In this document: positions 1 through 64,000 of the stretch, in pieces
Layout: each line of letters opens with the position of its first letter
How positions within the stretch are numbered: position 1 is the stretch's first letter
Translations under genes and position numbers: made by a program
Assembly (NCBI RefSeq): GCF_963921235.1
Contig: NC_086097.1
Location: 47,122,001-47,186,000, forward strand
Direction: 5' to 3'
From: Mobula hypostoma
Taxonomy: Eukaryota
Length of the DNA: 64,000 nt
Notes under the pieces: generated by a model
What the model saw: the letters and a program-made list of their open reading frames with translations, nothing else
What the model was told of the DNA's origin: nothing
Database searches by the model: none

Positions 1-1121
1 AATTGGATAGCAGAGGGGAAAAAATTGTTCTTGAATCTTGTGTGCCTTAAGGCTTCTGTACCTCCTTCCTAATGGGAACAATGAAAAGAAGGCATGTCCT
101 AGTGATGAGGGTCCTTAATGGTGGACACTGTCTTCCTGATGCACTGCTCCTTGAAGATGTCTTGGATGCACTTGAGGCTAGTTCCATGATTGGAGCAGTT
201 AATTTTACAAATTTCTGCACCTTCAATCCTGTACAGTAGCACCCCCCACCCCCCGTCCCTGCATACCAGACGGTGATGCAACCAGTCAGAATGCCTTCCT
301 CTGTAGAAGTTTTCGAGTGATTTAGCTGACGACCCAAATCTCCTCAAACTCCTACTGAAATATAACCACAGTGTTGCCTTCTTTATAGTTGCATTAATAT
401 GTTCTTCTGAGATATTGACACCCAGCAACTAGAAATTGCTCACTCTCTCCACTTCTGCTCCCTCTATGAAGATTGGTTTGCGTTCCCTTGTTTTACCCTT
501 TCTGAAGTCCACAATCGGCTCCTTGATCTTACTAACATTGAGTGCAAGGTTGTTGCTACGACACCACTCAACTAGCTGGTGTTTCTTGCTCCTGTGCGCC
601 CTCACGTCACTGTCTGAGATTCTGCCAACAATGGTTGTATCATCAGAACATTTATATATGGCATTTAAGATATGTCCAGCCACACAGTCATGAGTACAGA
701 GAGAGTAGAGCAGTGGGAGAAGCACCAATCCCTGTAGTGTGCCACTATTGATTGTCAGCAAGTTGGAGATATATTTCCGATCCATACAGATTGTGGCCTT
801 CCAGTTAAGAAGTCGAGAATCCAATTGCATAGGGAGGTACCGAGGCCTAGATTCTGCAGCTTTTCGATCAGAGCTGTAGGAATGATGGTGTTAAACACTG
901 AGTTATAGTCAGTTAACAATATCCTGACATGGGTATTTGTATTGTCCAGGTGATCCAAGGCCACGTGGAGCCATTGAGATTGCGTCTGCCATAGACCTAT
1001 TGTGCCGATAGGCAAAATGCAGTGCGTCCAGGCACTTACTGAGCCAGGAGTTGATTCTAGCCACGACCAACCTCTCAAAGCATTTCATTACTGTAGATGT
1101 GAGTGCTACTGAGCGATAGTC
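1..1121 (-). mobile_element. Rex1/Babar-type LINE reverse transcriptase fragment, decayed
   Basis: Broken ORFs with [30 protein letters not shown]...SDDTTIVG and [10 protein letters not shown]. Confidence 0.85.
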
Positions 1122-1415
1122 TTGGGCAGTGGTATAATTGTTGCTTACACATTGTATCGAAAGGACAGGCAGGTAAGCAGAGGAGATGGGTTTGTTGGTC
1201 AAAAATTAAATCAAATCCTTAGAAAGAGGCGACATAGTATCGGAAGATATAACACCCTCATGGATAGAGTAAAGAAACTGCAAGGGTAAAAAGACCCTGA
1301 TGGAAGTTATATACAGCCTCTGAACAGTAGCCAGGATGTGGACTGCTAGTTGATTGGAGGGGGTCACTAGCAGGGATGATGGCAGAGTAGCAACGGCTGG
1401 AGTTTATGGGAGCAA

Positions 1416-1705
1416 ATATTATTATTATTGAGATATAGCGTGGAATAGGCCCTTCCAGCCCTTTGAGTGCCGCTGCCCAGCAATCCCTGATTTAACCCTA
1501 TCTTAATCACGGGACAATTTAGAATGACCATTTAACCTACCGACCAGCACATCTTGTGACTGTAGGAGGAAACCAGAGCACCCAGAGGAAGCCCACGCAG
1601 TCACGTGGAGAACGTACAAACTCCTTACAGGCAGCAGTGGGAATTGAACCCAGGTCACCTGTACTGCAAAGCGTTATGCAAACCACTACGCTACCGTGCT
1701 GTCCC
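1416..1705 (-). mobile_element. tRNA-derived V-SINE/HE1-like SINE
   Basis: On the minus strand: A box TAGCGTAGTGG, B box GGTTCAATTCC, core GGGTGCTCTGGTTTCCTCC, CR1-like tail ending in (AAT)n. Confidence 0.8.
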
Positions 1706-1889
1706 AATTCAGAAAGTGCAGGATAAATACATCCCAAAGAACAAGAAATATTCAAACGGCAGGATGACTCAACCGCTGCTGACAAAGGAAGTCAAAGTCA
1801 ACATAAAGCAAAAGGGAGGGCATATGATAGATCAAAAATTAGTGAGAAGTTAGAGGATTGATAAACTCAAAAACCAACAAAAGGGACTA

Positions 1890-1995
1890 ACGCAAACACG
1901 AGGAATTCTGCAGTTGCTGGAAATTCTAGCAACACACATCAAAGTTGCTGGTGAACACAGCAGTCCAGGCAGCATCTCTGGGAAGAGGTACAGTC
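1890..1995 (-). repeat. Penelope-like terminal-repeat fragment
   Basis: Near-identical to arms at 5617-5788, 30763-30896 and 53837-53940. Confidence 0.6.
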
Positions 1996-3019
1996 ATAGG
2001 GGCCAAAACATGAAGTATGAAGGTAATCTAGCCAATAATATCAAGAGGATACCAAGTATTTTTTTCAGATATATAAAGAGTAAAAGAAAAGTGAGAGTGG
2101 ATATCAGAATGCTGGAAAATGATGCTGGAGAGATAGTAACGATGCACAAGGACATGGTGGATGAACTGAATAAGTATTTTGCATCAGTCGTCACTATGGA
2201 AGACGCAGCAGTAGGCTGGAAGTTCGAGTGTGTCAGGAGACAGAAGTGAAAGCAATTGCTATTTATTGGGAGAAGATGCTTGGGAAGCTGAAAGGTCTGA
2301 AGGTAGAAAAGTCACCTGGACCAGATGGAATACAACCCAGGCTTCAGAAAGAGATAGCTGGGAGACTATGGAGGTATTAGTATTGATCTTTCAAGAGGCC
2401 AGGTCATTGGGTGGATTTAAGACGGAGGTTGATAGGTTCTTGATTAGTCACGGCCTGAAAGGTTATGGGGAAAAGCAGGAGGATGGAGTTGAGAGGGAAA
2501 TGGTATAGCAGGCTTGATAGGCTGAATGGCCTAATTCTGCTCCTTATGGTCACATGATGTTTTGGTCTTTCCTAAATATTACATATTTTAAGAGTTAAAC
2601 TGCACCACTTTTGCATGCTAATTTTAGTTCTTTCCATGAACTGACCATTCCAGTGTAAAAGAATTGTATGGTGACATCAAATAATCCCCAAAAGGCAGTT
2701 GTTTTGGCATGTTTGTTCAGTTTTCTGTAGTTGCATTTATATCAACTGCTGTTTCTAATCAAAATGAGTTGTAATGATTCTGGTTATTATTGTCAACAGC
2801 AGTCATCAGGCATTACAATATATTCTGATTTTTGTAATACCTTGAACACAAGTAGACCAGGTGAGGATTATGTCCACTAAATTTCAACTGTAGCTATTGT
2901 AAAATTTGAAGAAGTTCCTTCATTATTTCTAACAAGAAACTAGAACTGGGGCCATGGGTTAAGTGTGAACTGTGAAGCTGAAGGGGAGCATCATCAGTTA
3001 GAGAGTGATGTGAGTATAA

Positions 3020-3210
3020 AAGCCTGCTGCCAGCAGAAGTGGTGGATGCAGGTTTGAGTTCAATATTTAAGAGAAGATTGGATCAGTTCATGGATAGAGT
3101 TAAGGAGGGCTATGGTGCCGGTGCAATTCAATGAGACTAGGCAGTATAATAGTTCAGCACTGAGTAGATGAACTGAAGTGCCTGATCCTGTACTGTGGTG
3201 CTTAATGTTT
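3020..3210 (+). mobile_element. CR1 3' end fragment
   Basis: ctgccagcagaagtggtggatgcagg...gagggctatgg... CR1 3' terminal pattern. Confidence 0.65.
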
Positions 3211-4405
3211 GTGGTCTTCCACTACTGTAGCACATCCACTTTAAGGTTCAATGTGTTGTGTGTTCAGAAATGCATATCTGTGCACCACTGTTGTAACACA
3301 TAAGGTTATCCGAGTTCCTATCAGCTTGAACCAGTCTGGCCATTCTCCTCGGATCTGTCACGTTAACAAGGTGTTTTCACCCACAGTACTGCCGCTCACT
3401 GGTGTTTTTGTTTCATTTATGGCATCATTCTCTGTAAACTCTAGAGATTGTTGTGTGTGAAAATTCTAGGAGATTCTAGCAGTTTCTGTGATATTCAAAC
3501 CATCCTCTCTGGCACCAATTATCATTTCATGGTTAAAGTCACTCAGATCACATTTCAAAGGATTCAAAGGTACATTTAATGTCAGAGAAATGTATACAAT
3601 ATACATCCTGAAATGCTTTTTCTTTGCAACCATCCACGAAAACAGAGGAGTGTCCCAAAGAATGAACGACAGTTAAATATTAGAACCCCATAGTCCCCCC
3701 CAGCTCCCCCTCCCACGTGTAAGCGACAGCAAGCAAAAATCCCCACTCCCCACACCAGTTTAAAAAAAAGCGCATTGACACCCGCCACCAAGCACTCAAG
3801 CATGAGCAAGCAACAGTAAAGACACAGACTTGCAATAATCCCACAGTCTTCACGTTTCACTCGGTATTCGACATACCACAGGTGCTCTCTCTCCCTAATA
3901 AGGGAGAAAGAGGTGCCTCTGTTTTCATAGCGAGTGGGGAGACATAACAAACAACTCTCTGGTTTACGATGTTAAAGGTCCACTACATCGCTTTTTCTTG
4001 AGCTCTGGGCACGCAGCCACAGATATTCCAATTCCCCCGATGACACACGGGTCTCCTGCCGTGACAACGACCCTTGATCCGCCTGTCTCCAGAGCCCGGA
4101 GGTTCAAGGCTTCCAAAGCTGAGCCCTTGGCATGCCGAACAACGGCCAGTTATGGAACCCCAAGAGTGGATCCCATTCCCACAAAGAACCGTAGTCAGCG
4201 TGTAACTCCAGGTCAGGGTCTTCAAAAGAACCCTGAAAGGGTTCCCCATTCTTCCCCATTCTGATGTTTGGTCTGAGCAATAACTGAACTTCTTGATCAG
4301 CTCTGCATGCTTTTATTTATTGAGTTGCTGCCACATGATTGGCAGATTAGATATTTGCATTAACGAGCAGGTATACAGGTGTACTTAATAAAGTGGCCAC
4401 TGAGT
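3210..4405. mobile_element. Non-autonomous Tc1-like element with a nested insertion at ~3554-4241
   Basis: Ends in the Tc1-like terminus ...aataaagtggccactgagt. Host sequence agatcacatttc / ttccccattctgatg is split by a ~690-bp insert with a LINE-like (ttcaaagg) tail. Confidence 0.5.
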
Positions 4406-4780
4406 TTAATTGTCGGTGATTTGTCCAGTGAGTAAACTCAGCTTGATGAGAGGTGTAAGTCTTTAATACTAGATATACTAATGGGTTTGTTTTGAGTTTA
4501 ATTAAAAAATTGACAGTTTTTGAAAGCCCTCATTAAATACTTTTATTTGTGTATTTTCTTTAAATATAAAAATAAGCTTTCAGACATAAGAAAGTACTAA
4601 CGAATTGAAGTTTTCTATATCCTTATTACATCTGTTGAATATTATATAGAATTGATTGTGAGGATAGTAGATATATGACAGCAGGATTTTAATAAAGAAA
4701 ATAATTTATTTTTAAAAAATTATTAATATTTTAACTGTAGTTGATTTCTTGTCACCTAAACTACTTCATTGTCCTCTTAG

Positions 4781-4937
4781 TTGGAAGTCAGTGATTCAAG
4801 CTCCAGCAGTAATCTTTCATTAGCAAAGATCAGGCCAAGCAGTGACCTCAACAATAGCACTGGACAATCCCCCTCCCATCATAAGGTCCAAAGAAGTATT
4901 TCTGCCAATCAGAAACAAAGACGGTACAGTGATCATG
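4781..4937 (+). CDS. MARK3: MARK3 internal exon (spacer region, 157 nt)
   Basis: Acceptor ctcttag|, donor |gtgagt. Encodes [52 protein letters not shown], which resembles the vertebrate MARK3 spacer. Ends in phase 1. Confidence 0.95.
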
Positions 4938-5209
4938 GTGAGTGTTCTGAACCATCCCGAAATGTTGGAAAAATTTATTTTCTTTCATTTTCTGAATGAA
5001 ACAGCTCCTGCCTGTTTCTGACTGTAGCAACAGAATGTATATTGCATCCTGAGCCTAAAATTCCATGTACTTGGTGTTTGAAATGTTTCTAAAGTCTGTT
5101 TTAATATACTTTTAAGTGACAGACTTGATGGATTTATAGATTTAAAAATGAAATGACAATTACGGATTTTGAAAAACTTAACCAGAAAATCTTTTTATTT
5201 TATTTGAAG

Positions 5210-5424
5210 CTGGACCCTCTATTCCACCAGTGGTATCCTATGCAAAAAGAAGTCAGACCAGCACAACAGACAGTGACTTGAAGGAGGAAGTTCAGTCAAG
5301 GAAGTCAAGTACCACTGCTGTCGGAGGAAGAGGAATTATTCCTTCCAGCCCGAAATTGGGAAATGCTAGCAATCCTAATAAAGCAGAGATTCCTGATCGT
5401 AAAAAGAATTCTGCTGTTACTAGT
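5210..5424 (+). CDS. MARK3: MARK3 internal exon (215 nt)
   Basis: tttgaag| ... |gtaagc. In phase with the previous exon: (A)[26 protein letters not shown]...[22 protein letters not shown]. Confidence 0.95.
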
Positions 5425-5616
5425 GTAAGCATAACAGATGCTAATTCTAAATATAACATGAACATTTTGCGAGATTTGTATTATTTTATGAAATTGATGG
5501 AATGTTTATTTAGTTTAAAGAACTCAAAGCCCAGACATGTTACAAATAAATGTTTGAAGTGTGATAAATAAGATAATCGTTTGGGTGTTTTTGGATGACA
5601 CATAATTGTTGACTTT

Positions 5617-5788
5617 GCAACACACACCAAAGTTGCTGGTGAACGCAGCAGGCCAGGCAGCATCTGTAGGAAGAGGTGCAGTCGACGTTTCAGGCCGAGA
5701 CCCTTCCTACAGATGCTGCCTGGCCTGCTGCGTTCACCAGCAACTTTGATGTGTGTTGCTTGAATTTCCAGCATCTGCAGAATTCCTG
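5617..5788. repeat. Palindromic Penelope-like terminal insertion
   Basis: 57-bp inverted arms 5617-5673 and 5703-5759 (1 mismatch), flanked by direct repeat TTGTTGACTTTGCA at 5606-5619 and 5789-5802. Confidence 0.8.
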
Positions 5789-6381
5789 TTGTTGACTTTG
5801 CATCTGTTTTTCCATATTGTACCTTCATATCTTTATATATTTGAGAGGACACACTGATTTTTGGTTTAATGACTTGTGTAAAGATAGGATGTCTAAGTTA
5901 CAGCACCCTCTCAGTACTGCATTGGAGTTCCTGCAAAAATGTTTCTGAAGCATGGTTTGAGCCTACAATCCTTTGACTCAGTCCACTGAGGCAAAGCCAG
6001 ATTATTCTTGTATGTTACTTGATTACAAGAGAAAATATTTTTAATAAGATGTTGCTCAACAGTGGAGTAATAGCACCCATTGCAGAGGGCTATGTTCCAA
6101 AATTCAAGCTTAACTAATTACTGCTCAAATGTTTTTGTGAAGCAGGCTTGCAGGTTTTGGCCTGGGATGCGGAATGAAGTTCTGCAGAGAATGTTTTGGT
6201 TCCTGCATATGGTCTTTCATGTGCATTTTACTTGCGTGTTTAGTATTGCTCTTCTAGAGATCAACATTTCACACTGTACGCATTCTACCTGAAGCTACAA
6301 GAAGCTATTATATTATAGAATGAACATAGAAACAATTCTAGTGCAGATGGAAAGGAATCATGCCTATCTTTCTGTTACCAG

Positions 6382-6485
6382 AATAATACAGTGTCTGGAG
6401 GAATGACCCGACGGAATACATATGTCTGCAGTGAAAGAACCAACATAGATAGGCATTCTGTATTACAGAATGGTAAAGAGAACAG
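6382..6485 (+). CDS. MARK3: MARK3 internal exon (104 nt)
   Basis: ttaccag| ... |gtgagt. Encodes [34 protein letters not shown](S). Not in the ORF track. Confidence 0.95.
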
Positions 6486-6898
6486 GTGAGTGAGTAGAAT
6501 CAAATTTGATTTATAATGATGCAGAATTCACTTTAGCTTAGAACACTTCATTACACTAATATTCCAAAGGATTCTATTAGGATGATGGAAGATAAATTAA
6601 AATATTGTACATGCCATACAGTTTATCAATTATTGCTCTGTATATTTTCAGTAGATGTTTCTGTATGCTTAAATAGCTTTTGATGCTAAAAGATAGACTA
6701 CTGTTTTTTCTTTTCTACTACTTCGCAATTTTAAAATTACTTTTCTACTTCTGCCCTCACATATATTTGAAATAGTAGAATCTCAGCTAACTTTAAACAG
6801 CATGGTGTTTGCTTTTTAATTTGCACTTGTTCAACATTGTGCTCCATGTTGTACTTCTGTCTGCTTCTGCCTCTTATCTCAACCACACTTCATCACAG

Positions 6899-7093
6899 CC
6901 TGACAGAAATGTCTGCTTGTGCGACTAGTTCTGCGTCTGCGTATGTATCTGCTCCTGCATCTACATCCGCTTCTGCTACATCTTCCACTACTACTCGATT
7001 ACGGCATCAGAAGTCAATGTCCATATCAGGCTCAGGGTATGCTACCAAGATGATGCCTGCAATAGACAATGAAGCAGATAACTTCAACCCTAA
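6899..7093 (+). CDS. MARK3: MARK3 in-frame (probably alternative) exon, 195 nt
   Basis: catcacag| ... |gtaagc, phase 2 to phase 2. Encodes LTEMSACATSS...RLRHQKSMSISGSGYATKMMPAIDNEADNFNP. The LTEM and RHQKSMS motifs match the equivalent MARK1/MARK2 exon and long MARK3 isoforms as I recall them. Confidence 0.88.
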
Positions 7094-7982
7094 GTAAGCA
7101 AAGGAGGCTAATTCATTAAGTTTACTTGCTGATGTTTTTTTTACCCTATTCTAATTTTGTTTAATTTTTCTTAATTTTGGAATATTGTAAATGCATAGAT
7201 TTAGCTGCAGCCTAGTGCTGGTGCCACTGTTCTGAAGAATCTGTAAAAATCTTTTGATCGCAGTCTTGCAGTTGGTATATGGTAGTTCTGTGTTGAATAT
7301 ACGATCTTTTAGCATTACATCCAAGAGCAAGATAAATTAACAAAGTTCCGATTATTTATTTTGTCTGTAGTTGTAAATGCCGTATACATAGCATTCATGA
7401 AGCATAGTGGTGTTCTTAGTCCTTAGACTGAGGGAATAAGCTGTTTATTTTCATTTGTGTTTAGGTCACATACAATGATCAGTATTTTTCTCTAGCTTCA
7501 TTTCAAATATAATTCTAGCTATCTCAAAAGGAATTTGAATGCAGGTTAAATTGCTAATGAATAAGTTCTGTCAATTAGTGCTATCTTGATTTCATCATAT
7601 AGAAAAGTGTTTAATATTTATCTAGATTATGAAGACATGCAGTCCTCTTATTGTCATTTAGTGATGCATGCATTAAGAAATGATACAATATTTCCTTCTA
7701 ATCTTGTATGCGAGAACTGTGCGAGAATGCGTAATTGCAGGTCGGCTTTCCTATTTGTTTTGTGGCTTTTAATAGTTTTTGTCACAGCTCTATCTTGTAA
7801 AAATTTAAATACTTAATGTCATTATTTTGTTGTTTTATCTACTTGTAGCTGGTTTTAACTCAAAATTATTTTAAGAAATAATAGAATATTAATACTATTA
7901 TGTCTAATTTGTAATTACCAGTTCATTAATATGCAGTAGTTCTGGAATGATTTTGTTGCTTTTTTAAAATGTTTTCTTATAG

Positions 7983-8243
7983 TACTGCTCCAGGGCAAAG
8001 AACTCCTGTGACTTCCACTCACAGTATCAGCAGCGCAACCACTCCTGACAGAATCCGTTTCCCTCGGGGAACTGCAAGTCGTAGCACTTTCCATGGTGGT
8101 CAGCTCAGAGAGCGACGAAATGCAACCTACAATGGACCACCTGCATCTCCTACACTGTCTCATGATGCCACTCCTTTGTCGCAGACACGGAGTAGAGGCT
8201 CTACAAACCTCTTTAGTAAATTGACCTCAAAACTCACAAGAAG
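7983..8243 (+). CDS. MARK3: MARK3 internal exon (261 nt) carrying the conserved aPKC site RSTFH
   Basis: tcttatag| ... |gtagga. Encodes [39 protein letters not shown]...[17 protein letters not shown](R). Confidence 0.96.
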
Positions 8244-8489
8244 GTAGGAAATATTGAGTATATAGATTTTTTTTTACCATCTATCACATAAATTCACTCC
8301 AATGTTTAATTATTTCATCTTCATAAATTTACATTGAACTTTCTACAAACTTGAGCGTGTTGCTAAATATAAGTGCTTATAAATGTCATTACTGTTTTAA
8401 AAAAAAGCATTGCCTAAAATTTTAAGTTTTATGTTTTTTTTGGAAACTGCCACTGTTGCATTTTTATTGTATAATTTGAAAAAAAAAAG

Positions 8490-11400
8490 ACCATTTATAC
8501 ATAGGAGCAAAATGAGGCCATTCAGCCCATCAAGTCTGCTCCAACATTCCATAATAGCTAATTTATTATCCCTTTCAACCCCATTCACCTGCCTTCTCCC
8601 CATAACCTTTGATGTTTTGACTATTCAAGAACCTACAAATCTCTGCTTTAAATATTCCCTATGACTTGGCCTCCACAGCCATCCGTGGCAATGAATTCCA
8701 CAGATTCACTACCCTTTGGCTAAAGAAATTCCTCGTCTCTTCCAAATGGACATCCTTCTATTCTAAGACTATGCCCTCTAGTCCCAGACTCCCTACTATA
8801 GGAAACTCTCCACTCTATCTTAGGTCTTTTAATATTTGATAGATTTCAATTGGATACCCCTCCCCCCAGTTATCTAAACTCCAACGAGTACAGGCCCAGA
8901 GCCATCATTTGCTCTTCATACATTAACCTTTTCATTCCTGGAATCATACTTGTAAATCTCATCTGGATCCTTTCCAATGCCAGCACATCTTTTCTTCGAT
9001 AAGGGGTCCAAAACTGCTCACGATACTCTGGGATGACCAATGCCTTATAAAGCCTCAACATTACATCCTTGCTCTTGTATTCTAGAACTCTCAAAATGAA
9101 TGCTATTGCATTTTCTTCCTTACTACTGACTCAACCTACAAGCTAACATTCAAGGAATCCTGCACAAGGACATCCAAGTTCCTTTGCACCTCTGATTTTT
9201 GAATTTTCACCCAGTTTAGAAAATAGTTTATACCTTCATTATTTCTATCAGAGTGCATGACTGTACACTTCCCTACACTATATTCCATCTGCTACTTATT
9301 TGCCCATTCTCCCAAACTAAGTCTGTCGTTAGACTCTCTGCTTCCTCAAAACTACTTGCTCCATCACCTGTCTTCATATCATCCGCAACCTTGGCCGCAA
9401 AGCCATCAATTCCGTAATCCAAAACATGGACATATTACGTGAAACGAAGTGGTCCCAATGCTGATCTCTGTGGGAGAACACTTGTCAGAATAGGTCTTCT
9501 TTAGTCCCACTCTTTGCAATCTGCCAGTCAGCCAGTCTTTTATTCATGCTAGAATCTTTCCTGTAATACCAAGGGCTACCAAGGGCATTGTGTGTGGTAC
9601 CTTGTCAAAGGCCTTCTGAAAATCCAAGTAAACATCCACTGACTCTCCTTTGTCTATGCTGCCTGTTATTTCCTCAAAGAATTCGAACACATTTGTCTTC
9701 CAAGGCTCCTACTTAAGGAAGCCTTGCTGACTTTGGCCTATTTTATCATGTGCCTCCAAGTACCCTGAAACCTCATCCTGAATAATGGACTCCTATATCT
9801 TCCCAACCACTGAAGTCATGCTAACTGGCCTATAATTTCCTTTCTTTGCCTCCCTCCCTCCTTAAAGTGTGGAGTGATATTTGTAATTTTCCAGTCCTCC
9901 AGAACCATTCCAGAATGTAGTGATTCTTGAAAGATCATTACTAGTGTCTCCACAATCTCTTCAGCTATCTCTTTCAGAACCCTGGGTGTATTCTATTCCA
10001 TCAGGCTGCGATGACTTAAGACCTGTCAGCTTCTCAAATACCTTCTGCTTAGTAGTAGTAACTACACTCACACTTTTAGATTTCTGACATATGGCTAGTG
10101 TTTTCCACAGTGAAGACTAATGCAAAATACTTAAGTTCATCTGCCATTTCTTTATCCCCTATTACTGCCTGTACAGTGTCGTTTTCCAAGAGCCCACTCT
10201 CACCTCTTTCACTCTTTATATATCTGAAAAATGTTTGGTATTCTCTTTTATATTATTGGTTTCATATTTCTTTTTTTCTCGCCTTTTGTCTTTTTTTGGT
10301 TGCCTTCTGTTGATTTTTAAAAGCTTCCCAAGCCTCTAATTTCCCACTGGTCTTTGCTATATTATATGCCCTCTCTTTTGCTTTTATGCTGTCTTTGATT
10401 TCCCTTGTCAGCCACAGTTGCCTCATCCTTCCTTTAGAACAGGGGTGCCTAACCTTTTCTAAGCCATGGACCAATACCATTAAGCAAGGGGTCTGTGGAC
10501 CCCAGGTTGGGAACTCATGCTTTAGATGAATACTTCATCATTCTGCGCCTTCTGAATTCCCTCCAGAAACTCGGGCCATTACTGTTCTAACATCATCCCT
10601 ACTCCTGTCCCCTTCCTATCAACTTTGGCCAGCTCCTCTTTCATGCCTTGGTAATGCCCTTTACTCCACTGTAACACTGATACATCTGACCTTAGCATCT
10701 TCCTCTCAAACTGCAAGGTGAATTCTATCATATTATGATCACTGCCTATTAAGGGTTCCTTTACGTTAAGCTCCCTAATCAAATCCGGTTCATTGCACAA
10801 CACCCAGTCCAGAATTGCCTTTGCCCTAGTGGACTCAAACGCAAGCTGTTCTAAAAAGTCATCTTATAGGCATTCTGTAAATTCCCTCTATTGAACCTGA
10901 TTTTCCCAGTCCACTTGCATATTGAAATCTCCCATGTCTGTCATAACATACCCCTTTTGCATGTTTTTTCTGTCTCCCTTTGAATCTATATTCCACGTCT
11001 TGGTTACTGCTTGGAGACCTGTATATAACTCTCATCTGATCTTTTTACCATTGCAGTTTCTTAATTGTACCCACAAGAATTCTACATCTTCCGATCCAGC
11101 GTCTTCTCTTTCCAAGAATTTGATTTCAATTTTGTTTTACCAACAGAGCCACCCACACCCCCTCTGCCTATCTGCCTGTCCTTTCAATACAATGTATACC
11201 TTTGGATGTTAAGCTGCCAACTTTGATCTTCTTTCAACCACATCTCAGTGATGCCCACAACATCATACTTGCCAATCTCTAACTGCGCTGCAAGGTCATG
11301 TATCTTATTCTGAGTGTGTTCAGATATAACACCTTTAGTACTGTATTCATTACCCTTTTCAATTTTGCTCCCATGTTACACTTCAAATCATCCCGCTGAC

Positions 11401-11755
11401 TAATATGTCCTATCATCTACTTGCCTTTCTTCAGTCTTACTACACAATGCATCTACTGGTACACCACCTACCCCATCCTCAGCCCTATTGCTCTGGTAAA
11501 TTAGTTTAAACCCTCCCCAACAGCTCAACAAACCTGCCTTGCAAGGATATTGGTCCCCCTCAGATAGGTGTAACCTATCCTTATTGTACCAGTTATACCT
11601 TCCCTAGAAAAGATTCCAATGATCCAGAAATCTGAAATCCTATCCCCTGCACCACTTCCTCAGCCACTCATTCATTTGTGCTATCATTCTATTCCTGCCC
11701 TGCCTAGCACATGGTACTGGGAGTAATCTAGAGATTACTGCCTTGGAGGTCCTGA
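8490..11755 (-). mobile_element. Long decayed CR1 LINE (ORF1 end to ORF2 3' end)
   Basis: ORF remnants LEYKSKDVMLRLYKALV...ERIQMRFTSMIPGM and EPLIGSDHNMIEF; CR1 3' end near 8500. Confidence 0.88.
10440..10519. mobile_element. 80-bp hAT (Charlie-like) MITE nested in CR1
   Basis: Ends CAGGGGTGCCTAACCT and AGGTTGGGAACTCATG; 8-bp TSD CTTTAGAA / CTTTAGAT. Confidence 0.75.
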
Positions 11756-12732
11756 GTAGAGGCAGTAGTAGACATATGACCCCGAGCAGTTTGCTAGTAT
11801 TAAATAATTTGCTGCATCATAAAGTTTTTCAGAGTATTGTGGACCTTCCAGTGCATCAATGGACTGGGTTTCAAGTATAGCTACTGTTTGTATGTAGGTG
11901 AAAGCATGAGTGAATTCACACTGCAAAGTCCCGTGAATGACAGGAGAAACAAACCAGTTAAAACTGTTTTAGTAGATTTAATTGGACTATATTCTAGAAG
12001 AACTGTCTTGATTTTTAATTAATATAATGGGTTCTTTAGTTCCTCATGGGGAATTTAAGAGATCTGGTTAAAACAAAAGCAAGTAAGATTCCTGACTAGT
12101 CAACAAACTTTGGATTCAGATGTTGAATTAATACCATTGGACTAAAGTGGTATTATGCCAATTGTCCAATGATGTAGAAATTTTTGTGATGACTTTTTTT
12201 TTGCTTTAACAAAGTAAATGATTTGCGTCCCTTTCGCAATACCAGGATGCTCCTTAGTGCTGAACTTAAGTTTTGAAAAGTATACTATTTGAACTATTCT
12301 AGTGATATAGTTGTATTAAACTGTTTTAAACATTAAATAATATAGTAACTTCAATAAAATATGTTCATATTTAAAGTGATGTGCAAGTGTTTTAGTATAC
12401 AGTGCTATTTAGATTTGTAGAGGTGCAAATTCAAATTGAGTACCTACAGATTTCAGTTTTTTGATTCTTAAAATATTGCAGTTCTCTATTATTACATTTT
12501 CATTGTTCACTACATTATTGTATGGCCATCTTACTAAGAAACTGTGAAATAAATATTTGGAAATAGATTCTTAATGAATCTCATTGAAACATCCTTAACA
12601 AACCAAATAAAGTGTAATTCCAAAATAGATTTTGTTTTCTCTATAGATGTGACAATGGATAGAGAAAACAAAATTTTGTGGAAAATTCAAGGTGTACTGG
12701 AATTTTTTTTTCCTGGCTTAAATGTAGTAGCG

Positions 12733-12998
12733 TAACATAACATATAACAATTACAGCACGGAAACAGGCCATCTCGGCCCTTCTAGTCCGTGCCGAACTC
12801 TTACTCTCACCTAGTCCCACCGACCGGCACTCAGCTCATAACCCTCCATTCCTTTCCTGTCCATATATCTATTTAACTTTAAACAGCAACATCGAACCTG
12901 CCTCAACCACTTCTGCAGGAAGCTCGTTCCACACAGCTACCACTCTCTGAGTAAAGAATTTCCCCCTCATGTAACCCCTAAACTTTTGTCCTTTAACT
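12733..12998 (-). mobile_element. CR1 3' end fragment
   Basis: acagcacggaaacaggccatctcggccc...accactctctgagtaaag, the CR1 3' terminal pattern. Confidence 0.75.
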
Positions 12999-13681
12999 AC
13001 AACCTTGTTGTGGTTTGAAGACTTGTATGCTTGTTCATTATTTGCCATGAAGATTATAAATATGTAAACAAAAAAAGGAATTTGATGGATTCATGTGAAT
13101 TTGTAGAACTTTCTCATGAGGAAATCGTAAGTAATGATACTCCACCAAAGCTAAAATTGAAATGAGTAGCTATAAAATGAATGATTTTAAAATTAAGAAA
13201 CATGAACAGATCTTTCTTTGGTCATTAGCACAGAACATACTATAGTAGTAGTTGTATGTAGGCTTATATTCTTGAAACTGGATTCTATTGAAATCAACAG
13301 AGTGTATTTCACAACTGGTGTATGATGCAAGTCGCCATTATATTGAGTGTTTAGCAGAGTCTACCATAACTAAATTTCTCTTCAACTAGATTTTCTGTGC
13401 AGTCAGAATGTGCTGCAAACTTGATCTAAGTTATTAATGTAAACAATAGTGAGGAAATTCATTTTGGCTAACAATATTGAGCTATTCCTGGGTGGACTGT
13501 TGGGCAATCATAATCTTCTACATGGCTAGAATCTAAATTGCATCTGTAGCTTTATACCGAATCCTATCATGGCATCTTTCTCATTACTATTGTTTGATTT
13601 AGGCATAAAACATGCAATTTTTCATATTACATACATTTGGATTTTATTTACATTTTTGCTTCTCATTTTTTTTTTATTTAG

Positions 13682-13708
13682 AAACATGTCTTTCAGGTTT
13701 TCCAAAAG
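13682..13708 (+). CDS. MARK3: MARK3 27-nt microexon (R)NMSFRFSK(R)
   Basis: Long T tract then tttag|AAACATGTCTTTCAGGTTTTCCAAAAG|gtagga, phase 2/2. Matches the human MARK3 NMSFRFIKR cassette as recalled. Confidence 0.9.
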
Positions 13709-16700
13709 GTAGGATTTATAATGTGATGGCTTGATCTGCAATATTAGCAGAAACCTGATTTCACAGCCTTGATAACTCAATGACTTGCTGCTAACATGAG
13801 AAAATACTACTAGCTTACTTAGGAGATTGTATACTTTTAGACAATTAGTGTTGGGGAGCAGATTAACCTTAAAAAGCTCTTAAAAATAGCTATAGCTGAG
13901 CATGCTTGTCACCTGCTATTGTATTAGATTCATAATTAATTAAATATCTGGGTTCATATTGCTTTTCTACTAATGTACCAAGCATGAGTATGGGTGTACA
14001 TTTGTTTTTAATTGAATAATGAGCACTGTCAATGCAAAATCTTCTGAAATAAATTATGTAAAATACTGTCGGCTGAGGAAGCAGATTCTGTGATTGCAGT
14101 ACCAAAGTCTGTTGCAAAATGTGTGATATAGAATTCAAGTGATGCAGGAGGAAATGGATTTCCGTGGTAAATGGCATGATTTTCAGTTCCATTTACGCAT
14201 TTTAGAGCAGATGATTTGCCATACCTCATGGAAAAGTTTTGTGTTAAGACAGAAATGCTAGAAAGATTCAGCGGGTCAGTCAGCATCCATGGAGAGAGAT
14301 CTTATTTGATGCTGCAGTTTGATGACGAGAAAAGGTGAGGAAAAACATTTTGAGTTGTAGATAGGTATAGCAAGCAAACAAAGAAAATGCCTGTGATAAC
14401 ATGATCAGCAAGAGAAACAAGTGCTGGCTAAGAGAAGGTGGTAAAGGCATGTTAGTTACAGTTGATCTGTCTAGAAAATATATAACTAGAAGATCAATGA
14501 GAACAACAAAGGTTATATAATGATGGTAAGGCAAGAGAACCACTCTTGATCAGCATGATATCAGGTATTCCTTTTGTTCCCTCTGCCTCTTCCTCCATCT
14601 TTTCAACTTAGTGCATGTTTGATTTCTAGTGTTTTTTAGATCTGAATTGTTTTATTTCCTTCTCCAGAATGCTGCCTGTCTGCGTAGTATTTCCCACATT
14701 TGCTGTTTTATTTTTGGATTTAAGCATCTGTGAAGAATTTTGTATAGCTAATGAAAGAACTTTTCCCTTCCATGATAACAATTTTCACTGCCCCGGCCCT
14801 ATATGAATATCACACACTGATAACACAGGAGTTTCACTGTAGGAAACTTTACAATTGCCACAGTAGCTTAGGAATTATAGTATTTTTATCTAGAGATGTA
14901 ATATATTATTTATAATGGTTAAGAAAATAATATCCTGTTTCCCAGATACCAGCCTGAGTTTTGCTGAATTTCCTAGGTTATGATTGTTTTTATTGTGTGC
15001 TTTATTTACTGGATTCATTTATTAGGAGAAAGATCACTGTGATGGCAGACTTAGCCAGAGAGAGCTTCAGATAAAGAGAGTTAGAGATGCTGTAACATTA
15101 ATTAAGTCTGTAATTATGTTGTACCGAAAGATTATATGCATATGTTGCCTGATAGCTGAATTGCGCCACATATTCTGCTGTGAAATTACTGGAATCCGTA
15201 GATTTTAAATGAACTGATATAAAAGGTAATATAAATTTTTATAAAACTGTTGATATTTCAAAAATCATTTGATGGTATTAAATGTGATTTTTTAAAAAAA
15301 GTGATAGGTTAATTTGGTTAGTACATTGGCTACTTCGTTTGTAAACTGGATTTATTATAGATTCATAGTGTTGTTGAGTGATGAAGGCATCAGGGAATGA
15401 ATCCTGGATGATTAAAAAAAATGCTGCATTCTTTTCCAAGTCTACTGAATCATAATATTTATAAATGATATTGAAAAAGATGGCACCTGCTCAAGCAAGC
15501 TAAAGAGTGAAGTTTATTATGAGATATTTATCACACGTTGTGGGCAAGGCAAAACACATGGAAACCTATTCAGAGTGCCATTGACAAAATGGTAAATAAA
15601 ACAAAATGAAGTTGGGGTTGTGTTAGATTTACTGACCATTTACAAGGTATTGTCACGTTGGTAAATTAAATCAGTGTTCATCTTCAGGACATTTAACTAA
15701 TTGAATATCAGTTGTTCTGGCCTTTGCATAAATAGGTCACCTACCATGAAAAAGGGTACATTACTATAGAGCAGTAAGTGACAAGATACAGGAATTCTGA
15801 AGAGATGGTCAAAAGAAGAAAGCTTTACAGGTGGACAACCCTGGAACATCTGGATGTCAAGGATGCATACATCATGATACTTTTTATCAACTACAGATCA
15901 GCATTGATGTATGTGGAATTGAGAGAGGAATTCAAAATATTTCTTTGCTTTATTAATTAATATCTTTTCTGAAACACTATCCATTGACCAGACTTTGCTA
16001 GCCAATGAGGGAGCGTACACCTGAGCTCATAGCAGGCATTTTATTATATCTCAACAGAATGAAATTTCCTAGAGAAAGGTATATTTAAAGACTAAAGAAA
16101 ATGGAATTTGGGATGAGAAACTACAACTTCCAATAAAAACAGGATAAAATTTCCCCAAAAAAATGCAGTGAATAGGGAAGACCCATATATATTTAATAGA
16201 TAAAATCAACTTCTATCACTTCCACCTGGCATAAGATTGTCCAATGCTCTTTACTAGCTAGGAATAATGGCATCATCACTGCATTCAACCTTTTTCAAAT
16301 AACGGTGGCAAAATGAGGTTAAATGATGACAATACGCCATAGAAAGAAATCTATTTAATGTTAAATATTAACTTAATGGGGCCTGAGTAACTGGTTTGTG
16401 GGTTAATTATTGTAAGATGTGAGTACAGGAAGGAAACAATATAAAGCGCCTTGTTGGGAGATTATATGGATTGGAGAGAGCCTATGATTATAACTTGCAT
16501 CAGATACCTTTCTCATTTTGGGTGTTTATGTATTCCTTCAAATATTTTAAAAATTTATCAAATATCTGGTTTATTTCTTTTGATAATCTCTCAGCACTCA
16601 GTTATTGACACAGTTTGTGTTGTTGCCAAATTTTGAGCAAATGACCACAGTTTAATGTTAATGTACTTTTTGACAATGAAACAGCAAAGTAATTTTCCTA

Positions 16701-16849
16701 CTGACATTTTTATAATACTTTTCATCTCACTCTAGGAGATTACAGTATTAAGGAAAGAACGCAAGAGCATAATGTGTTCTGTGTACTAAGAGTATTCAGA
16801 AATAATAAGGTGCTTGAGGAACTTAGCAGGTCAGGCAGCATCTATGGCC

Positions 16850-18050
16850 CAATGCCTTCTATGCTCACTTTGATCGCCAAAACATGGAGGAACTTCACAA
16901 ATTCCTATAGCCCCCAATGGCCCTGTGATTTCAGTCTCTGAGGTTGATATGAGGGAACCCACGGAAAGCATTCTACCCTTTTGGGCTACCTGGCTGAGTA
17001 CTAAAGACCTGTGCTGAATATCTGGCTGGCGTGTTCACTGATATCTCTAACCTCTGGCTTCAGCAGTCTGAGGTACCCACCTCCTTCATGCAGGCTTCAA
17101 TTATATTGATGCCTAAGAAGAATGTAGTAACCTGACTCAATGACTTATCATCCAGTACCGCTTACATCCACTGTGATGAATTGCTTTGAGAGGTTGGTAA
17201 TGTAACATATCGACTTCTGCCTAAGAAGTGATCTACTCCAATTTGACTACTGTCATAACAGTTCTTTAGCAGATGCCATTTCATTCAACCCTGGAACATC
17301 TGGACAGCAAAGATGCATACATCATGATGCTCTTTATCGACTGCAGATCAGCATTCATTACGATCATCTCTTCAAAACTAATCAGTAAGCTTCAAGACCT
17401 TGGTCTCAATACCAAATTGTACAATTGGAGCCCCAATTTCCCTTCTTGCAGACCCCAGTCAGTTTGGATTGGCAACATCTCCATCAGCACGGGTGCACCA
17501 CAAGGCTGTGTACTTTAGCCCCCTGCTCAGCTTATGACTATGTGGCTAAGCATAGCTCCAATGCTATATTTAAGTTTGCTGACAACACCACTGTCATTGG
17601 CCAAATCAAAAATGACAAATCAGCATATAAGAGGGAGATTGAAAATCTGGCTGAATGGTGCCACAACAACAACCTCTCAGTCCATGTTAGCAAGACCCAG
17701 GAGCTGATTATTGACTTCAGGAGGAGGAAATCAAAGGTCCGTGAACCAGTCCTCCTCAGGGGATCAGAGGTGGAAGGGTCAGCAACTTTAAATTCCACTG
17801 TTTTATCATTTCAGAGGATCTGTCCTGGGCCCAGCACATAAGTCCAATTACGAAGAAAGCATGGTTTTTTTTTCTTCTGTATTTGCGCAACTTTTTTTTT
17901 TGCATATTGCTTGTTTGTCCTGTTGGGTGCAGTCTTTCATTGATTCTATTGCGTTTCTTGGATTTGCCAAATAAGCCCGCAAGAAAACTAATCTCCGTTT
18001 TGTATATGGTGACATATATGTACTTTTATAATAAAGTTACTTTGAGTTTT
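16850..18050 (+). mobile_element. Rex/Babar-type LINE, internally deleted
   Basis: TGAPQGCVL and IFKFADNTTVIG...NLAEWCHNNNLSVHVSKTQELIIDFRR. Confidence 0.85.
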
Positions 18051-19829
18051 GATCTGTGGAGACTACTGGACAGTTGATGTTCAGGTCAAGACCCTTCATC
18101 TGGACATCTGGTCTACATGCAGAACTAATTCACTGTTAATTCACGGACACTTGCAGGAAAATACGGAAACACTGACAGAAAGGTAGTACCGCCAGAAAGA
18201 CAAGTAACCAATTAGAATAATTTCCTGTTGCCGTTTGAGGAATAACCATCCTGGGCAATTAGCATCTTGTTCTTCATTAAATATCATCGTCTTCAGTTTA
18301 ATCTCATCAGAAAGATTATATATAGATTATTGTAGCATTCTCTTGTACACTATTGAACAATTACCTTAATTTATGTGTATCCAATCGTGGAGTAAAGATG
18401 GAATGACCCAGAAGTAAGTGCACATTGCTGTCTTGCATATAAGTCATTGTGATTTTACAGATCTTCCCACTGGGATTTTGTGGAAAACACTGTGGATTCA
18501 CCAGTGTTGCTTTGGCAAATCTAGCTTGCAGTCTAAGCAAGAAGAAAATTTGACAGTTAATTAAGATTTTCCCAGAACGGTCAAGGACTGAAAACTGTCA
18601 AAAATGTTGAAAACCTTAGAAAACTTTGAAACAAAGGTCAAGCATTTTCAAACATTTCCAAAAATTTTAAACTATGCCAGCATAACATTGGATATTTGTT
18701 TATAAAGATCCTTGAAATTTTCTTCAAGTAGTTTTAAATTTTAAATCTTTGGATATCAACTTTCAAGTTATTCAGAACTAATGCATTCCTTTGAAATTAA
18801 TGGAAGAATATCCTTTACATCACAAATGTCCTGATGCAGGATACTTTAACAAGTTCATTATCCCAAGTGGTGAGTAACCAGCCACAAGTTCCTGGCTGCA
18901 GTATCATATGAACACTGAAATCTCAGTGTTATCTGTTTTGTAAATTAATGATGGAAAACACTGAAAGTCTTCACATTATTGCTCAGCCACATTTTGGCTA
19001 TCAAGTTTAAAGAAATAATTTCATGCATATTTTAAAACACATTTGTACTTTATTCTCAATATAGAAACTGTCCTCAATTACTAGCAGGGCAGTTCAGTGA
19101 CCTTCATTTGACAGTTAAATAAAAATCACTATCTATATCTTGCCTCCAGTTGCCATGTGGGCATTTAGGACATTGGAATGTTTAAAACAAGTTAGAATTC
19201 TGTCAGTTTATTGTGGTTAGACAATTGTTATGAGCCTTGACCTTTTTGTTGTTGAGTATACGCTCATAAAACTTACTTGAATTTCTCTTTTTCAACTGTT
19301 CTTTCCCCTGTGTAATGTATAAATACTTTAAATTGTTCAGATTCAGAAAAGAATTTACAGACCAGCCAGTGATACGTTTCAGAATATTTTTCAGAATGTG
19401 CATATTGACCTTTTGCTCTAGGGTTTGGTGATATTTGTAAACTAGTTAATTACTGCAAACTATTTCATTATCACTGACCAAAGGAAGTACTGGAGACTAA
19501 TGATAAAGTATTGAAAAATCACATAATCCAAAAGTATAGCTGCAGTTTTTAATCATGAGATATGGCTAAAATATTTCCATTGACTTTAATGGGTTAGAAT
19601 TATCCATTGGCTTCTGATTTGGATGATAACCTGTACTTATAAAGTAACAAACCAGTCTGCAGATTATTTAATTTTGCGCTGAAGGAGTCTGAAGTTGAGA
19701 ACTTCTAATTAAATATATAATAAGTATATAAAATTAAATCATGTATAAATTAATTTATATATAATATGTGTAGTTTTTTAAAAAAGAGGGGGGAATGAGT
19801 AGTAATAATACTCCTTTATGGGGATATAT

Positions 19830-22750
19830 AAGAAATAGGAGCAGGAGTAGGGCATCTGGCTCATCGAGCCTGCTCTGTCATTCAATAAGATCAAAGCTGA
19901 TCTGGCCATGGACTCACCTCCACTTACTTACCTTTTCCCCATAACCCTCAATTCCCCTAGTATGCAAAATAGATGCTTTTTTTTGAAAATGCATAATCCA
20001 CATAACTACTTCAAAACTACCGTGATATTTGAGATTTTTCTTTTATGATTTCAGCTTCTGGTATTTATGTTGCTAGCAAGAGCAACATTTATTGCCCAAC
20101 CTTAGTTTTCGCCAGGAAGCTGGTGGTGATACACTGCCCTGAACTTCTCTCTCCAAGGGCACGGTTTGAGATGCAGTTCCAGAATTTCGACCCAGTTCTC
20201 CTGAAGGAACAGCAACATAATTCCAAGTTGAGGTGATGTGCTGCTTGTAGAAGGAACTGTAGGTTCCCACAAGCCTAAAGCCCTTGTTCGTGGCACTGAA
20301 GGTTATGTATTTGGGAAATGCTGTTAGAGTAGCCTGGACATGTAAATGCAATGGATTTTTTAGATTGTACAGTATATACAATGCAAAATTACACAAATGC
20401 TGCTGACGGGAAATGAAATATGGCTACACTACCAATGAAGCAAGCTACTTTGTCCCAAGTAGTGTCAAACTTACTGAGCACTTGGAATTGTAGACAAGTT
20501 TTCCACCATGCTTCTAACTTGCGCCCTGCTGTTGCTGGAAAGGATGTCAGGAAGGTGAGTTAGTTTCACTGTAGTATATCCAATTTCTGATCCTCACTCC
20601 TCACTTGTAGTCACAATATTTATGTGACTGATCTAGTGTTTCTAATTAATGAGGTGCCACTGTAATTTGATGTTGGAGGACTCAGCAAAAGTAATACCAT
20701 TGAATGATAAGAGTAAGTTAACTTCATTCTTGTTGGAGGTGATCATTACAATTCTGGCACAAATGTTCCTTGGGAGTCTGGACTGAATTAGCTAGATTGG
20801 ATTTGATCTGTCATTGGTGAACACACATACCGGGCTTTATTCCATTTTCTCAGGTTGATGTTGGTATTGTAACTGTACTGAAATAGTTTGGCTTAAAGTG
20901 CAGTTTTCAGGATGTTATCTAGAGTCAGAGTAATACAACATGAAAATAGGCCTTTCATCACAACTGGTCCATGCTGACCACTGTATCGTCCCTGCTAGTC
21001 CCAGTTGCTCATTTTTTGCCTTTAACCCTCCAAGTCCCTCTTTCACATACCCATCCAATGCTTAATGCTGGAATTGTGTCCATCCAATGACTACTTTCTT
21101 ATTCCAGGATCTCACTGGCCTCTGTGTGAAGAAGTTCCTTCTCAGGTCTCTTAAAGATCCTCCTCTCATCTTGTGGAGAGGATCCTGCCAGTCTCTGTAT
21201 GTCCTACCCTGATATAATTGTCCAAAATGAATCACTTCACACTTGGTCCATCTTTCTGACTGATCAAGATCCCTTTGCAATTCATTGTAACTTGCTTCAC
21301 TATCCACAAGGCCCCTTAATTTTAGTATCATCAGCAAACTTGATATTTCAACCATGTTACTATCCAAATCATTTACATCATTAATAAATAACAGACATTC
21401 ATAAGACCCGAAGAAATAGGAGTCCATTCAGCCCATTGAGTCTGCATTGCCATTGGATTGTGGCTGATACATTTTCGCTCTCAGCCCTACTCTCCTGCCT
21501 CCCCCTCCCATAACCTTTGCTGTTATTAATCATTAACCTATCAACCTGTGCTTCAAATGTAGACTATCATTGTCTATAACTACTATAACTATTTTAAAAC
21601 ATAGAATTGTGTTAACTGGACCCAAAGTGCTCCCCAGTTACCACTTCAGTTACTTGGCCTGCCATTTTTTTAAACAATAAACCTGATGATTTGACCTTCA
21701 TGGCCATCTGTGGCAATGAATTCCACAGATTCACCACCTACTGACTGAAGAAATTCCTCCTTGTCTGTTCTAAATGGATGTTCTTCTAATCTGCAGCTGT
21801 GTCCTCTGGTCCTAGACTCTCCCACTTAAAACATTCCCCCTCTATCTACAAACATAGATCTGTCAATATTCAGTAGGTTTCAATAAGATCCTCTCTCCCC
21901 GCCCGCACCACGCCCCTTCTAAACTCCAAGGAGTACAGGCCCAGACCCACCAAATGCTCCTCATGCATTAACCCTTTCATTTCTGGATCTTTCTCATAAA
22001 CCTCCTCTGGACCCTCAAAGTTCAAAGTGAATATATTATCAATGTACGTATATGTCATATACTATTTTGAGATTCATTTTCTTGCAGGCAGTTATGGAAA
22101 AATAAATACAATTGAAATTATGAAAAGCTATACATAACAAATACTGAGAAACTTTTAATATGACAAAAGAGAGCAAATATGCAAATAATTTTTAAAAATG
22201 TAAATAAGTAGTACAGAGAACATGAGTTGTAGAGTCCCTGAAAGTGAGTATAGGTTGTAGAGTCAGTTTAGTGTTGTGGTGATTAATGTTATACACAGTG
22301 GTTCAGGAGCCTGATGGTTGTAGAGTAATAACTGTTCCTGAATCTGGTGGTGTAGTACCTGAGGATCCTGTACCTTCCAGAAAGAAGAGGGTATGACCTA
22401 GATGGCAGGGGCCCTTGATGATGGATGCTGCTTTCCTGTGGCAGCATTCCTTGCAAATGTACTCAGTGTTGGAGAGGACTTTGCCTGTGATGGACTGGGC
22501 TGTATCCACCATTTTTTGTAGATCCACTCTCCCATGCCAGAACATCCTTTCTGAGATACAGGGCCCAAAACAGCTCACAATACATCAAATATGGTCTGAT
22601 CAATGCCTCAGTATTACGTCCTTGTTTTTATATTCTAGTCCTCTGGAAATGAATGCTAACATTGCTTTTGCCTTCCTTACTACCGACTCAACCTGCAAGT
22701 TAATCATTAGGGAATCCTGGCACTAGGACTCTCAAGCCCCTTTGCACCTG
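19830..22750 (-). mobile_element. Cluster of CR1 fragments with a Rex-type 3' end nested at ~22016-22525
   Basis: Several CR1 3' ends (19830, 20930, 21410). The CR1 sequence cctcctctggaccctc / ccatgccagaacatcc is interrupted by Rex-type sequence (LQKMVDTAQSITG...RKAASIIK). Confidence 0.7.
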
Positions 22751-23544
22751 GGCTCACTAGCAAGTGGCACCATTTTGGAAATCCATACTCACAAGATCCT
22801 GAATTTTAATTTCTTGCCTAACTTCCTATACTCATTCTGCAGGAACTTATTCCTCATTCTGCCCATGTCATTTGTATCGATGTGTACAACGATCTCTGGC
22901 TGTTTGTCAGACAACACACCACCCTGATATCTCTTCTGTGGCCACGGAGTCTCTTTTTGTCCCCTTTACTATCGAGTCTCCTATCATTATCACACTATCT
23001 GACTGTACCCTTTCCCTCTGAGTCTCAATGGGGGACACAGTGCCAGAGACCTCACTACTAGTGCCTGAAGAATATACCCTTCAACAGTATCCACAGAGGT
23101 ATACCTGTTTGTGAGGGAAGTGACACGGTAGAACCCTGCACTGACTACCTTATGCCCTTCTGGCAGTCACCCATCTATCTGAAGCCTGTAGTTTGAGTGT
23201 ACACTAAAACTCATTTTTGAAGCCCTCAGATGACCATCCAACTGCACCTCCAGTTTCTTGAGCTGGTCTGTCAAGTTGCAGCTGGGTGCACTTCCCACAG
23301 ATGCAGTCATCAAGGAGACTGTGAGGTTCCCTTGCTTCCTACATCTTGCAAGAAGAGCATTCTATTGCCCTAACTACCACTGAATCAAGGACTGATCAAC
23401 AACAAATTAAAGCCTTTCTTGTTCCTTCTCTCTGAAGCCTTTTCAAAGAACTGCTTTCACTCCCAACACCTGGGGCACTTACTCTGCCTCTTCATACTAA
23501 AGCTGCAGTTTCCCACCCTCATAATGGCTGCTTTAACATCTGCC

Positions 23545-24066
23545 GGACGATGCTGAGGGTGTTCTACGAGTCTGTGGTGGCCAGTGCTATCATGTTTGCT
23601 GTTGTGTGCAAAGCAGGCTGAGGGTAGCAGACACCAACAGAATCAACAAACTTATTCGTAAGGCCAGTGATGTTGTGGGGATGGAACTGGACTCTCTCAC
23701 GGTGGTGTCTGAAAAGAGGATGCTGTCAAAGTTGCATGCCATCTTGGTCAATGTCTCCCATCCACTACATAATGTACTGGGTGGGCACAGGAGTACATTC
23801 AGCCAGAGACTCATTCCTCCAAGATGCAGCACAGAGCATCATAGGAAGTCATTCCTGCCTGTGGCCATCAAACTTTACAACTCCTCCCCTGGAGGGTCAG
23901 ATATCCTAAGCCAATAGACTGGTCCTGGATTTATTTCATAATTTACTGGCATAATTTACATATTACTATTTAACTATTTATGGTTCTATTACTATTTATT
24001 ATTTATGGTGCAACTGTAATGAAAACCAATTTCCCCCTGGGATCAATAAAGTATGACTATGACTAT
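23545..24066 (+). mobile_element. Rex-type LINE 3' end
   Basis: DTNRINKLIRKASDVVG...SFLPVAIKLYN; tail gatcaataaag(tatgac)n. Confidence 0.8.
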
Positions 24067-24109
24067 TTGGCTTTACTCTTAACTACTCTTTATTGGATGC
24101 TGTCAAGCT

Positions 24110-24930
24110 AATTATCCCATCAACTTACGGTTACGGATCCCACAACCCACCTGGGTTGTAGGGGTGCAGATGATGAACGCTGCACTAGTTGCCTTCATCT
24201 CTCATGGTTGTGGACAAGAGCCTGAGTTGTGGCAAAGCTCTCTCTGGTCCACTCTGCAATGTTGTCTGTCTATTTCTTCCTCTGTCTGCCCCTTTTCATT
24301 TTTCCCTGAAGAATGGTCTTTGAGAGTCCACTTGATCTTGTTATGTGGCCATACCATCTCAGTTTCCTCTTCTTTACTGTGAACGGTGGATCTTTATAGT
24401 GTCTCATGTGCTGGGTGATGGTTCTTTGTACTTCATCATTTGAGACATGATCTGTATAGGGGATACCAAGGAGCCTTCTGAAGCATCTCATTTCTACTGC
24501 CTGGATCTTATTTTGCAGTTCTGCTGTCAAAGTCCATGATTCACATGCATAGAAGAAGACGGAGAGCACAAGTGCATACGGGAGTTTCAACTTCATCCGA
24601 GAGAGATGTTATTGTATCACCAGATTGGTTTTAGATTAACCAACATTGCTATTGTTTGAGCTGACCTTGGAAGGACTTCAGACTCTGATCCTTCCTAGTT
24701 GATGATGGAGCCAAGATACTTGAACTGATTGACAGTCTCTAGTTCTTGTCCACTGACTAGGATTTTTGTCATGATTAGCTCCTCACTATTTCTCATCAGT
24801 TGGGTTTTCTCTGTGCTAATCTCCATGACATATCTGGTAGATGTATTGTCTGGATGGTTTACGAGGCGGGCCAATTCATCCTCACTTCCTGCCAGCCCAT
24901 CAATGTCATCGGCGAGCCTGAGGTTGGTTA
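24110..24930 (-). mobile_element. RTE-clade LINE fragment
   Basis: YACESWTL...IQAVEMRCFRRLLGIPYTDHVSN...KRKLRWYGHITRSSGLSKTILQG. Confidence 0.85.
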
Positions 24931-25069
24931 TACAAAACTCCCATCAACTGTTATCTAACAATTTGCAAATTGCCTCTTTTGGGTTCCTGTTCAGTGAAAC
25001 TTAGCAGTAAGTCTTGAGACCCATCTCTTTTAAACTCTTTCTTCAAGTCCTGGCTCCTGTTCAGTGAAA

Positions 25070-26012
25070 CTCACCAGGATGTGTGCTTATCCCACTGCTC
25101 TACTCTCTTTACACCCATGACTGTGCGACTAGGCAGAGCTCAAATGGCATCTATAAATTTGCTGATATTACAACTACTGTTACTACAATTACAACAGAGT
25201 TTCGGATGGTGACAGAAGTGTGTTCAGGCGCAAGATACATCAGCTAGTTGAGTGATGTCGCAACATCCGTGCACTCAACGTCAGAACTGATTGTGGACTT
25301 CAGAGAGGGTTAGGACAAGGGAACACACACCAGTCCTCATAGGGCAATCAGAAGTGGAAAGAATGAGGAATTTCAAGTTCCTGGGTTTCAATATCTCTGA
25401 GGATCTAACCTGGATCCAACATATTGATCTGGCTACAAAGAAGGCATGACAGCGGCTATATTTTGGAGTTTTGGTCTGTCGCCAAAGACGCTCGCAAATT
25501 TTTACGGATGTACCATAGAGAGCATTCTAAATGGCTGCATCACCATCTGGTAGGGGGGTGTGGAGGGCAACTACTGCATAGGGTTGAAATAAGCTGCAGA
25601 TAGTTGTAAACATAGTCAGCTCCATTATGGGAGCTATCTTTCATTGTAACCAGGACATCTTCAAGGAGCGATACCTGACAAAGACAGTGTCCATTATTAA
25701 GGATCCCCATCACTCAGGTCATGCTTTGTTCTCATTGCTACCATCAGGAAGAAGGTACAGAAGCCTGAAGGCACAGCCTTAATGATTAAAGAAGAGCTGC
25801 TTCTCCTCTGCCATCTGATTTCTGAATGGACATTAAACCCATGAGCATGACTTCACTACTTTTTTATTTCTGTTTTTGCAGTACTTATTTACTGTAACTG
25901 TATATAATATTTATTTCAGGGTTTTTTTCCTCTATTCTGTATTGCGTTGTACTGCTGCTGCAAAGACAGCAAATTTCACAACATATGCTGGTGATATTAA
26001 ATCTGATTCTGA
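25070..26012 (+). mobile_element. Rex/Babar-type LINE 3' part
   Basis: Similar to 28511-30078 in the opposite orientation; tail attaaatctgattctga. Confidence 0.85.
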
Positions 26013-27084
26013 CGTCCCTGGGGGTGGGGGGGGGGCTGCTCATGCTCTGCTGTGTCTAATGTTTCCTAGCCCATGCTGTGCTATATCCAGTGCTTTCTGC
26101 CATTTCATGATTGAGTATTCTTTGTGTTTCCTCCTGTTAGCCATAAATGTATGTAACATTATTCACAATGTATGTACTGGGGCGACAGAATTTTTGGTCT
26201 GATCTATTTGTTGCAAGATACCTTAGATCTGGTCATTGTTTGTGTTGCAGCCAAGTTGGCACTTCATAGATTCAGCTAATGTAACTCCTGCATACCCTTC
26301 TGCAGTCTTCATCCCCAGACTTGATAGAAATAATAGTGAGTGCTATGCTGGACCATGAGCTTGTAGATTATGGCTGTTTGCTGTATTTTGCTGTTGCTGA
26401 AGGTCTGTAATGCCTTGTATATTCCCTGAATTAAGATCTCTTAATTATAGTCGCACACAACATAATGGTGTCCTTGCTGTGAAGTAGAGGCTTTGTCTCC
26501 ACAAGTGCTATGCAGTGATTAATTTTACTAATACTATCAAATACAGATTGGATCCACCATAGGTCAATTGATAAGAGCAAAGACAAATGATTGTTCACAT
26601 TCCACAATTTGATTCAATCACCCACTGTTATGGTTACAACCTAGTGACTAAGGCCTATAGAACATGGTGAACTCCGTGCTGGTGGTATTCACTTTGGGTA
26701 TCGAAAACACTACCCAGTTGCATATTTTGTGCCTTTGCTAGTTTGTTGGTACTTCGAAGTTTTGTTCAGTGTGGTGGCGCACTCGATTCATAAGCTAAAG
26801 AAGGAATGTAGGTGATGGGTGATTTCCTTGGCTATGTTTCACCTGATACCATTAGATTTAATAGGGTACGAAGTTGATACTGAGGGCTTACAGGTCTTCT
26901 TTCTTCCACGCAAGTGCATTGCAACCACCTCTGGCGAATCTATCCTGTCAGTAAGGTGGGAGGCACCCAGGCATTATGAGGAATGTGTCCAACATTTCGT
27001 TTCTAAGGATACACTGTGTCTGGCTGTTACTTGACTAGTATGTTTATATTCCCATGCCCCAACATTTGAGGTCTTTGCAAGATT

Positions 27085-27965
27085 AACTAGTTATGATTGG
27101 ATGCAAAAGTAGGTGGCATGATAGTAAATTCATTGACGATGCCAACATTGGTTGTGTCGTTGACAGTGGAGAAGGTTGCCTTAGGTTACAGCAGGGTTTA
27201 GAGAATTACAGGTAGTATTTAACTCAGACAAGTGCAAAGTAATTTTGCCTGACATACAAAGTGAATGACAGAGTCCTTGTCAGTGCCGTTGAACAGAGAG
27301 ACCTTGGGATAGAAGTACATACTGTAACTCTTGAAAGTGACGACACAAGCAACTGGGTGGTGAAGAAGGTGAATCACACCCTTGTTTTCATTAGACAAGG
27401 CACTGAGTTCAAGAGTTAAGTGCTATGTTACAGTTTACAAACTGTTGGTTAGGCTGCACCTGGATCATGTGCAGTTCTGGTTGCTACACTATAGAAAAGA
27501 TGTGATTAAGTTAGAGAAGGCACAGAAAAGATTTATAAGGAATTTGCCTGAATTAGAGGAACTTGACTGGCAATATTAGAGTCCAAGTCTTTCTCTCCTG
27601 CCGAGAAGTGACATGATAGAGATAAATAAAATTATAGGCATAGATGAAATAAATAGCTAGAGACTGTTGCCCATAGTAATAGTGTCAACAATGAGAAGGC
27701 AATGGTGGAAGATGAGAGGGAGGAATTTTAAATTGGATTTGAATTGTACACTTCACTCAGTAGTTGAAATCTAGAAGGAGCTACCAGAGGAGATGGAGGC
27801 AGGACCAGCAAACAACATTTAAGAGGCATCAGTATAGGTATTTGAGCAAGAGGGATTGAATTAATAAAAGAAAGTGGGATTAGTATGGATAGACATGATG
27901 GGTAACATAGACATGGTGTACTGAAGATTCTGTTTCTGTGCTGTACAACATGGTATTCTAGAACT
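27085..27965 (+). mobile_element. Decayed CR1 3' part
   Basis: YKLLVRLHLDHVQFW...RKDVIKLEKAQKRFIR. Confidence 0.75.
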
Positions 27966-28510
27966 GTCCTGTCTAAGTTCATTGCCAGACGATCTATCAG
28001 ATATTATTCTTTCGCTATTTCAATATTTACGCTGAAGTTGAGTGGCTAGCAAGGCCACTTCGGAAGACATTTAAGGGTCAACCATATTGGTGTCTCTGTA
28101 GTCACTAATAGACTGAACCCGGTAAAAATGGAAGATTTATTCCCCTGAAGGATATTTGTGGACCATGTATAGCTTGTTGCAACAATTCAACAGTTTTGAG
28201 GTCATCATTTTCAATCATTAGATTTTTTTTTGTTTGTCCAGTCCTCTGGATGAAACCACCTTCTCACCACTGCATCCTTTAATTCAGTGTTTTAATATAA
28301 TTCTAGTATCACTGTAACCTGTCAGTTTTCAAAGGCTAACTTGTTTGATATTATTTTGAGATAGACTCCATTTGTCCTCTTTTGTGTTTAAATCAAGCCT
28401 CACATGAGTATGCTTGCCTTCAAACGTATAGCAAGTGACTTATATGAAACACTTGAGAGTGCTAACCATTTTCTTGTCAGAGTAGCAAAAGATGAACAAC
28501 AAAGGCAGAC

Positions 28511-30078
28511 ATCAGAATCAGTTTTATTATCACTGGCATGTGACATGAAATTTGTTAACTTAGCAGCAGCAGTTCAATGCAATACATAATCTAGCAGAGA
28601 GAAAAAAAACATAATAATAAACAAGTAAATCAATTTTGTATATTGAATAGATTATTAAAAATGTGCAAAAACAGAAATACTATATATTAAAAAAAGCGAG
28701 GTAGTGTCCAAAGCTTCAAAGTCCATTCAGGAATCAGATGGCAGATTGGAGGAAGCTGTTCCTGAATCACCGAGTGTGTGTGCCTTCAGGCTTCTGTATC
28801 TCCTACCTGATTGTAACAGTGAGAAAAGGGCATTCCCTGGGTGCTGAAGGTCTTTAGTAATGGATGCTGCCTTTCTGAGACACCGCTCTCTAAAGATGTT
28901 CTGCGTACTTTGTAGGCTAGTGCCCAAGATGGAGCTGACTAGATTTACAACCTTCTGCAGCTTCTTTCGGTCCTGTGCAGTAGCCCCTCCATACCAGACA
29001 GTGATGCAGCCTGTCAGAATGCTCTCCACAGTACAACTATAGAAGTTTTTGAGTGTATTTGTTGACATGCCAAATCGCTTCAAACTCCTAATAAAGTATA
29101 GCCGCTGTCTTGCCTTCTTTATGACTACATCAATACGTTGGGACCAGGTTAGATCCTCAGAGATCTTGACACCCAAGAACTTGAATCTGCTCACTCTCTC
29201 CACTTCTGATCCCTCCATGAGGATTGGTAGGTGTTCCTTCGTCTTACCCTTCCTGAAGCCCAGAATCAGCTCTTTCGTCTTACTGACGTTGAGTGCCAGG
29301 TTTTTGCTGCGGCACCATTCCACTAGTTGACATATCTCACTCCTGTACCTCCTCTCATCACCACCTGAGATTCTACCAACAATGGTTGTATCATCAGCAA
29401 ATTTGTAGATGGTATTTGAGCTATCCCTAGCCACACAGTCATGTGTATACAGAGAGTAGAGCAGTGGGTTAAGCACACACCCCTGAGATGCGCCAGTGTT
29501 GATCGTCAGTGAGGAGGAGATGCTATCACCAATCCGCACAGACTGTGGTCTTCCAGTTAGGAAATCGAGGATCCAATTACAGAGGGAGGTACAGAAGCCC
29601 AGGTTCTGCAACTTCTCAATCAGAATTGTGGGAATGATGGTATTAAATGCTGAGCTATAGTTGATGAACAGCATCCTGACGTAGGTGTTTGTGTTGTGTA
29701 GGTGGTCTAAAGCTGTGTGAACAGCCATGGAGATCGCGTCTGCTGTTGACTTATTGTGACGATATGCAAATCGCAATGGGTCCAGGTCCTTGCCGAGGCA
29801 GGAGTTCAGTCTAGTCATAACCAACCTCTCAAAGCTTTTCATCACTGTGGATGTGAGTGCTACTGAGTGATAGTCATTAAGACAGCCCACATTATTCTTC
29901 TTTGGCACTGATATAATTGTTGCCCTTTTGAAGCAAGTGGGAACTTCTGCCCGTAGCAGTGAGAGGTTGAAAATGTCCTCGAATACTCTCGCTAGTTGGT
30001 TGGCACAGGTTTTCAGGGCCTTACCAGGTACCCCATCGGGACCTTCTGCCTTGCGAGGGTTCACTCTCTTTAAAGACC
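28511..30078 (-). mobile_element. Rex1/Babar-type LINE, 5'-truncated, with an uninterrupted 445-aa RT ORF (28727-30064)
   Basis: RT motifs [39 protein letters not shown]; (TCTGA)n tail. Confidence 0.93.
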
Positions 30079-30509
30079 TTGTGAACGATACATATAGTCA
30101 ATGAATTTTTTTTGAAAAATTTCATCAAATACATTAAATTTCAAGATAGTACTTCATGGTCTCTTTTTTTATATGGTCATTGTTAGAAAATAATTTCTGA
30201 AGCCAGTGTGAACAAATTAACACCAAGGAAGAAATAATGATTTTAGTAGTAGTAATTTTCTCCTGTTTTGAATTAGCGTAATAATCATGATTTGGTTTGA
30301 GTTCTGAATGAAAGACAATCGGAAAGTAATGATGTCTTGAGGGTAGCCAGGATGAGCAAACTTCGGAGATTTTTACTCAAGTCATAAATAGAGGCTGCAT
30401 TTTCAGTGATAATTGATAGGTACTGGGGAAAAAATATTTTTTCATTGTCATTACGGAATTTCATGGCTTATCATGGCCACTTGAAGACTACTGAAGAGCA
30501 TTACAGTTA

Positions 30510-31722
30510 AAAGTTCAAAGTAAAATTTATTAGCAGAGTACATGCATGTCACTACATACAACTCTGAGATTCTTTTTCCTGTAGGCATACTCAGCAAGTC
30601 TATAGCATAATAATTGTAAACAGGATCAATGAAAAATCAAGAGCATAGAAGACAACGAACTGTTGAAATGCAACTATAAATAAATAGCAATAAATAACAA
30701 GATCAAGAGACCTTAAAGTGAGATCGTTGTTTGTGGGAACATCTCAATAGATGAGTGTAATTGAGTGTCCTGGCAAAGGGTCTCAGCCCGAAACTTCAAC
30801 CGTACCTCTTCCTAGAGATGCTGCCTGGCCTGCTGCGTTCACCAGCAACTTTTATGTGTGTTGCTTGAAATTCCAGCATCTGCAGAATTCCTCGTGAGAT
30901 GAGTGTAATTATCCTCTTTTGTTCAAGAGCCTGATGGTTGTGGAGTAATAAATGTTTTTGAACCTGGTGGTGCGAGTCTTGAGGCATTTGTATCTTCTGC
31001 CTGATGGCAACAATGAGAAAAGAGCATGGCCTCGGTGAGCATGATCTTTGATAGCTGTTGCTTTCCTACGGTAACATTTCATGTAGCTGTTCTCAATGGT
31101 TGGGAAGGCTTTACCCGCTATGTACTGGGCTGAACCCACTACCTTTTGTAGGATTTTCCGTTCAAAGGCATCGGTGTTCCCATACCAGGCCAATATGCAG
31201 CCAGTTAATGTACTTTCTACTACATATCTACAGAAATGTGTCAGGTTTTTGATCTCATGCGAAATCTCTGCAGCCTTCTAAGGAAGTAGAAGTACTGTCA
31301 TTCTTTCTTTGCAATTACATCTATGTGATGGGTGCAGGACAGATTCACTGAGGAATTTAAAGTTACTGCCCCTCTTCACCTTCAATCTTCCAATGAGGAC
31401 TGGTTCATGACCTCTGGTTTCCCTTTCCTGAGGTCTACAATTAGCTCCTTGCTCCTGCAGACATTGAGTGAGAGGCTGTTGTTATGACACCACTCAGCTA
31501 AATTTTCATTCTCCCTCCTGTATGGTGATTCATCACCACCTTTGATAAGGCCGACAAAAGTGGTGTCATCAGCAAACTTGAATATGGTATTGGAGCTGTA
31601 GGTGTAAAGCAAATAGAACAGGGATCTAAGCACACACCCCTTGGTGCACCTGTACTGATGGAGATTGTGGTGGAGATGTTTTTGCCAATCTGAACTGACT
31701 GGGGTCTGCAAGAGTGAGAGCA
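30510..31722 (-). mobile_element. Rex-type LINE with a Penelope-like terminus nested at 30763-30896
   Basis: FKFADDTTFVG and HALFSLLPSGRRY; the nested insert is flanked by AGATGAGTGTAATT at 30749-30762 and 30897-30910. Confidence 0.85.
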
Positions 31723-31896
31723 TAGGTCCTCTTTGGTCTGTTGAAGTTAGATTAACAGTTATTCCTATTTACTTTTAAATTGCTTCAGTTATAGATGAAG
31801 AAATTGGATCATCAGCACATATGGTGTGCTGATTCTGTCAGACTGATTAATCTACATGTACAGTTTAATTTCTCACAACATTTTTCCTCTTCTCAG

Positions 31897-31976
31897 GGTC
31901 AGTACTGACCCATCAAAACAGCAGACTCCCAACAAATCAGTGCCCACAAATACTTCACAAAGATCAAAGACTGTTA
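31897..31976 (+). CDS. MARK3: 80-nt frameshifting cassette exon, MARK4S-exon-like: (R)VSTDPSKQQTPNKSVPTNTSQRSKTV
   Basis: Acceptor tttttcctcttctcag|, perfect donor |gtaagt, open in the incoming phase-2 frame, in non-repetitive sequence. Length and peptide resemble the MARK4S-specific exon (VTLDPSKRQNSNRCVSGASLPQGSKI, from memory). Confidence 0.82.
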
Positions 31977-33291
31977 GTAAGTCTTCAGTCTCTAAATCTT
32001 TTCTCCGCTTCTGAACAAATTTTCTTGAACACATGCAAATCCTGTATTATGTGTAGAATTCCTCTTCTCTATCAGGTTTGAGTTCAGAAATACTTTCCCC
32101 ACAGTCTATTGAATGCAGTAGTTGAAGATGAATACATTTCAACCTGGATCATTGTTTTGAATGGTACTTAAAAAGTAAATATTAGGTTTTGATATTTCAG
32201 AGTTAAATACCCTATCTAAAATCCAATTTAAGGAAAATAGTTCATATGATTGTTAAATATTGCAAAACATGGGTTTTGTGTAGTTAGTCACTCTTACTTT
32301 CAATATGTTATTTATTTACCCCATTTTACTTTAAGATTATTTGATTGATTGTGAAAGCTGATCAAAAAGGCAGGATGCTCGAGAGAACACACTGAAATAT
32401 AATTTCAGTACCATTGAGTAATTTTTTTGCATAAGATTTCATTGATAAGGATATATTTCAGGAAGTAATGAATTTTAAATGTTATTTTAGGGAGACCCAT
32501 GCTTGTTTATTGATACGAATACCTTTCTGTGGCAAAATAATGCATGTAATGTGCACGTAGTAGGTGCAATGTCTGCTTTTGTTTTCCTTGCAATGCATTG
32601 CAAAGTTGATGTGCTTGTTTCAGTATGGTGTAGAAAATCAATTAGTTGAGATTGTCAACATAAATAAATTGCAGCGTTGTTTGTACGACAATTAGCTGTT
32701 GTGAACTTGAATGTAAGACCTTCATTTATGTAAATTTTTTCAGCTTTCTTTTCAGATTTCCTTCTTTTCATTTAAGGATATTTAGGAATTATTTTAGAAT
32801 TAGTAAATAAAGACAACATACTGAAATTGATAAATTAGATGTGTTTTGCCTCAAGTTGTGTTGGCAGCGAGATTGAAATGTTAAATTACACATCACATTT
32901 ATGAAGTGAAATTTACAGATTTTTACCAAATGCCTGTCATGTGCTTTTTTTTGGAAAATGCTAATAATTGTTTGACTGAAGGAAACAACATTTTTAGCTG
33001 AACTTGTAACTAAAGATTACTTGTAATTACTGGTTACACAAATAATCACTTAAGAATAATGTTTAGTTTGCTGAAGTACAACTTCTTATTTTTAAAATTT
33101 GGGTAAAAATTGAGAACATAATTTCAACTCATAAATTTTGTGTCATTGTTCAAATCCATTGTACACATTTGCTTCATCCCATACCTGGCCAATTGCAAAT
33201 CTCATTTCTATAAAGACTTGCATTTGTGCTCCATCTTTGCATCTATAGGAAAGGTTTTACTTTACAGATGGTAAAACTGCTGGAGCAGTAA

Positions 33292-33454
33292 CAGACACAA
33301 AATGCTGGAGGGGCCCAGCAGAGCTGATGAAGGGTCTTGGCCTGAAACGTTGACTGTACTCTTTTCCATAGATGCTGCCTGGCCTGCTGAGTTCCTCCAC
33401 CATTTTGTGTAGGTTGCTTGGATTCCCAGCATCTGCAGATTTCTCGTTTATGAT
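33292..33454 (+). repeat. Penelope-like terminal fragment with a hammerhead-like core
   Basis: CTGATGA-AGGGTCTTGGCCT-GAAAC-GTT-GACTG at 33324-33356; short inverted arm; imperfect flanking repeat tggagcag(cag)taa. Confidence 0.65.
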
Positions 33455-34720
33455 TGGAGCAGCAGTAATTCCTCTTGTCAGAAAAAGACAGTTTCTCTTT
33501 CATTCTGTAAACACATAGAATTCTTGTGAAACAGACTTCGAACTATGCAGTTTTGTTATGTGTTGTTAATTTCAGAGAAAAAAAAGTTACGAAGGTCTGT
33601 ATTATTAGACAAATCCCAGGGAAGACAGCAAAATACTCTTTAATCTAGCATAGATGCCTGTAAATATTATATACTGTAGGTATCCAGTTAAATTTGAATT
33701 AATTTTACTAAGATAGTGGTTTGCTTAGATTACAATTTTGTTAGGCTCTATCTCTAGTCTAATAAATCAAAAATTTCAATATTGGAACATCAAGCTTGCA
33801 TTAACCTTTTTCATTGTTATGGCAAATCAGGTTTAAGGGTGCTTCAGTTGGAAATTTAAAACTATCCTAAGAGGTCTTTTACGATTTCAAGTTTCTAACA
33901 TACGTGTTACGCCGGGAGCTTATAAAAATAATATTGGGTTCATTAAAAATATTGCTTAGTTTTTGGTTTAGAATCTGTAACCACTGAAATCCAAACGCCA
34001 AAATAATTTAACAGTTGAATTTGGTGCGAGCATGTTGTGATCTGTTTGCATCTGTGCTCATATGTTGTACTTGGAGGAGATGATGGAGATACAACCAGAA
34101 AGAAAGCAGGAAATATAAAATATTTTGTTAAATGCTCTATCTTGAAATTCTAGAAAAACAATTTACAACCTAATATATATTAATTTGTTCATTTTTCAAC
34201 TTTAATAATCCAGCTAGATTTGCTGTTTCAGATTGATCTTCTCCAGCATTTCATTCCTGCTTACCTTAAGCAAATTAGTTATCTTAGATTGTTTACTTTT
34301 TTTGTACTACTGCTTATATGTTTCAGAGACTGTAGAAATGTTATAATATTTATAATGCCTCAGTTATGAATTGTGCAATAAGATAGATTTCTACTGCCCT
34401 ATTAGACCATTATTCTGTTAAAATAAAGTCCTGAGAATGCTGGAAATGCCAAATAAAACAAAATGCTGGAAATACTTTTTTTAAATATACAAGCACCTGC
34501 ACAGAGGAATCTAGTTAACAACTCAAGTCAATGATTTTAACTTCTCATCAGCTGACCTGAAATGTCTAAACTTTTGATTACTTCAGTTGATTTAAATTAA
34601 AGAATTCCTTATGTACCTAAATACACATAAGAAGTAACATTTATGTTGATCTAAAGACGTTACAACCTTTGTCATCTTCAGTTCTGTTCAGAATCTCTCT
34701 CATTATCCCCTTCATTACAC

Positions 34721-37176
34721 AGTTCAAATTAAATTTATTATCAAGGTACATATATGTCACCATATACAACCCTGAGATTTATTTTCCTGTGGGCACGTTT
34801 AGCAAAAGTATAGACTAGAAACCATAACAGAATCAATGAAAGATCAACCAGAATGCAGAAGACAACTGAAAATATCAATAAATTGCAATAAATAACGAGA
34901 ACATATAAACAGTCCTTAAAGTGAGATAATTGGTTGTGGGAACATTTCAATGATGGAGCAAGTGAGTGTAGTTATCTCTTTTTATTCAAGAGTCTGATGG
35001 TTGAGGGGTAGAAACTGTTCTTGAACCTGGTGGTGCATGACAAGACTGTTGTACCTTCTCCCTGATGGCAGCAGTAAGAAGAGAGCATGTCCTGGGTGGT
35101 GGTGATCTGTGATGATGGATGCTGCTTTCCTGTGACAGCATTTCATGTGTGATGTCTATAAAAGGTATTCACCTCCTTGAAAGTTTTCATGCTTTACTGT
35201 TTTACAACACTGAATCACAGTGGATTTAACTTGGCTTTTTTGATGTTAATCAACAGAAAAAGACCCTCTTACGTCAAAGTAAAAAATGATCTCTACAATG
35301 TGATCTAAATTAATTATAAATATAAAACACACAATAATTGATTGCATAAGTATTCACCCCCTTCAAGTCAGTATTTAGTAGATGCACCTTTGGCAGTAAT
35401 TACAGCCTTGGGTCTGTGTGGATAGGTCTCTATCAGCTTTGCACATCGGAATACTGCAATCTTTCCCCATTCTTCTTTACAAAACTGCACAAGCTCTTTC
35501 AGATTGCATGGGGATTGTAAGTGAACAGCCCTTTTCAAGTGCAACAACAAATTCTCAATTGGATTGAGGTCTGGGCCACTCGGGACATTAACGTTGTTGT
35601 TTTTAAGCCATTACTATGTAGTTTTGGCTTTATGCTTGGGGTCATTGTCTTGCTGGAAAACAAATCTCCCAAGTCGCAATTCCCTTGCAGACTGCATTAA
35701 ATTTTCCTCACTGATTTACTTGTATTTTCCTGCATTCATTTTACCCTCTACCTTCACAAGCTTTCCAGGGCCTGCTGTAGTGAAGCATCCCCACAGCATG
35801 ATGCAGCCACCACCATGCTTCACGGTAGAGGTGTGTGTTTTTGATGATGTGTGGTGTTTGGTTTGATGGCCAAAAAGCTCAGTTTTGATGTTATTAGACC
35901 ATAGAACCTTCTTCCAGCTGACTTCAGAGTTTCCCATATGCCTTTTGACAAACTCTAGCTGGGATTTCGTATGACTATTTTTCAACAGTAGCTTTCTCTT
36001 TGCCTCACTCCCATAACGCTGCAACTGGTGAAGTACCCGGCCAACAGTTGTTGTATGTGCTGTCTCTCCCATCTCAGCCACTGAAGCTTGTAACTCCTCC
36101 AGAGCTGTTATGGGTCTCTGGAGGCTTCCCTATCTAGTCCTCTTCTTGCACGGTCACTCAGTTTTTGAGGACGCTCTGCTCTAGGCAGATTTACAGCTGT
36201 GCCATATTCTTTCCATTTCTTGATGATTGACTTAACTGTACTCCAAGGGATATTCAGTGACTGGGATATTTTCTTGTATCCATCCCCTGACTTGTGCTTT
36301 TCAATAACCTTTTCGCAGAGTTGTTTGGAGTGTTCTTTTGTCTTCATGGTGTAGTTTTTTGCCAGGATACTGACTTACCAGCAGATAGACCTTCCAGATA
36401 CAGGTGTATTTTTCCTAAAATCAATTGAAACACCTTGACTGCACACGTGATCTCCATTTAACTAATTATGTGACTTCTAAAACCAATTGGCTGCACCATT
36501 AATGATTTGTGTCATATTAAAGGGAGTGGGTGAATACTTATGCAATCAATTATTTTGTTTTTTATTTCTAATTAATTTAGATCACTTTGCAGAGATCTGT
36601 TTTCACTTTGACATGAAAAAGTCTTTTCCTGTTGATCAGTGTCAAAAAAGCCAAATTAAATCCATTGTAATTCAATGTTGTAAAACAATAAAACATGAAA
36701 ACTTCCAAGGGGGTGTAAATACTTTTATAGACACTGTAGATGTGCTCATGTGCTGTAGAGGATGAATCCACTACCTTTTATACAATTTGCTGCTCAAAGG
36801 CATTGGTGTTTCCATTCCAGGCTGTGATGCAGCCAGTCAATGCACTTTCCATTACCCATCTATTGAAGTTTGTCAAAGTTGTGGATGTCTTCCCAAATCT
36901 CGGCAGACTCCTGAGGAAGTAGAGGTGCTGCTGTACTTTTTGTTGAAATTGCACTTGGTTCCAGGACCGACCCTCTGAACTAGTAACACTCAGGAATTTA
37001 AAACTACTAACTCCCTCCACTTCTGATCCTGCAATGAGAATCACCTTGTGGATCTCTGGTTTCCCTCTCCTGAAGTCTATAATCAATTCTTTGGTCTTGC
37101 TGACATTGAGTGTGAGGTTGTTATTGTAGCACCACTCAGCCAAATTTTGCATCATCACCACCTTTGATTTGTCCCA
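34721..37176 (-). mobile_element. Rex-type LINE split by a Tc1 insertion
   Basis: [27 protein letters not shown]...ESALTGCITAW; host sequence is continuous across 35150-36736. Confidence 0.82.
35150..36736 (-). mobile_element. Tc1-like DNA transposon, near full length, inactivated
   Basis: TIRs of about 200 bp, right end ...ATAGACACTG|TA. Transposase remnants MKTKEHSKQLCEKVIEKHKSGDGYKKIS and TVKHGGGCIMLWGCF. Confidence 0.92.
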
Positions 37177-38371
37177 CACAAAGAAAATTTATTTTCCATA
37201 ATGCACATTTTTCCTACTGCTGTTGTCAGTCCATCAGATCGTGAAACCATCATTCATTTCCTTGACTCTACCAGACCCGTATTTTAATGCTGCACTTGCT
37301 GACCTCCCAGCCTCCAACAAAATCGAGCATTTAAAATCTTGCTGTTTGTGTCATATTTCACAGTAAGTCATCACACATTTTTGCTAACATGTTACTTTCC
37401 AATTTTGTAGTGTTTCCTTTAAAGTAATTAACTGTTGGGTGTCTGTTTATTGCTTGGCTCCATCTACCATCTGCCTAATCCCAGAATTGTCTAGGCTTGA
37501 ACTCTGGGAACATGCATTTTTCCTTGCACCCTTCTCTCAACCCATTGACAAAATTTCATGAAGTACAGCAGCAGGAATGCAGAAAAATTCAATTTGACAC
37601 TTCAAATCAAATATTATTTGGATGATCATACAAATCAACTCCACCTTTTTAGAACTAAACCTCAATCCCTGATTTTCTATGTACTCAGAATACACCAATC
37701 TCTGCCTTTAAAAGTTTACATGTTTCAATCTACTAGGAAGAACCTGGTCTACCAAAAATCTACAACCTGTACCTGCACATTAACATTCTATGATTCATAT
37801 AAAGTAGTCCTACCTCTGTGAACTAATATTTTGTAGTTTCTCACTTTTTAAAAAAATCTTTTCTGTTACACTGTACCAATAAACTACATAAATTAAATTT
37901 TCTTTATATAATATTTCCTTAGTCAACTATTACTAACTCATAAGCTGTCTAAAGAGATTGCCAAGACCAAAAATCTTAATTCTAAAAGGAAGATGCTAAA
38001 ACAGAAGGTACTAGAAATTCCTTGTAAGTTAGGCAGTAGCTGTGGAGAGAGAAGTAGAAGTTAAGTTTCAGGTTGATGATTATTGGAAATTGGGGAAAAC
38101 TGAATAAACAGGAATGGATTAAGTTGCAGAGAAAATGGAAGGATGGGAAGAACAATGTACATCATGGAGTGGAGACCAAGAAATCAATGGATGACTTGAT
38201 AGAGGGTGATGAAGCCACGTTATTATTTCCTAGCATTTGCCTTTATTCAAAGTTACCAGCAACTGCTGTTTTCTATATCTTTCAGTTCTATTGTGGTGTT
38301 CTTTTTCCTCTTCTGTTTACAATTTCTCCAAGAAATTGGTTGTATTTAACAAAACTTGCCCATTCATTCAT

Positions 38372-38475
38372 TCTCTCTCTCTCTCTCTCCTCTCTCTCCT
38401 CTCTCTCTCTCTCTTCCTCTCCTCTCCCCTCCGCTCTGCTCCTCGCCCCCCTCCCCCCTCCCCTCTCCCCTCCCC
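38372..38475. repeat. (CT)n / C-rich low-complexity tract
   Basis: Pyrimidine run read directly; lies among decayed Penelope-like termini (~37985-39435). Confidence 0.85.
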
Positions 38476-39750
38476 AAGTAAGTCATCCATTGTCCCTTGG
38501 TCTCCAGCCTGTCACAGAAATTCCCTTTTCATCTCATCCTCTCCTTTCTCTGCAACTTAAAACATGGCCATCTTCCAACATTCCAAGTTTTGATCGATAG
38601 TCATTGAACTCCAGTGTTAAATCTTTATTTCTGCACAGATGCTGTGTATGACCCATATTTTTCTAGCATTCTGTATTTCAGTATGCCTTTACAGCCTCTC
38701 TGGTCATCTCACAGCTTCCTTTTCCACCAGCTTTAGGCTCATGGTATGAAGAGTAGAGGAGGTATGAGACAGGAAAGTAGGTGATAGGGGTACTGAGAGG
38801 GGTGCAGAATGATAGACAGATGGAGCGAGGTGGGGAGAGGAGAATGGAGTTGGGAGGTAAGCAGGTGGTTGACAGGTGGAAGCAGATGGGATTGGGGAGG
38901 GAGGCAGACGCATACAGGTGGGGGAAGGGGAAGGAGAAGAAGATGATGGGAAATTCAAGGTAAATTAATTTATTATTCTCACATGTATCAATATACCGTG
39001 AAAACATTTTGTTTTGCATTTCAGTACACTGAGATAGGACAAAGTAAAAATAATGGGGAAAAAGGTGCAACAGTTAGAGGGAAAATGCAATGCAAGCAGA
39101 CAATAAGGAGCAAGACCTTGGTGAGATAAAGATTGTGAGGTCAAGAGTCCATCTGGATATATTAGGGACTATTCGGTTGTCCGGGTTAAAAGGCCGCAAG
39201 AGCAGCTGATAATAGGAACCATTAGTGGAGAGGTGAAAGGCAGATGGAGCCAATTGCAAGGTAGAATACAGAACATAGAGGAAGCTGGAATTTGAGTTCC
39301 TCCACCAGGTTGCATTTTTCTTTTGCTCCAGTTTTCAGCATTTGCAGTCTCTTTGGCTCTTTGTTTCTATTTTGCCTGATACGGTCAGACCTGCTGAGAG
39401 TTTCCAGCATTTTCTGCTTTTATTTCAGATTTCCAACAACTATAATTTTTTTGATTTTCATTTTCTTTCTAGTTTTGTGATATCATAGAAATGTTTGCAA
39501 TAAGCACTTAATTGATTTTCTCTGCATCTGTCAGAAACAAACAGTTTTGCTACTAAAATATAGTTTTGAAAAGTTTCATATTCCAGTGTGATTAAGTAGA
39601 TTTGTCTTGGTCATATGAAAGTGTATATTTTTCTGTCTGCATTCCATATGCGCTTCCTTGGTGTAGTCTTCGTGTGCAATAGACTTAAGTTACACAGTTT
39701 TAAGAATTCTCTTCTTCTTTTACTCGTGCTTTCGGATTGCTCTCATTGAG

Positions 39751-39795
39751 GGTCCCAACTGAACCTGAGAGAAACGGGAGATTTGAGGGCTCAAG
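39751..39795 (+). CDS. MARK3: MARK3 45-nt cassette exon (R)VPTEPERNGRFEGS(S); alternative frame (R)SQLNLRETGDLRAQ
   Basis: Pyrimidine tract, cattgag| ... |gtgaga. Resembles human MARK3 LPTEYERNGRYEGSS. Confidence 0.9.
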
Positions 39796-40237
39796 GTGAG
39801 AAGACTATATATATATCTAGCAAATTTACCACAGTGCAACAAAAAGTTGCCATTCAAAATGCATGTGCCTCAATTCATTGATAAACCTTTTAGAAATTAT
39901 TGGTATCTTTTATCAAATTGTTGAAATGTTGACTGATTTGTAAAGCATGGAAAGTTGAAATATGAATTAGAAACAAGGCTTTGACTTTAAAATTCTAAAT
40001 AGCACTGAAATCCAATGTATTAATTAAATCTAATTAAATAAGGAAATTCAATTGAATAAAAATTGCTTCTATCCAGTTGTTCAAAGGATCCTACATTGTA
40101 GTAATTTCTGGGTAGAAAGACCCATTGGCCAAGTCAATGCATAAAAAGAAATGTGCAGTTGTTAAAATGGTGTTGTTCTTATTGTAGTTGTAGCTCTAGT
40201 AGTAGTGGCAAGATGGCATAGGTGTAAAGCAAGCAGT

Positions 40238-43200
40238 TAGAGCCATAGAAAACTGCAACACAGAAACAGGCCCATCCAGTTCTTGCCAAACCGTTAATCT
40301 GCTTAGTCCTATCGACCTGCATGTGAACCATAGCCCTCCAAACCCCTCTCATATTTGTACATATCCAGATTCTTTGAAACGTTGAAATCAAAATTGCATC
40401 CACCACTTGCACTGGCAGCTCGTTCTACACTCTCACCACCCTCTGAGTGAAGTGTTTCCCTTAAACATTTCACCTTTCACCCTTAACCAATGACCTCACC
40501 CATCCTCAGTGAGCATTGTATTTACTCTGCCTATATTCTTCATAATACTGGGTACTTCTATCAAATCACCCCTCAGTCTTCTACGTTATAAGGAATAAAT
40601 TCCTAACCTATTTAACCTTTACTTCTAACTCAGGTTCATCAAACCCGGCAACATCCTTGAAAATTTTCTATGTACTCTTTCAACCTTATTTACATCTTTC
40701 CTGTAGGTAGGTGACCAAAACTGCACACTATACTCCATATTAGGCCTCACCGATGTCTTGTACAACTTCAACTTAATATTCCATCTCATATATGAAGGCC
40801 AGTATGCCAAAAGCTTTCTTTATGACCCTATCTACCTGTGGCACCACTTTCAACAAATTATGGACCTGTATTTCTAGATCCCTTTGTTCTACTGCACTTC
40901 TCAGTGCCCTACCATTCACTATTAAAGACCTACCTAGCTGGTCCTACTGAAGTGCAACACCTCGCGCTTGTCTGCGTTAAATTCCACCTACCATTTTTCA
41001 GCCCATTTTCCAGCTAATGCACATCCCACTGCAAGCTGGGATGGTCTTTCTCACGGTCTACTACACCCCCAATCTTGGAGTCATCCACAAAGTTGCTGAT
41101 CCAATTAATCACATTGTTGCCCAGATGGTTGATGTGGATGACAAACGACAACAAAACCAGCACCAATCTCTGTAGCACTCCACTACTCACAGGCTTCCAG
41201 TCAATGAGGCAACCATCTACTTCTACTCTTTGGCTTCTACTGCAAAGCCGATGTCTAATCCAATTTACTACCTCATCTTGAATGCCAAGAGACTGTACCT
41301 CTTGACTGACCTATAATGCAGGACCTTGTCAGATGCCTGGCTAAAGTCCATGTACACAATCTTTCATCAACTTTCTTGGTACCGTCCTCAAAAATGCTAT
41401 AAGGTTGGTTAGACGTGACCTGCCATGCTGACTATCCCTTATCAATCCCTGTCTATTCAAATACTCAACGTCTGGTGTCTTAGAATACCTTCCAATGACT
41501 CTCCCACTATGATGTCAGGCTCACCAGCCTATAATTGTCTGGTTTATTCTTGGAGCCTTTCTTAAACAGTAGAACATTCATCCTCCAGTACTTCACCTGT
41601 CGCTAAAGATGACATAAATATCTTTGCTAGGATCCCTACAATTTCTGTATTTGTCTTCCGCAGGGTCTAAGGGAGCACCTTGTCAGGCCTTGAAAATTTG
41701 TCCACCCTGATTTGCCTCAGGACAGCAAACACCTCCTCCTCTGTAATCTGTGTAGGGTCCATGACCTCGCTGCTGCTTTGCCTCACTTCTATAGACTTTA
41801 TGTCTGTCTCCGGAGTAAATACAGATGCAAAAAATCCATTTTAGATCTCCCCCATCTCTTTTGGCTACAAACATAGATAACCACTTTGATTTTCCAGAGG
41901 ACCAATTTTGTCCCTTGCTTTTAACATATCAGTAGAAGCCCTTAGGATTCTCCTTCACATTGTATGCTAGAGCAAACTTATGCCTTCTTTTAGCCCTCCT
42001 GATATCTTTCGTTAGTACTCTCTTGCATTTCTAATATTTCTCAAGTACCTCATTTATTCCTATCTGCTATGCACCTCCTATTCTTTTTCAAACCAGGGCC
42101 TCAATATCTCTCAAACCATGGTTCCCAAATCTGTTATCCTTGCCTTTTATTCTGACTGACAAACCTTCATACTCTCAAAATTTCACTTTTGAAGGCCTCC
42201 CACTTACCAAGTACACCTTTACAAGAAAACAGCCTGTCCCAATCCACATTTGCTAGATCCTTTCTTTTTTCTTTTTCAATCTTTGTATTAGTTTCACAAA
42301 ATATAAACATGACATAGTAGTAATACAAAGTTATTGGGAATACATTGTTATAATTAACATGAGTAGTTATAGAACTAAAAAATTGATTGACGAAACTCTC
42401 AATCATAAAGGATATCAATGAATAATACAGACCAAAGAGAAATAACTAGATCCTTTCTGATACAATCAGAATTGGCCTTTCTCCAGTTTAGAATCTCAAC
42501 CTGAGGACCAAACTTATCCTTTTCCATGATTACCTTGAAACTGATGGCATTATGATCGCTAGATGCAAAGTGTTCTTCTCGACAAACTTCTGTCGCCTGC
42601 CCTGTCTTATTCCGTACTAGGAGCTCTAGTATTGCACACTCTGTCATTGGGGCTTTTATGTACTGATTAAGGAAACTTTCCTGAATGAATTTGCCTAACT
42701 CTTAACCCATTGGGTTCTTTTGCAGTATGTGGAAAGTTAAAATTATCTATAGCCCCATTAATGTGGTCGTATCTTTTTTATTCCTCAGTTCCACCCATTA
42801 AGCCTCACTATAGACAAGTATTCCAGTCTGTCCTGACCGAGCATTGCTGTGACGTTTTCCCTGACTAGTAATGCCACCTCTCCTTTCCTAATCCCTCCCT
42901 CTCTATCATGTCTAACACAATGGAACCACAGAACACTGAGCTGCCAGTCCTGCCCCTCCTGCAACCAAGTCTCACTAATGGCCACAATATCATATTTCTT
43001 TGTGTTGATCCATGCCCTGAGCCCATCTGCCTTTTCTACAATACTTCGTGCATTGAACTATATGCAGCTCAGAACATTAGTGCCCCCATGCTCAACCTTC
43101 AGCTTTTTGCTTCTGAACTTTGTCTGAGGTCTTATCAACACCTGTCTCCACAATCACTCTACTATCAGTTCTGGCATTCTGCTTCCCAGCCCCCTGTAAT

Positions 43201-43290
43201 GTTAGTTTAACCTCCCTTCTCCCCCCTCCCCACCATGCAGTATTAGCAAACCTTCCCATTAGAAAATTAGTTCTCCTCTAGTTTAGTGCA
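40238..43290 (-). mobile_element. Long decayed CR1 LINE ORF2
   Basis: AISETWLQEGQDWQL, FASSDHNAISFKV and LYKTSVRPNMEYSVQFWSP; CR1 3' end near 40245. Confidence 0.88.
42266..42445 (-). mobile_element. 180-bp L1/Tx1-like 3' end nested in CR1
   Basis: Minus-strand end ...AATACAAAGATTGAAAAAGAAAAA; 13-bp TSD CTAGATCCTTTCT at 42253-42265 and 42446-42458. Confidence 0.7.
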
Positions 43291-43341
43291 GACTAGTATG
43301 TCCTAACAATACAAGATGGTGCACGCGTGTAAAACAAACAA

Positions 43342-43346
<5 letters not shown>

Positions 43347-43411
<65 letters not shown>

Positions 43412-43627
43412 TCACTCTCTCACTCTCTCACTCTCTCACTCTCTCACTCTCTCACTCTCTCACTCTCTCTCTCTCTCACTCTCTCACTCTCTCACTCTCT
43501 CACTCTCTCACTCTCTCACTCTCTCACTCTCTCACTCTCTCACTCTCTCACTCTCTCACTCTCTCACTCTCTCACTCTCTCACTCTCTCACTCTCTCACT
43601 CTCTCACTCTCTCACTCTCTCACTCTC

Positions 43628-43685
<58 letters not shown>

Positions 43686-43735
43686 ACTCTCACTCTCTCT
43701 CACTCTCTCTCTCTCACTCTCACTCTCTCTCTCTC
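43347..43735. repeat. Compound microsatellite (CT)n-(CACTCTCT)n-(CT)n
   Basis: Read directly. Confidence 0.97.
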
Positions 43736-43759
43736 CACCCCTTAGTGATGTATATATGC

Positions 43760-44222
43760 CACCACCTTGAAGCATTGCCTGTGGAAGATGTCCTTGATGG
43801 TGGCCAGAGTTGTGCTTGTGATGGAGCTGGCTGAATCTGCAACCTTCTGTGCTTTGGAGCCTCCATACTAGGCTATGATGCTCACCAGCACACATTTATA
43901 GAAATTTGCAAGAGTGTTTGCAAATCTCCTCAAATGCCTGATGAAGTACAGCCACTGGCATACCTTTTTCATGGTTACGTTAATGTATTGGGCACAGGAT
44001 CAAGCCACCGAAATGATGATACCTAGGAACTTGAAGCTGCTCACCCTTTCCACAATTGATCCAACAATGAAGACTGGTGTGTGCGTTCCCCCAACCTCCC
44101 CCTCCTGAAGTCTGCAGTCAATCCTTTGCCTTGCTAATGCTGAGTGTGACATTAAGCGGCAATGCCACTCGACCAGCCAAACTATCTCACCCATGTACAA
44201 CTCCTTGTTACTATCTGAGATT
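43760..44222 (-). mobile_element. Rex-type LINE fragment
   Basis: VERVSSFKFLGIIIS. Confidence 0.75.
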
Positions 44223-45829
44223 TACATCTGAGAAATATAAGCAGAATCTTGGCACTGGAAGTCTAGAGATTTGCTAATTTTGTATAGCAGACATCCTAGC
44301 AGCTAAACAGATGTTCCTTGCTCCACAGCAATGCCAATTTAAAAAAAAACAGCGGTCCTGGTTCAACTAAAGAATTTGAAGGGGTAAATATACCACACAT
44401 TTGAAAGTCTTTGAAATTGGCTCATTTAATTCAGCAAACTGAAATACAAATTTAGATCCGCCTTCTGTAAATACCACCTACAGTTCAAATCTAATAACTG
44501 CATACTTGACCAATGTTGCCCTCCAAATAGGTTCTTTGGTGATCAATTCTTTCCCTGCATTGACTGTGTACTGGGTAAATGTAAAGAGGATATTTCCCTT
44601 TGAGGAATACACAACTAGATATTGCTGTCTCAATAAAAGGGGTAGGCCATATAACTAACATATGGAAATTGAGAGATGTGGGGATAGGGCAGGAAAATAA
44701 TTTTGAGGTGGAAGTTTGGCTATGACCTTGTTGAATGATAGAACATTCCTAGGGAGCCTGCTCCTGTATCTTGTGTTTGAACCCAGTTAAACAATTTCAG
44801 GGTTGAAGAATGTGCTATTGAGTTTCTCTGTATTGCAGATACCTAATGAAATAAGTTATTTTCGAAATCAAATTGTGATTAATTTTTTAAAAATTAATCC
44901 TAGTTTCTGTGGTGTTTGAATCTCATTAATACAAAGTTTTAATTAAACTTAACCTACTTGTGGAAACCTGGAAGTGCTTTTGTGATTGGTTACCAAGTAT
45001 TGACTCCATAGCTCCACCTTATGGACAGAAAAGAATAAACAACTGAGCCTCAGTTCAACACCTGTTTTACCTTAACATTTTCTCTATATAGGTTGAAACA
45101 TTTTTTTAAATCTTTCTAAATCATAAAGATATAAGTTTGAATATTGTAATGCAAAGCTTCATTTTATTTATTATATGTACAAATGTAAGACTTAGAATTT
45201 CGTTGTACATTTTCAAGACTCATGCACTTGTTTACAGTTGCAATTTGATATGCACTATAATACGTTCTCTCTTAAGGGAACCCTGTGCTTTTATGATTCC
45301 ATAGAGTTCAATTTCTTGGATAACTCAGTTGTAATGAGATGAGATGCATGTAGTGCTCATGTTCCTTCAAACAAAACAAACTGTATTAAATTTTAAATGT
45401 GTCCAGGGATCTAGCAGAATCTGACATATGTTTCAACTTCCTGCTGAGAGAGACTGGAGATGCACTTGGTGATGTATAAAGTTGTACAAGTAATGTGAAG
45501 CTCCCAGCTGGGAATGATTTGAGCAACTTTTTTTTTCTGCTTGTGAATTGGGTCATTGATTCCAGATTTACTGCTCTATTGACATTGAGTTACAGATGTA
45601 GCAGCTCAAAAATAATTTTATGAATTAAGATAATAACACTACTATTAAATTAATTCCTGCAACATTTTCATAGTTTTAGAAATGAGAAAAAGCTGCAAAA
45701 CCAACTCCAGCTTTCCATTTTTATTGACAAATTTAGATTATTTATAAAAATGAAAGGAAAAATCAGGTGCAACACAATATAGATTTGTATTCTAATGACT
45801 TGTTTTCCATTTTTTTTTGTTTTCTGCAG

Positions 45830-46175
45830 TCGTAATGTATCTGGGGATCAAAAAGATGAAATCAAAGAAGCAAAACCTCGTTCACTTAGGTTTACCTGGA
45901 GTATGAAAACGACCAGTTCCATGGATCCCAGTGACATGATGAGGGAGATCAGAAAGGTTCTTGATGCAAATAATTGTGATTATGAACAGCGTGAACGGTT
46001 CTTGCTCTTCTGTGTTCACGGCGATGGACATGCAGAAAATCTTGTCCAGTGGGAGATGGAGGTTTGCAAGCTGCCGAGACTGTCACTTAATGGAGTTCGA
46101 TTTAAGCGAATATCAGGAACATCCATAGCTTTCAAAAACATTGCTTCCAAAATTGCCAATGAATTAAGGCTGTAA
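45830..46175 (+). CDS. MARK3: MARK3 terminal coding exon, KA1 domain
   Basis: ttctgcag| then [114 protein letters not shown]. The VHGDGHAEN motif is MARK3-type. Confidence 0.97.
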
Positions 46176-47302
46176 AATATGGTTAAGCTATAATTTCTTA
46201 AATAACATTTCATGAGTGTTTTTTTTCTGAACACTGGTGGAAATTTACTGAAGAAAATGTATAGGATAATGCTTGCGCAATAACTCTGTAACTTCAGATC
46301 ATGGTATTATAAGACAGTGGAAATTCTCATGGGTGGGATTGGGGGCGGGGGAGTAAATAAGTTTTTGTTTTAAGAAGTGCACTACAGCATATAGTATCCT
46401 TCTATCTGAACAGTTTGCCCCTTCATCTCGGTTACTTAAAATGTTTGTTTGTTATTAGAGATGTAACCCGTGAAACAAACTGATATGATTCCTGTATTTG
46501 AAAAAAGATGGAGGGGAAAAAATCCAGCTGAAATACAATTGAACGTGGGACATGGAGATACTCATGTGTTTTCAATCCTGCATGCCTTCCCCCACTGGTA
46601 CTGATTCAGGTGCTTAGCTTTTCAATGGTAATGAATTATAAGGAGAAAAAGCTCATTTTTCATCGGCTGTGTTTAATGACCTTCAGAGAGTTGAGGTGTA
46701 CCTAGTATTTTCATAAAGCAATATATTACAAAATGAGCAAGTTCTGCAAATGGAAAAAATTGCTGGTGTATTTAGACCTATTAATGATATTAATTACCTG
46801 TGTTAAACCAGGAGTGCTGTGATTTGGAAATGACTTAAGTACTGTAGATCACAGATGCTAAATCACACTTAGGGTTTCTCTACTGTAGAAAATATTACCA
46901 TCTGAGACTGGTTCCATGATCAATTAGGGCATCGATTATTTGGTTATTATTTTGTTTTATTTTCAACAAAGTTTAGATTGGAAACAGTTTTGTTCTGCCA
47001 TTCTATATTTAGCTGTAATTATTGTTAATATTGAAGATGATCGGTCCTCCACAAATACTAGCTCAGTAAAAATGTTTGAGTTTGTAATTTAAAAGTTGGG
47101 CACTATGGGACAATATTCACTTAAGTATGCATTTTGTTTTCCTTTTCAGCTGTCAGCACTGTCTTTGGAATGTAAATAATGTAACTTAGTTTTGCAGACA
47201 GCATATTTCATTTTCCATTTTTTTAATGTTCTGTAATGAGCCAGGAGTTATGAAATCAATGTAAGTTGTCAGCATTTAAGATTCACTGATTTCTTCATTA
47301 AA
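46176..47302 (+). other. Probable MARK3 3' UTR (end uncertain)
   Basis: Repeat-free AU-rich sequence after the stop. Candidate ATTAAA signals at 47297-47302 and 47963-47968. Confidence 0.4.
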
Positions 47303-48505
47303 GGAACAAAATGAAAATGTATATCTGCACTGTCACATGAATTAATAACTGAAAATGTATGTACAGAACTATGTAATTGTTTTGTCAGTGAATTAGGTGT
47401 ATTTATTTAGTTTTCATTTTACAGAAGTTCTGTAGAGAAAAGTAAGTTGCTGACTACTGTACAGTACTACCAGGAAAGCTTGTTATAGGAAAAGACATAA
47501 ATGCAAGTTGGTGAACTGGATGTTCCAACCTTTTTGCAAATGTTTTCACTCGTTTTGGAAATCTTTGTATACTGTTCTAGACATCCAGCAGCAGGAAGTA
47601 CACAGTACTTTTCACCATATTTTAGTAATGTGACCCCATTTCTCTGGGTGCGCCATGTACCTGTCATGGAGTTTCTATCCCTGTCATGATTTTTACTTTC
47701 TGTAGAAAGGAATTTGGTCACTTTTAGCCTCTCAACTAAAATCATTGCATGTGATGGTTATGATAATTTGGATAAATACTCACGATTTAAAAGTGCAGCA
47801 GCTGAAATGAGCGTTAAAAGACCGAAGAGTTTACTTGATTACCAGAAGCCATATCCACTTCTCCATCGTCTTCACTTAAAGTGTTAGCTTTTTACTTGTA
47901 ATCAAAGTCTTCATTTTCCTTGGCAAATGAGAATGAAGCAAATAATAACCAGAACAAATTTAATTAAATACCAATACCTTACATTTGTCTAGGTAGGCAA
48001 GTAGACATTGAAATTAGAGGATGGGCTTATCAATGTGTCTACATCTGATTTCCACTATATAACCAGTGATATCTAAGGAAAGGTTCCTCTAGGAAATAAT
48101 ATCTTAATCCTGACTTTTCAAGTCTACAATTTAACAAAGTTTATTATTTAGCTTTTGAAAGCAGCAAATGTTGTAAACACTCAGTGGTTCAGGCGGCATC
48201 TGTGAAGCAAGAAATCAAGTTAATGTTTTTGGTCCAGGTGCCTTTGTCAAAGTGGTAAAAGAAAAATAGCGATAGGATAGGAGAGAGGTGGATAGAAGAA
48301 GGGGAATATCTCTGAAAAGCAGAGTCTAAGTTGGTTAACTTGGCAGTTAGAAACACATTATGTTTCTGACTGTGTAAGTGTTGCTAATGGTTGGGATGTG
48401 GGACATAACCTGCACTGCCTGGCTATATTAGTGGTGAGAGAAAAGTGAGTCAAAATTCACAAATAGATGACTGGGCAGTTCTGATACGGAAAGAAAAAAC
48501 TTATA

Positions 48506-48989
48506 TAGTACTGTGCAAAAGCCTTAGGCACAAATATATAGTCAGACTTTTGCACAGTACTGTAGTAATTTTATGTATTGCACTGTACTGCTGGCCACAA
48601 AAAATACATTTTATGATATATGTGAGTGATAGTAAACCTAATTCTGTTATGGTTCTCAATTATGGATCGAGATTGGGAAGGGGGTAGGGAGATGAGAATC
48701 ATAGTTGGGAAAGGGGGAAGGGAGAGGGGAGGGAGTGGAAAACACCAGAGAGACTTTCTATAATGATCAGTAAACCAATTGTTTGGGATCAGATGACCTT
48801 ACCCAGTGTCTCAGGGCTGGGAGTGTCTGCATCTGTGCCACCGCCCACCCCCTCCACCCTCACCATTCCCAGCATTTTTTGTCCCCACCAGGTTTACAAA
48901 CTTGCTCTCTACCCCACGTTGACAAATACAGTGCTGCGCAAACGTTTCAGGCACCCTAGCTATATATCTAAGTGTTTCGCACAATACTG
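48506..48989. mobile_element. Two ~60-bp Tc1-type MITEs (48506-48562 and 48929-48989) enclosing a LINE-tail fragment
   Basis: Each unit is TA|(C)AGTRCTGYGCAAA...TTYGCACARTACTG|TA. Confidence 0.65.
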
Positions 48990-49094
48990 TAGTTGGATAG
49001 TTTAATGTTAAGGCTGGCCATCCTGCACATCTGTTCACTGTGGTAGAGGGGAAGTCACGGTTCACGAAAAAGGAATGAACTATAGAGGGACCTA

Positions 49095-50349
49095 CAATTG
49101 CATGAAAAAGTTTGTGAACCCTTTGCAATACATGGTTTTCTGTATTAATTACTCATAAAATGTCTGATCTTCATCAGTAATAGACAAAGACAATCTGCCT
49201 AAACTAATAACACAAACAATTGTACTTTTTCCTCATCAATTCTGAGTATACAATTTAAATAATCATAGTCTAGGTTCAAAAAAGTAAGTGAACTTCTGGG
49301 CTAATAACTTCTGCAAAAGTTATTTGAAGTCAGGTGTTCCAATCAATGAATGCTGAAGGAGGAGATAAAGAATCCAAGGGTAACAGCAAAAGACCCACAG
49401 AAGTCTCCAGAACTTGCTAAATTCTCTGTTCATGTGTCCATTATAAGAAAAACACTGAACAAGAAAGATGTTCATGGAAGGACATCACGGAGGAAACCAC
49501 TGCTGTCCAAAAACAAAACATTGCTGTAAGTCTCAAGTTTGCAAAAGACTACCGGGATGTTCCACAATGCTTCTGGGACAATATTCTGTGGACAGATGAG
49601 TTGAACTTTTTGGTAGAATTGCACACCACAATGCTTGGAGGAAAAAGAGCAAACTAACACCAAAACCTCATCCCAACTGTGAAGCATGGTGGAAGGAGTG
49701 TCATGGTTTGGTGCTGCTTTGCTGCCTCAGGGCCTGGACAGCTTGCAATCATTGAGGGAACAATGAATTCAAAATTGCTATCAAGACATTTTACAGGAGA
49801 TTGTCAGAGGAGTGCTCTGTCACCCGAAGCTTAATAGAAGTTGGATAGTGCAACAGGACAACGATCTGAAATACAGGATTAAATCAGTAAACAGAAAATT
49901 TAAAAAGAAGAAAATTCATGTTTTCAAATGGTCGTCAGAGTCCAGACTTTAACCGAATTAAGATGCTGTGGCATGGCCTGAAGCAGGCTGTTCATGCAAG
50001 GTATCCCAGAAATATTGATGAACTGAAACAGTTTTGTATGAAGGAATGGTCTAAAACTCCTCCCTGCTATTATGCAAGTCTGATCAGCAGCCACAGGAAA
50101 CATTTGTTGGGAGGTTTTCGCTGCTGAAAGAACAAGTGTTCACAAACCTTTTCCAGCCTGGACTGTGAATGTTTAAACAATGTGTTCAATAAAGACATGA
50201 GAAGTGCAATTGTTTGTGTGTTATTGGTTTAGGCAGATTGTGTTTGTATATTATTGTGACTTAGATAAAGATCAGACCACATTTTATGAGAAATTAAATA
50301 TAGAAAATCAGATAACTGCAAAGGGTTCACAAACTTTTTCTTGCAACTG
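49095..50349 (+). mobile_element. Tc1-like transposon, internally deleted
   Basis: TA|CAATTGCATGAAAAAGTTTGTGAACCC ... GGGTTCACAAACTTTTTCTTGCAACTG|TA; TVKHGG and QSPDFNRIKMLW remnants. Confidence 0.9.
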
Positions 50350-51281
50350 TATGTTATATTAGTTGTACACTTTTGTTAGTAATATATCTAACCTAACTTG
50401 ATAGGTAACCCTTAGCTAGCCCCAGTGTTCCTTGGCAAAACAATGTCACAAGTATTTTACCATTTCCAAAACATTTGCCCCATTTCATAAAAATACATAA
50501 TTCTGAAGAGCATCTTAAGTAGCAACACAAAAAGTTGAAACAAGTGTGATAAAATTAGTAATAGCTTTTAAAATATACACTCTGGCTTATTTTGTGGTAT
50601 GGATCCTTTGGTGAAACATGCAACTAAAATTCTCAGTAGCAAGTTACATCTACGCATTCCAATTTTTTTTATTTGAAACCGGGATGAGTTTCCAGTTAGC
50701 CTTTTGTGTGCCTGATTTAAAGTTCTTTTTAATACCTACAGAGAAATATTTGATGGGCTGCATTGTAAATAACTAAAATTAACTGGAAATTAGAGATATG
50801 CAGCTGAAGGAGAAAATGTGTGTGCCCATTTTCTTTATCTTCGTTAGTTCTGAATACAGAATGCAAGTTTTACTGTTGGTGGAAAAACAGTGAATTTTTA
50901 AAAAAAATTTTTTTTCCCTTACTGAAAACCTCTTTCCACAGATATCCTTCCATTTGAACCTTTGAGTTACCATCCAGTTTTTTTTGCTTGTTTAATATTG
51001 TTACCTTTTAAACTTCAATTGTTTTGTTGTTCTGGTTGTGAAACAGAAGTTCATGTTTCAACTGTGGGCTCTCCCATATAAGAACTCATGGTGTTAGGCA
51101 AAATAACTTGGATAAAGATTAGCTGAAAAATCTGAGTCAGGGTCAATGGATAGTATTGGCATGCTGTTTGAAATGGGTTATCACAGAGATCAGTGCTACA
51201 ACCTCAAATAGTTACGATCTATTTTAATGACAGATAAGGGAGATACGTGATTCTTACCAAATTTGCTGCTAATAGAAGGAT

Positions 51282-51555
51282 GATTATTTATTTATTGGGA
51301 TACAGTACAGAATAAGCCATTGCAGCCTTTCAGGCCACGCTGTCCAGCAATCTCCCAATTTAACCCCAGCCTAATCACAGGACAATTTACAATGACCAAT
51401 TAACCTACCAACCGATACATCTTTGGACTGTGGGAGGAAACCGGGGCACCCGGAAGAAACCTGTTGGTCAAAGAGAGGACATCCAAACTCCTTGCAAGTG
51501 GCGGGGGGGGGAGGGGATTGACCCTGGGTCCTCTGTACTACGCTACAGTGCCACC
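51282..51555 (-). mobile_element. V-SINE/HE1-like SINE within a decayed CR1 (~51090-52040, +)
   Basis: Same family as 1416-1705. Confidence 0.75.
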
Positions 51556-52794
51556 CTATTGTAGATGACAAGAGTCATGCTGAGGATACGTTCTGTAAGG
51601 AAATAGAAATAGCTTAAATGAGTCAACAAAAGATGTGACAGCTGTTGCGTAACATCAAGTCTCAAGTTATTCATTGGTAGGATGAGAAGAAATGTATAAT
51701 ACTGTTTTAAATGGTGAGAGACTAGAATACAGCTGTAGAGTGTGATCCAGATGTCTTTGTGCATTGTACAATGTTAGCATTCAGATACTGCAATTAATTA
51801 TGAAGGCAAATTCTTTATCGCATGAAGGATGGAGCACAAAAGTAGTGAAGTCTTGCTACAACAGGGTTGGCTTTGGATTGCTGTCAACAGTTTTAGTTTC
51901 CATATTTAAGGAGGGAGGTACTGTAATTCACAAAGTTTATTAGCTTGATTCCTGAAATGTGGGGTTGACTTTTGAGGAGTTGTTCAGTATGTGACTTATA
52001 CTCTATAGTTAGAAGGGTGAGAGGATATTTTATTGAAGCACCCACGACTATTTCTTATGTTTGTTTAAAATAATCTATACTCGCAGCTTTGACCTAGATT
52101 TCGTTATAATACAGATGAAAACATCAGTGGTCCCTGTTATTACCAAGAAAATCTAATAGTATGTTCAAATAGCTTCCTATGCACCATTTAACGCAGTTTT
52201 CAGAAATTCCTGCCAGAGAAGGCCTTATTCCTCCACTTGGTGTATTGTAAACAATCGTCTCCAATAATCTCCACTATGATGGCGTGAACTTGGATAGTGA
52301 ACTTTTGGTTATGCTATTCCTTAAAGATAGCTGAAAACATTATGGCTGCTCATATGTGATAATTGCCTTTGAGAAATTTCTCTGGCCTTATGATTATCTT
52401 CCATGTACGGTAATCATGCTTTAAGAAAAATATAAATGTAGATTTTTGATGTTTTTAAAAGCTTCTCCATCTTTTCTGTCATTTAAATGTAACTTATTTG
52501 ATGTTTTTGCATTTTCTCAATTGGACTCTTCAACAGATTCTTCAATCTGATTGGTTGACGAGTCCTGCTGCTGTTTGTTTTCTCCTGCAGAGGGCATCAT
52601 TCTGAAAAGACACCACATTTAGAAAGCTCTGACAAATTCTGGAAAATGCTGTAGGCAACTTTCAGCAAGTGAGTGACAAGCAAAAAAACTTTGAAAGTAA
52701 AATTCAGTCAGTTACATACTTCAAAATAAATTTTTTATAAAATTGCAGGAAATATTCAAGCCACACAGATTGAGGTGTAACAAAGTAAGAGATC

Positions 52795-52933
52795 ACCTGT
52801 AAGGAGTTTGTATGTCTTCATTGTGACCATGTGAGTTTCCTCCAAGTGCTCCAGTTTTCTCCCACTGTTCAAAGACGTTCCAGTTGGTAGATTAATTGGT
52901 CATTATAAACTGTCCCTTGATTAGGCTAGGGTT
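52795..52933 (+). mobile_element. Partial V-SINE/HE1-like SINE
   Basis: ctgtaaggagtttgtatgt...gtgctccagttttctcccac core. Confidence 0.7.
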
Positions 52934-53735
52934 CAGAATCAGAATCAGGTTTATTATCATTGGCATGTGATGTGAAATTTGTTAACTTAGTATCAGCAGT
53001 TCAATGCAATACGTAATCTAGCAGAGAGAAATAAAATAAAATAGTAATTAATAAACAAGTAAATCAATTACAGTATACATTGAATAGATTTTAACAAGTG
53101 CAAAAAACAGAAATACTGTATTTTTTAAAAAGTGAAGTAGTGTCCAAGGATTCAATGTCCATTTAGGAATCGGATGGCAGAGGGGAAGAAGTTGTTCCTG
53201 AATCATTGAGTGTGTGCCTTCAGGCTTCTGTACCGCCTACCTGATGGTAACAGTGAGAAAAGGGCATGCCCTGGGTGCTAGAGGTCCTTAATAATGGATG
53301 CTGCCTTTCTGAGACACCGCTCCCTGAAGATGTCCTGGGTACTTTGTAGGCTAGTACCCAAGATGGAGCTGACTAGATTTACAACCCTCTGCAGCTTCTT
53401 TCGGTCCTGTGCGGTAGCTCCCCCGCCCCACCCCCCCATATCAGACTGATGCGGCCTGTCACAGCGCTCTCCACAGTACAACTATAGAAGTTTTTGAGTG
53501 TATTTGTTGACATACCAAATCTCTTCAAACTCCTAATAAAGTATAGCCGCTGTCTTGGCTTCTTTATAACTACATCAATGTGTTGGGACCAGGTTAGGTC
53601 CTCAGAGATCTTGACACTCAGGAACTTGAAACTGCTCACTCTCTCCACTTCTGATCACCCTATGAAGATTGGTATGTGTTCCTTTGTCTTACCCTTCCTG
53701 AAGTCCACAATCAGTTCTTTGTTCTTACTGATGTT
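52934..53735 (-). mobile_element. Rex-type LINE 3' part, same subfamily as 28511-30078
   Basis: Very similar 3' UTR and ORF end; (TCTGA)n tail. Confidence 0.9.
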
Positions 53736-53836
53736 GCTGGTGGTGCAGCTAGAAGGGCCAACTACACCCTGTATCACAATAAATAAATTTCAAATTGAAA
53801 GTAATAACTATTTCACCACAGTTGCTATCTGGCCAG

Positions 53837-53940
53837 CTGAAGGGTCTCGGCCTGAAACGTCGACTGAAACTCTTCCAATAGATGCTGCCTGGCCTGCTGC
53901 GTTTACCAGCAACTTTGATGTGTGTTGCTTGAACATTTCT
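53837..53940 (+). repeat. Penelope-like terminal fragment
   Basis: GAAGGGTCTCGGCCTGAAACGTCGACTG...gatgctgcctggcctgctgcg... Confidence 0.65.
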
Positions 53941-55067
53941 AATATTTAGATTTTATTTTGAATTAGAAGAATTAGCAATCCTTGCATTTCTGCAATATCC
54001 AATATTCCCTTCACCAATCACAAAAAGTTATTAGACAATTGTGGCAAATCATTAAGAGGGCAGATGGTACATTGGCATTTGTTACAAAGGCATTGGAGTT
54101 TAGGAGTAGGGAAATTCTACAATTTTTCCACGTCCTGATGAGGCTATACATGGAGTATTGTGCATAGTTTTTATCCCCTAAGAGAGGACACAGTAACATT
54201 GGAGGCAATCCAAAACTGATTCAGCAGGCTATTCCTGGGATAGGAGATCCCCCTACCAAAGGGGCTAAACAGGTTAGAGTGTAATTTTAACAGTCTAGCA
54301 GAAAAAGGGTGATCTTACTGAAAAGTGCAAGAGGGCCCAATGGGATAGATGTTGAGATGTTTTGACTAGTGGGAGGATTTCAAACAAGGAGATGCAACTT
54401 CAAGAAGACACAAGACTGCAGATACTGGAATCTGAAACAAAAAATAAAATGCTGGAGAAACTTAACAGGTCAGGCGGACTTAGAAGGGAAGTGGACAGTC
54501 AACATTTTCCATCTGGACTGTCCAAATGAAGGGTCTCAAACAAAAACGTCAACTGATCATTTCCATCCACAGATGATGCTTAATGTATAATTTCACGCTG
54601 AGGAACCAGTCATTTAAACTGAGATTTGTGAACAATTCTTTTTGCACAAGGTATTGAATCCCTAGAATTTCCTTCCCTAGAGATGCCAAGGCTAGTTCAT
54701 TAGAAGTATTTAAAATGAAGCTTGACTGGAAAACCAAGCTTGAGTGGCCAGTTGACATTCTTGCTGCTACTTCATTGTGTTGTAATAGGTTTAATTGTTT
54801 CTTCTCTTTATTCAGATTTTCAAAATTCATCAATTTAGTGTGCAATCTCAGATTTAATTTCTCCCGTAGATTCCTTTTCAAAGGAAAGGATTAATTACAC
54901 AGCCATTTGGGATTAAAATACAAATACACAGGCAAGAGAAAAAGACCTATTTCTTTTGTAAATTCTTTACATAGTTCAAGTGCAGTGTTTTAAATCACTT
55001 CATGGACTGAGACAATATTTGGGTCAATTGTGGAGTAGAAGTTCGGGAAAAAAATTAGGTTGTTGTA

Positions 55068-56684
55068 CAGTGGCATGCAAAAGTTTGGGCACCCCTGGTC
55101 AAAATTTCTGTTACTGCGAACAGCTAAGGGAGTAAAAGATGATCAGATTTCCAAAAGGCATAAAGTTAAAGATGACACATTTCTTTAATATTTTACGCAA
55201 GATTACTTTTTTATTTCCATCTTTTACAGTTTCAAATAAAAAAAAAAGGAAAAGGGTCCAAGGCAAATGTTTGGGCACCCTACATGGTCAGTACTTAGTA
55301 ACACCCCCTTTGGCACGTATCACAGCTTGTAAATGCTTTCTGTAGCCAGATAAGAGTCTTTCACTTCTTGTTTGGGGGATTTTTGCCCATTCTTCCTTGC
55401 AAAAGGCTTCTAGTTCTGTGACATTCTTGGGCTATCTTGCATGCGCTGCTCTTTTGAGGTCTATCCACAGATTTTCGATGATATTTAGGTTGGGGGACTG
55501 TGAGGGCCATGGCAAAACCTTCAGCTTGCACCTCTTGAGGTAGTCCATTTTGAGGTGTGTTTAGGATCATTAACCTGTTGTAGAAGCTATCCTCTTTTCA
55601 TCTTCAGCTTTTTTTACAAATGATGTGGTGATTGCTTCCAGAATTTGCTGGTATTTAATTGAATTCATTCTTCTCTCTACCAGTGAAATGTTCCCCGTGC
55701 CACTGGCTGCAACATAAGCCCAAAGCATGATCGATCCACCCCCATTCTTAACAGTTGGAGAGGTGTTCTTTTCATCAAATTCTGCGCCCTTTTTTCTCCA
55801 AACATACCTTTGCTCATTGTGGCCAAAAAGTTCTATTTTAACTTCATCAGGCCACAGGACTTGTTTCCAAAATGCATCAGGCTTGTTTAGATGTTCCTTT
55901 GCAAACTTCTGACGCTGAATTTTGTGATGAGGATGCAGGAAAGGTTTTCTTCTGATGACTCTTCCATGAAGGTCATATTTGTGCAGGTGTCGCTACACAG
56001 TAGAACGGTGCACCGCCACTCCAGAGTCTGCTAAATCTTCCTGAAGGTCTTTTGCAGTCAAACAGAGGTTTTGATTTGCCTTTCTAGCAATCCTACGAGC
56101 AGTTCTTTTGGAAAGTTTTCTTGGTCTTCCAGACCTCAACTTGACCTCCACCGCTCCTGTTAACTGCCATTTCTTAATTACATTATGAACTGAGGAAACG
56201 GCTACCTGAAAATGCTTTGCTATCTTCTTACAGCCTTCTCCTGCTTTGTGGGCATCATTTATTTTAATTTTCAGAGTGCTAGGCAGCTACTTAGAGGAGC
56301 CCATGGTTGCTGATTGTTGGGACAAGGTTTGAGGAGTCAGGGTATTTATAAAGCTTTGAAATTCGTATCACCTGGCCTTTCCTAATGATGACAGTGAACA
56401 AGCCATAGCCCTAACAAACTAATCAAGGTCTGAGACCTTGGTAAAAGTCATCTGAGAGCTCAAATCTCTTGCGGTGCCCAAACTTTTGCGTTGTGCTCCT
56501 TTCCCTTTTTTCACTCTAAAATAGTACAAAACAAAAATAATACACTAATCATGCTTAAAATGTTGAAAAGAATGTTTCATCTTTAACTTTATGACTTTTG
56601 GAGATCAATGCATCTTCTACTCACTTAACTATTCACAGTAACAGAAATTTTGACCGAGGTGCCCAAACTTTTTGCAAGCTACTG
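55068..56684 (-). mobile_element. Tc1-like DNA transposon, full length, inactivated
   Basis: TA|CAGTGGCATGCAAAAGTTTGGGCACC ... GGTGCCCAAACTTTTTGCAAGCTACTG|TA; long TIRs with internal direct repeats; PTVKNGGGSIMLWA remnant. Confidence 0.92.
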
Positions 56685-57502
56685 TAGCTATTTAAAAGAA
56701 TAAACTGTCAACCAGCTGGAGAGTGTCAGATTATCATGCTCCATCTATTTATGACAAGCCAAAGAACAGAATTTCAGACTGGTATAGCACATCAGGAGGT
56801 TATTTGGTCCGCTCTTTCTGTGTTGGGTCAGTGGTCCTGCGCATCCACTCACATGGCATTGCACCTAGGGTTTTCTTAAATCTATGAATTCTGTTTTACT
56901 GAGACATTTCTGCAAATAACTCATTTGTTACTTAGAATTTTTATTGTCATTTTTAAAGATATGGTTCAAGATGTCTGAAAAATTTTTTTAAAATAATTAT
57001 ATTAAAGTAAACTTGAGTTGCTGGGGGATGGGAACCAGAGTGACAGACCATTTAGTGGAGAGGTTGTGGAGGCAGATGTTGGCAAGACCTCAGGTAAAGT
57101 TAGGAATCAAAAGGTTCAGCATGGTGCAACTAGTGTCCTCAGCTGTATACTTCAATGCAAGAAGTATCGTAGAAAAGGCCAATGAGCTCAAGGCATAGAT
57201 CAACACCTCGAATTATGGTATAGTAGCCATTCCTGAGGCTTGGTTGCAGAAGGGGTGGGACTGGCAGCTCAATGTTATGGGGTTCCATCATTTTAGATGT
57301 GACAAAGCAGGAGGGGTGGCTTACTAGTCAAGACAAAATGTCATGGCAATGCTCCATTAGAACAGACTGGAGAACTTGTCTAGTGAGGTGTTGTGGGCAG
57401 AACTGAGAAGGTATGGTATGGCCATGTTAATGGGATTATAGTCCAGAGACCACCCAACAGTCCTCAGGATTTCGAGGAACAAATTTGTGGAGATCACAGA
57501 CT

Positions 57503-57625
57503 AAGGATCTAGTACTTTACTGATGTATATGACAAATAAACTTCTTGGGCTTCCAACCGGGTACAAGTATTGATTATAACCTGATAATCGATACCTGTAC
57601 CCAGCTGGAAGCTCGAGAAGAATTT
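57503..57625. repeat. 123-bp hairpin-containing insertion
   Basis: 37-bp arms 57541-57577 and 57584-57620; flanking AGATCACAGACT / AGATCATGGACT. Confidence 0.75.
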
Positions 57626-58298
57626 AGATCATGGACTGTTGCAAAAAACATGAGGTTGTTATAGTAGGTGATTTTAGCATTCCACATAGTGATTGGGAAT
57701 CCCATACTGTAAAAGGACTAGATGGGATAGAGTTTGTCATCTGTGTTCAGGAAAACTTTCTTCCATCAGTATGTAGAAGTCCCGATGAGAGACCATGCGA
57801 TACTGGTTCTGCTATTAGGGAATGAGACAGGGCAGGTGACAAAAGTTTCTGTAGGGGAATACTTTGTATCTAGTGACCATAAGACCATTTGTTTCAAAGT
57901 AAATATGCAAAAAGGTATGTCTGGTCTGTGGGTTGAAATTCTAAATTGGAGTAAGGCCAATTCTGATGTCATCAGAAATGATCTGGCAAGTGTCGATTGG
58001 GACAGGCTGTTTTCTGACGAAGTAGAAGGCCTTCAAAAGTGAAATTTTAAGAGTACAAAACTTCTATGTGTCTGGCAGAATAAAAGGTAAAGTTGATGAG
58101 TGTAGGGAACCTCGTTTTTGAGAGATATTGAGGCCCTTGTTAAGAAAAAAAAAGGAGGTGCAGAGCAGGTATAGGCAGGTAGGAACAAATGAGGTGCTTA
58201 TGGAGTATAAGAAATGCGAGAGAATGCTTAAGAAATCAGAAGGGCTTAAAGAAGGCATGTGGTTGCTTTAGCAGACAAGGTGAAGGAAACTCCTAAGG

Positions 58299-60305
58299 CA
58301 GGGGTAGGCTACCTACGGCCTGCGGGCCAGATCCAGCCTGCGAAGGTATTTTGACCGGCCTGCGAGCAAATATTGGGATACTATGCTTATCTGGCCCAGG
58401 AGCGATTTTTCCTTATTCTGAGTGTTTCACACGACCACACTGGACATGCATAGTGCCTTGTTACACTGGCCCCAGGTTCGTTTTGTTCCAAACCAAATAC
58501 TGGTATATACAAATGACGGGAAGGCAGACTACCTTATTAATAAGTATTAGATACTTCCCATGCACGTGCATGTTTTCAGATGGGATCATTCAAATTTTTA
58601 AACAGGAACAGTGTCACTTTTAACGAGAAATCCAGGCTAAATATCCAGATGTTTACATGTGCTACGATACTTGTTGGATAACTCACGTTTCAAAATAAAA
58701 TTGAAGAAAAAAATTCCAATGGCAATGAATGGAAAAATGCAGGAAGGTGGACACTGAGTGCCGAAATTTCCAAGACACTTGGACATTAGATTACTTCTTC
58801 ATCGAGCAAGCTGGGAAACCAGTTTGTCTCATTTGCCTAGAAAATGTTGCAGTGAAAAAGGTGGCAAATATCAGGTGACATTATGAGACCTGCCACAGTG
58901 GAAAGTTTAACAGGTTTACTGGGCAAGCAAGTGTTACCTGTCCCGTGAGTATCTCGTGAGCATGATGTAATTGTCTAGTGATATTGGCATGATGTAAGTG
59001 TCGTGATAGTGGGGTGATGTGATGTCACAAGATGGCATGTTCCAACCAGTATAAAAGAGGAGACCGCAGTTTGTTGAGTAGTTGTTTTTGTTGGGGAGTC
59101 ACCGTCAGTGGTTATGTAATTGTGGAAGAAGAGAGAGGAAGAGTATGAAGAATTGCCAACTTCGTCTGAACCCAAGAAATCAATGGCGTTCTGTGATTGA
59201 CATTTGGTATGGTGTATACGGGTATTGTGGCACACACTTTTGGTTAACCCTTGCATGGTCTCAGGTGTTGCGTGGTGACCACCTCCGGCAAAAGATCGGC
59301 TACTGTGAGAAATCTTATTTTTCATGATCCCTTCGGACAAGGCATTTCTCGGCTGGGATCTGTGTCAGCAGTTTCATCTTTTCTTCATCGCTGGCTCAGG
59401 AAGTCTCTCCTCTCACTTATTTCATAAATCACTTGCACTCTTAGAACTACCATCTTAAGACTGTGTTTGAGTAAGATCTGTTAAGAATTGTCTTTAAGTT
59501 TGATAACTAAAGACGCATAACACTGTTAACTTCAGTTTAAGTTGGTCATTTGTTTATTCTATGTTTTTGAGTAGAGGTTAATAAATTTCGATGTTTATTT
59601 ATAAAAACCTGACTCAATTTCATATCTATTGCTGCTGGTGTGTAACACAAGGAAAGATGAAGTTGAGCAAATGAAGGCTAGTTTCGGGAAACAAACGTCA
59701 GTTTTTTTTTGCCAAGGAAAGCAGTGAAAATGAAGGAAATACCCATGCCAGCTATGAAGTCTCAAAGCATATTGCAGATAAGATGAAGCCTTTTACAGAT
59801 GGAGAGTTTGTCAAAGAATGTTTACTGTCTTCAAAAAGGAAACTGTGTACATTTTCCCACTTTGTCTTGCTCTTGGCATGAACAAGTCTGACACCCAATA
59901 TTGAGAAGCTTTCAAGCAACAAACAGCATCAAGTTTCACATTGATTTATCGACTGTTTGCATCAAAATTTTCTTTTTTATTATACTTAATTTACCACCAT
60001 TCAATGCATCATGTTCATACGTTTTATGTTTAAAGATTCTTTGTGTTCTTTTAATAGATTCAAAAGATGCCTTGATTGAAATAAATTGCAACTAAACTGA
60101 GTTCTTTGATTACTAATTGGCATCCTTGGTTAAGCACAAATGATTTTCTAGCATGTGTTATTCATTAATTTGAGGCAAAACATAACTAGATGTATTTAAA
60201 TGGATAATTCCCATATTTCAAGTTTTTAATGACATTTATCTGACCCACCGTCTGCTCATTAATACGCGATCCGGCCCACAGAGGCAAAAAGGTTGCCAAC
60301 CCCTG
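58299..60305 (+). mobile_element. hAT (Buster/Charlie/SPIN-like) transposon, internally deleted
   Basis: TIRs CAGGGGTAGGCTACCT / AGGTTGCCAACCCCTG; perfect 8-bp TSD TCCTAAGG; BED-finger remnant RKVDTECRNFQDTWTLDYFF...PVCLICLE...HYETCH and KPFTDGEFVKECLL. Confidence 0.92.
58932..59647 (+). mobile_element. Solo LTR (716 bp), Ty3/Gypsy-like or ERV
   Basis: TGTTAC...GTAACA ends; 4-bp TSD CAAG; TATAAAA at 59050; AATAAA at 59580. Confidence 0.88.
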
Positions 60306-61409
60306 TCCTAAGGGATTCTACAGATATATTAACAGCAGAAGGATTACAAGGGATAAAACTGGTCCTCTGGAAGACCAGAATGGAACTTAACCATGGAATT
60401 AAACCAAGTGTGGAGCCAAAACAGATGGAGGAGATCTTAAATTTTTTTTTGCATCTGTATTTACTCAGGAGACAGACATAGAATCTGTAGAAGTGAGGCA
60501 AATCAATATCAACTTCATGGACCCTGTACAGGTTAGAGAGGAGCAAGTGTTTACTATCCTAAGGCAAATCAGGGTGGATAAATCCCCACAGCCTTAGAAG
60601 GTGTTCTCTCAGGTGGCAAGTGCAGAAATTGCTGGGGTCCTAGCAGAGATACTAAATCATCCTTAGCAACAGGAGAGGTACCAGAGGACTGTAGGATAGC
60701 CAATGTTGATCCACTGTTTAAAAAAGGCTCTAAACATAAACCAGGAAATTACAGGCCGGTAAGTCTGACATCAGTTGTGGGAAAGTTATTGGAAGGTATT
60801 CTAAGGGATCGGATATAATAGTATTTGGATAGACGTGGACTGATTAAAGATAGTTGGCGTAGCTTCATGCATGGTAGGTCATGTCCAACCAATCTTATAG
60901 AGTTAGTTTGTGTAAGTTATCAGGAAAGTTGATGAAGACATGGCAGTGGTTGTTGTCAACATGCGCTTTGGAAAGGCATTTGACAACGTCCCACGTGGGA
61001 GACTGGTCAGAATGATTCAGTCACTCGGTATTCAGGATGAGGTAGTAAATTGAATATTGGCTTGGTGGAAAAAAACAAAGTCATAATAGATGGTTGCCTC
61101 TCTGACTGGAGGCCTATGACTAGGGGATTGTGCTGGGTCATTTGTTGTTTGTCATCTATGTCAATGATCTGGATGATAATGTGGTCAACTGGATCCGCAA
61201 ATTTGCAAATGACACCACGATTGGGGGTGTAGTGGACGGTGAGGAAGGCTTTTATATTGTGCAGAGGGATCTGTATCAGCTGGAAAAATGGGCTGAAAAG
61301 TGCCAAATGGAATTTAATGCAGACAGCGGCGAGCTTTTGCACTTTGATGGGACCAACCAAGGTAGGTCTTACACAGTGAATGATAGGGCACAGAGAAGTG
61401 TGGAAGAAC

Positions 61410-63169
61410 AAAAGAAAAAAATTGTGAACCATTTGCAGTTACCTGGTTTTCTGCATTAATTACTCATAAAATGTGGTCTGATCTTCATCTAGGTCAGAAT
61501 AATAGACAAACACAATCTGCTTAAATTAATAACACAAAACAATTGTACTTCTCATGTCTTTATTGAACATATTGTTCAATTGTTCACAGTCCAGGCTGGA
61601 AAAAGTTTGTGAGTCCTTGTAAGTGGTAGAAGCTCTTTTATCAGCAATAACCTTCATCGAATGTTTCCTGTAGCTGCTGATCAGGCTTGCATAATAGCAT
61701 GAAGGAATTTTAGACCATTCCTCCAAACAAAACTGTTTCAGTTCATCAATATTTCTGGATACTTTGCATGATTTGCCCGCTTCAGGTCATGCCACACCAT
61801 TTCAACTTGTTTAAGGTCTGGACTCTGACTTGGCTATTCGAAAGCACAAATTTTCTTTTTAAACTATTCTGTTGCTTATTTACTCTTTATGTTTCCGATC
61901 ATTGTCTTGTTGCATCATCCAACTTCTAATAAGCTTCACGTGATGGATTGCTACCCTGACATTCTCCTGTAAAATGTCTTGATACAATTTTGACTTCATT
62001 GTTCCCTCATTAACTGCAAGTTGTCCAGGCCCTGAGGCAGCAAAGCAGCCCAAAACCATGATGCTCCTTCTACCATGCTTCACAGTTGGGATGAGGTTTT
62101 GGTGTTGGTATGCAGTGCCCTTTTCCCTCCAAACTTAGCGGTGTGTATTTCTGCCAAAAAGTTCAACTTTTGTCTCATCTGTCCGGAGAACATTGTCCCA
62201 GAAGCATTGTGAAGCATCCAGGTGGTCTTTTGCAAATGTAAGACATGCAGCAATGTTTTGTTTTTGGAGAGCAGTGGTTTCCTCCATGGTGTCCTTCCAT
62301 GATCACCATTCTTGTTCAGTGTTTTCCTTATAGTAGGCACATGAACAGACAACAAATTCTAGAGATTTCTGCAGGTCTTTTGCCATTACTCTTGGGTTCT
62401 TTTCACCTCCTTCAGCATTGGATGTTGCATTCTTGGTGTGATCTTTGCAAGACACCCGCTCCTAGGAACAGTAGCAACAGTACTGAGTTTCCTCTATTTG
62501 TAGCCAATTTCTCTTACTGTGGACACTCAGGTCTTTAGGAATGTTTTTGGAGCCTTTCCCAGCTTCATGTGTCTTTAAACAACTTCTTTCAAGGTCCTCT
62601 AAAAGTTGTTTTGGTCAAGGCATGGTGCATATAAACAGATCTTTCTTGAGAAGAGCAGGCTCTGTCAGTAAGCTGACTTTGTTTGTCTTTTTCATAGGGC
62701 AGGCCACCTCTATAACCCACATCTATATACCTCCCATCTCATCTCATTAATAAGAACACCTGACTCCGAATAGCTTTTGTAGAAGGCATTAGTTAAGTCA
62801 AGTCAAGTCACTTTTTATTGTCATTTTGACCATAACTGCTGGTACAGTACACAGTAAAAATGAGACAATGTTTTTCAGGACCATGGTGCTACATGAACAA
62901 TACAAAAACTACACTGAACTACGTAAAAAAACAACACAAATCTGCACTAGACTACAGACCTACCCAGCACTTCATTGAACTTAGACTGTGATTGTTTAAA
63001 TGGTGTACTCAGTATTGACAAGGAGTACAATTGCTTGTGTGTTATTAGTTTAGGCAGATTGTTTTTGTCTATTACTGTGACTTAGATGAAGATCAGACCA
63101 TATTTAATGAGTAATTAATGCAGAAAACCAGGTAATTGTGAAGTGTTTACAAACTTTTTCTTGCAACTG
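61410..63169 (-). mobile_element. Tc1-like transposon, same family as 49095-50349, with a LINE 3' tail inserted at ~62792-62968
   Basis: Right end ...CTTTTTCTTGCAACTG|TA, left tip missing; KHGRRSIMVLGCFAASGPG...MQQDNDRKH; the insert has an (AAGTC)n tail. Confidence 0.88.
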
Positions 63170-63837
63170 TATATTCAAGAAGCAGAATTATAATTTAATT
63201 TCTCTATTGTTGGTACCTGTTCCTTGAGCTTTTCATGCCCTAGGCTTTGCAATTCTATTTCTTAAACCTCAGCGCCCCTTTATCTCATTTTTGCCTATTA
63301 ATTCAAAATCCTCGTTTGTCCAATCTTTTGGTTGTTTATCTTATTGTTACCCTTAAGTGAGCTGGTGTCAATTTTTTGGTTAGGTGACACTCCTGACAGT
63401 ACCTTGGAACAGTTTGCTATATTAAGTGACTTTGTTGCCTTCTCGCTATTAACATTTGGAAAAGAAATACAGTTAAAAGTATTTCCTTCAAATTATTTTA
63501 TTTTGAAACTAATCTCCAGCTAAGTGAATTTTCCAATTACAACATTTAAATGGAGTATTAATTATGAGCTCACGCAGTTCTACTGCATTAAAATATTAAA
63601 ACAATTTTTCCTAAAACTCTGTCATGTTAATGAAAAAGGTGACATTTTAATATGGAAGCCCCAGACTGTGTATAGCGATTAATTAATTTTTAATGACATA
63701 ATATCAGGAGAGGTTCCATAATCCAGTGTGAATTACAAAATAGATTCTTTGAAAACAAGAGCTCTGCTTTGTCATCATTTCCAAAAGATTCCAAGCCTTG
63801 CATTTGAATTATAAAATTGCAAATGTTATTATTCACT

Positions 63838-64000
63838 AAGAAAAGAAGATGGCGGCGCAACGCAGCGCGCGGCCGTTCCGAATGATATCGTATCTGTGAA
63901 GTAGGATGCCTTGCACAATCCGGATTTGATGGAGGCAGACATGAAGAAGCACGGAGGAACATCTGGAGTAACTTCTGAAATGCCTGCTTCACTGCCGCTG
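63838..64000 (+). mobile_element. Probable 5' end of a young retroelement, running off the window
   Basis: Abrupt switch to CpG-rich sequence starting with AAGATGGCGGC (YY1-type motif, 63846-63856). Confidence 0.4.

What the first reader, a model, noticed from the sequence alone, without database searches (positions are those of the whole stretch)
31897..31976. Hidden 80-nt frameshift exon gives MARK3 a MARK4S-type, KA1-less isoform
Seen: an 80-nt segment with a strong acceptor (tttttcctcttctcag) and a perfect donor (gtaagt), in unique sequence between the 27-nt and 45-nt MARK3 cassettes. It encodes (R)VSTDPSKQQTPNKSVPTNTSQRSKTV and shifts the frame. Spliced onward it gives [40 protein letters not shown] with TGA at 45904-45906. 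The stop is in the last exon, so NMD is not expected. Established (from memory): human MARK4 makes L and S isoforms through an 80-nt exon, and MARK4S ends VTLDPSKRQNSNRCVSGASLPQGSKI-RSQTNLRESGDLRSQ-VAIYLGIKRKPPPGCSDSPGV. The exon length, 26-codon count and motifs match, but every other exon here is MARK3-type. Inference: the S/L switch predates the MARK3/MARK4 duplication and survives in this lineage's MARK3, producing a 'MARK3S' without the membrane-binding, autoinhibitory KA1 domain. I know this switch only as a MARK4 feature, but cannot exclude that such isoforms are already in automated annotations.
Basis: partly seen in the sequence, partly recalled or inferred. Interest (0 to 1): 0.92.

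Follow-up and report, generated by a model that had tools for sequence, protein, structure and literature searches.

The report
Known KA1-less MARK3 exon, unannotated here
The 80-base exon is real and matches the frameshifting exon that gives MARK4 and other fishes' MARK3 a short form without the KA1 domain, but this is already in gene annotations and a 2026 preprint, and its use in this ray could not be tested.

Summary
Window 31897-31976 is an 80-nt segment with an AG acceptor and a GTAAGT donor, inside the 3' half of a MARK3 gene. Splicing it in shifts the frame by +2 and ends the protein at TGA 45904-45906 in the last coding exon, upstream of the KA1 domain.

It is not a chance ORF.
- A profile built only from other species' annotated MARK3 short-form exons finds it at E 3e-11, with the next hit at 0.24.
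- In the 3.48-Gb genome its DNA matches only itself and an 83-nt exon at the same place in MARK4.
- Between MARK3 and MARK4 the shifted frame is better conserved than the normal frame across the 45-nt exon and the start of the last exon.

It is not new. NCBI models with this exon exist for MARK3 in 8 other species: skate, sharks, chimaera, coelacanth and sturgeon. A 2026 preprint lists MARK1/MARK3/MARK4 as sharing a dual-coding region preserved across chordates.

Left open: the closest rays' models (X1-X5) all keep KA1. No RNA data could be reached. The short-form tail carries 6 lineage-specific changes against 0 in a skate, so use in this lineage is unproven.

The parts
7983..8243 (+). Constitutive MARK3 exon ending ...KLTSKLTR(R), leaving AG as the first two bases of a split Arg codon. 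It is one of two possible upstream splice partners of the 80-nt exon.
   Evidence: 100% identical to P0017 residues 531-618. Acceptor tag at 7980-7982, donor GT at 8244.
13682..13708 (+). 27-nt in-frame cassette (NMSFRFSK-type) that also ends in AG. It is the alternative upstream partner.
   Evidence: Chimaera X13 (P0026) and Mustelus X14 (P0027) join this cassette directly to the short-form exon.
31897..31976 (+). The 80-nt alternative exon (1 + 26 codons + 1), which shifts the frame by +2. It is the ortholog of the annotated MARK3 short-form exon of other fishes and the paralog of the 83-nt MARK4 exon.
   Evidence: Profile from 8 other species gives E 3e-11. Genome-wide DNA match only to the MARK4 locus, 75% identity, E 7e-8. 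Alignment.
31883..31896 (+). Polypyrimidine tract and AG acceptor, lying within the stretch that still aligns to the MARK4 copy.
   Evidence: The one search match covers query 24-127, which is window 31883-31986.
31977..31986 (+). Donor GTAAGTCTTC, identical over 10 of 10 bases to the donor of the MARK4 short-form exon.
39751..39795 (+). 45-nt exon read in two frames. The normal frame is the VPTEPERNGRFEGS-type; the shifted frame is the SQLNLRETGDLRAQ-type and follows the 80-nt exon.
   Evidence: Against MARK4 the shifted frame differs at 3 of 14 residues and the normal frame at 7 of 14. The shifted-frame peptide is identical in skate, shark and chimaera MARK3 short forms.
45830..45906 (+). 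Start of the last coding exon, read in the shifted frame (V-MYLGIKK...PGV, then TGA at 45904-45906).
   Evidence: Profile of 7 other species' tails gives E 1.4e-15. Over the first 22 nt versus MARK4 there are 3 synonymous and 1 non-synonymous changes in the shifted frame, against 1 and 4 in the normal frame.
45830..46175 (+). The same last coding exon in the normal frame. It encodes the linker plus the KA1 domain and the normal stop at 46173-46175. This part is lost from the protein when the 80-nt exon is included.
   Evidence: Pfam KA1 (PF02149) E 3.1e-21 at residues 71-114 of this exon's translation.

Best explanation
The segment is a genuine, ancient alternative exon of MARK3. It is the ortholog of the exon NCBI already annotates in MARK3 of skate, sharks, chimaera, coelacanth and sturgeon, and the paralog of the MARK4 exon (human exon 16) that separates MARK4S from MARK4L.

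Mechanism: inclusion after exon 7983-8243, or after the 27-nt cassette, adds 26 codons and shifts the frame by +2. The 45-nt exon, if included, and the first 75 nt of the last exon are then read in a second, conserved frame, and translation stops at TGA 45904-45906. The product would be about 684 aa (617 shared residues plus a 67-residue tail). It keeps the kinase domain, UBA domain and spacer but has no KA1 domain.

Published work shows that KA1 both autoinhibits MARK/PAR-1 kinases and binds acidic phospholipids. The short form is therefore inferred to be free of that autoinhibition and of KA1-driven membrane targeting. In its place it carries a conserved tail motif (RSQ-NLRE-GDLR-Q / V-MYLGIKK) whose partner is unknown. 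By analogy with MARK4, inclusion is probably enriched in neurons.

Shown here: the anatomy, the homology, the two-frame conservation and the loss of KA1. Inferred: actual splicing in this species, tissue pattern and biochemical effect.
For: - Exact anatomy and reading frames.
- A profile built from 8 other species' annotated MARK3 short-form exons, excluding the window and its MARK4, hits 31898-31975 at E 3e-11 among 3847 six-frame pieces of the window; the next best is 0.24. A profile of 7 species' tails hits 45829-45903 at E 1.4e-15.
- In the whole 3.48-Gb genome, 141 nt around the exon match 2 places: itself and C40:37970290-37970395 in MARK4. That place is an 83-nt exon in the equivalent intron with the same phase and the same donor GTTA|GTAAGTCTTC. 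It is part of NCBI's MARK4-like isoform X3, P0004.
- Two-frame signature, MARK3 versus MARK4. In the 45-nt exon the shifted frame has 5 synonymous and 4 non-synonymous differences (3 of 14 residues differ); the normal frame has 1 and 8 (7 of 14 differ). In the first 22 nt of the last exon the shifted frame has 3 and 1; the normal frame has 1 and 4.
- Of 13 proteins fetched from the 120 listed hits, 7 carry the complete short-form tail and 2 more carry the exon with another ending, spanning 8 species.
- Pfam finds KA1 in the long form P0017 and in the last exon's normal frame, but not in the short forms P0063, P0019 and P0004.
- Literature (passages read): MARK4S keeps exon 16 and MARK4L skips it, which moves the stop (PMC9355243). 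PTBP1 drives exon 16 exclusion (PMC10835012). MARK4S predominates in brain (PMC10390814 and PMC12027440). KA1 autoinhibits the kinase and binds anionic phospholipids (PMC6451319). MARK1/MARK3/MARK4 share a dual-coding region preserved across chordates (preprint 10.64898/2026.05.28.727796).
Against: - There is no transcript evidence for this species. No RNA holder was listed, and the four runs laid behave as DNA because their contigs run through the introns.
- All MARK3a models seen for the closest annotated rays keep KA1 where I checked them. The four sequences I read (M. hypostoma X1, X4 and X5, Hemitrygon X4) end in the KA1 domain. The other nine carry PF02149 in the search table. The set is Mobula hypostoma X1-X5, M. 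birostris X1-X4 and Hemitrygon akajei X1-X4. The same annotation does include the MARK4 short form.
- The short-form tail has 6 changes unique to the window's lineage in 67 columns, against 0 for the skate. The constitutive part has 3 against 4 in 509 columns (Fisher p 1.3e-4 for tail versus constitutive; binomial p 0.031 for 6 versus 0; lineage-by-region 2x2 p 0.07). This fits relaxed constraint.
- A word-based search with the exon found no protein. That is explained by only one shared 5-residue word with the other species' exons, but it also means no model with this exact exon is a cluster representative.
Confidence: 0.8

Rival explanations
1. The exon is truly homologous but is a relic in this lineage. 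In myliobatiform rays MARK3 no longer includes it, or does so only at trace level. The short/long switch is left to MARK4, and the MARK3 short-form tail drifts under relaxed constraint.
For: All 13 MARK3a models seen for three rays keep KA1, by sequence for the four I read and by the table's PF02149 entry for the other nine. Short forms are modelled in 8 other species, and the same ray annotation models the MARK4 short form. The tail has 6 lineage-unique changes against 0 in the skate, with 3 against 4 in 509 constitutive columns. Three of the six lie in the last exon and are silent in the normal frame, because the normal-frame protein there is identical to the skate's.
Against: The splice sites, the open frame, the length class (2 mod 3) and the shifted-frame stop are all intact. 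The 45-nt exon's shifted-frame peptide is identical to that of other cartilaginous fishes. Six changes is a small number, and the lineage-by-region test gives p 0.07. Missing Gnomon models may only reflect which tissues were sequenced.
Confidence: 0.18
2. It is a 'poison' exon whose role is to lower MARK3 output through nonsense-mediated decay, not to make a protein.
For: Its length is not a multiple of three and it brings in an early stop.
Against: The stop at 45904-45906 lies in the same exon as the normal stop, so no exon junction follows it in the coding region. The shifted-frame peptide is conserved across paralogs and species, and better than the normal frame in places, which a pure decay switch would not need. 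3'UTR introns were not examined.
Confidence: 0.02
3. It is a chance open frame with splice-like ends in an intron.
For: None beyond the fact that AG...GT pairs are common in introns.
Against: Profile hit at E 3e-11 with the next best at 0.24. Single genome-wide paralogous match, in the MARK4 short-form exon. Syntenic position and phase.
Confidence: 0.005

Closest known systems
MARK4 exon 16 and the MARK4S/MARK4L switch (human; also NCBI MARK4-like isoform X3 of Mobula hypostoma, XP_062916422.1 = P0004)
   Same: Same intron, after the exon ending KLTSKLTRR. Same phase and a length of 2 mod 3. 15 of 27 residues identical, with an identical donor. The same downstream exons are read in the shifted frame, with shared motifs ([20 protein letters not shown]). 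The stop lies early in the last exon and KA1 is lost.
   Different: It sits in MARK3, not MARK4. It is 80 nt against 83 nt. The last 13-14 tail residues differ, because there the normal frame (the start of the KA1 region) is the conserved one: 9 of 14 shifted-frame residues differ. The human sequence was not fetched, so the comparison is with the ray MARK4.
NCBI-modelled MARK3/MARK3a short-form isoforms of other fishes: Amblyraja radiata X10 (XP_032882983.1), Callorhinchus milii X13 (XP_042193834.1), Mustelus asterias X14, Hemiscyllium ocellatum X6, Stegostoma tigrinum X17 (XP_059505101.1), Chiloscyllium plagiosum X14 (XP_043553435.1), Latimeria chalumnae X7 (XP_014348402.1)
   Same: The same gene, the same exon and the same tail. 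The exon is 20 of 26 identical to the skate's. The 45-nt shifted-frame peptide is identical. The tail is 21 of 25 identical to the skate's. Forms with and without the 27-nt cassette and with and without the 45-nt exon are all modelled.
   Different: No such model was seen for the window's closest annotated species. The window's copy has 6 changes at positions where skate, sharks and chimaera agree.
Dual-coding region of the MARK family in the preprint 'More than 100 dual coding regions have evidence for selection constraints in both reading frames' (10.64898/2026.05.28.727796; passages read)
   Same: It states that MARK1, MARK3 and MARK4 carry a dual-coding region preserved across chordates and acquired before the gene duplications. 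It also states that both frames of the MARK4 region have dN/dS below 1 and that the alternative isoform is brain-specific.
   Different: It works from human gene sets. The text I read gives no coordinates or sequences, and its supplements are closed, so I could not confirm that it means this same exon. In this genome I found no such exon in MARK1.

Membership tests
MARK short/long (MARK4S-type) frameshifting alternative exon | Lies in the intron that follows the exon ending KLTSKLTRR, entered in the same codon phase (AG|G) | tested here: met
   In the window the order is 8243, then 31897-31976, then 39751. In MARK4 (gene-oriented coordinates) it is 37191, then 42618-42700, then 56826.
MARK short/long (MARK4S-type) frameshifting alternative exon | Length of 2 mod 3, so the downstream exons are read in the +2 frame | tested here: met
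   80 nt here and 83 nt in MARK4. The other species' exon peptides are 26 or 27 residues long.
MARK short/long (MARK4S-type) frameshifting alternative exon | Sequence homology of the exon itself | tested here: met
   Profile from 8 other species gives E 3e-11. tblastn to the MARK4 exon gives 55.6% identity over 27 residues, E 9e-4. Genome-wide blastn finds only the MARK4 locus, E 7e-8.
MARK short/long (MARK4S-type) frameshifting alternative exon | Conserved shifted-frame tail and a stop early in the last exon, before KA1 | tested here: met
   (tail profile E 1.4e-15). KA1 lies downstream of the stop in the normal frame.
MARK short/long (MARK4S-type) frameshifting alternative exon | Transcripts that include the exon exist in this organism | not testable with these tools
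   One search listed no RNA holder. The four runs laid are DNA-like.
MARK3 orthology of the host gene | Exons match annotated MARK3 rather than MARK1, MARK2 or MARK4, and the other three paralogs lie elsewhere in the genome | tested here: met
   Four window exon matches (5209-5424, 6382-6483, 7981-8244, 45828-46172) are 100% identical to P0017, NCBI 'MARK3a isoform X1'. Four KA1 loci were found, on C1, C22, C82 and C40. The paralog labels MARK1, MARK2 and MARK4 are partly mine, from recalled human motifs and from P0004's NCBI name. No gene tree was built.
NMD-targeting poison exon | The premature stop lies more than about 50 nt upstream of a later exon junction | tested here: not met
   The stop at 45904-45906 is in the exon that also holds the normal stop at 46173-46175. 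3'UTR introns were not examined.

The most novel reading that the evidence does not exclude
In myliobatiform rays the MARK3 copy of the ancient short/long switch is being lost or retuned while the MARK4 copy is kept. This would be a live case of two paralogs dividing up a 450-million-year-old dual-coding module. The signs are a short-form tail changing about 15 times faster per site than the rest of the protein in this lineage only, and the absence of the isoform from three ray annotations.
Probability: 0.2. Interest if true: 0.4.

Novelty: already known. Interest (0 to 1): 0.25.

Why it matters
For genome annotation, this ray's MARK3 gene has an unmodelled but structurally intact exon that should be added as a candidate isoform.

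For biology, the result independently confirms, from one cartilaginous-fish genome, that the KA1-less short form belongs to MARK3 as well as MARK4. It also shows that the replacement tail is conserved in its own reading frame, in places better than the normal frame. The tail is therefore likely a functional module and not just a truncation.

In the paper library I searched, only one item mentions MARK3 together with dual coding, and none matched MARK3 + KA1 + alternative splicing + isoform. A KA1-less MARK3 therefore appears uncharacterised at the bench.

None of this is a new kind of thing. The exon, the isoform and its ancient origin are already in public annotations and in a preprint.

Tried and rejected
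- RNA evidence: the look-up of sequencing runs listed no RNA holder.
The part beside it (23400-43300) was then laid. Runs X1-X4 gave contigs that run continuously across the exon and its introns (for example 31682-32010 and 31725-31945). They are therefore DNA-like and say nothing about splicing.
- Search with the exon plus 7 flanking codons on each side found 3 candidates and no hit. The exon shares only one 5-residue word with the other species' exons, so this blank is uninformative.
- Search with the MARK4 shifted-frame ORF found only P0004.
- Counts of PTB-type pyrimidine motifs (TCTT, TTCT, TCTC) and of (U)GCAUG around the exon do not differ from those around the other exons of the gene, so they give no support for or against PTB or RBFOX control.
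- AlphaFold2 on a shark short form with an 8-sequence alignment gave mean pLDDT 31.8 and pTM 0.19. That is too poor to say anything about the tail, and no fold search was run.
- A profile search for a short-form exon in 60 kb upstream of the MARK1-like and MARK2-like last exons found nothing; the best E values were 0.76 and 5.4.
- Earlier scan notes: none on this window. A word search returned only an unrelated arthropod Tau note.
- Rejected readings: chance ORF and NMD poison exon.

Full report
WHAT IS THERE

The window carries the 3' part of a MARK3 gene on the + strand. Mapping the closest annotated protein onto the window gives 100% identical exon matches at 5209-5424, 6382-6483, 7981-8244 and 45828-46172. 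That protein is P0017, NCBI 'MARK3a isoform X1' of Mobula hypostoma.

Reading the junctions directly gives this anatomy:
- a constitutive exon at 7983-8243, ending ...KLTSKLTR with AG left over;
- a 27-nt cassette at 13682-13708, also ending in AG;
- a 45-nt exon at 39751-39795;
- the last coding exon from 45830, with the normal stop at 46173-46175.

The segment is 80 nt. It is preceded by tttttcctcttctcag and followed by gtaagt. The KA1 domain (Pfam PF02149, E 3.1e-21) lies in the normal frame of the same last exon, downstream of that stop. The one nuance is that the exon side of the donor (TTA) is not consensus.

IS IT MORE THAN CHANCE?

Yes, on three independent lines.

1. I built a profile only from the short-form exon peptides of 8 other species' NCBI MARK3 models, leaving out the window and this genome's MARK4. 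I ran it over all 3847 six-frame stop-to-stop pieces of the window. The piece 31847-32011 scored E 3e-11 at exactly residues 18-43, which is 31898-31975. The next best piece scored 0.24. A profile of 7 species' last-exon tails hit 45799-45903 at E 1.4e-15.

2. A DNA search of the whole 3.48-Gb assembly with 141 nt around the segment found 2 places: itself and C40:37970290-37970395 (75% identity, E 7e-8).

3. That second place is an 83-nt exon of the MARK4 paralog. It lies between the MARK4 equivalents of the 8243 exon and the 45-nt exon, in the same phase, and it has the same donor GTTA|GTAAGTCTTC. It belongs to NCBI's MARK4-like isoform X3 (P0004, 684 aa). That protein runs from ...KLTSKLTRR into the exon peptide, then the shifted-frame 45-nt peptide, then a V-MYLGIKK tail.

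TWO READING FRAMES UNDER CONSTRAINT

I compared the MARK3 and MARK4 DNA of this one genome.

| Region | Shifted frame, syn / non-syn | Shifted frame, residues differing | Normal frame, syn / non-syn | Normal frame, residues differing |
|---|---|---|---|---|
| 45-nt exon | 5 / 4 | 3 of 14 | 1 / 8 | 7 of 14 |
| Last exon, first 22 nt | 3 / 1 | 1 of 6 | 1 / 4 | 4 of 7 |
| Last exon, remaining 43 nt up to the TGA | 3 / 10 | 9 of 14 | 8 / 5 | 4 of 14 |

The balance reverses in the last stretch because the start of the KA1 region takes over there. The RSQ-NLRE-GDLR-Q / V-MYLGIKK core, however, has been kept by selection on the shifted frame in both paralogs.

The MARK1-like (C22) and MARK2-like (C82) loci show neither a short-form exon in the 60 kb upstream of their last exons nor this shifted-frame motif.

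IS IT NEW?

No.

A search with the constitutive exon returned 4098 proteins at E <= 1e-5 among 4283 candidates, of which 120 were listed. From that list I fetched 13, chosen mainly because the table showed no KA1 family for them:
- 7 carry the complete short-form tail: Amblyraja radiata X10, Callorhinchus milii X13, Mustelus asterias X14, Hemiscyllium ocellatum X6 (which skips the 45-nt exon), Stegostoma tigrinum X17, Chiloscyllium plagiosum X14 and Latimeria chalumnae X7.
- 2 carry the exon followed by another ending: Latimeria X8 and Acipenser ruthenus X12.
- 1 (Acipenser X13) has neither the exon nor KA1.
- 3 are long forms.

Four further listed proteins without a KA1 entry (P0104, P0108, P0109, P0111) were not fetched. 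The alignment shows the window's predicted tail lining up residue for residue with these models. Pfam confirms that the short forms lack KA1 and the long form has it.

In print, a 2026 bioRxiv preprint (10.64898/2026.05.28.727796; I read the passages found by term search, not the whole text or the supplements) makes these statements:
- MARK1, MARK3 and MARK4 share a dual-coding region preserved across chordates and gained before the duplications.
- MARK4 has dN/dS below 1 in both frames.
- The MARK4 alternative isoform is brain-specific.

It is the only item in the library that holds both 'MARK3' and 'dual coding'. A search for MARK3 + KA1 + alternative splicing + isoform found no paper.

WHAT REMAINS OPEN FOR THIS GENOME

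All models seen for the closest annotated rays keep KA1. The four sequences I read (M. hypostoma X1, X4 and X5, Hemitrygon X4) end in the KA1 domain. The other nine carry PF02149 in the table. Those models are Mobula hypostoma MARK3a X1-X5, M. birostris X1-X4 and Hemitrygon akajei X1-X4. The clusters mix isoforms, so a hidden member cannot be fully excluded. I checked the one multi-member cluster among the 100%-identical hits, and it held only an N-terminal variant, P0145.

No RNA data could be reached.

I also ran a relative-rate count with three outgroups (two sharks and a chimaera).

| Region | Aligned columns | Changes unique to the window's lineage | Changes unique to the skate |
|---|---|---|---|
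| Constitutive part | 509 | 3 | 4 |
| Short-form tail | 67 | 6 | 0 |

The tests give Fisher p 1.3e-4 for tail versus constitutive in the window's lineage, binomial p 0.031 for 6 versus 0, and p 0.07 for the lineage-by-region 2x2. Three of the six changes lie in the last exon and are silent in the normal frame. This is suggestive, not conclusive, evidence that constraint on the MARK3 short-form tail is relaxed or altered in this lineage. Against decay, the splice sites, frame, length class and stop are all intact.

HOW IT MOST LIKELY WORKS

Shown:
- Inclusion shifts the frame.
- Two downstream exons are dual-coding.
- The product ends before KA1.

Taken from the literature (passages read):
- In MARK4 the exon-containing form is the short form and the skipped form is the long form (PMC9355243).
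- PTBP1 promotes skipping (PMC10835012).
- The short form predominates in brain and neurons (PMC10390814 and PMC12027440).
- KA1 binds the kinase domain to autoinhibit it and binds anionic phospholipids for membrane targeting (PMC6451319).

Inferred: a MARK3 short form would be a kinase without KA1-mediated autoinhibition and membrane recruitment, carrying instead a conserved basic tail of unknown partner, probably enriched in neurons. Motif counts around the exon gave no independent support for PTB or RBFOX control. A structure prediction of a shark short form was too poor to use.

VERDICT

The homology and the ancient origin are supported. Expression in this lineage is untested and somewhat in doubt. 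The feature is already known from other species' annotations and a preprint, so interest is low to moderate. Its practical value is a missing isoform in this species' gene model. Its only possibly new angle is lineage-specific relaxation of the MARK3 copy.

Noticed in passing
window 6899-7093 (+): A 195-nt in-frame cassette exon (acceptor cacag, donor gtaagc) encoding an LTEMSAC...ADNFNP-type Ser/Ala/Thr-rich insert. It matches residues 422-487 of Amblyraja radiata MARK3 X4 (P0025) at 91% identity. It is absent from the closest species' isoform X1 (P0017).
   Followed up: partly
L011-L016 (C22, MARK1-like) and L017-L022 (C82, MARK2-like): Neither paralog has a detectable short-form exon in the 60 kb upstream of its last exon, and the shifted frame of their last exons lacks the MYLGIKK motif. 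The 2026 preprint nevertheless lists MARK1 among the family members with the ancient dual-coding region, so MARK1 may have lost it in this lineage, or the preprint may mean a different region.
   Followed up: partly
window 43333-43767: A long imperfect CT-rich simple repeat (it reads [14 protein letters not shown] in two frames) in the intron between the 45-nt exon and the last exon. It blocked read-laying across the last exon.
   Followed up: no
window 17389-17838, 49421-50124 and 60582-61456 (+), among others: The introns and the downstream region hold open frames that look, by my own recall of such motifs, like remnants of reverse-transcriptase and Tc1/mariner-type transposase genes. Bins such as 30704-31367 and 23400-24063 reach summed contig depths of 26,000 to 74,000 in the DNA-like runs, which indicates high-copy interspersed repeats.
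   Followed up: no
window 31682-32142, runs X1-X4: Contigs from two other coded organisms cover the exon and its flanking introns with 0 to 5 differences per 150-330 nt. Very close relatives therefore carry the same exon, but this says nothing about constraint.
   Followed up: no

Follow-up and report, generated by a model that had tools for sequence, protein, structure and literature searches.

The closest described system to the locus analysed here is the switch between the short and long forms of MARK4 (MARK4S and MARK4L), which operates through exon 16 of the gene (PMC9355243, PMC10390814) and in which PTBP1 has been implicated (PMC10835012). MARK4 is also listed as brain-specific (bioRxiv 10.64898/2026.02.24.707805), and for the KA1 domain membrane binding, CLASP binding and autoinhibition have been described (PMC6890249). 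As far as the available portions of these sources extend, neuronal bias and control by PTBP1 are known only for human MARK4. Recently, Tress et al. (bioRxiv 10.64898/2026.05.28.727796, May 2026) reported dual-coding regions of MARK1, MARK3 and MARK4 that are preserved across chordates, with dN/dS below 1 in two frames and a brain-specific isoform for MARK4; the consulted parts of that preprint contain no MARK3 exon coordinates, selection test naming MARK3, motif or lineage decay. RBFOX control of a human MARK3 exon 16, which may or may not correspond to one of the ray exons, is treated in PMC11874969, and the sections consulted of PMC13247117 do not name the MARK genes. In the literature covered, with subscription journals outside it, we found no paper on a short form of fish MARK3, on the junction motif described below or on its decay in rays. 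Dual coding is already known at the level of the family, to which the motif and a possible lineage-specific decay make a modest addition.

We analysed a stretch of 64,000 nucleotides (hereafter the window) from the 3.48-Gb genome of Mobula hypostoma. The plus strand of the window carries the 3' half of a gene for a MARK kinase (Table 1). Judged by its sequence, the host gene is a ray-type cartilaginous-fish MARK3, because the 261-nt spacer exon encodes the very protein sequence of ray MARK3a (100% identity; of 4283 candidates in the search 4067 passed, and the best 120 of these were inspected) and because the translations of four window exons occur without mismatch in MARK3a from three stingray and manta species (P0010-P0012). 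The best protein matches of the window exons were MARK3 and not other MARKs. The C-terminus encoded in frame A corresponds to the KA1 domain (structure matches 1ul7 and 3ose, E<1e-59), and the matching database MARK3 proteins also possess kinase and UBA domains, the exons of which fall 5' of the window. A preliminary description of the window had placed a 45-nt exon that is open in two frames in this gene and had alluded to an 80-nt exon; the coordinates and both translations of the former were reproduced exactly, and the latter was located with intact splice sites.

Table 1. Features of the MARK3 gene and their positions in the window
Feature	Position	Strand	Basis or remark
Three upstream MARK3 spacer exons	~4823-4954, ~5206-5424, ~6382-6483 (span 4823..6483)	+	Limits from tblastn
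Constitutive MARK3 spacer exon, 261 nt, ending in phase 2	7983..8243	+	Identity to ray MARK3a
In-frame cassette exon, 27 nt	13682..13708	+	In some annotated isoforms, absent from others
Frame-switch cassette exon, 80 nt, homolog of MARK4 exon 16	31897..31976	+	Splice sites; 83-nt homolog in MARK4 of the same genome
Dual-coding exon, 45 nt, skippable	39751..39795	+	Read in frame A if the cassette is skipped, in frame B if it is included
Last exon, dual-coded start	45830..45906	+	Frame B gives 25 residues, then TGA at 45904-45906
Last coding exon, frame A, KA1 domain	45830..46175	+	Stop TAA at 46173-46175

The 27-nt, 80-nt, 45-nt and last exons have AG/GT ends throughout. The 80-nt cassette is preceded by a pyrimidine tract and AG and followed by GTAAGT, and the 45-nt exon is flanked by AG and GTGAGA. 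Within the 45-nt exon, frame A starts at 39752 and frame B at 39753, and neither contains a stop. With the cassette included, frame B stays open from the 80-nt exon to its stop in the last exon, thereby removing KA1 and producing a tail of 67 residues, 13 of them basic and three acidic; the dual-coded stretch extends 25 codons beyond the 45-nt exon into the last exon. All four paralogous 45-nt exons in this genome have a GAG acceptor (39748-39750 in the window). GAG is the rarest NAG acceptor type and may keep the 45-nt exon skippable. A second GT at 31981, 4 nt past the cassette donor, would give an in-frame 84-nt form. At these tandem donors (31969-31986), the first 10 intron bases are the same in MARK3 and in MARK4 with its 83-nt exon, and use of the downstream donor, giving an in-frame exon that retains KA1, constitutes a third isoform class in several database models. 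Cassette and KA1 occur together in 7 of the 120 MARK3 matches listed, not all of them via the downstream donor.

The last intron holds a 389-bp tandem array of CTCACTCT (49 copies, 43347-43735), pyrimidine-rich on the transcribed strand. A high-copy element at 35170-36715, whose inverted ends of 160 nt are separated by about 1.2 kb, is probably a DNA transposon, and similar transposase-like readings were noticed near 50000 and 61750.

Very probably, the 45-nt exon belongs to an ancient splicing switch common to MARK3 and MARK4, by which KA1 is exchanged for the frame-B tail. Skipping of the cassette would leave the downstream exons in frame A and yield a long kinase with KA1, whereas its inclusion would put the 45-nt exon, together with the beginning of the last exon, in frame B and replace KA1 with the 67-residue basic and mostly disordered tail. 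Stop codons in the last exon spare a message from nonsense-mediated decay, and since the frame-B stop lies there, decay of the short message is not expected and it would presumably escape. By analogy to MARK4S, the short form might be biased toward neurons. The cassette may be included in Mobula hypostoma itself. Like the MARK4S/L system in the consulted parts of its descriptions, the window gene has a non-triplet cassette two exons before the end, the inclusion of which shifts the last two exons and drops KA1. The cassette, the 45-nt exon and the tail motif are homologous between the two, and the preliminary claim that frame B agrees with MARK4S at 11 of 14 positions was borne out against each of the retrieved sequences (swallow P0339, anole P0340, bird P0344, lungfish P0142 and the ray MARK4 P0134). 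The window gene differs from MARK4 in being MARK3, in its extra 27-nt cassette, in a tail that is four residues longer and more basic, and in a better-kept frame A of the 45-nt exon. RefSeq short isoforms of MARK3a from cartilaginous and bony fish (for example XP_042193834.1, XP_051866365.1 and XP_032882983.1), which are predicted models, have the same exon chain and tail.

An open second frame does not by itself demonstrate coding. When frame A was recoded synonymously 200000 times, frame B was open every time, so its openness is no evidence for coding in frame B, and the absence of frame-B stops, which had been proposed as a test, is uninformative because the frame-A residues cannot yield one. 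All four paralogs of the genome have frame B open, the two without the cassette among them. The frame-B stop is built from KA1 codons (Trp-Ser-Met-Lys) that are invariant, which forces its position as well. These two constraints are what could make the likeness of frame B to MARK4 a by-product of conservation in frame A, the caveat attached to the preliminary description. That explanation is refuted, however, as MARK3 and MARK4 are more alike in frame B (11/14 residues) than in frame A (7/14), as only 1 of 200000 recodings of frame A reached 11/14 identity to MARK4 in frame B, and as the codon-position pattern is inverted.

The genome of Mobula hypostoma contains four MARK genes, three of which sit on contigs other than that of the window. 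The 45-nt exon is present in all four and the cassette in two, namely the window MARK3 and a copy (C40) with an 83-nt cassette of the same frame class, whose tail is that of the MARK4-like protein P0134; the homology of the window cassette to the MARK4 exon was found with an HMM at E=7e-9. From the likeness of its KA1 to 3ose, another copy (C22) appears to be MARK1-like, and the last (C82) we take, by elimination, to be MARK2-like. No cassette was found in the MARK1- and MARK2-like copies by an ungapped scan, an HMM search over 1857 open stretches or a whole-genome protein search; one candidate at E=0.21 was discarded, as it lay downstream and without splice context. The MARK1-like copy also has no conserved frame B, although the consulted parts of the 2026 preprint include MARK1, a discrepancy for which another event, or a loss on the lineage of this ray, might account.

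When the 45-nt exon of MARK3 is compared with that of MARK4, the two agree at 10/14, 10/14 and 13/14 of the frame-A first, second and third codon positions, respectively, whereas the other five paralog pairs agree at 4-7/14 third positions and share only 1-2/14 frame-B residues. In the single-frame control exons of MARK3 and MARK4, 57/173 third positions agree (Fisher P=1.3e-5 against 13/14). The pattern continues into the last exon, with agreement at 8/9 third positions and 5/9 first positions over its first 26 nt. This four-paralog comparison alone is free of bias from the selection of sequences by the frame-B profile. All four paralogs, including the two in which frame B is not conserved, share the frame-A residues Glu4, Glu6 and Arg10, a sign of weaker constraint on frame A that does not depend on frame B. 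Alignments of the flanking introns of the two exons between MARK3 and MARK4 scored no higher than shuffled sequence, except over the first 10 nt at the cassette donor.

Across species, a profile of the frame-B tail matched 315 of 1512 candidates, and all 120 listed carry the core motif E-x-x-D-L-R-[AS]-Q-V-A-[MI]-Y-L-G-I-[KR]-[KR], which spans the junction of the 45-nt exon with the last exon. These 120 are MARK3 and MARK4 isoforms from chimaera, sharks, skate, electric ray, coelacanth, lungfish (MARK4), sturgeon, gar, bowfin and many teleosts; annotated frame-B isoforms range from chimaera to teleosts for MARK3 and up to birds for MARK4, and frame-B ends were present in 10 of the 120 MARK3 matches listed. 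Most of the database isoforms are predicted gene models, and the ones that the profile matched were selected for frame-B conservation. A homolog search with the 55-residue open frame of the cassette returned 0 of 8 candidates. A loss of the switch from tetrapod MARK3 was considered, since none was seen among the 120 listed of the 315 matches or was recognisable among 39 representatives (among them P0346, an unrelated repeat protein, which was excluded), and was rejected because 195 matches were not inspected and the preprint includes human MARK3. In some MARK3a models of platyfish and mosquitofish (P0166-P0172), the frame-B peptide of the 45-nt exon occurs twice in tandem, either by exon duplication or as an annotation artefact. 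In teleost MARK4 (for example P0250, P0303 and P0202), frame B hardly varies and the frame-A tail and KA1 have strongly diverged, which would fit a gene whose main product is now the short form.

The codon-position test used exon DNA inferred from pairs of frame-A and frame-B peptides, which agreed with real DNA in the one row where this could be checked; one row pairs two eel species, and one first-position site was unresolved in all rows. By parsimony over 14 rows on a fixed tree, changes in the 45-nt exon at frame-A positions 1, 2 and 3 numbered 20, 9 and 6, compared with 44, 32 and 116 in single-frame exons (P=2e-6). Such a distribution is the one expected if frame B is the coding frame, and the suppression of synonymous change in frame A that had been suggested as a check was found relative to the single-frame controls. 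In a nine-row MARK3 tree, frame-A third positions had two changes at 14 sites against 19 at 16 distal last-exon sites (P=3e-4), the distal sites lying in the dual-coded part of the last exon. The frame-B wobble sites, with five changes at 13 sites, also fell below the same 19/16 (P=0.013), which implies that frame A or splicing constrains the 45-nt exon as well. Both frames are constrained, B more than A, and splicing signals may add to the frame-A part; the long-standing selection in both frames proposed earlier is supported by these patterns. Radical frame-A changes that are silent in frame B recur, as with Gly to Trp in coelacanth, electric ray and shark MARK4. Seventeen hand-picked MARK3 tails pointed in the same direction throughout, with column counts that were unusable because the pattern had fixed several columns.

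A different source of constraint would be conservation at the nucleotide level, for example by splicing enhancers in a short exon with a weak acceptor, the frame-B peptide being irrelevant beyond the removal of KA1. The 45-nt exon is indeed identical at 41/41 resolved positions in chimaera, sharks, skate, sawfish and the window, it is alternatively skipped with its GAG acceptor, and TGCATG lies at 39860-39865, 65 nt downstream, a position typical of RBFOX enhancers, even though this hexamer is not enriched in the window (43 observed against 49 expected). Nucleotide constraint does not, however, predict that changes cluster at frame-B wobble positions (20/35, P=0.003), that conservation runs nine frame-B codons into the constitutive last exon and then falls, or that the peptide of the cassette is conserved; moreover, the MARK1- and MARK2-like paralogs retain the exon and the GAG acceptor without conservation of third positions. 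We regard this explanation as improbable and largely refuted.

Selection on frame B would protect a short motif at the junction of the 45-nt exon with the last exon, consisting of one predicted helix and then a basic patch. AlphaFold2 models of ten tails have one helix at residues 40-48 (pLDDT about 80), followed by basic residues, the rest being of low confidence; the mean pLDDT is 61. The helix has a modest hydrophobic moment, about 0.25-0.3 on the scale used. The tail had no match in Pfam at E<=10, its best hit among solved structures was TRAPPC3 at E=1.4, which we take as chance, and its best score in the ESM Atlas, 0.80, was below the mark of that search. A resemblance to LisH was dismissed, as no Pfam LisH match was obtained and the tail has one short helix instead of a two-helix motif. 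The most likely reading, with odds a little better than even, is that the junction motif serves as a docking or targeting motif for a neuronal kinase without KA1.

Despite the ancestral character of the switch, the frame-B isoform of MARK3 might be in the course of being lost in the lineage of this ray, to which we give slightly less than an even chance. Frame B in the window would then be a relic, kept by frame A, by splicing signals and by the short time elapsed, with MARK4 retaining the short form; such decay is compatible with the ancient switch in other species. Over 65 codons, the frame-B tail accumulated 10, 10 and 9 changes on this lineage against 0, 1 and 0 in sawfish, electric ray and skate (P=0.002, 0.012 and 0.004), whose tails differ from one another by only 1-2 of 65, and on the same branch the frame-A protein had 6 changes in 755. 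Three changes fell on otherwise fixed sites: cassette position 3 (I/L in 51/51 distinct peptides elsewhere), the Gly before K-T (51/51 elsewhere) and the Ala of V-A-M-Y (55/56 elsewhere). The three stingray and manta species closest to the window had the cassette in 0/14 of the MARK3a isoforms seen and in 5/12 of their MARK4 isoforms, while sawfish, electric ray and two skates had it in 10/31 isoforms seen. Against decay, the 80-nt length, both splice sites and the open frame are all intact in the window, the 45-nt exon itself has not changed in this lineage, and the little skate also had the cassette in 0/5 of the isoforms seen. The test was post hoc, with one genome on the branch and no synonymous rate for the cassette, and adaptive change is compatible with the same counts. 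Twenty-two sequencing runs, none recorded as RNA and all without tissue labels, were considered for an RNA check of 31800-39950; the contigs of four runs were dominated by repeats, no cassette-to-exon joint occurred among the joints listed (279 more existed), and two runs had low depth in the cassette bin, but intronic bins were similar.

In summary, the short/long switch described for MARK4 is not a property of MARK4 only but predates the split of MARK3 and MARK4, as indicated by fish genomes and an independent codon-position test. Within the short tail, selection is narrowed down to some 17 residues that straddle a single exon junction, and these offer mutagenesis a defined target in a family of kinases with a link to tau phosphorylation. 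A fuller proposal, which we consider rather unlikely, is that an uncharacterised short helical docking motif, encoded in the second frame on both sides of an exon junction and kept for more than 400 million years in two paralogs, retargets MARKs without KA1 in neurons, and that stingrays and mantas, losing it from MARK3 and keeping it in MARK4, are a natural knockout and a dated case of the decay of a dual-coding frame after duplication. If true, the decay in rays would be a rare dated example of the loss of a second frame.
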